A DNA stretch of 30,123 bases from a virus (IMGVR_UViG_3300032295_003038:1-30123), one strand, 5' to 3'. Positions 1-30,123 are shown, counted from the first letter of the stretch. The notes: generated from the letters alone by a model not told the origin. Translations and numbers: made by a program.

Positions 1-1
1 A

Positions 2-3000
2 TGACATTCCTAAACTATGTGGGGCGCCTGAATGAGTATGTCCTACTGGTCCGCCAGCATGGAACATTAGCGGTCCTAAACCGTAAGCACCATTACCAAT
101 GCCACCCGTAGAGGCGCCAGAGCCTGCAAGACGCATGGGGTCTCTGTCTATGCCCATTCCTGGGCTTGCAAATGGCTTGCGTGGCTGCTCAAGCATCTGA
201 TGCATGTAGTCTGAATGCTGTGGGACCGAACCGCTAAATTTAAGTCCTGGTATTTCTGTTCCGCCCCAAATATCCATGCCTGGGCTGCGTGGCCCAATAA
301 ATCTTGAAAGTTCTCCCCAATATTGACCGAAAGGATTGCCTATAGGTCTTCCAGATCTAGAGTAAGGAACACCTGGTTTTCTTTGTCTTGGTACTGTTAG
401 CGGACCCTTAATCCAATTTCCAGAATCAGTTAAGCTGTTTACAACTTTTCCACCTTCTGCAAACTTCTTTATGTTTACCTTTGTGCCTGCAAAAATTCTT
501 GACCCGCCCATATATTTTGGATCATTTAGCTGTGGATTCATTTCCATTAATTGCTTGACACTAATACCATACTTTGCAGCAATTGCAGATAATGTATCTC
601 CTCTGCCTACTGTGTATCTATCATTTTCATAATCTGACTTAGCATCATCTGCGCTGTAATATTCTGGTGTGCCATATCCATACTTAATAGTATCTACTGG
701 CTTATATGAAGGTCTTCCAAATCCTACAACTGGAGCATTCTTCATATTGTATTGTCTTACTTTTGCATGTACTCCGCCGCCGCTTCTTTGACTTCCAGAA
801 CCTGATGTATTTCCTTCTATAGTTGAAACTGCATTGCTACTTAAAACATTTCTTACTAACCCTACGTGAGAAATTCTATTAACGCCATCTCCTGGGAAAT
901 CCATGAAAGCTAGATCTCCACGCTTTGGATTCATCTTTGTCCACTTGCCACTCTTCATAAATGACTGAGCTCCACCAGGAGTCCAAATCATGCTTGCTAA
1001 ATCTACCCCAGCATTTTTTGCTGCCCAATTTATGAATGCTCCGCACCATGCTATGTATCTGCTCTGCAGATCATAAGCCTTTTGTGCAAATCTACCAAAT
1101 ATAGTGTCGTTGTTTTTTCCTTCTTTATATCCAAGCATAGACTCAGCTGCTTTAATCATTGAGTCTACTGTGCCTAGAGTGCTTTCTTTTCCGCCTCTCA
1201 TCTTACTTACTTTTCCGCCGTTTGCAAACCTACCAGCATTTAGAGCATCAAATGTTTCTGTTCCATACTTTTCAACTGATGAAGCTTTAATTACATATTC
1301 ACCGTTTGAAAGGTATGCTGGAATTGAATCTGAAGTTCCTGTTCCTGGGCCTCTTACATCTCCGCCGCCTTCATAATTAGCTGCATATCCACCCATTGCA
1401 AGTTTTCGGGCTCTTGATGGGAATATCTTTGCATCATATCCAGACTCAACAACATATTTAACTCCATCAACTTCAAAATATTTACCCTTTTGATATTTAT
1501 TTGTATTAATAATATATGTCAGTCCTGCTTTAGTTATTGTTCCATCTTTAGACTTTAGTGGTGCTGCTTCTGCGGCAGTTGTTCCCCCTGGTGCAACTTT
1601 AGGAAGAGTTGCGGCGTTAACCTTAAATGGATCCTCTTTTGTTCCACTTCCAGTTCCTGATGTCGCTCCAGCAAATTTATCTACTGCAAGAATAAACTTA
1701 TCTACAGCTGATGCAAATGCTACATTTTTATTATCATTTACTGCCTTTGCTAAAGCCTGTGCAAGCTGAAGTTCTGGAGACATAGCAACTGGCTTGCCAC
1801 CAGCTTGTGAAGGAGGCTGGTTAATTGCAGGATAGTTGCTAAGCATTTCATCTGCAGCTTTTTTAATTGATCCGCCAGCTTCTCTCATTTCATTAAAGAT
1901 TTGAATTAGAAGCTTTTCGTCTGACTTAGAGAAGTTGCCTCCTGGATTTCTTGTTACAATATCATTTATTCTTGCTCTAAAGTCAGCAATAGTGGCAAGG
2001 TCTGCAGACTTTTTAGCAGCTGTTGAACTTGCTGTGGAGTTATTTTTTTCTGCATCTTCTAATATTTTTTGCAATCTTTCAATTTCTTTATTCTGTTGCT
2101 CAATACGCTTTTCATAATCATTTGAAATTGATTCTCTTGTAATCTGTCTCTGTCTATCTTCTTGCAGCTTTTTAATGTTAAGTTGAGATTGAGCCGCAGC
2201 CGCAAGATCTCCAGCAGCCAAGAACTCCTGGTATCTTATCTGCTCTTCCTTTAAAGATTTAGCAAAATCGGCTTCGGCCTGTTGAACATCCAAAAGCTTT
2301 AATCTAGCATTTCTTTCTTTTTCTAACTGATCTATAACCTTTTGGATTGCTTTTATTTTATCCTTGTAATAATCGGCATCAAACTTTGCAGCAGCTTTTT
2401 GAGCCTTAATTGCATTTTCAGAGGCTTTCTTTGCTGCATCATAAAGTTTTGCTAAAGCAGAGAGGGGGTTATTTGAATCTGTTGATGAAGTTACTTCATT
2501 CAAAGCGCCCTGATATGCAGCAAGTTGTCTAGCAAAGTCTACAGCTTGTTTTCCAGTCATAGCTGCAATATTTATCTTATCTGCTAAACCAGCTGCGTAT
2601 ATCGCTGTTTTTGCATAAATACTTTGAAGAGTTTCTCCATTTTTTAATATAGTTGCATAAACTAAATTTTGTTGTTTAAGACCATCTAAAGTCTTTTTAT
2701 CTATTTCATTTGTTGCGCCTTTTATTTTTCCTATTTCATCCAAGGTCTGCTTAAGTGCATCAGCTTCTGTTAATTCTGTTTTTCCATCTTCTCCGCCTTT
2801 TGATCCAACCAAAGAATCTTGGTATGTAGAAAGAACATTAATCATATTCTCTACACCAGTATTTAGCTCTTCTAGGAATCCCTTACTTGTGCTACCATTC
2901 ATTGCTATTATTGCATTTGAAACCATTTTAACTGATGCTGCGGCAGCAGATGCTCTGTCTGTAATTTGTTTAAATGAATCAGAAGATATTGCTGAAACTG

Positions 3001-6000
3001 ACTGACCTGATTTATTTGATGCAGCAATTAAAGCATAAATTTTATTTGTTGCTTGTTGCACAGACATTCCCATAGATACATATTGAGACTTAAGCGATGT
3101 AGCTAATTGATTAACCTTAGATGAATCTATATTATTAAACGCTGCTAAAGTTTCTGGCATTTCTTTTTTAACTCTAGCAGTTTCTTCTCTTAATTCTTTA
3201 ATTGTAAAAGTTAATCCACTTATACCAGTTTTTGTATTTGAGTCATACGATGCATTTGCTTTAGCACGCTGCAAATCTAACTGGGCATTTATATCTTTTA
3301 ATCTAGTAGATAGGTCTTTGTACTTTCCAGAAAGACCTGCCTCTCCTAAAGTTTTTTCATTAGCTCCAAATGCTAGTCTATTTGCCTTACCAGCATCTTC
3401 ATACTTTTTCTTTAGATCTAATAATACTTTTCCTAAAGCTATTGCAGATGTTACTGCTAATCCAAACCCAGCAAACTTCATAACTTTTGATAATGTAAGT
3501 GTTCCTTTTATTAAAAATGGCAAAATTGATGCTACTTGTCCTAACATAGAGCCAATCATAAAGCCCGTGTTTCCACCCATAGCTTGTCCAGCCACTCCTC
3601 CGCCAACTGCTGTTGCCATGCTAAATACTTGAGCTTTAGCTCCGTATGGATTTATCCCTGACGAACCTTTTGTTATTGGAGTCATTCCCATTTGAGTTGC
3701 TAAAGGAGTTTCGTATCCAGGCATAGTAGGAATAGCAGGAAGTCCATATCCTGTTCTGTTCTTAACAATATCTCCGCCTGGAATTATTCCGCCTGAATTT
3801 CTAGGAACAAATATTTCTGGTCCGTTTTCTCCAACAAGGTAAGGTCTGTTTGCATTAACTGGACCACCCATGGCACGTGTACCGTCGACAACTGTTTCTA
3901 GTTTTAATGTTCCATTTTCATAACCAACAACTCTAAACTTTCCTCCAAAAATAGATTCCTGTTCGGATCTTGAGTTATTAGGTATCTTTTGTCCAAACGG
4001 TGCTGAGAATTTTGCATCAGGGAATATGTCAGAAGCTGGAACAACATTTCTATTTCTTACAGCTGCTTCTATAAGTATTGATGAGCCATCTGGAGACTTT
4101 CCATGTCCTGGAGCAAACAGAGAAGCAACTCCACGATTTTTACTCCATGATGAACGACGCATAATAAATTCTTGGCCAATAAGTCCAGATAGGTCTCCAC
4201 TTACTCTTGCCTGATCAATTGCTTCTATAATATTCTGAGGAAGAGGGTTTGCTCTATTTTTACTTAGCTTTATTCCTCTATAAAGAGTTCCACTAAATTT
4301 TCTAGACAACTTCTTCATTAAGTCTGTAGCACCTGGAGTATTTAATATTCCATAGTTACCAGCCATGTATTGACGAAGTATATATTTACCACGCTCTTCT
4401 TCAGATCCAATTGGGAACTGAGGCATAACATTTTGTCTTGCAAATCTATCATCTTGATAAATTACTTCCCGTGTCCACTCATGATCATCTTGTCTATTTT
4501 TTGGAACCATTGTTCTGCCAATTTGAAGTGGACCATGTAGTGGATCTTGGTTTCCTAATGTATATTGATGTCCCTGTGGCCAAAATTGTTCTTTTGGCTT
4601 CCACCTTGCAGTCAATCTAGCAATTGCACTAGATGCTAATGATGGAACCCCATAACCATACCTTCCTCTTTGTATGTTACCTCCTGGGATCATTCCTCCA
4701 AGATTTGCGGCAAAAGGCATGGCTGCTGAATTTTTGGAGAATCTAGTCATTGCTCCGATTTCTGCAGAGTTTACTAGCTGTCCCCACATGGCTTCATTCA
4801 TTAAGCCATTTCTTTTTTCTACAAGGCTGTTAAGTCTGGCGGCTGCAATCTCTGCAACTTGTTGTGCTTGAGCTTCTGGAACACCTATATCTTTTAGTTT
4901 TCCCAAAAGACTTTGCATGTCTTCCCAGCCTACATCTCTCCATGCATCTTTCCAGCCTTTTCCATCTGAAGTTCTTGCTGGAGAGCCATCGCCTTTAATT
5001 TTTTGATTAAATCCTGCAGTGTTTTTTACCCATGTTGTTGACAAAGCATTTAGTGTTGAGAATTTAGTACCTTGTGGTACCGATACGCCTAAAGATCTTA
5101 GTACTGATACTGGAATCTGATCTTCTGGGCCGTACCCTAAAGATGCAAGCCTTCTTACAAATGAGGGAGGGAAAGCATGAACCAGTACATCTCCTTTTTT
5201 TGTTGGAGTAATTCCGTATCTTTTATTAGTTTCATCGGAATAAATTGCACTAGATCTTGAACGTGCTGAAGAATATTGTATAGAACCTGATCCTGGTTCT
5301 GAGACAGACTGTGTATTAGAACCAGTTGTATCCCATCTATTTCTGCTGGCCCTCCAATATCTTGTTCCTGGAGATCTACCTCCTCCTATCATAGAAGATC
5401 TAGATAAATAGTTGGCAATTAAAGATGCTGGATTTAAACCATAGCTCTTTTTATTTCTAGAGATATCTCCACCAAAAGCATACCCGTTATTTGCTGCGTC
5501 GACTGCAGCGTATAGCTCTGGATCTCTATGTATTCCTGGACCAAAAATTGTTTCTTTTGGAGTCAACATGGCTCTCATTGTGGATCCGCTATTGCTAAAT
5601 GTTGACGGTGCTGCAGCAACTAAATCTTTATTACGAGGATCTAGTGACGCTCCTTGATTTAAAACATACCCATCTAATGGAACATTTCCAAATCTGTCAT
5701 CGTAATTAATAGATGATGGACCAGAAACTACAGTCTTACTTGGGCCAAAGTTTTCAATGTTTCCACCTGCATTAAATCTTTTTGGTCTTGTGGTTTCAAT
5801 GCTATATGGAGCACCATATGTTTTAACTCCAAGAACCTTTGCAATAGAATTAAATAATGTTCTTGTTCTTCCTGGACGAGTAAGCTCTTTCATATTTGAT
5901 TTACCAGTAATTGGATCAAATGCTGGTTGAGCTACAAGTGGGAGCTGTGTTAAGTTAATTGATCTTCCTTGTGCAGTAGCAACTTCTGTTGCTGCCTGCC

Positions 6001-8488
6001 CCATCATCATTTCAATCTGTCTATTTAAAGCAACAACTCTTGCTCTTGCTTGATCAACGGTTATCTTCGATGCTTGTAACTGTGCAACAATTTCAGCAGA
6101 TTCAGTTGCGGCTAAAGTTGTTATTCTTGACATTTGAGGAAGAAGGGCTTGATAAGAATCTGATAATGAAGTTGTAATCAATCCAGTTGCCGCAATTTCA
6201 CGCTTTAATAAAGCAATCTCTGCTTCGGATTGCATGGCAAGTGCGCCAGTCATTGCGTGCCACTTTGCCGCTTCTCCTGCAACTATTCCAGTAGAAACAC
6301 CCTTGATTGAAGATACTCCAGCAACTTTTGGTAAGTCTGAACTCATATACATCTGAGGATTATTGCTAATTGCATTATTTACTTTAGGTGCACCTGGAAC
6401 AATTCCAAATATGGTTTGTGCTTCTCTTTCAGCTGGTGTCATAGCTGAAACAGGATTTGGGTGAGAATAAGATCTTGTGTCTTTTTTAGATATGTAGCTA
6501 CTTGTAGGATCTACTTCTCTTATAGCTGTTCCAGTCATAACAACCTGACCAGCAACTGTTGAAATTGTAGGAGCTGCGCTTACGCCAGAATTTGCTCTTG
6601 CCTGCAATATTCTAAACTCTTCATTTAAGTTATGTAGTGCTGTAGATAAAACGGATGCTGCTTTTGCATCACTATAAAATGTTGTTTCTAATAAATTACC
6701 AGCTTTATTTGCAGCTAGTATTTCTGGAGTTAATAACTTCCAGCCTTCTCCGCCTTTAAATAATGCTCTAAAATAAGATGCGCCTTTAACAACATATCCC
6801 AAGAAGTTCGCCAAAACACCTGTGAGCATAATTATTGGGCCAGTCAATGCTGTAAATCCTGCAGCAAATGTTAATAACTTTTTGATTGGGTCTGGTAGCT
6901 TGTTTGCAAATTGAACTACTTTGTCAATAATATTTATAAAGAAAGTTCCAATGTTTAAGAACTGCTCTCCTACTCCAGCTAAGCTGGCTTTTAAAGATTC
7001 TAATGCTCTCTTATATTTACCAGATGCAGACTCTGTAATTTGAGATAATTCTCGGCTGGCAATATTAGCTAAATCTTGTGTACTGGTTTTCATTAAGTCT
7101 AGTACTTGTAATGTCTGACTTCCCTCTTTGCCTAGGTTTTCAAATAGTGCAGATAGTCTTGCAAACTGGAACTTTCCAAAAAGCTGCTCGATTGCTTTTG
7201 ATTTACTTAGTGGGTCAAGTTTGTCTAAAGCAGATTGAAGCTCTAACATCATTCCAGTTAGATTACCAGAATTAGAATTAACTATGTTTTCAAGATCAAT
7301 TCCAAATCCCTGGAACATTTCTTTAGCTACTTTAGTAGGATTAATAAGAGACGCTAATGAAGACTTAATTGCATTTGCACCTTCAGATGCATTTACTCCG
7401 CCCTCTTTCATTGCAGTTAAATATAATGCTAAATCTTGGACTGATCCGCCAAGACTTTCAATTACTGGTCCTGCTTTTGGAATCGCTTCTACTAAATCTG
7501 CAAGAGATGTGGATGTCTGGTTTTCAACTGCGTTTAAAAAGTTAATTGATTCAGAAAGTTCTGTTGTATTTTGCTTAAAAGCTGTCTGAATTGCAAGTGT
7601 GGCTTTCATTGCTTCTTGTCTATCAACTTCACCAAGTATGGAAAGTCTTGTGGTTTCTTGAGTTGATCTTATTAGATCTTCGCCCTGCTTTCCTGTTGCA
7701 GCAATATCTGCAGCTAGTGCGATTGTTTCTTTGTAAGATGCTCCGTAAGCAGCTGCCAATTCTCTTGCTGTGGCAGAAACTTCTTTTCTTACTTTTGCTA
7801 ACTCTGTTGCAGAAGTTTGTGCAACACCACCATAAACCTTTGTTAATCTTACGAGCTGCTCATCTGCTTCTCTAAATGCTTTTGACGCAGCAATTCCAAA
7901 AGCTGTTATGGGTACAGTCAATCCTACAGTTAACTGGCGTCCAGCCCACTGAGTATTTTTACCCCAGTTAATTAATTGAACTCCGCCGTCTTGAATAACT
8001 TTATTAAATATCTGCATCTCTTGCTTAAGAAGAGCTGCTTTATTTTTAGTAGCATCCAGACCTCTTGGTATCTGAACGTTAAACTGCATTAAACCTTCGG
8101 CATTTCTACCTAGTGGCTGAAGTATTGCATTTTGTAATTGAACTTGCTGTCTTGCTAACTCCCTAATCATTCCGCCTGAAGTTTTTGTATGATCCGAAAA
8201 TGTTCTATAGTAATCTCTAAGCTTAAGTCTGCCTTGATCTAGATTTTTTCCAAATCTTTCTACGTCTGAAGAAAGACTTACGAAGTGGGTTGAGAACTGA
8301 CCAGTGCTTCTAAGTGTTGCTGAAAAGCCTTGCTGGATCTTTGCTGCATCCATTGCAAGTGATTTATTTGTTGTTGCTAAAGCACCTTTTAATTGAGCGA
8401 GCTCTGCCGTAGCCTTTTGCACATTAGCAATAAGACTTGAGAAATTAGCATTAGCTACTATATTCGTAACTATTGTCTCATTGGCCAT
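2..8488 (-). CDS. Tape measure protein, >=2829 aa, 3' end outside the window; multi-domain (TMP core, hydrophobic segments, ADP-ribosyltransferase, CHAP, LysM)
   Basis: ATG at 8488 (MANETIVTNIVANANFSSL...). Manual translation found no stop down to base 2, which explains its absence from the ORF track. TP901-type TMP core (WAGRQLTVGLTVP...AVENQTSTSLADLVEAIPKAG...EGGVNASEGANAIKS). Lies directly after the tail chaperone genes. Confidence 0.93.
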   Translation of the reverse strand, partial: MANETIVTNIVANANFSSLIANVQKATAELAQLKGALATTNKSLAMDAAKIQQGFSATLRSTGQFSTHFVSLSSDVERFGKNLDQGRLKLRDYYRTFSDHTKTSGGMIRELARQQVQLQNAILQPLGRNAEGLMQFNVQIPRGLDATKNKAALLKQEMQIFNKVIQDGGVQLINWGKNTQWAGRQLTVGLTVPITAFGIAASKAFREADEQLVRLTKVYGGVAQTSATELAKVRKEVSATARELAAAYGASYKETIALAADIAATGKQGEDLIRSTQETTRLSILGEVDRQEAMKATLAIQTAFKQNTTELSESINFLNAVENQTSTSLADLVEAIPKAGPVIESLGGSVQDLALYLTAMKEGGVNASEGANAIKSSLASLINPTKVAKEMFQGFGIDLENIVNSNSGNLTGMMLELQSALDKLDPLSKSKAIEQLFGKFQFARLSALFENLGKEGSQTLQVLDLMKTSTQDLANIASRELSQITESASGKYKRALESLKASLAGVGEQFLNIGTFFINIIDKVVQFANKLPDPIKKLLTFAAGFTALTGPIIMLTGVLANFLGYVVKGASYFRALFKGGEGWKLLTPEILAANKAGNLLETTFYSDAKAASVLSTALHNLNEEFRILQARANSGVSAAPTISTVAGQVVMTGTAIREVDPTSSYISKKDTRSYSHPNPVSAMTPAEREAQTIFGIVPGAPKVNNAISNNPQMYMSSDLPKVAGVSSIKGVSTGIVAGEAAKWHAMTGALAMQSEAEIALLKREIAATGLITTSLSDSYQALLPQMSRITTLAATESAEIVAQLQASKITVDQARARVVALNRQIEMMMGQAATEVATAQGRSINLTQLPLVAQPAFDPITGKSNMKELTRPGRTRTLFNSIAKVLGVKTYGAPYSIETTRPKRFNAGGNIENFGPSKTVVSGPSSINYDDRFGNVPLDGYVLNQGASLDPRNKDLVAAAPSTFSNSGSTMRAMLTPKETIFGPGIHRDPELYAAVDAANNGYAFGGDISRNKKSYGLNPASLIANYLSRSSMIGGGRSPGTRYWRASRNRWDTTGSNTQSVSEPGSGSIQYSSARSRSSAIYSDETNKRYGITPTKKGDVLVHAFPPSFVRRLASLGYGPEDQIPVSVLRSLGVSVPQGTKFSTLNALSTTWVKNTAGFNQKIKGDGSPARTSDGKGWKDAWRDVGWEDMQSLLGKLKDIGVPEAQAQQVAEIAAARLNSLVEKRNGLMNEAMWGQLVNSAEIGAMTRFSKNSAAMPFAANLGGMIPGGNIQRGRYGYGVPSLASSAIARLTARWKPKEQFWPQGHQYTLGNQDPLHGPLQIGRTMVPKNRQDDHEWTREVIYQDDRFARQNVMPQFPIGSEEERGKYILRQYMAGNYGILNTPGATDLMKKLSRKFSGTLYRGIKLSKNRANPLPQNIIEAIDQARVSGDLSGLIGQEFIMRRSSWSKNRGVASLFAPGHGKSPDGSSILIEAAVRNRNVVPASDIFPDAKFSAPFGQKIPNNSRSEQESIFGGKFRVVGYENGTLKLETVVDGTRAMGGPVNANRPYLVGENGPEIFVPRNSGGIIPGGDIVKNRTGYGLPAIPTMPGYETPLATQMGMTPITKGSSGINPYGAKAQVFSMATAVGGGVAGQAMGGNTGFMIGSMLGQVASILPFLIKGTLTLSKVMKFAGFGLAVTSAIALGKVLLDLKKKYEDAGKANRLAFGANEKTLGEAGLSGKYKDLSTRLKDINAQLDLQRAKANASYDSNTKTGISGLTFTIKELREETARVKKEMPETLAAFNNIDSSKVNQLATSLKSQYVSMGMSVQQATNKIYALIAASNKSGQSVSAISSDSFKQITDRASAAAASVKMVSNAIIAMNGSTSKGFLEELNTGVENMINVLSTYQDSLVGSKGGEDGKTELTEADALKQTLDEIGKIKGATNEIDKKTLDGLKQQNLVYATILKNGETLQSIYAKTAIYAAGLADKINIAAMTGKQAVDFARQLAAYQGALNEVTSSTDSNNPLSALAKLYDAAKKASENAIKAQKAAAKFDADYYKDKIKAIQKVIDQLEKERNARLKLLDVQQAEADFAKSLKEEQIRYQEFLAAGDLAAAAQSQLNIKKLQEDRQRQITRESISNDYEKRIEQQNKEIERLQKILEDAEKNNSTASSTAAKKSADLATIADFRARINDIVTRNPGGNFSKSDEKLLIQIFNEMREAGGSIKKAADEMLSNYPAINQPPSQAGGKPVAMSPELQLAQALAKAVNDNKNVAFASAVDKFILAVDKFAGATSGTGSGTKEDPFKVNAATLPKVAPGGTTAAEAAPLKSKDGTITKAGLTYIINTNKYQKGKYFEVDGVKYVVESGYDAKIFPSRARKLAMGGYAANYEGGGDVRGPGTGTSDSIPAYLSNGEYVIKASSVEKYGTETFDALNAGRFANGGKVSKMRGGKESTLGTVDSMIKAAESMLGYKEGKNNDTIFGRFAQKAYDLQSRYIAWCGAFINWAAKNAGVDLASMIWTPGGAQSFMKSGKWTKMNPKRGDLAFMDFPGDGVNRISHVGLVRNVLSSNAVSTIEGNTSGSGSQRSGGGVHAKVRQYNMKNAPVVGFGRPSYKPVDTIKYGYGTPEYYSADDAKSDYENDRYTVGRGDTLSAIAAKYGISVKQLMEMNPQLNDPKYMGGSRIFAGTKVNIKKFAEGGKVVNSLTDSGNWIKGPLTVPRQRKPGVPYSRSGRPIGNPFGQYWGELSRFIGPRSPGMDIWGGTEIPGLKFSGSVPQHSDYMHQMLEQPRKPFASPGMGIDRDPMRLAGSGASTGGIGNGAYGLGPLMFHAGGPVGHTHSGAPHSLGMS
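470..616 (-). other. LysM peptidoglycan-binding domain within the tape measure protein
   Basis: YTVGRGDTLSAIAAKYGISVKQLMEMNPQL...IFAGTKVNI matches the LysM consensus YxVxxGDTLxxIAxxYGxSxxxLxxxN. Confidence 0.9.
710..1150 (-). other. CHAP (cysteine/histidine amidohydrolase/peptidase) domain within the tape measure protein
   Basis: AWCGAFINW (Cys codon 1043-1045), PKRGDLAFMDF, SHVGLV (His codon 866-868), TIEGNT, VVGFGRP. Confidence 0.88.
3880..4620 (-). other. ADP-ribosyltransferase (R-S-E, VIP2/C3-like) domain within the tape measure protein
   Basis: TLYRG (LYRG 4274-4285), SSWS (4142-4153) and SEQESIF (EQE 3956-3964) followed by GKFRVVG, in the correct order and with plausible spacing. Domain boundaries are approximate. 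Confidence 0.75.
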
Positions 8489-8498
8489 ATATTATATG

Positions 8499-9157
8499 TT
8501 ACCCCACTTCGTATCCCAAACCTGCTCCGATTCCAAATCCATTCTCTGCGGCAATTGATCCTTGTAGTGAAACAACATCGTCACCACTTGCATTTATTCC
8601 TAGAGCTCTTCTTTGAATATCTTCAAAAGTTGGGCCTTCTTTTTCTTCTTCGGATTCAAGGTTGATACCTTGAAGTCCTGCTAAGAATTTTCTTTCTTTT
8701 TCTTCTTTCTTATTCATTGATTGCAAGGTTTGAATAAGTTCTGGCATTGAAAGGTTTTCTTCTAGCTGCTCATAGTTTTTCCAATGACCTAGAAGAAAAA
8801 CCTCTCCAAGTAAAGCGGCTAAATCTAGTTCTGACCAGCCAGAACCGCTGCCGCTAGAAGGTTTGGGTCATCCATCTTTATCCCACCACATACTTCTAGA
8901 ATACGATTAATTGTAGGAACATCTAATGCATCTTCTAGTGCATCTCTATCTGCTACCAACTCTGGTAACTGCTTTTCTAATGCTACTGCACATGCATCAA
9001 TAAGGATGTCTAATGTCTCATCTTCTGATGTTGTATTTGCTGTTTTTTGAATAGCGATCATAAACTTGCGAAGCTCTTTAATTGTTAAAGGCTTTAGCTT
9101 TACGGTTGCGCCATTTTGTAGTTGAATTTCTTCTACGTCATAGATTGTAGTTGCCAA
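8499..9157 (-). CDS. Tail assembly chaperone, long form (gpGT-like, ~219 aa) produced by -1 frameshift
   Basis: Slippery heptamer C CCA AAC at 8861-8867. The -1 frame is open from 8861 to the stop at 8499 (PSSGSGSGWSELDLAALLGEVFLLGHWKNYEQLEENLSMPEL...). Located between the major tail and tape measure genes. Confidence 0.85.
8825..9157 (-). CDS. Tail assembly chaperone, short form (gpG-like, 110 aa)
   Basis: ORF with AGGAGG Shine-Dalgarno; position after the major tail gene; slippery site near its 3' end. Confidence 0.88.
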   Translation of the reverse strand: MATTIYDVEEIQLQNGATVKLKPLTIKELRKFMIAIQKTANTTSEDETLDILIDACAVALEKQLPELVADRDALEDALDVPTINRILEVCGGIKMDDPNLLAAAVLAGQN

Positions 9158-9183
9158 TTTATCCTCCTAGGATTGTCTTAATT

Positions 9184-9212
9184 ATTATAACAAAACACCT
9201 TTACTAATACAA
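9184..9212 (-). promoter_or_regulatory. Sigma70/SigA-type promoter for the chaperone/tape measure genes
   Basis: TTGTAT-17 bp-TATAAT with extended -10 TGn, immediately downstream of the terminator. Confidence 0.7.
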
Positions 9213-9240
9213 GCAGAAAGCCCCCATTTCTGGGGGCCTT
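9211..9240 (-). terminator. Intrinsic terminator after the major tail gene
   Basis: AAGGCCCCCA-GAAA-TGGGGGCTTT followed by CTGCTT on the minus strand: GC stem, GNRA loop, U-rich tail. Confidence 0.8.
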
Positions 9241-9266
9241 CCAATTAATTTAAATTAATTAAATTA

Positions 9267-9989
9267 TTATGCTGGTGTCCAAGTACGGTCAATAATCTTA
9301 CCGTATTCCTGTCCTGCGTATGCAGAATCTCCTGATGGGAGAAGACGGAATGTTACTGGGAATGTTGATGCTGCGTTACGAGCAAGTGAGAATTGTGACT
9401 GCTGTACAGACAAAACTCTACGTGCATAATAAACACGCTCTGAAGTTGCGCTTGATGTAGTTGGTGCTTGGCCTACTGCAATAAGCTGGCGCTCTGTTGG
9501 AGCTGATCCAAGAGCACCTGCCTCAAGTCCTAGAACTCCACCACTTAGTGTTGACTTTCCTTGGCCGAATACAACTAGAATATTTTCTAGAGTACCTTCT
9601 GCCATTTCTGTTGCAATCATAACTTCCATTGACTCCTTGAACAGCTTTGCTGTGTCAAGAAGCTGATCTACTGTTACTGAACCGTATGATGGGTTGTAAG
9701 TAATCTGAAGACCATTGTTTGTGTAACCTACGTTACGGTATGCTGCTCCATCTACTCCACCTGCTGCATTAGTATCTAATGCATTTAGTGTTGGAATATA
9801 TGATGTAGCTGTGTTGAAAGCTGGTACCTTTGTAGATGGCTTGACTGCGCCATTTGCAGCTGTTCCTGCTCTTGCAACTCCTGGCTCCATGTTATCTACA
9901 TAACCTGCTGCTGTTGAATCATCTACTGACAAAAATAGTGGTGAAGCACCAACTAAAATATTCTTGGCATTACCTGTGTTTTGTGCCAT
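9267..9989 (-). CDS. Major tail (tube) protein
   Basis: 240 aa; NILVGA N-terminus, VGYTNNGLQITY and FPVTFRLL motifs typical of siphovirus tail tubes; strong AGGAGG RBS; followed by a terminator and the chaperone genes. Confidence 0.88.
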   Translation of the reverse strand: MAQNTGNAKNILVGASPLFLSVDDSTAAGYVDNMEPGVARAGTAANGAVKPSTKVPAFNTATSYIPTLNALDTNAAGGVDGAAYRNVGYTNNGLQITYNPSYGSVTVDQLLDTAKLFKESMEVMIATEMAEGTLENILVVFGQGKSTLSGGVLGLEAGALGSAPTERQLIAVGQAPTTSSATSERVYYARRVLSVQQSQFSLARNAASTFPVTFRLLPSGDSAYAGQEYGKIIDRTWTPA

Positions 9990-10070
9990 AATTTAAAACC
10001 TCCTGTTTATAATATCAATATTAAATTGTAAAACATAATTTGGCTGGCTAGGCCAATTCCTCTAGATCCA

Positions 10071-10099
10071 ATTTTAGTGTATAATGCCCCAAAAGGCAA
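10071..10099 (-). promoter_or_regulatory. Promoter for the major tail gene
   Basis: TTGCCT-17 bp-TAAAAT; the 11-mer TTTGCCTTTTG is identical to the one upstream of the prohead protease gene. Confidence 0.7.
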
Positions 10100-10100
10100 A

Positions 10101-10613
10101 CTAAATGAATCGACCAGAATTGTCTGTTATTCTGGAATACTTTATTTCTAGGACTACGTCTGAAGACAAAAATCCCTGAATTTCCTCAGAGGGTGATGTT
10201 GGGGATATGTCAGCAACAAATATGCTATGGAATTTAAATAGGTCTGAGACCATATCTGAATTCCTAACATCCCTTGCCGATTCATCCATTCTCCTAAACT
10301 CATCAATCATGAAGTTTCTTATCTCATTAATCTCTGATATGTCTGTTGAATATATGGTAAATAAAATTTGTTCACAGCATATTAGCCAATTGTCCTCATA
10401 AGACATTCCTATCTTGTCATAGACTATATGCTTCTTGCCGCTTAAGAATTGATTTAATTCCGCCGACTGCTGTACGGGAATTATAGGAATAATCTCTTTA
10501 CCTATATTGTCTGAATAATAATCACTGGCATCAAATATCTCGTAATTTAAAAGCTGAGACCATAAAAACTTTCTTATCTCAGATGATGCATCTAATTTAT
10601 AATTTGCTGTCAT
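10101..10613 (-). CDS. Putative tail terminator / tail completion protein
   Basis: 170 aa ORF immediately upstream of the major tail gene; overlaps the upstream stop (ATGA). Assignment is positional. Confidence 0.6.
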   Translation of the reverse strand: MTANYKLDASSEIRKFLWSQLLNYEIFDASDYYSDNIGKEIIPIIPVQQSAELNQFLSGKKHIVYDKIGMSYEDNWLICCEQILFTIYSTDISEINEIRNFMIDEFRRMDESARDVRNSDMVSDLFKFHSIFVADISPTSPSEEIQGFLSSDVVLEIKYSRITDNSGRFI

Positions 10614-11398
10614 AGCATTGATCCTCCAAATGATGAAGCCAATGCGACGTCTGCTTGTGCCCTGACAGCATTTGGCGAAAATGAATATTGAACCTTTTTA
10701 ATGTTTGCTGGAATTCCAAGTGCCTTTGACATTGCTCCATTGAATATATTTTGAAATCCAGATTTTTTAATTGATAAATTAACTAAGTCGCTTTTAAAGA
10801 AATGTGCATATGCCATCTTAAAGGATCCAGTTGTAGCAGCCCCTCCAGGCCTTCTGACGACCACTGAAGCCCCTTTGGGCATAAAGACGGTATAACCATT
10901 AACCTCAAACACAAGGCGCTTAGAAGCCTTTGGAGAGATTGTTATGGGGTTTCCTAATTCCATTACAAAAGCTTTGTTTGCAAATACATAGGAGTTCTTA
11001 GATCTTTTATCTTTAGGAACTTTAGTTTTTGAAAGCTTAAAATCATATGCTATTCTAAAAGATAATCCGTCTGAACCAATTCTGTTTAGCTTAAATAGTC
11101 TTCCAGATTCTTGCCCTGTTTTTTTCCATTCATAAACATGGTGAAAGGACTTGGGCTTTGTTCTTGCCTTAGCATCTATATAATTACCAAAATCTTTATC
11201 TATCTGATTATAGATCATTGTTTGAAATTTATTCTTAAATCCAGTATTGCTCATAAGCTTTGCTATTACATTTGATTGATAATATAAAGCAGCAGATATT
11301 TGTGCAACAGTTGTATCTTGTAAGTTTGTACCTACAGTGCCAACCATTAATTTTTCTAGTCCGCTTGCGGCTTGAAGTAGAGCAACATTAGATTCCAA
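10610..11398 (-). CDS. Putative neck/tail completion protein (HK97 gp10-like position)
   Basis: 262 aa basic protein (HHVYEW, GRLF, PITISPK...LVF) within the head-tail joining cluster; TTG start with GGAG upstream. Confidence 0.55.
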   Translation of the reverse strand: MESNVALLQAASGLEKLMVGTVGTNLQDTTVAQISAALYYQSNVIAKLMSNTGFKNKFQTMIYNQIDKDFGNYIDAKARTKPKSFHHVYEWKKTGQESGRLFKLNRIGSDGLSFRIAYDFKLSKTKVPKDKRSKNSYVFANKAFVMELGNPITISPKASKRLVFEVNGYTVFMPKGASVVVRRPGGAATTGSFKMAYAHFFKSDLVNLSIKKSGFQNIFNGAMSKALGIPANIKKVQYSFSPNAVRAQADVALASSFGGSML

Positions 11399-11816
11399 TT
11401 GTCTGATTCTCCGACCTTAGAGCCATAGAGCTGTATCCAATAACCTTTCCGAATGGGTCGGTTATAGGTGTAGTGCCAGATATCTCAAACACAGTTGGAG
11501 TGTTGGAAGGGAAATTTATTTCTGTCCATATTGGGTTATTTTTGTTATCCCTAATGTTAGTTATTTTCTCTCTCGAAGTAAGTCTGTCAGATGTTCTAAT
11601 TTGTATGATCTGTTCGTTAGAATATTTATTATTAAAAACCTGTTTATCTCCAGACCTAGAGGTACTTGAGTTTGATATGATTCCTTTTGCATGGCACTGT
11701 AGTGTTTTATAAAAATGCCATTCTTTTTTTATAGCCCCAGTATCTGGATCCTGCTCGTCAAATTGTCTGTATACATCTAATTTCATCAAAAGAACTGCAT
11801 CTATAATTCCTTGCAT
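11388..11816 (-). CDS. Putative head closure (stopper) protein
   Basis: 142 aa beta-rich ORF (LDVYRQ...DPDTGAIKKEW) directly after the adaptor gene. Confidence 0.6.
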   Translation of the reverse strand: MQGIIDAVLLMKLDVYRQFDEQDPDTGAIKKEWHFYKTLQCHAKGIISNSSTSRSGDKQVFNNKYSNEQIIQIRTSDRLTSREKITNIRDNKNNPIWTEINFPSNTPTVFEISGTTPITDPFGKVIGYSSMALRSENQTIGI

Positions 11817-11817
11817 C

Positions 11818-12804
11818 TTATATTACCATTGCCTGACTAATAACATAATCTGATAAAAGCTTGTCTGCATAAGAGCATCCAGTTCCAGTATAAATATCAG
11901 AAGAGTAATCAAACTTCCAGTCAAATGTTTGAACTGACTTTAAATACTGATCTTTCCAATGCCTATCTTTATCAAAAAAGTGTCCCATGAGCTGTATGCA
12001 TGCTTGCTCAACTTCATCTGGAACGCTAGCCCAACCAAATCTTCCAGAAACTCTATATCTTGAGTTGTTTTTAAATGCCCCATTAAATGAAATATCGTTT
12101 ACCGTAGGTGGAACCATTCCATTTGCAGTGTATACAGTGTTGTCAGTCATAAGAGCAGTATCAACTCTTATTCCAAATCCGCTTTCTGAAACTACTGTAG
12201 AAAGGCCCCAATTATTTATTTGATTAAGATTATCTACCAGAAGGTAGTCTTCTACATGCAGTGTGTAAAGGTTATGGATTTTTGCTGGTAGCGGTAAAGA
12301 ATACGATCCAGAACCATAAGCCACTTCTGTTGAGTAGTAAAGATAAAATTTTTGTCCACAATAATTTTCGATTATTTTTCTAGCATACTTCTCTGCCATT
12401 TGAAGCTCATGATATGTTTTATATTCAGGATCAGATTGGTCTGTTCCAAAATTTAAATCCTCAATAGCCTCTGCGAGGTTGGCGTATGGTGTAACTACAT
12501 CAGCATAAGATATATGATAAGAGCTTATTCCATTAACTACATATCTCCAAACCATTTTAAACTTTCTATTTCTATCAGTATATGGCGTTGGTAAAACTAT
12601 TTGATATGAACCAAAATCATTGTCTAGTTTTGTAGCCGTAAGATTTAAAAGAAGGGTAGTTTCATCAATGGCGGGGAATACCAGTGGGTCTTCAGTAATA
12701 TCGTAGACTTCAACAGAAACATTTCCGTCTGGGTCTACAATTTCACCTGCCCAAAATATTTTAGTTTTAATTGGTGCATTACTATTAACATAAATCTCTG
12801 CCAT
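11818..12804 (-). CDS. Head-to-tail adaptor (gp6/gp15-like) with N-terminal extension
   Basis: AEKYARKIIENYCGQKF and YRVSGRFGWASVPDEVEQACIQL resemble head-tail connector motifs; position after the capsid gene. Confidence 0.72.
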   Translation of the reverse strand: MAEIYVNSNAPIKTKIFWAGEIVDPDGNVSVEVYDITEDPLVFPAIDETTLLLNLTATKLDNDFGSYQIVLPTPYTDRNRKFKMVWRYVVNGISSYHISYADVVTPYANLAEAIEDLNFGTDQSDPEYKTYHELQMAEKYARKIIENYCGQKFYLYYSTEVAYGSGSYSLPLPAKIHNLYTLHVEDYLLVDNLNQINNWGLSTVVSESGFGIRVDTALMTDNTVYTANGMVPPTVNDISFNGAFKNNSRYRVSGRFGWASVPDEVEQACIQLMGHFFDKDRHWKDQYLKSVQTFDWKFDYSSDIYTGTGCSYADKLLSDYVISQAMVI

Positions 12805-12816
12805 ATTACATAGGGC

Positions 12817-13212
12817 TTAGTTGTAGTACTCTTGAACTTCCTTTGGAGTAGCCAATCTAAAACCCTCCTCCTTATCAAAAATTTCTTGTGCTGTCTTTGG
12901 ATCCATTGCCACAAAAGGATGTTCCTTCGTAAATGTGTGACCTTGAATATCGTATCTGAAGTTAGCTCTTGTCATTCTAACAAGTACATCATCCTCATCT
13001 AATTCTTTCTTTGAATCAAATCTAGGCAAGACCTCAATCTCTTCTGAATCTTCTTCAATATCTTTAATTGTCTTCTGGTACACTGACCATGTGACGCCTT
13101 CTTCTGTGAAAGCTGCAATTATATCGTTCTTATTTTTTAAACCTTCTGTATCAACGCCGAAATCTTCGGCGATTTTCTTTAACTCAGATACCTTTAATGT
13201 ATCAAATGACAT
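12817..13212 (-). CDS. Small protein with N-terminal Rho-N/HeH-like helical motif
   Basis: SFDTLKVSELKKIAEDFGVDTEGLKNKNDII fits the helix-extended-helix (LxVxELKxxAxxxG...KxDLI) pattern; AAGGAG RBS; follows the capsid gene. Confidence 0.6.
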   Translation of the reverse strand: MSFDTLKVSELKKIAEDFGVDTEGLKNKNDIIAAFTEEGVTWSVYQKTIKDIEEDSEEIEVLPRFDSKKELDEDDVLVRMTRANFRYDIQGHTFTKEHPFVAMDPKTAQEIFDKEEGFRLATPKEVQEYYN

Positions 13213-13238
13213 AAAATCTCCTTAGTCTAAGTTATTTA

Positions 13239-13247
13239 ATTATAGCA
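13239..13247 (-). promoter_or_regulatory. Extended -10 promoter for the head-tail joining genes
   Basis: TGCTATAAT just downstream of the capsid terminator and upstream of the AAGGAG RBS. Confidence 0.6.
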
Positions 13248-13263
13248 TTAGTCAATTAAAATG

Positions 13264-13293
13264 AAAAGCCCCTAAAATTAATTAGGGGCCTTT
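13264..13293 (-). terminator. Intrinsic terminator after the major capsid gene
   Basis: AAAGGCCCCTAA-TTAATT-TTAGGGGCTTTT followed by CATTTT. Confidence 0.82.
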
Positions 13294-13319
13294 CTTGCAA
13301 GTCTTCTTAATAAATTAAA

Positions 13320-14369
13320 TTATGAAGCGACTTTAACGTTCTTAACTACAACCCAAGCATCTGCTTGCTCGATCTGGACGCCAACACGAGTATACATTGT
13401 GTACTCGATTGAGTCCTTACGTGGCCAGAAGAATCGGTATACAGTTACGTCACGCTTAACACCAATAACAACGTTATTTGGGAATGTTAAGTGGATATCA
13501 CCGTGTGAACCTGATGCTGCTGAATAGTCACCAGTCTGTGTTTCTGGTAGCAGTGGAACTTCAACGATTGGAATACCAAATGCGTATGGAGCTACATATC
13601 CTGCTGGACCTGAAACTGGAGCAACCTCACCACGGATGATGCCTGAAGCAATATCCTGTGGGTTGACGTTCTGGATGTTTTGTGATGTTGAGTATAAGTA
13701 ATCCTGAATCAAGTTTGAACCTGAAAGGAAGCGAAGATCTGTTCTGCGCTGCTTGTACTTACGTGGGAGTGCCTTAAGAGCTGAGTTAAATACTGCACGA
13801 GAGATACCAGCACCTGCTGCGTCTACTACGTGTGCATCTGACTTTGCCTTCTTTACAACGCCATCAAATGCCTTATATAGGTTATCTGATGATAGTGATG
13901 TATTTCCGTTAAGGACTACATCTTCAATGTCATTACCTGCCTGTGTTGCCATCATGCGTGCAATGTGATCTTCTAGATCTGGACCTTCAATGTTGTCTTC
14001 TAGAGACTCTGTTGAAAGCTCCCAATCCAAGCGAAGCTTCTTTGTTGTAAGAGAGATCTTTGAGAATGTCACTGCTGCGTTAGCTGCTGTGTTATCTCCT
14101 TCTGTTGCGAGCTTCATAAGCTTCTCACCAACGGACATACGATCAATCTCGGTTGTGTCAGACTTCATTCTAACAGTACGTGCGACTTTACCAATTACGG
14201 TTGCGTCGAACATATAGTCGAGGAAGCGAGCTGATTGCTCTGGGTTTAGTAAACCACCGTTGCCATCTTCTGACGCTGTGTGGATTCCTGTTCCGCCTGA
14301 AGCGGATGCAAATGTGCCAGTGGCTGTTGTGCCTGCTGCAATTGCTTTTTCTAATGTTTCATTGCTCAT
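13320..14369 (-). CDS. Major capsid protein (HK97 fold)
   Basis: GGLLNPEQSARFLDY, LSTESLEDNIEG, ALKALPRKY, GIPIVEVPL motifs; follows the protease and precedes a terminator. Start placed at ATG 14369 (MSNETLEKA) because AGGTAGGTG lies upstream as RBS and contains the GTG used by the ORF track. Confidence 0.92.
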   Translation of the reverse strand: MSNETLEKAIAAGTTATGTFASASGGTGIHTASEDGNGGLLNPEQSARFLDYMFDATVIGKVARTVRMKSDTTEIDRMSVGEKLMKLATEGDNTAANAAVTFSKISLTTKKLRLDWELSTESLEDNIEGPDLEDHIARMMATQAGNDIEDVVLNGNTSLSSDNLYKAFDGVVKKAKSDAHVVDAAGAGISRAVFNSALKALPRKYKQRRTDLRFLSGSNLIQDYLYSTSQNIQNVNPQDIASGIIRGEVAPVSGPAGYVAPYAFGIPIVEVPLLPETQTGDYSAASGSHGDIHLTFPNNVVIGVKRDVTVYRFFWPRKDSIEYTMYTRVGVQIEQADAWVVVKNVKVAS

Positions 14370-14389
14370 TATATTTTTCACCTACCTTA

Positions 14390-14905
14390 TTATCGAATTA
14401 AATCTGATACGGTACCGAGGAAAGAACCGTTCCATTTAGATTTTGTTATTGTTACTTCCTGAGATCCGCCAAGATCTGAGGACTTCTTAATTGCAGTCTC
14501 TGATTCTACTGCATCGACACGCTTTGTTACACCATCAATCGTGCTCTTGATATCTGCTACAGCATTGCTTAATGCTGTGTGTTGTTCTGCCAACTCTGTG
14601 ATTCTAACTTCTACAGCCTTGCTGAAATTTTCAACAGTTGACTTAATTTCTGTCACCTGTGCAGCATTTGACTCTGTAGCTTTAGCTAGAGTTTCTGAGA
14701 AAAAGCCTTTTAGATCGCCCATCATCTTTGCAAAATCAGGTTCATCAACCTCAACTTCTGATACATCGGCTGCTTTTTCGAGAGAATCGGCAGAAGCGTC
14801 TGCTGCTGGTGCAGCATCTACGTCAGCAGGTGCTTCTTCAGCAACTACTAGTGTTTCTTCGGCAATAGCTTCTGCAGCTACTACATCTTTTTGTACATCT
14901 GACAC
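14390..14905 (-). CDS. Nested in-frame scaffold protein (171 aa) from an internal start
   Basis: AAGGAGGT followed 6 nt later by an in-frame GTG (14903-14905), exactly where the acidic/coiled-coil region begins. Confidence 0.65.
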   Translation of the reverse strand: MSDVQKDVVAAEAIAEETLVVAEEAPADVDAAPAADASADSLEKAADVSEVEVDEPDFAKMMGDLKGFFSETLAKATESNAAQVTEIKSTVENFSKAVEVRITELAEQHTALSNAVADIKSTIDGVTKRVDAVESETAIKKSSDLGGSQEVTITKSKWNGSFLGTVSDLIR

Positions 14906-15694
14906 TTCATTACCTCCTTCTACGTTTGCCTGTTTTGCAATTTTTTGTGTTTCAGGCAACGGTAATCTTGACTTCTTAAATGAATCAAGAATCTTATCTA
15001 TTTCGTTTGATTTGTTTACATCTGAACTTTCGACCCAACCAATTAGTGTTGCTGGCTTTCCAGAAACTGGAGAGTCGAATGTCTTCTCTGTTGACATAAA
15101 TACAGAGTCACTTTCTTCACAATAAAAAATATTTTCTGTTACGGTTTCTGCTGCCATTCCTTTAAATACAAGCTGGCCATTCATTTTAGAAATTGAAAGA
15201 ACATTGCATAATTCATTTGCTGGTGAATCAACTATTGATAACTCCATTAAGTCATATCCCTTAATGAATCTTACCTGTTGTCCTGTTGCTTTGTTGACTT
15301 CATTATCTGATTCTGTAATCTTTCCGCCGATTGAAAATCCTGTAAGTGTGCCATCTAAACATTTTTCCCATGTATCATTTGCACCTTTTGATACATATAC
15401 GTCTACATAAATTCCATTAAAGAAACCCTTTGAGATTGGATCGTAATAAGTTTCTGGTCTAAATGAAAGCATCTTGCCGACTGCAAGCGGTGTGTGCATC
15501 TCACGAATATTTCCACGGAAACTTTCAAATGCTTTTAAGCTAGCTTCTGATGTAACTACATCGCCAGTTTGATCTACGTTATCTAGTGTTGCAAAACCTG
15601 ATACGGTTCTCTTCTCACGGTTTACCTTTGTAAAAGGAACCGATAGCTGTATGTTTTCACCATTGGAAGACCAATGTGACTTTTCAATATTCAT
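14390..15694 (-). CDS. Prohead maturation protease fused to C-terminal scaffold
   Basis: VSGFAT..VDQTGD, NIREMH (His), GFSIGG (Ser), ELSIVDSPAN: HK97-type prohead protease motifs. Acidic Ala-rich coiled-coil C-terminus. Start moved to ATG 15694 because the TTG at 15730 is part of the -35 box. Confidence 0.9.
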   Translation of the reverse strand: MNIEKSHWSSNGENIQLSVPFTKVNREKRTVSGFATLDNVDQTGDVVTSEASLKAFESFRGNIREMHTPLAVGKMLSFRPETYYDPISKGFFNGIYVDVYVSKGANDTWEKCLDGTLTGFSIGGKITESDNEVNKATGQQVRFIKGYDLMELSIVDSPANELCNVLSISKMNGQLVFKGMAAETVTENIFYCEESDSVFMSTEKTFDSPVSGKPATLIGWVESSDVNKSNEIDKILDSFKKSRLPLPETQKIAKQANVEGGNEVSDVQKDVVAAEAIAEETLVVAEEAPADVDAAPAADASADSLEKAADVSEVEVDEPDFAKMMGDLKGFFSETLAKATESNAAQVTEIKSTVENFSKAVEVRITELAEQHTALSNAVADIKSTIDGVTKRVDAVESETAIKKSSDLGGSQEVTITKSKWNGSFLGTVSDLIR

Positions 15695-15701
15695 ATGCTT
15701 A

Positions 15702-15730
15702 ATTTTATACTCGTACGCATCAAAAGGCAA
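15702..15730 (-). promoter_or_regulatory. Promoter for protease/capsid, probably giving a leaderless mRNA
   Basis: TTGCCT-17 bp-TAAAAT, 7 nt before ATG 15694; no SD in between. Confidence 0.7.
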
Positions 15731-15747
15731 ATAACAGTTGAGTAGGT

Positions 15748-17328
15748 CTAGTCAACCTGTCTGCCGTCGCCTTTTGCATTTCTGCCTTCTCCTGAATTAT
15801 CTGGGGAAGTTGCGCTTCGGTCCTGAGTTCTTTTTCTGCTATTTGTGGCTTGGGCTGTAATTTCTGCTGCATCTTCAGCTTTTAAATCAACCATCTCGTC
15901 CCCGCCATCAACGGGAACCATGCCCTTTCTAATTCTAACTTCATTAGGGGTAATGACCTTCATTCTTAAATATCTTTCATCAATTTTAGATTGAGTGTCT
16001 TCATCTGTAAGAGTGAGCTGATTAAATTTAATTAACAAAGCATCTGTTTTCTCTTCAATAATTTTATTTAATATTTTCTCCAAAATCATCTGTGCTGGGG
16101 CACAAACCTGCTCTCTAAATGTTTTATCAGCATCACGGGCTACGGCCAAATTAACACCCTCTGGAGTTCCAAGTTTATTAATAGGAACACGGTGAGCAAG
16201 CAATATTTCATCTCTATTTGCTTGTCTATATTTATTAAATGAGGAGTCTTGAGTATTTGCCTCAACTGGCTCCATTTTAAATTCAACCTTTGAATCTGGA
16301 GTATCTGCTGGAAGTGGGACATATAGAGATCTATGATTCTTTCCTTTTAGCCCAACCTGGAAAAATTCTAATAACTTTCTTTCTGCTTCAGGAGAAAGCT
16401 TTGCCCCTTTTACTGTTACTATATATCTTGGCACCGCTTTATTTTCAAAATAATCAAGATTGTACTTTGCCGCAAACTCATTACCAGCAAGGGCATTTGT
16501 TGCTGCCACAATATCTGGTATGCCATAATAATTATTTGTTGGAGTATATTTTTTTAAATGAATAACTTCATTTGGTCTATCTGTAATTCCTGCAATCGGA
16601 TTTTCTGTATCTGAGTCTCCAAAGTTTCTAAAGAATACAGCCTTACCGTAAAGCAGCTGAATGAACCCATCACGTAAGCGACGAACTCTCATTGTCTTTG
16701 CTGGAATGTGACCAATATAACCAATGTTTCCACTTGTTGTTCTTCCAATTTCAATGTAGCCGTTTCCAGTTACTTCTAAGTCTGTATACGCCTTTTTTAG
16801 AGTTTCAATAAACAACTCTTCCTCATTTGTTTCATCTAGCCAAATGTTTAGGTCTTGACGCAATCTATTTAGCTTCTTACGTGCACGCTCTAATTGCTTA
16901 TCATCAGTTATTGAATCAAATGCTTCATTTGTTTTTCTTGTCTCAACAAAGTCATAGCCTAGGCCTACAATGTTTGAAACCTTTGCGTTTACCGCAGAAT
17001 AATTATATGTAGAAAGCTCATAAACTCTTGAAAGATAATCTAAGTTATACGGTGGCTCGATTAAGTCGAACATAGCATAGCCAGTAATTGCTTGTGCTAA
17101 AAGATTTTGCTGTGTTCCAGTTCCATCTTGACCAACAAATCTTTTAGAAAACTCTCTATTCATCTTTCTTCTAAAAGAAGTACTTAGTCCGCCAACTTTT
17201 TTTAATGCGTCAACATCTATTGAAAATGGATCATTGTTTGTTACAACTTCTTTATTGAGCAGTGCCCAATCCATCGCATTTGAAATATTTATATCGCCAT
17301 TAGATGTCTCGTCATTAATAAATTCCAT
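15748..17328 (-). CDS. Portal protein (PBSX/HK97-like)
   Basis: DLEVTGNGYIEI, NEVIHLKKY..NNYYGIP, YFENKAVP, ILLAHRVP, ITPNEVR motifs; located upstream of the protease. Confidence 0.93.
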   Translation of the reverse strand: MEFINDETSNGDINISNAMDWALLNKEVVTNNDPFSIDVDALKKVGGLSTSFRRKMNREFSKRFVGQDGTGTQQNLLAQAITGYAMFDLIEPPYNLDYLSRVYELSTYNYSAVNAKVSNIVGLGYDFVETRKTNEAFDSITDDKQLERARKKLNRLRQDLNIWLDETNEEELFIETLKKAYTDLEVTGNGYIEIGRTTSGNIGYIGHIPAKTMRVRRLRDGFIQLLYGKAVFFRNFGDSDTENPIAGITDRPNEVIHLKKYTPTNNYYGIPDIVAATNALAGNEFAAKYNLDYFENKAVPRYIVTVKGAKLSPEAERKLLEFFQVGLKGKNHRSLYVPLPADTPDSKVEFKMEPVEANTQDSSFNKYRQANRDEILLAHRVPINKLGTPEGVNLAVARDADKTFREQVCAPAQMILEKILNKIIEEKTDALLIKFNQLTLTDEDTQSKIDERYLRMKVITPNEVRIRKGMVPVDGGDEMVDLKAEDAAEITAQATNSRKRTQDRSATSPDNSGEGRNAKGDGRQVD

Positions 17329-17329
17329 T

Positions 17330-17671
17330 TTACCTTAAGCCCCTTAATTTTTTCATTTCGTCTTTGTGATTACCAATATCAAGGGGGTCTGGAACCAATC
17401 CCCAGTCTAATCTTTTTTTCTGATACTCAAATTCTTCATCATCAATTTTACGTCTTCCAGAAAGGAATTTAGGCTGACCTTCATGAATTCCATATGAACG
17501 AACTTCTCTTGCAAGGGCATCCATTCTAGATCTATTTCCTTTTTTAGATGTAATAGAAAGGAAGTTTCCGTCGTCGTCACCAATCCATCTTCCGTCTGGC
17601 ATTTCCCATACGTATATGCCAAGAGTAGTTTCCTCTTCTAGCATTTTGGTGTTTATTGTTTTGATATCCAT
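17330..17671 (-). CDS. Hypothetical protein preceding the portal
   Basis: 113 aa ORF ending 1 nt before the portal start; has its own promoter-like element upstream. Confidence 0.75.
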   Translation of the reverse strand: MDIKTINTKMLEEETTLGIYVWEMPDGRWIGDDDGNFLSITSKKGNRSRMDALAREVRSYGIHEGQPKFLSGRRKIDDEEFEYQKKRLDWGLVPDPLDIGNHKDEMKKLRGLR

Positions 17672-17680
17672 AAGACTTTT

Positions 17681-17709
17681 ATTTTACCATTCTTTAGCAC
17701 ATAAGTCCA
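17681..17709 (-). promoter_or_regulatory. Promoter upstream of the hypothetical/portal genes
   Basis: TGGACT-17 bp-TAAAAT with extended TGn, 9 nt before the ATG. Confidence 0.55.
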
Positions 17710-17735
17710 GCTTTTTGTTACACCTTGGTACAAAA

Positions 17736-19493
17736 TTAAATACTTTTAACCACTATCCAGTCATAATCATGCACTTGATAGGCATTTTCTGTCAATGATA
17801 TTGACGTATCTTCTGCCAAGGTGGATGGCCTTTCCGTATAAAGAGAATAGTGCTCTAGCGCTAATGTTGAGCTAAATGCTGATGGGTATATTGCTATATT
17901 CTTATATAGATTTCTTGGACCAGAATTTGACCATGTTCCATTAGTTACTTTAACATTAAACCATATTTGAGTGGAGATTGCTGAGGATAAAACTATAACA
18001 ATATGATATAGTTCGTCTGTATCCATAAATGAATTTATATTAGTGGCAGTGGTTCTATTTACCCCATTTACATATATTGCTGATATTCCGCTTTTTGTAA
18101 CCGCCCCAGTATTATTCCATGAATAATATGCTGAATCATGGTAGAAAAGATAGTTGGCAGAAAGACTTATTGGAGTAAAGAACATCTCTAGTGTCTGAAC
18201 ACTCATTAATGTATTTATCGGGAATCCAGAATCATATGGCCTAATTCCATTATTTTTGTTTCTCATAAGAATTGGGTAATTATCTGAAGATAAATCATAA
18301 TCCCACAATGCTAGGTTTGACTCTTCTGGCTCAATGTCTTCTCCATGATTATCTGCAAACAATAACTTGGTTGAATAAAAATTAAAAGACAATGAATAAA
18401 GCTTTGGAAAAAACTTTGTTATGTCCGAGCTGTTTAAAGTTATTTTTACATATAAAACTCTATCTTCTGCAAAGGATCCATCTCCGTATACATAGCCTGG
18501 AATTGCATCTCCATTAGAGCATGGATCATAATTTATTCCATCTGTTCCAATTGCTACTGATACACCTTTTGTTCCGCTCCATTCAACTTTTGAGGACATA
18601 AAAGATATGGCACTTGGCACTGAAAATATATCATACAAGACTACTTCATTTAAATCGGTATCAACAGTTATATAATCTTCAGTATCCTGATGATACAAAC
18701 CTTCTGCTTGAAACTGATTCCATTTTTTATTATACGGGTAAGAATAAGAAAATGTTTTTTTAATTGATCTGTCAGATAAACTAAATAAAACCCCTCCATC
18801 TGGTCCCGCTATTTGTATTGGTGCAATTCCACTAAATAAATTAAAATGCGATTTGGCTTTTTCTTGAGTCAAAGCATATCTATATACGGCTGGGGCATCA
18901 ACAATAAATGAATCTAGAGAACTGGAGGTTGGACCAATTTTTGGGAAAAAGGAGTCGTTGGTAAAAGTATACTTATCATAAAATATTGAACCAGCTCTTT
19001 CTCCATTTATGAATAAGCTGATTGAAGTTGGGGTATAGGTTGCACATATATGCGAAGACTGATTTATTGAAGGAAGTCTAAAGTCTAGTCTTTTATTTTC
19101 TAATAAAAAAACAATGTTGCCGTCTTCGTAATAAATTCCTATGTCGTTTGCATCATCTGCAAAAATTGGAGTAAGGGTGGTAGAAGATATTTTTGGATAA
19201 ACCCAGCACTCTAATGTAAAGTCATTGTCTGAAAAATATTTAGTAGCCAGTCCTCCAAGAGCGGAATCTCCATTGTAGTCATATTCTATGGGAAGCTCAA
19301 TTGAATTTAAGTTATTAATTAAAGATCCCGAAACCCCGCCAGAGACTAGGGGAAGTATATCTGTCGTTAAAGATCCTATGTAGGTTCCATTATTTCCAGA
19401 ACCAGATGTATCAAAGGCGGTTGTGCCAGAAGATTCATCCAATGGCCAGAAGGCTATCGGGTTATCTTTTATAACCTGCAATTGATACGACAT
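17736..19493 (-). CDS. LamG/concanavalin-A-like domain protein, probable minor virion protein
   Basis: DNPIAFWPLDESSGTTAFDTSGSGNNGTY, FTLECWV, HICATY, SLFINGE, AVYRYAL; a second LamG-like region near the C-terminus (YHIVIV, IAIYPSAFS). Confidence 0.8.
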   Translation of the reverse strand: MSYQLQVIKDNPIAFWPLDESSGTTAFDTSGSGNNGTYIGSLTTDILPLVSGGVSGSLINNLNSIELPIEYDYNGDSALGGLATKYFSDNDFTLECWVYPKISSTTLTPIFADDANDIGIYYEDGNIVFLLENKRLDFRLPSINQSSHICATYTPTSISLFINGERAGSIFYDKYTFTNDSFFPKIGPTSSSLDSFIVDAPAVYRYALTQEKAKSHFNLFSGIAPIQIAGPDGGVLFSLSDRSIKKTFSYSYPYNKKWNQFQAEGLYHQDTEDYITVDTDLNEVVLYDIFSVPSAISFMSSKVEWSGTKGVSVAIGTDGINYDPCSNGDAIPGYVYGDGSFAEDRVLYVKITLNSSDITKFFPKLYSLSFNFYSTKLLFADNHGEDIEPEESNLALWDYDLSSDNYPILMRNKNNGIRPYDSGFPINTLMSVQTLEMFFTPISLSANYLFYHDSAYYSWNNTGAVTKSGISAIYVNGVNRTTATNINSFMDTDELYHIVIVLSSAISTQIWFNVKVTNGTWSNSGPRNLYKNIAIYPSAFSSTLALEHYSLYTERPSTLAEDTSISLTENAYQVHDYDWIVVKSI

Positions 19494-19514
19494 ATAATTA
19501 TTATACCTTAAATA

Positions 19515-20168
19515 TTATTCAGTGCCATCTGAGTAATACGGACGAGTTCTATTGTGATACCAGTTTGGCAAAGAATACCTAGTTCCTTTAGTAACAGCAT
19601 CTACCTCATGCACGTATACAAAATTGGATGGGAAAAACATAATGCTGCCAGATTCTGGCTTAATGTCTATCCCAGCATGTGGAAATCTAATATTGCCACC
19701 TTCGTAGTCATCGTTCAGATAAAGAAGTGCTGATAAAACACGACTACTTATTCCGTGATCAGAATGTGCTGGAAGGAAGCCGCTTTCCTTGTACTTTAAA
19801 AGATGCATTGTTTTTTCTCTAGACTTTATATTTTTTTCTGCGTATGGATAAAGAGTAAAGTAGTGATTAAGCGCTGTTTCTAATGCATCAAAAAGCTCAA
19901 AAGATATCTCATACTGCTCCTTATAGAACATATCATTTTTGTCTATGTCTTCTGGTTTTGGTAAAAACTTTTGCCAACAAAAAACTGTTTTTTCAGATTT
20001 TCCATGATCATAGTCCCAGGCTTTCCATCCTTGTACAAATTGAGATGCGTATGAATCTGCCTCACTTCTTTTTTGCTCTAGGCTTTCAATTTTATCTATA
20101 ATAGACTGTGGATCTTTTATTATTTCATTATACTTAACAACGCCAAGCGCAAGCTCTTCATATCTCAT
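19515..20168 (-). CDS. 2OG-Fe(II) oxygenase, prolyl-4-hydroxylase-like
   Basis: LLKY, H-x-D (HSD), YLNDDYEGG, distal His (YVHEV) and 2OG-binding RYS. Confidence 0.9.
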   Translation of the reverse strand: MRYEELALGVVKYNEIIKDPQSIIDKIESLEQKRSEADSYASQFVQGWKAWDYDHGKSEKTVFCWQKFLPKPEDIDKNDMFYKEQYEISFELFDALETALNHYFTLYPYAEKNIKSREKTMHLLKYKESGFLPAHSDHGISSRVLSALLYLNDDYEGGNIRFPHAGIDIKPESGSIMFFPSNFVYVHEVDAVTKGTRYSLPNWYHNRTRPYYSDGTE

Positions 20169-20713
20169 TAGCAGCCCTCAAAATCTGGATCTTCAAATTC
20201 TTTTTGCGTTGATTGCATAAAAAGAGCGGTGTACCTATTGCCAGACTTAATTTCTGATACACCGTGCAGGTAGTCATAGTCATTTCCAGGAAAGAAAACT
20301 GCAGAATATTTTTTAGGCTTTAAGTAAAAATTTTGTTTAGGGAAATAGATTTGCCCACCCTCATACTCATCATTAAGGTATATAACAGTACTAAATTCTA
20401 TGAATGGCTCTTTATCTATCGCATCTATGTGCGGATCTCCGCTTTGTCCAACAGACCAGCCAGAGCCAAAAGACTTTGTAATAATAACATCCTTTTCGGC
20501 ATTAAAGAAATCTTTTTGAATAAGATTAGATTTTTTTGCATAGGACCTCAATATGTCAATAACCCTTTTATTATAAGGAAAGGCTGTTCCACCATTTCTT
20601 TCTGAATAATAATCTGGATAAGAATTTATTTCTGAAGGGTTTTGTATTTCTGAAATTAAAGACATTGCATCTTCTTCGGTTATAAATCCTTCAACAACCT
20701 TAATTTTTGTCAT
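20168..20713 (-). CDS. 2OG-Fe(II) oxygenase, prolyl-4-hydroxylase-like
   Basis: HID, YLNDEYEGG, YLHGV, RYT. Start placed at ATG 20713, which overlaps the upstream stop (ATGA). Confidence 0.88.
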   Translation of the reverse strand: MTKIKVVEGFITEEDAMSLISEIQNPSEINSYPDYYSERNGGTAFPYNKRVIDILRSYAKKSNLIQKDFFNAEKDVIITKSFGSGWSVGQSGDPHIDAIDKEPFIEFSTVIYLNDEYEGGQIYFPKQNFYLKPKKYSAVFFPGNDYDYLHGVSEIKSGNRYTALFMQSTQKEFEDPDFEGC

Positions 20714-21360
20714 AAGTGTACCCATAAATCTTGAACGTATCCTTCTTTAGAAACCACTGAAAGCGGAGTAATATCATAAGCTATTGTTATTCTTGGCTCA
20801 GTAAATTCCCAAGAGCCTATACCGTGAGGGTGACCAGTTTCTGAAACTATAGCTCTGTTATTTATATTAATATTTTCAAATGGGTGCTCGTTGTTTATCT
20901 TGTAGTAGGTTGAGCCTGGCTCAGCATTAACACAGTAGTATCCGTGGAAAAGTGGTGCTCCAAATCCATTTGAATGATCGTGATAAAAATTTGAATCATC
21001 TAAATTAACAACCTTTGGCACTCCGTCATTGCTTTCAACGTTAAACCATCCGTGAAGCATAAACTCTTGGGATTCAAAATCAATGCCATAATATTCGCAA
21101 GCCTCTCTAGTCATGTCTCTTAATGCGGACTGAAGATTATAAATTTCTTTATTATGGAAATGGAAAATATTAAAAAAAGAATCTATTCTTTGTGGATTAT
21201 AATTAGAAAAATAAGACTTTGGGGCCTTTATTAAATCGCTAACTGGTAAGCCTCTTACTCTGCCAGACTTTAAATCCTCCTGCTTTAAAAGCAAATATTT
21301 ATTCAAAGAGTCCAGATCATTGTCAAGATGTCTTTCAAAAAACTTTTGTTCTTTTTTCAT
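20710..21360 (-). CDS. Putative 2OG-Fe(II)/cupin oxygenase (HxH...H type)
   Basis: GWFN, HDH, FHGYYCV, HPHG, RITIAYDI; clear paralog of 22855-23508. Confidence 0.72.
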   Translation of the reverse strand: MKKEQKFFERHLDNDLDSLNKYLLLKQEDLKSGRVRGLPVSDLIKAPKSYFSNYNPQRIDSFFNIFHFHNKEIYNLQSALRDMTREACEYYGIDFESQEFMLHGWFNVESNDGVPKVVNLDDSNFYHDHSNGFGAPLFHGYYCVNAEPGSTYYKINNEHPFENININNRAIVSETGHPHGIGSWEFTEPRITIAYDITPLSVVSKEGYVQDLWVHL

Positions 21361-21368
21361 AGTTTATC

Positions 21369-22103
21369 CTAGTCTATTACATTTGTTTTATTGATATATC
21401 TCTCTCCGAGAATACTATCAAATTTAGATTTTCTTATATTATAAGAAACATCATTATATTCGTACTTATTTTTTTTAAGGCCCACTTCTTCTGCTATTGC
21501 ATTATAGTTATGATTTAAATTAAATGGCACATAGTCTACTGTATTTAAATCTATTGTTTTGTCATCTACTATTTTACTTGAAACCTCATATACAGTCAAG
21601 CCGTCTTTTATTGCATGGTAGTACACGTATTCCTGCTCTCCATTATACTTCGCAAATGCTGGGGCTTTTATTTTTAAAGCAGAGTCCTTTTTGGCAAATA
21701 TAAAATTCCTATTTATTCTTGTGCCTACTGAAAAATCATCCTTGGCCAAATTGCTTTGAGTAAGCAAGCAGCTTTCATTTTTATCTAAAAACAATATCAA
21801 ATTATTTAAATGCTCTATATCAATTTTTGTCTGGTCTCCTATCTGCAAGTAATAGTCGAACTTAGATGTCAATATAAAATGTTTTTTATATTCTATAGGA
21901 CTAGATATTGAATCCCATGGAATATGAATGTAATTTAAAAAAAATCTATTAGGCTTATATTTGTCTTCTTTGTTAATACTGCTTTGATCAATAACTGTAA
22001 GCATTACATTGTAGTTATTAGAAATTTTTTCTACCAAACTAAATAATTCATCTAAATTTTTCTTTTGATAAGAGTAACAAAATACGCCAATATTTTTTTT
22101 CAT
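21369..22103 (-). CDS. Divergent GT-A glycosyltransferase, GT60 (Hyp-GlcNAc transferase)-like
   Basis: VIDQS, DYYLQIGDQT (compare GT60 YxLQIDSH), NFIFA, YNGEQE (compare F/Y-x-GEE). Confidence 0.55.
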   Translation of the reverse strand: MKKNIGVFCYSYQKKNLDELFSLVEKISNNYNVMLTVIDQSSINKEDKYKPNRFFLNYIHIPWDSISSPIEYKKHFILTSKFDYYLQIGDQTKIDIEHLNNLILFLDKNESCLLTQSNLAKDDFSVGTRINRNFIFAKKDSALKIKAPAFAKYNGEQEYVYYHAIKDGLTVYEVSSKIVDDKTIDLNTVDYVPFNLNHNYNAIAEEVGLKKNKYEYNDVSYNIRKSKFDSILGERYINKTNVID

Positions 22104-22858
22104 ATCTTAGACAAATAACTTTTTGAAAGGTCGTGTGTGCTATTTTTAATTCTGTTTATTAATATATCATAGTTTTCTTTAATATTATATGGCAGATTTT
22201 TATTTTCATGAATTGGAACGCTATAAATTCCAGTAATATCATGTTTATTTCTATCTATAATACATGTGTTTGAAGGTCTAGTATAAATTGGGATTCCATT
22301 TTCAATACAGGATAGGAGAATGTCTTCTTCTTCCCCAAAATAGACTAGGTAGGATGGTAATGATATTTTTTTAATTACTTCAGATTTGCCAAAGATAAAG
22401 TCTCTATCTATAAAATCTGCCTTTAAAAAGTATGGGCCTCTAGTATATTTTTTTTCTAGGTAGCCATTAACCTTACTATATGACATTTTGCCTTGTCCAG
22501 AAACAATTGCTTCAGGAAACTCTAAAAGAAAATTAATTATTTTTTTGTTCCAGCTGACCGAATATGTTGTAGAGTCAGACATAAATGCAATATAGTCGGC
22601 AGAAGACTTTTCTAAAAATTCTTTTTTGTATAGTATTGGTGATTTTGAAGAAAGAATATCCACTTTATTATAGTTTATGTTTATATGGCTGTGTTCTTTT
22701 TCATAAAAGCTTTCAGTTATATGGTTTTTAGACTGATCAAAGACTGTTATATTTATTAAATATCTAGGGTCACAGTTTGTAACCATACTTCTAACGCTTT
22801 TAAGAAGATGCTCGTTCGAGTAGCTATAAATAAATACATCTACCGATTGTTTGATCAC
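22100..22858 (-). CDS. Divergent GT-A glycosyltransferase, GT60-like
   Basis: VFDQS, DYIAFMSDSTTYSVSWN, DFIFG, YFGEEE; paralog of 21369-22103; GTG start overlaps the upstream stop. Confidence 0.55.
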   Translation of the reverse strand: MIKQSVDVFIYSYSNEHLLKSVRSMVTNCDPRYLINITVFDQSKNHITESFYEKEHSHININYNKVDILSSKSPILYKKEFLEKSSADYIAFMSDSTTYSVSWNKKIINFLLEFPEAIVSGQGKMSYSKVNGYLEKKYTRGPYFLKADFIDRDFIFGKSEVIKKISLPSYLVYFGEEEDILLSCIENGIPIYTRPSNTCIIDRNKHDITGIYSVPIHENKNLPYNIKENYDILINRIKNSTHDLSKSYLSKI

Positions 22859-23508
22859 AACAAAGGAGTCCAGTGCTGTGGCGCAGCCTTTGCATTAATT
22901 AGGGCTGCTAATGGCATTATGTCGTAGGCAATTGTAACTCTAGGACCGTCCCAATCCCAGTCTTCCATTGCATGAGGGTGACCCATTTCTGAAATAATCA
23001 TTCTGTTATTTTTGTTTTTGTTAACAACTGTTTCTCCAAATACCTTATAGTGAGTATTAGATGGCTCTGCATTAACACAGTAGTATCCGTGGAAATAGGG
23101 AACCCACGGACCGCCATGATCGTGCCAGTCTAGCTTTCCAACCTTTGCATAATTTATGTTAAACCATCCTTGAATCATGTATTGCTGAGAATCAAAATCT
23201 ATTCCGTAATATTGGCAGGCCTCTTTTACTGTGTCAGATACTGATTTAAATAATTTATATATGGCAGGATGATAGAATTGAAAAACATTATACTCTCTCC
23301 ATTTAATTGTTGATATGCTAGAGGATTGCAGCCAAGCATCTTGGTCATTAACTGCAGTAATATTTTTTAACTCTAGATTTTCCATCTTATAATATTGCTG
23401 TTGCATAAAATTTGCTAAATCATCTAGATCATTGTCTAAGTGTCTTTCAAAAAACTTGTGTTGATGCCCAGTAGGATGTGGGATAGATTGAATTGGAAAG
23501 TCTTCCAT
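22855..23508 (-). CDS. Putative 2OG-Fe(II)/cupin oxygenase (HxH...H type)
   Basis: GWFN, WHDH, FHGYYCVNAEP, HPHA, RVTIAYDI; AAGGAG RBS; TGGTACACT extended -10 at 23532-23540. Confidence 0.72.
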   Translation of the reverse strand: MEDFPIQSIPHPTGHQHKFFERHLDNDLDDLANFMQQQYYKMENLELKNITAVNDQDAWLQSSSISTIKWREYNVFQFYHPAIYKLFKSVSDTVKEACQYYGIDFDSQQYMIQGWFNINYAKVGKLDWHDHGGPWVPYFHGYYCVNAEPSNTHYKVFGETVVNKNKNNRMIISEMGHPHAMEDWDWDGPRVTIAYDIMPLAALINAKAAPQHWTPLL

Positions 23509-23549
23509 TTAAAGCTCCTTTGTTCCGTATAAGTGTACCATTTTTTTTA

Positions 23550-24281
23550 TTATTTATAAACTTTTCTTTGCCAAGCATAACCCTTATAGTAAGAAAATAT
23601 CTTTGACCTTCTTTTTTCTTCTTTTATTTTATTTTTCCATATTTTTTCTTCAGAAAACTCTATTTTCATTTCCCATGAATCTCTCTTTATTGGAATTATT
23701 TGAAATAAAGGGGTTCCTTTAGGTATGGTTCCAGTAAATCCCCTCTTAACAAAAAATGATATAAATACTGGCAATCCCCATACGTCAGAATCAACAATAC
23801 CAGATAGAACTGTAAAGGGAAGGTCATGCCTATTCAATGGATGTGTTATTAATACAGAATAGTCTTTCGGCGTTTCGTAGTACCAATGCATTTTAAATCC
23901 AAAATGAACTGGGTGATGCTGAAAAGGTACTGCCACATCGATCATAGGCCTTTTGTCGCACACCATAACATCGTTTTCCCAGGATAGGATTGGAAACCCT
24001 TCTTCATCTTCAGAAATATGAAGGTCGTCTGTTAAAACATAAAAATATCCAGAGCTCATGGCATCAAAAAATGGCATGCATAGTTTTGTTGAAGATGCGC
24101 TGCCATCTGTGCCTCTATCATTAATTGGGTGAAGGTCTTTCATTTTATTTGAATAATAAAATCTAGAAAGCTTTTTATACCAGTCTGGTATCATCGATAT
24201 CGCAGGAACTGGGGGCAAGGTTGCGTGATCTTTTGGATCTGCTGTTGCAGTAAAAATTATTTCTTTATTTCTTTTTATCAT
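23550..24281 (-). CDS. DUF6065-like protein of unknown function
   Basis: PVPA..IPDWYK, CMPFFDAMSSGY, TPKDYSVLITHPLN, SGIVDSD, IPKGTPLFQIIP; paralog of 24926-25639. Family name is from recall and needs an HMM check. Confidence 0.55.
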   Translation of the reverse strand: MIKRNKEIIFTATADPKDHATLPPVPAISMIPDWYKKLSRFYYSNKMKDLHPINDRGTDGSASSTKLCMPFFDAMSSGYFYVLTDDLHISEDEEGFPILSWENDVMVCDKRPMIDVAVPFQHHPVHFGFKMHWYYETPKDYSVLITHPLNRHDLPFTVLSGIVDSDVWGLPVFISFFVKRGFTGTIPKGTPLFQIIPIKRDSWEMKIEFSEEKIWKNKIKEEKRRSKIFSYYKGYAWQRKVYK

Positions 24282-24903
24282 ATTCCCTCTTTAAATTCTT
24301 ATAGACTTTTTTATTTGGATAAATATAAATGTCATACATATATGTTCCTCTTGGTATTATGGTGCATCCATTTTCAACTAAATGCTCTTCATTTTTTAAA
24401 AAATAAAAATCTAATAAATCTGAGTTTTTTATTTCTTGAGTTGTGCCTTTTGTAAATTTACCAGAAAAATATTTAAAATAAAAAGAGTTACTATCACTTT
24501 TTATAAAGTAATCCATATCTTCATCAATTATCCAGGGCATGAAAGCCCTAAATGAATCTTTAACTAAAAACATATCTTTGTTTTGCTCTTCATATTCTGA
24601 TGGATAAAACTGTCTTAGCCAGGGCTTATCTACGCAATAAACTTTGTTTTTATAATTTACAATATAAATGTCTGAATAAGAATACTGCCTAATTACAATT
24701 TCTTTTTTTGTTAAACTAATTATCTCTGGCTTTACCCCAAAATGGTGAACATACATGTTTATTGGTTTTAATAAAGATTTAGCATACATATTATCTACAT
24801 CTTTCCATTTAACCCACTCTCCTGGAAGAGAAGATAGGGATATAATTTCAGAGAACAATCTGTTTTTCATTTGTAGCCATGACTTTGAATATTGTGGAGG
24901 CAT
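24265..24903 (-). CDS. Hypothetical protein, possibly a degenerate DUF6065-like paralog
   Basis: 212 aa AT-rich ORF; FMPWIID and IIPRGTYMYDI echo the W and IPKGTPLFQI motifs of its neighbours. Confidence 0.45.
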   Translation of the reverse strand: MPPQYSKSWLQMKNRLFSEIISLSSLPGEWVKWKDVDNMYAKSLLKPINMYVHHFGVKPEIISLTKKEIVIRQYSYSDIYIVNYKNKVYCVDKPWLRQFYPSEYEEQNKDMFLVKDSFRAFMPWIIDEDMDYFIKSDSNSFYFKYFSGKFTKGTTQEIKNSDLLDFYFLKNEEHLVENGCTIIPRGTYMYDIYIYPNKKVYKNLKREYDKKK

Positions 24904-24925
24904 ATGTATAATCCTTAAAAGAAAA

Positions 24926-25639
24926 TTACTTAAATGTTTTCTTTGACCAAAACTTCATCCTGTAAGCATTTTCAAATACAGTTCTTACAGCTGAAGTTAT
25001 ACCTTTAATCATATCATCTGAGTTTTCATCTTCTAGGTAGTTTGCTTCCCAGTCATTTCTTTGAAAAGGAATAACTTGCAACATTGGGGTTCCCTGCTTT
25101 ATGAGACCAGAAAATCCTTTTTTAACAAAAAACGACAGGTATCCATCTGAAGGATATTTGTCAGTATCTACTACTCCAGGTATGGCAAAAAGCGGTGAGT
25201 TATCAGAATGCATAGGCTGAATAAATAGGCAGCTAAATCCAGGAGGAGTTTCGGCAATCCACATGGGATGAATTCTTATAATGTCCTCATGGTATCCGTC
25301 TGGAATTGGATAGTGAAGAATTTGTTCTTTAATATGAGTTGTTAAAAGCTGGCCATCAAGTTCTGGTGTAGACAGCTTAAATGTTACTCTTTCTCCAGTT
25401 GCGTCTATAAATATATCCATTGGTATTTTTAAGTAATATCCAAATGTCATGGCGTCAAACACTGCCTGACATTTTTTTACAGTTAGGCCATACTCGCCTT
25501 TGTCTCTAGACAATCCGTCTACGTATCCTGGTTGTTTTTTCCACCAATTTGGTAAATTGCTTGCACTTTGTACTGGCTCAGGCTTTGGAAAAACTTTTCT
25601 ATAAACTCTAGACCTAGGAATAAATTTGATTTGATTCAT
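24926..25639 (-). CDS. DUF6065-like protein of unknown function
   Basis: LPNWWK, TVKKCQAVFDAMTFGY, TPPGFSCLFIQP, PGVVDTD, IKQGTPMLQVIPF; TGTGGTATGAT extended -10 lies 6 nt before the ATG. Confidence 0.55.
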   Translation of the reverse strand: MNQIKFIPRSRVYRKVFPKPEPVQSASNLPNWWKKQPGYVDGLSRDKGEYGLTVKKCQAVFDAMTFGYYLKIPMDIFIDATGERVTFKLSTPELDGQLLTTHIKEQILHYPIPDGYHEDIIRIHPMWIAETPPGFSCLFIQPMHSDNSPLFAIPGVVDTDKYPSDGYLSFFVKKGFSGLIKQGTPMLQVIPFQRNDWEANYLEDENSDDMIKGITSAVRTVFENAYRMKFWSKKTFK

Positions 25640-25660
25640 GAATTAATCATACCACAATAG

Positions 25661-26191
25661 TTAAAAAATTGGAATCCATTGATTGGGCATTTGTGAATAT
25701 AAGGATTCTGCTACAGATACATTAAAACAAAGGGTTCTGGACTCTGTTTCAGCAAGTATTTTTATTTTAGAACTAGAATTAAAAATATTTATATCGCCAG
25801 GATTTAATAATATAACTCCACCACTTTCTTCTTGTATTTCAATAGGCTTATCTGATAAATTAATAAATCCAAAAAACATATTAGTCATTACTGGGGAAAA
25901 TGAATTAAAGCTTTCATTTATTGAAGGTGTAATTAATTTTGATCTTATATAAAAATAGTTTCTTTCAAAAGACAGTCCTGAATCCTTGACATTAATTTTA
26001 ATATTTTCAATACATTTCTTAAACATTTTATAAATAGATGGGTCTGGTATCATAAATACCTCTAGATTTTCTACAAACTTTTTTTTATTTAATTTCACAT
26101 CAAAGTTTATGCCGCTATTTGCATCAAATGTCTCATAGGTGTTGTTTGCCAAGGCCGTGTCAATAACTTTATTTATATACTTAAGATTCAT
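25661..26191 (-). CDS. Cupin-fold protein, degenerate paralog of the HxH oxygenases
   Basis: IYKMFK, FFGFINL, LNPGDINIF, RTLCFNV, QWIPI align with IYKLFK, FHGYYCV, RVTIAYDI, HWTPL; the protein contains no His. Confidence 0.5.
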   Translation of the reverse strand: MNLKYINKVIDTALANNTYETFDANSGINFDVKLNKKKFVENLEVFMIPDPSIYKMFKKCIENIKINVKDSGLSFERNYFYIRSKLITPSINESFNSFSPVMTNMFFGFINLSDKPIEIQEESGGVILLNPGDINIFNSSSKIKILAETESRTLCFNVSVAESLYSQMPNQWIPIF

Positions 26192-26735
26192 TTATATAAT
26201 CACTTTCTGAATACCAATAGGCTGGTGAAACTGGGTCTCTGGTTGAATCCATTACCTTTTTATTTAAAGCTGGATCAATCTTCCAATTGGGTCTCCAGTG
26301 TGAATTTTTTCTTACCATATTTCTGTCTTTTTCATTTAAAGTTTTGCTTAGCGCCAAAGCCATCATGTCGTCGGCAATTGGTGTGGGATCATTTGGATAT
26401 GATGTACATATACCTGTTTTAAAATATAACAATGTTCTGGTTAAAGGCCCTAAACTTGAACCAATTCCCATTCTTCTATATCTATGAGATGTATAAGCTC
26501 TATTAAACTGTCCATCTTTTTGCCATGTTAGATATGCATCTGGAGTTTCATTCATTACTGTATTTGAATAAATAATTGTGCCTTTGGGATACATATCATT
26601 TATATATAGTGCACATATACCGCCGTGGCTGCTTTTTTCATCAAATATAGTAAATAGAATCCAAGATGATAGAAACTCTTTTGGATATTCAGTATAATCT
26701 AAAAATGCTTCGCCTTCTATAAAAACAGGAGTCAT
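26181..26735 (-). CDS. Putative GNAT-family acyltransferase
   Basis: AYTSHRYRRMGIGSSL matches acetyl-CoA-binding motif A (R-x-x-G-x-G). Confidence 0.6.
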   Translation of the reverse strand: MTPVFIEGEAFLDYTEYPKEFLSSWILFTIFDEKSSHGGICALYINDMYPKGTIIYSNTVMNETPDAYLTWQKDGQFNRAYTSHRYRRMGIGSSLGPLTRTLLYFKTGICTSYPNDPTPIADDMMALALSKTLNEKDRNMVRKNSHWRPNWKIDPALNKKVMDSTRDPVSPAYWYSESDYINES

Positions 26736-26746
26736 TTTTATTTATA

Positions 26747-28606
26747 CTAACTAGGATTTATTATATTCTCTACAGCTCTTATTCTTGCAATAAGACCCGC
26801 CTTTATTGAATCTTCGTTTTCAACTAGTTCGTATGGTTCTGAATTTAAAAGCATTACTGCTGTCCATGCAGACTGAAGATCACTTAAAGATTGTGTTTGT
26901 TCCAAAAGAGCAACTGCGTCTGAAGCCTCTTGTATGTATCTTTCTTCATTAACTACAGAGTCATAAAGAGCCATTAAAGCTTCAGTTAAATCTTCTCCTG
27001 GAGCAGTTACAGCATATTGCTTAATGTGTTCTAAAGGCTGAGAATCGTGAACAAGTATGTCTCCTTCAATAAAGAAAACATCATAAGGCTCTACGTTAAT
27101 ACAAACAACTAGCTCTCTTTGAGCTAAAACTTGTATAGAACTTATTGGAACCCAATCTAGTTCTGCTTGAGACCAAAGTAGGTCTGTATCTAGCATATCA
27201 GTAACTCTTTCAAATTTTACTACATCTATGCCATTCTCTTGTCTTTTTATTAAAATATAGTGTGTATCTGAAAACTTTGATCCATTTATAACATAAACTT
27301 CATCTACGAAATAGGCTGTTAGCCCCATTACTGTAGTTTCTTTATCTGTATTTACAGAAATGTTTGAGCTTGACCAACCGTATTGAAATGAATTTAAAGT
27401 AGATCCAGAATCTAAATCTGTAATATCAGCAGAATAAAGAACATCTCCAACTTTTAGGCTGATTGCTGGAACAAGTCCCTCTGGGTCTTTTAGCTTTATC
27501 AATGTATTTGAAGATACGGACTTATATCCCTTAACAAACGGCGTAAATCCAAATGGCGTGAATCCGAATGGCGTGAATCCGAATGGCGTGAATCCGAATG
27601 GCGTGAAACCGAATGGCGTGAAGCCAAAAGGTGTGAAGCCGAAAGGTGTGAAGCCGAATGGCGTGAAGCTAAATGGTGTGAAGCTAAATGGAGTTGTTGT
27701 AATTTGATTTGAGTTTGAAGATCTTGCTGAGGTTCCATTTGCATTTATTGCTTCAACATTAAAATACCAAACAAAGTTGTTTGCTTGTCCTGTAAAGTCA
27801 GCAGTAGTTCCTCCAGTATTTATTGAGTCTGGAGCATTTCCTCCGTTGTCAAAAACATTGTAGCTTGAGATTGCCTTTCCACCATTTGATGGAGCAGACC
27901 ATGATGCACGATTATTATTTTGACCGTTATTTACAGCAGATAATCCAGTTGGTGCTGCTGGAACTGTTGTGATTGTAACAGAAGCGGTTGCAGATGATGA
28001 TTCAGACCATCCATTTGCATTATAGACTCTACCAGTAAATGTATATCCAGTAGCAGAAGCCATTCCAGCTGGTGTAACTGGGCTAGACCCATTAGTGGTT
28101 TCAGACAATCCGCTTGGAGTAGCTCCATAATTTGATATTACTTTACCTCCAGTTGCACGAGATGTAACTGTAACAGTTGCTGATCCATTATTAAATGGTC
28201 TACCAGTTCCAACATCTACGGCAGAAACCGTTGGTGACTGTGGAACAGTTGTAACTACAAGTGGGGATGTCGCAGTTGTTGGAGCAGAATTTCCAGAAGC
28301 ATTTTTTGCTACAATTTTTATCTTTACATCGTTTCCTCCAGTTATTCCACCAAGTGTGTAGCTAGGAGTTGACGATCCTGTATTTACTGTAACTTCGGAA
28401 GCACAAACTCCTTGGTTGCATAATTCATAAATTACATCATAGCTAGTAGCTGCAGGAGAATCTGCTGGTAGTGTCCATGAAATATTAACCGCACCATTAG
28501 TATAAGACCTGTTAAGTCCAACATCTGTTACTGTTACATTTGTTACTGTTTTTGGTGCCAAGAAGTCGTTTGCCGACTGACTCATTCTACCTGCTTGCTT
28601 TGACAT
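26747..28606 (-). CDS. Fibronectin type III repeat protein with (TPFGF)n repeat, Hint domain and helical C-terminus
   Basis: Three FN3-like units (ISWTLP, YTFTGRVYNANGWS, SWSAPSNGGKAISSY..VEAINANGTS), repeat at aa 305-357, Hint domain at aa ~363-521; AGGGGA RBS. Confidence 0.85.
   Translation of the reverse strand: MSKQAGRMSQSANDFLAPKTVTNVTVTDVGLNRSYTNGAVNISWTLPADSPAATSYDVIYELCNQGVCASEVTVNTGSSTPSYTLGGITGGNDVKIKIVAKNASGNSAPTTATSPLVVTTVPQSPTVSAVDVGTGRPFNNGSATVTVTSRATGGKVISNYGATPSGLSETTNGSSPVTPAGMASATGYTFTGRVYNANGWSESSSATASVTITTVPAAPTGLSAVNNGQNNNRASWSAPSNGGKAISSYNVFDNGGNAPDSINTGGTTADFTGQANNFVWYFNVEAINANGTSARSSNSNQITTTPFSFTPFSFTPFGFTPFGFTPFGFTPFGFTPFGFTPFGFTPFGFTPFGFTPFVKGYKSVSSNTLIKLKDPEGLVPAISLKVGDVLYSADITDLDSGSTLNSFQYGWSSSNISVNTDKETTVMGLTAYFVDEVYVINGSKFSDTHYILIKRQENGIDVVKFERVTDMLDTDLLWSQAELDWVPISSIQVLAQRELVVCINVEPYDVFFIEGDILVHDSQPLEHIKQYAVTAPGEDLTEALMALYDSVVNEERYIQEASDAVALLEQTQSLSDLQSAWTAVMLLNSEPYELVENEDSIKAGLIARIRAVENIINPS
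27044..27520 (-). other. Hint (intein/Hedgehog-like) autoprocessing domain
   Basis: Block A SVSSNTLI, LKVGDVL, block B FSDTHYIL (His codon 27260-27262), blocks F/G VVCINVEPYDVFFIEGDILVHD followed by Ser; no homing endonuclease. Confidence 0.8.
27536..27694 (-). repeat. 15-bp coding tandem repeat: (TPFSF)2(TPFGF)8 TPF
   Basis: 10 full units plus a partial unit; differences between units are mostly synonymous third-position changes. Confidence 0.97.
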
Positions 28607-28630
28607 ATTTATATTCCCCTTTAATTTATA

Positions 28631-30123
28631 TTATAGTGCTAAATCGCCGAATACTAACCATCCAGCTGCAGTTTTCATTGCTGTTACAACTGAGTTTGTT
28701 GTTCTAAACTTCAAACCTGGTGTTCCAACAACTCCGTTTGTTGATTCAAACCGTGCACCAGTTGATGATTCCTGGTAGAAATCAATTGACTGTCCAGTTG
28801 AATATCCAGATGATGGAAGAGTAATTACTACTGCTCCAGTTAGAGGAATCAATTGATCTGCCCGTCCTGTTGCAAGTGAGTGGGCTCCTGCTGCTATTGC
28901 AGTTGGAATTGTGGTAATAGAAGGAACGCCAGCCTTTGTCTGTGTACCATCTGTAAATGCTACTCCAGATGCTGCAACTGTTACTGTTCCAGTAAATGTT
29001 GGATTTGCAATTGGTGCTTTTAGATTTACATTTGTAATTGTTTCGTATGTTGTAGAGGCTGTTGCTGTAGCAAGCTTGGCGTCTAACTGAGTCTGAATAT
29101 TTGATGATACGTTATTTAGGTATTGAAGCTCTGTATTTGAAACATCTCCAATTGTTGCAGAAGACGCTGTAAATCCAGCTACTTCTAAGTCATCTAATGA
29201 ACCTTGTGTAAAGTCTACTGTTGTTGAAGGCTCTGTTGTTACACCCTTAAATAACTTCCACTTGGCATCAGATACGTCTCTTACAAGACCTGCGTGCTTT
29301 GCTGCGCCATCATTGTATCCAACTACAAGACCAAGGTCAACTGTGTTTGCTGCATTTTGATGAGCAAGCTGGAGCATGTTATCTTCAATTGTAATAGATG
29401 TTGCTGATGCAGAAAAGTTTGTTCCGTTTACAGTAAAATCTCCGTCTACAACTAAGTTTCCGTCCATCTCTACGTTTCCTGTAAATGTTGCACCAGATAG
29501 TGAAGCTTTAGCTGCTAAATCTGTAGTTAAGTCTGCAATCTTAGACTGAGCAATTGCTGCTGAAGCATTAATGTCTGCGTTTACAATTGTTCCATCTGCA
29601 ATTTTTGCTGAAGTTACGGCGCTATCTGCAATTTTTCCTTCAGTAACTGCTAGATCAGCAATCTTTCCAGTAGTTACTGCAAGTCCACCGATTTCATTAG
29701 TTCCGACTGAGTCGTCACCCATCATTGATTGTGATATTGTGTTTGCAGGAAGAGTTACTGTTCCTGTAAATGTTGGTGAATCTAGATTTGCCTTAAGGTC
29801 AAGTGCTGTTTGAGTTGCAGCTGAAACTGGCTTGTTAGCATCTGAAGTATTATCAACATTTGCAAGACCTACTGAGGTTTTTGTTAGTGCTGCAACTGCT
29901 GTTGATACTGCTCCGTCCGCATAAGTTTTTGTTGCAAGTGCTGCTGTGTCAGCAATTCCGTGGACATTTGTAGTATCATCATTATGTGTTGATACTGCTG
30001 TTGCAATATCGGTTGCCACAGTTGCGCTTAATGCAAGGGCTGCTGTGTCTGCAATGCCGTGAACGCTTGTGGTGTCTGAAGTATGCATTGAAATTGCTGA
30101 TGCAATATCAGTTGCGACAGTTG
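28631..30123 (-). CDS. Tail-fibre-like virion protein, 5' end outside the window
   Basis: Frame stays open upstream of ATG 30088 (TVATDIASAISMH). Contains VHGIADTAALA repeats, VGLANVDNTSDANKPVS, KAxLxSPTFTGTVT repeats and 10-aa VTxxKIAD repeats typical of trimeric fibres. Confidence 0.8.
   Translation of the reverse strand, partial: TVATDIASAISMHTSDTTSVHGIADTAALALSATVATDIATAVSTHNDDTTNVHGIADTAALATKTYADGAVSTAVAALTKTSVGLANVDNTSDANKPVSAATQTALDLKANLDSPTFTGTVTLPANTISQSMMGDDSVGTNEIGGLAVTTGKIADLAVTEGKIADSAVTSAKIADGTIVNADINASAAIAQSKIADLTTDLAAKASLSGATFTGNVEMDGNLVVDGDFTVNGTNFSASATSITIEDNMLQLAHQNAANTVDLGLVVGYNDGAAKHAGLVRDVSDAKWKLFKGVTTEPSTTVDFTQGSLDDLEVAGFTASSATIGDVSNTELQYLNNVSSNIQTQLDAKLATATASTTYETITNVNLKAPIANPTFTGTVTVAASGVAFTDGTQTKAGVPSITTIPTAIAAGAHSLATGRADQLIPLTGAVVITLPSSGYSTGQSIDFYQESSTGARFESTNGVVGTPGLKFRTTNSVVTAMKTAAGWLVFGDLAL

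Follow-up and report, generated by a model that had tools for sequence, protein, structure and literature searches.

The main finding of this work is that, in this phage family, the gene for a Phe-rich repeat protein (the precursor) and the enzyme block behind it form a recurring, swappable unit, an observation supported by the loci surveyed, and that the class of the repeat predicts the enzyme system of the genome. As to function, we give even chances to the reading that a low-complexity virion tip is tailored by a conserved enzyme core, probably by oxygenase chemistry together with a putative DUF6065 reaction. The window (the whole stretch of DNA analysed, 30,123 nt) comes from an uncultured tailed phage, whose hosts are likely actinobacteria.

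Layout of the locus and domains of the precursor

The block consists of 12 ORFs, all on the minus strand, at unchanged coordinates and with intergenic gaps of -17 to +41 nt, which bears out the earlier note on same-strand, overlapping or near-abutting genes. That note also placed the block correctly among virion genes. On one flank lies the fibre-type gene, on the other LamG, portal, protease, capsid, tail tube and tape measure genes. The gene content it reported was partly confirmed. The features, with the evidence for each in brackets, are the following:

28631..30088, minus: 3' part of a fibre-type gene, which precedes the precursor in this phage family (PHROG tail-fibre matches, synteny)
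26747..28606, minus: precursor, 619 aa, with three FN3 domains, Phe-rich repeat, Hint domain and helical tail (ORF call, Pfam, model, Foldseek)
27695..28561, minus: three fibronectin type III (FN3) domains, about residues 16-304 (Pfam fn3, model, Foldseek)
27536..27694, minus: repeat tract, residues 305-357, 2 x TPFSF, 8 x TPFGF and TPF (periodicity, unit reading, model)
27044..27520, minus: Hint domain S363-D521, with Ser1, block B S-x-x-His and the end His-Asp, then Ser (profiles, alignment, model)
26759..26986, minus: C-terminal helical region behind Hint, of varying length among homologues (alignment, model)
26181..26735, minus: GNAT-like protein, a weak call, accessory, travelling with the next gene (motif, family Pfam)
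25661..26191, minus: degenerate HxH-family protein without His ligands, accessory (alignment)
24926..25639, minus: DUF6065-like 'a', core, dUTPase fold, 237 aa (homologue Pfam, model, Foldseek, alignment)
24265..24903, minus: degenerate DUF6065-like protein without Cys, core marker (hhalign, genome searches)
23550..24281, minus: DUF6065-like 'b', core (Pfam/PHROG profiles, tree)
22855..23508, minus: HxH...H double-stranded beta-helix oxygenase-like protein, PF13759-like, core (motif, ESM Atlas)
22100..22858, minus: GT60-related GT-A protein without DSH motif (weak PF11397, alignment)
21369..22103, minus: second GT60-related protein without DSH motif, core family (alignment)
20710..21360, minus: second HxH...H oxygenase-like protein (motif)
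20168..20725, minus: P4H-like 2OG/Fe(II) oxygenase, subfamily 0c, core (phrog_61)
19515..20168, minus: P4H-like 2OG/Fe(II) oxygenase, subfamily 0d, core, its stop marking the edge of the swapped block (PF13640)

The precursor is an FN3 protein with a repeat fused to a Hint domain, as had been claimed. The FN3 domains are matched by Pfam fn3 (E 3e-9) and by FN3 tandems in Foldseek (E 5e-15), with a pLDDT mostly above 85, and the Hint domain matches the gp41-1 intein (6riz, E 1.6e-7) and the BIL 2lwy (E 2.1e-7), with similarity over both ends. The repeat, described before as ten copies of TPFGF, does have ten units, although two of them read TPFSF and a partial TPF is added. Its periodicity score is 45.5, against a maximum of 6 among 300 shuffles, and eight distinct units occur among the ten at the DNA level. 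The tract is disordered in the model (pLDDT <50 at residues 310-360), and its absence of charge is partly by construction, because the score used to delimit it penalises charged residues. No cultured phage in INPHARED carries the precursor, and synteny suggests that it is a virion component.

Residues 363-521 are modelled confidently as an all-beta Hint fold, and S363, H449 (the block B His) and D521 are invariant among 72 close homologues; the block B His is missing in several Cys-type relatives. Like the BIL and Hedgehog-type Hint domains, the domain is endonuclease-free, lies near the C-terminus and has a nucleophile at position 1 and a block B His. Unlike them, it has Ser1 and a His-Asp end, is absent from 29/113 relatives and, where present, always stands directly behind a low-complexity tract. 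A canonical splicing intein was rejected, since the end is His-Asp with no Asn or Gln and the C-terminal part measures 7 to 161 aa. Because the terminal Asn is replaced by Asp, we infer cleavage without splicing, in which Ser363 and the block B His would cut at the N-terminal side of Hint. Autocleavage is likely, and with the domain gone the Phe-rich repeat would form the tip of what is probably a virion appendage. Natural variants lend indirect support to this: in 17 of the 29 Hint-less loci the protein ends at most 8 residues past the tract, and these proteins thus mimic the predicted cleavage product.

Enzyme families of the block

The two prolyl-4-hydroxylase-like oxygenases announced in the earlier note are borne out by profile matches (19515..20168 to PF13640, E 1e-15; 20168..20725 to phrog_61, E 3e-18), and both keep HxD...H...R, the triad and the 2OG-binding Arg, as read by eye. 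They match P3H1 and bacterial prolyl hydroxylases, the sequence matches being weak (E 4e-5 to 8e-5), and the pair is a candidate for the hydroxylation of peptidyl proline. In the three genes called HxH-cupin-like, the HxH...H motif is kept in 22855..23508 and 20710..21360, and the ligands have gone from 25661..26191. The family reaches 0.96 against PF13759 clusters in the ESM Atlas, with no Pfam match in its 41 members. Two genes had been described as GT60-like glycosyltransferases; both can be aligned with GT60 and retain the GEE stretch, but the DSH site reads GDQ and SDS in them, and PF11397 gives 13.6 bits (cut-off 21) for 22100..22858 and no match for 21369..22103. The DSH motif occurs in 1/50 members of this subfamily, against 19/20 intact GT60 proteins. 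The GNAT assignment is weak: the window protein has RRMGIG, which resembles the acetyl-CoA motif A, but no Pfam match, and PF00583 reaches E <0.1 in 6/17 family members, all weakly. PDB profile searches gave nothing significant for the HxH, GNAT and GT families.

Three DUF6065-like genes had also been proposed. Two show clear kinship (phrog_7084, E 1e-38; PF19541 is carried by their homologues and falls below cut-off on the window proteins, and the Cys motif is common with canonical DUF6065 members), whereas 24265..24903 is a weak, Cys-less relative (hhalign probability 44%, E 2e-4). The model of DUF6065-like 'a' (pLDDT 93.5) has the fold of the trimeric dUTPase / dCTP deaminase superfamily, to which 35/35 of the Foldseek matches listed belong, and the structural alignment to this fold gave a Z of 9.9 and an rmsd of 3.2 with 120 aligned. 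It shares with that superfamily the core fold, the motif III hairpin (D-x-D-x-Y) and the Gln of motif IV; in contrast, the protein carries insertions and a C-terminal helix within its 237 aa, motifs I, II and V are unrecognisable under the usual dUTPase motif definitions, and Cys57/His102/Asp62 form an invariant set unlike the dUTPase motifs, with K55, D158, D160, R194 and Y226 invariant as well. The combination of a modelled dUTPase fold with an invariant Cys is new here. The family comprises 4261 clusters at 50% identity, with up to three paralogues per block, and no description of DUF6065 or of this precursor-enzyme system was found in the literature searched, which was mostly without subscription papers and supplements.

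Repeat class and enzyme core across related genomes

The diverse Hint alignment was too poorly conserved for viral-scan patterns, and the precursor N-terminus and the enzymes were used as queries instead. From 367 pooled loci we removed 63 whose stretch held no precursor and 191 that were incomplete or duplicates, which left 113 distinct complete loci, 31 of which were left out of the tree because the portal or a small conserved gene was missing. In all 113 the precursor site is fixed behind the fibre gene and the tract holds 31-52% Phe+Tyr, always Phe-rich and often Pro-free. Contig L251 is 94% identical to the window over 14504-19517, the match ending at the cassette edge; beyond it the repeat is FFxPP and the enzyme set differs from that of the window. 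Adjacent genes are swapped jointly whether they interact or not, which counts against the tailoring reading. The claim of a dedicated 11-gene cassette did not survive, since the full window-type set adjoins the precursor in 11/113 loci and elsewhere lies ~50 kb away in another lineage.

The core was defined as seven families: three DUF6065-like, one HxH oxygenase, one GT-like and two P4H-like. The co-variation check that the earlier note had proposed was run, and the core marker occurred in 11/11 genomes with Phe-Gly-type (non-PP) repeats, Pro-free ones included, against 0/10 PP genomes, all at least 90% complete, 4 of the 11 core-positive genomes having been picked with the core already known. 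Genomes with Pro-Pro repeats carry a different enzyme battery. Both backbone clades are crossed: G028, a PP genome of the clade called adjacent to ribonucleotide reductase (RNR), is coreless at the remote site, being the one genome with this loss, and G066 and G067, of the other clade and with FGFTP repeats, have the core. Where the core lies apart from the repeat gene, the missing member is found beside the latter, and DUF6065 'a' stands either there or in the remote block, never in both (9/9 genomes read). On the PP side, 54/80 phage loci with canonical DUF6065 reach the fibre gene, all 54 have a PP-repeat precursor, and the DUF6065-like genes of PP blocks group in a single supported clade that spans backbones. 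In 32/80 enzyme-side loci the core was present but the fetched stretch contained no precursor.

Tree-aware tests are not significant, as there are too few phylogenetic contrasts: Pro content against adjacent P4H gave 3 changes in the same direction, 1 opposite and 3 unchanged in 7 pairs (p 0.6), PP against at least 3 P4H gave 3/3 contrasts (p 0.25), and FSP against HxH, a post hoc comparison, gave p 0.06. The local pattern of P4H genes (0/27, 32/45, 41/41) partly reflects gene position, because 4-7 PF13640 genes are present in each (FGA)n genome, which equals the number in FSP or FTP genomes. A dose-response in which adjacent P4H genes become more numerous as Pro content rises (Spearman 0.90) was discounted after whole-genome searches and the tree-aware tests. 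All 21 near-complete genomes of the family carry 2OG/Fe(II) oxygenases, 2-13 per genome.

Putting these data together, we hypothesize that the seven-family core modifies the tip, probably through oxygenase chemistry and a putative DUF6065 reaction and not through glycosylation of the Skp1 type. The target of the HxH oxygenases may be a residue that every Phe-Gly-type repeat contains, with Phe as the candidate, and the P4H-like pair could hydroxylate Pro in the F-x-P units of this repeat or in other Pro-rich proteins of these phages. The DUF6065-like proteins with Cys/His/Asp would be a factor dedicated to low-complexity peptides, probably a trimer with the degenerate paralogue, and the motif-less GT and cupin copies possibly serve as non-catalytic partners.

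Competing readings and DUF6065 relatives elsewhere

The interpretation in the earlier note was, overall, partly supported. We regard it as possible, though doubtful, that the core targets nucleotides, nucleotide-sugars, a host protein or other Pro-rich surface proteins, that it merely sits in a recombination hotspot behind fibre genes, and that the repeat serves, unmodified, as a hydrophobic adhesin tip. The dUTPase fold with its motif III and motif IV Gln fits such a role. RNR or thymidylate synthase adjoins the DUF6065-like gene in three unrelated virus groups (DUF6065 'a' immediately precedes RNR in 26/80 loci), canonical dUTPase (PF00692) is absent from 7/7 near-complete genomes of this family, the core is often ~50 kb from the repeat gene, and these phages encode other TP/VTP/PPV-repeat proteins. 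Yet the loss of the other dUTPase motifs in favour of a new invariant Cys/His/Asp set, and the superfluity of three paralogous dUTPases in one genome, argue against it, as does the tracking of repeat class by the core. A further point against it is that the neighbour gene that we presume to be carbamoyltransferase-like fails to track the core, and a tie between the two was rejected: among 5 genomes it is present in 2 coreless ones and absent from 2 with the core. The neighbours of the bacterial orthologues, moreover, are not nucleotide genes but a Ser/Asn-repeat ORF, a sigma factor gene and one resembling a protease.

An unlikely route is the one first suggested, in which the TPFGF prolines would be hydroxylated by the P4H-like enzymes and then receive HexNAc from the GT60-like proteins, giving a glycan-coated appendage. 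The precedent is real: the Skp1 PhyA/Gnt1 (GT60) pathway of Toxoplasma and Dictyostelium (PMC6939170) likewise joins P4H-like and GT60-related genes, the P4H-like active sites of the window are intact, and its GTs align with GT60. However, the DSH motif is missing from both (and from 49/50 of the subfamily), intact GT60 occurs in 2/113 blocks, and the same core, GT and both P4H-like genes included, is kept with almost Pro-free (FGA)n repeats, and the route is therefore unsupported. Besides, the window-type GT is absent from 41/41 PP-repeat blocks, whose repeats are the richest in Pro, and the substrate would be a tandem repeat and not one proline. It is very unlikely that the repeat serves as a RiPP-like precursor with multiple cores, from which modified pentapeptides are cut and released, as was also proposed. 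Perfect tandem units, clustered tailoring-type genes and a self-processing domain recall such systems, as do the bacterial Ser/Asn-repeat proteins, which resemble small exported precursors with a protease-like neighbour; but no protease, transporter or RRE matched among the 11 genes behind the precursor, the units have no leader or spacer and vary in length and register inside a single tract, and the repeat-Hint module is also found on other large carriers, e.g. PASTA-type proteins. Hypermodification of phage DNA bases of the TET/JBP plus glycosyltransferase type has next to no credit with us, since the weak Tet_JBP match of 19515..20168 (E 0.0015) and the nucleotide-type fold inside the block are outweighed by a Tet_JBP score far below cut-off and below PF13640, by structure matches to prolyl hydroxylases and by a block that belongs to the virion module and changes along with the repeat.

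Tailoring of the tip by the core would have partial parallels. The chlorovirus PBCV-1 also encodes a 2OG/Fe(II) oxygenase, a prolyl 4-hydroxylase, proposed or shown to act on Pro-rich repeats of virus proteins (PMC3634087); it is a eukaryotic virus with a single enzyme and Pro-Ala-Pro-Lys repeats, whereas the window has a bacterial phage, a multi-enzyme core and Phe-rich, at times Pro-free, repeats with a Hint cap. In mycobacteriophages, glycans are placed on the C-termini of capsid and tail tube proteins (Freeman 2023, as cited in PMC12619734), so that phage genes modify the phage's own virion proteins, as proposed here; the window differs in that its GT-like proteins lack the GT60 motif and its enzyme set is dominated by oxygenases and dUTPase-fold proteins.

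If the core does tailor the tip, a large unstudied enzyme family would gain a testable substrate, RiPP-like tailoring would extend to virion tips, and host-range variation in aquatic actinophages might perhaps be explained. To our knowledge, 2OG/Fe(II) oxygenases are common in phages and for most of them no substrate is known, and with a short synthetic repeat and a defined seven-family core the substrate question can be put to the test in vitro. For the DUF6065-like family there are now a fold, candidate catalytic residues and, in rhizobia and haloarchaeal viruses, test systems that can be cultured.

A broader proposal, which we consider rather improbable, is that the DUF6065-like proteins constitute a new class of enzymes that modify peptides, with dUTPase fold and Cys/His/Asp, and that they work iteratively on low-complexity tracts (e.g. 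by mass-silent epimerisation). In phages, with oxygenases, they would turn a ribosomal Phe-rich tail into an altered virion tip uncapped by Hint; in alphaproteobacteria they would act on exported Ser/Asn repeats, and in haloarchaeal viruses on a Gly-rich adhesin. The cyanophage S-RIM4 has a homologue with no repeat neighbour, which counts against tip tailoring by the core. New here, and in favour of that tailoring, is also that alphaproteobacterial orthologues flank a small Ser/Asn-repeat protein, its ORF lying within 1 kb in 76/80 loci, with signal peptides judged by eye. Likewise in its favour, the homologue in HRTV-5 and HSTV-2 abuts a tail module with a Gly-rich protein, to which PMC8651126 ascribes an adhesin role.

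Anatomy of the window and its precursor

The 30-kb window record, estimated to be 26% complete, is a virion module on the minus strand of a tailed phage, in which Pfam and PHROGs identify genes for the tape measure, tail tube, capsid, protease and portal. WhiB was present in 5/5 near-complete relatives, which makes an actinobacterium the likely host. No precursor relative is encoded in the INPHARED phage collection. The main features are:

2-8488, minus strand: tape measure protein exceeding 2800 aa, carrying CHAP and LysM domains close to the C-terminal end
12817-13212: small head-module gene, with an N-terminal SAP/Rho-N-like match below cut-off
19515-26735, minus strand: block of eleven enzyme genes
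26747-28606, minus strand: repeat precursor, 619 aa

The positions claimed earlier for the precursor and the eleven genes were borne out, with intergenic gaps of -17 to +41 nt, and the G+C content of the enzyme block is 32% against 39% for the precursor, the capsid block and the tape measure gene. In the predicted structure of the precursor, three FN3 domains are followed by a disordered tract, then by a confidently modelled Hint domain and a helical tail. The tract has the ten units described in the earlier note, but not ten of TPFGF: it reads 2 x TPFSF, 8 x TPFGF and TPF, with periodicity far above chance expectation and 8/10 units distinct in DNA. The Hint domain resembles the gp41-1 intein and a BIL domain, and Ser363, His449 and Asp521 are invariant among 72 close homologues. 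Replacement of the terminal Asn by Asp, together with a C-terminal part of 7-161 aa behind Hint among homologues, makes protein splicing unlikely and leads us to infer N-terminal cleavage.

Several members of the block are degenerate. Among the three HxH-cupin-like genes, 25661 lacks the His ligands; among the three DUF6065-like genes, 24265 is without the family Cys and shows only weak relatedness; and neither of the glycosyltransferase-like (GT-like) proteins has the DSH motif found in 19/20 intact GT60 of these phages.

Repeat class and the conserved core

We give roughly even chances to the most likely reading, in which the FN3 protein would be a virion appendage from which Hint removes itself, and the core (three DUF6065-like genes, 'a', 'b' and a degenerate copy, with HxH oxygenase, GT-like and paired P4H-like genes 0c/0d) would modify its Phe-rich tip. 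The DUF6065-like proteins would be the constant factor, the oxygenases would add hydroxyls, and Phe-Gly-type and Pro-Pro-type (PP) tips would be served by two mutually exclusive systems.

A first set of 80 IMG/VR loci, of 89 confirmed, was enlarged by later scans to 367 pooled loci, of which 304 contain the precursor and 113 are distinct with a complete block. The precursor always lies behind the same fibre-type gene, and its tracts are (FGA)n (nearly Pro-free), FGFSP/VFGFSP, FGFTP or FFxPP/FFPP, with a Phe+Tyr share of 31-52% overall. Among these 113 loci, the adjacent block has one to eleven genes, including the whole window-type set in 11, a DUF6065-like gene in 95 and an intact GT60 in 2. 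The nearest backbones to the window, L039/L251, carry an FFxPP repeat and another enzyme block, and their 94% DNA match stops at 19517, the cassette edge.

Of 80 loci found with a DUF6065-like alignment, 32 had the conserved core without a precursor in the retrieved stretch; in the two near-complete genomes among those with this core the precursor lies elsewhere, at its usual site. Conversely, a DUF6065-like pair was located ~50 kb away in 3/16 precursor records lacking an adjacent DUF6065-like gene; the two records with 90% completeness or more are both among these three, and the remaining records are fragments. Among genomes at least 90% complete (30 records searched), the core marker occurred in 11/11 non-PP genomes, in four of which the core was already known, versus 0/10 PP genomes; an 89% complete FGA genome gave no match. 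Of 80 canonical-DUF6065 loci, 54 extend as far as the fibre gene, and every one of these has a precursor of the PP type.

Remote blocks were read in nine genomes. In the six with 'a' beside the repeat gene, the remote block holds 'b' and its degenerate paralogue, together with HxH, GT-like and both P4H-like genes (0d is absent in one); in the three with only HxH genes at the repeat locus, it contains 'a' and lacks HxH. In the window, the entire set occupies one site, with a GNAT-like pair and duplicates. These complementary contents tie the core to the repeat locus. That the core acts on a substrate unrelated to the repeat, its location being a hotspot, is a possible but less probable explanation. 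The portal-based tree (82 rows) offers too few independent contrasts to reach significance, and those of Pro against P4H are mixed. The core was absent from the remote site of one PP genome in the RNR-adjacent backbone clade, a single case of loss beyond explanation by linkage.

Intact P4H-like genes adjoin the precursor in 0/27 Pro-poor, 32/45 single-Pro and 41/41 Pro-Pro loci, and PF13640 genes number 4-7 per (FGA)n, 2-7 per FSP/FTP and 8-13 per PP genome. The core, including P4H-like and GT-like genes, is retained alongside Pro-free repeats. A Skp1-like route seems improbable, released peptides are more improbable still, and DNA modification is the least credible reading. Hint is carried by 84/113 loci, and among the 29 Hint-less precursors 17 end at most 8 residues past the tract.

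DUF6065-like proteins and their neighbours

The model of 24926-25639 ('a'; pLDDT 93.5) resembles trimeric dUTPases and dCTP deaminases, and of the dUTPase motifs it retains motif III and the Gln of motif IV. Across 121 DUF6065-like sequences there is no variation at Lys55, Cys57, Asp62, Arg194 and Tyr226, and almost none at His102; the family comprises 4261 clusters at 50% identity.

The best 80 of 325 bacterial loci belong, where named, to alphaproteobacteria. In 76 of these 80, a small ORF that combines a hydrophobic N-terminus with a (SNSS/SNSN)n tract at its C-terminus is found no more than 1 kb away; of the other four, two are truncated by contig ends, and in two the Ser/Asn-repeat ORF is farther away. 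Among the 45 of these loci that were listed, none showed a P4H-like or GT-like match. This alphaproteobacterial unit (L171-L250; e.g. L243:8894-9259, L207:7980-8711) is a finding in its own right: its likely exported proteins end in (SNSS/SNSN)n and acidic residues, and by eye it also has ECF sigma-like, anti-sigma-like and subtilase-like genes.

Homologues in cultured viruses come from 49 haloarchaeal virus records and from a small number of cyanophages. In HRTV-5 and HSTV-2 the gene abuts both a tail module with a Gly-rich adhesin and a nucleotide-metabolism gene; in these hafunaviruses (L461:5896-8857, L462:5893-9158) it is convergent with the adhesin end. In cyanophage S-RIM4 it lies downstream of ribonucleotide reductase, with no repeat neighbour. 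The neighbourhoods thus give two competing signals, low-complexity peptides versus nucleotide genes. A canonical dUTPase is absent from 7/7 genomes of the window phage family, while HRTV-5 has one besides its DUF6065-like gene.

Known systems and further repeat-tipped proteins

In the available text of the sources, virus-encoded modification of virion proteins includes the P4H of PBCV-1 (PMC3634087) and mycobacteriophage glycosylation (cited in PMC12619734), and cyanophage oxygenase and glycosyltransferase clusters are assigned to polysaccharide or metabolite decoration (PMC7824862). The repeat-plus-core system would be of the same kind as known virus-encoded protein tailoring, in a new variant, and the core may bring a new enzyme class. 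The available portions of PMC12801897, PMC3556154, PMC8651126 and PMC6939170 do not describe it, and our literature search found no paper on such a system or on DUF6065; the system is real, widespread and undescribed in the literature searched.

The ~474-aa ORF behind the remote core (L465-L473), which we take to be a carbamoyltransferase-like gene, was rejected as a partner, its presence not tracking the core across genomes. Upstream of a lysozyme-like gene lies a second repeat-tipped gene (L165:1-1932, L023:1-561, first ORFs of L016, L019 and L066) with TVN/QNT, TIN/TID, VTPA or PPVV repeats; it often has a Hint of its own, which in L165 is a separate ORF, and P4H-like, GT60, GT61 or DUF6171 neighbours of its own. 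The repeat-Hint module also occurs on other carriers in the same genomes (L043:4065-5093, the 944-aa ORF of L040, P0056-type proteins), including PASTA-domain and ~920-aa proteins. Many Pro-Pro blocks end with Peptidase S74 chaperone-bearing and collagen-like (Gly-X-Y) proteins (L071:16505-17620, L323, L329), which could be additional hydroxylase substrates.
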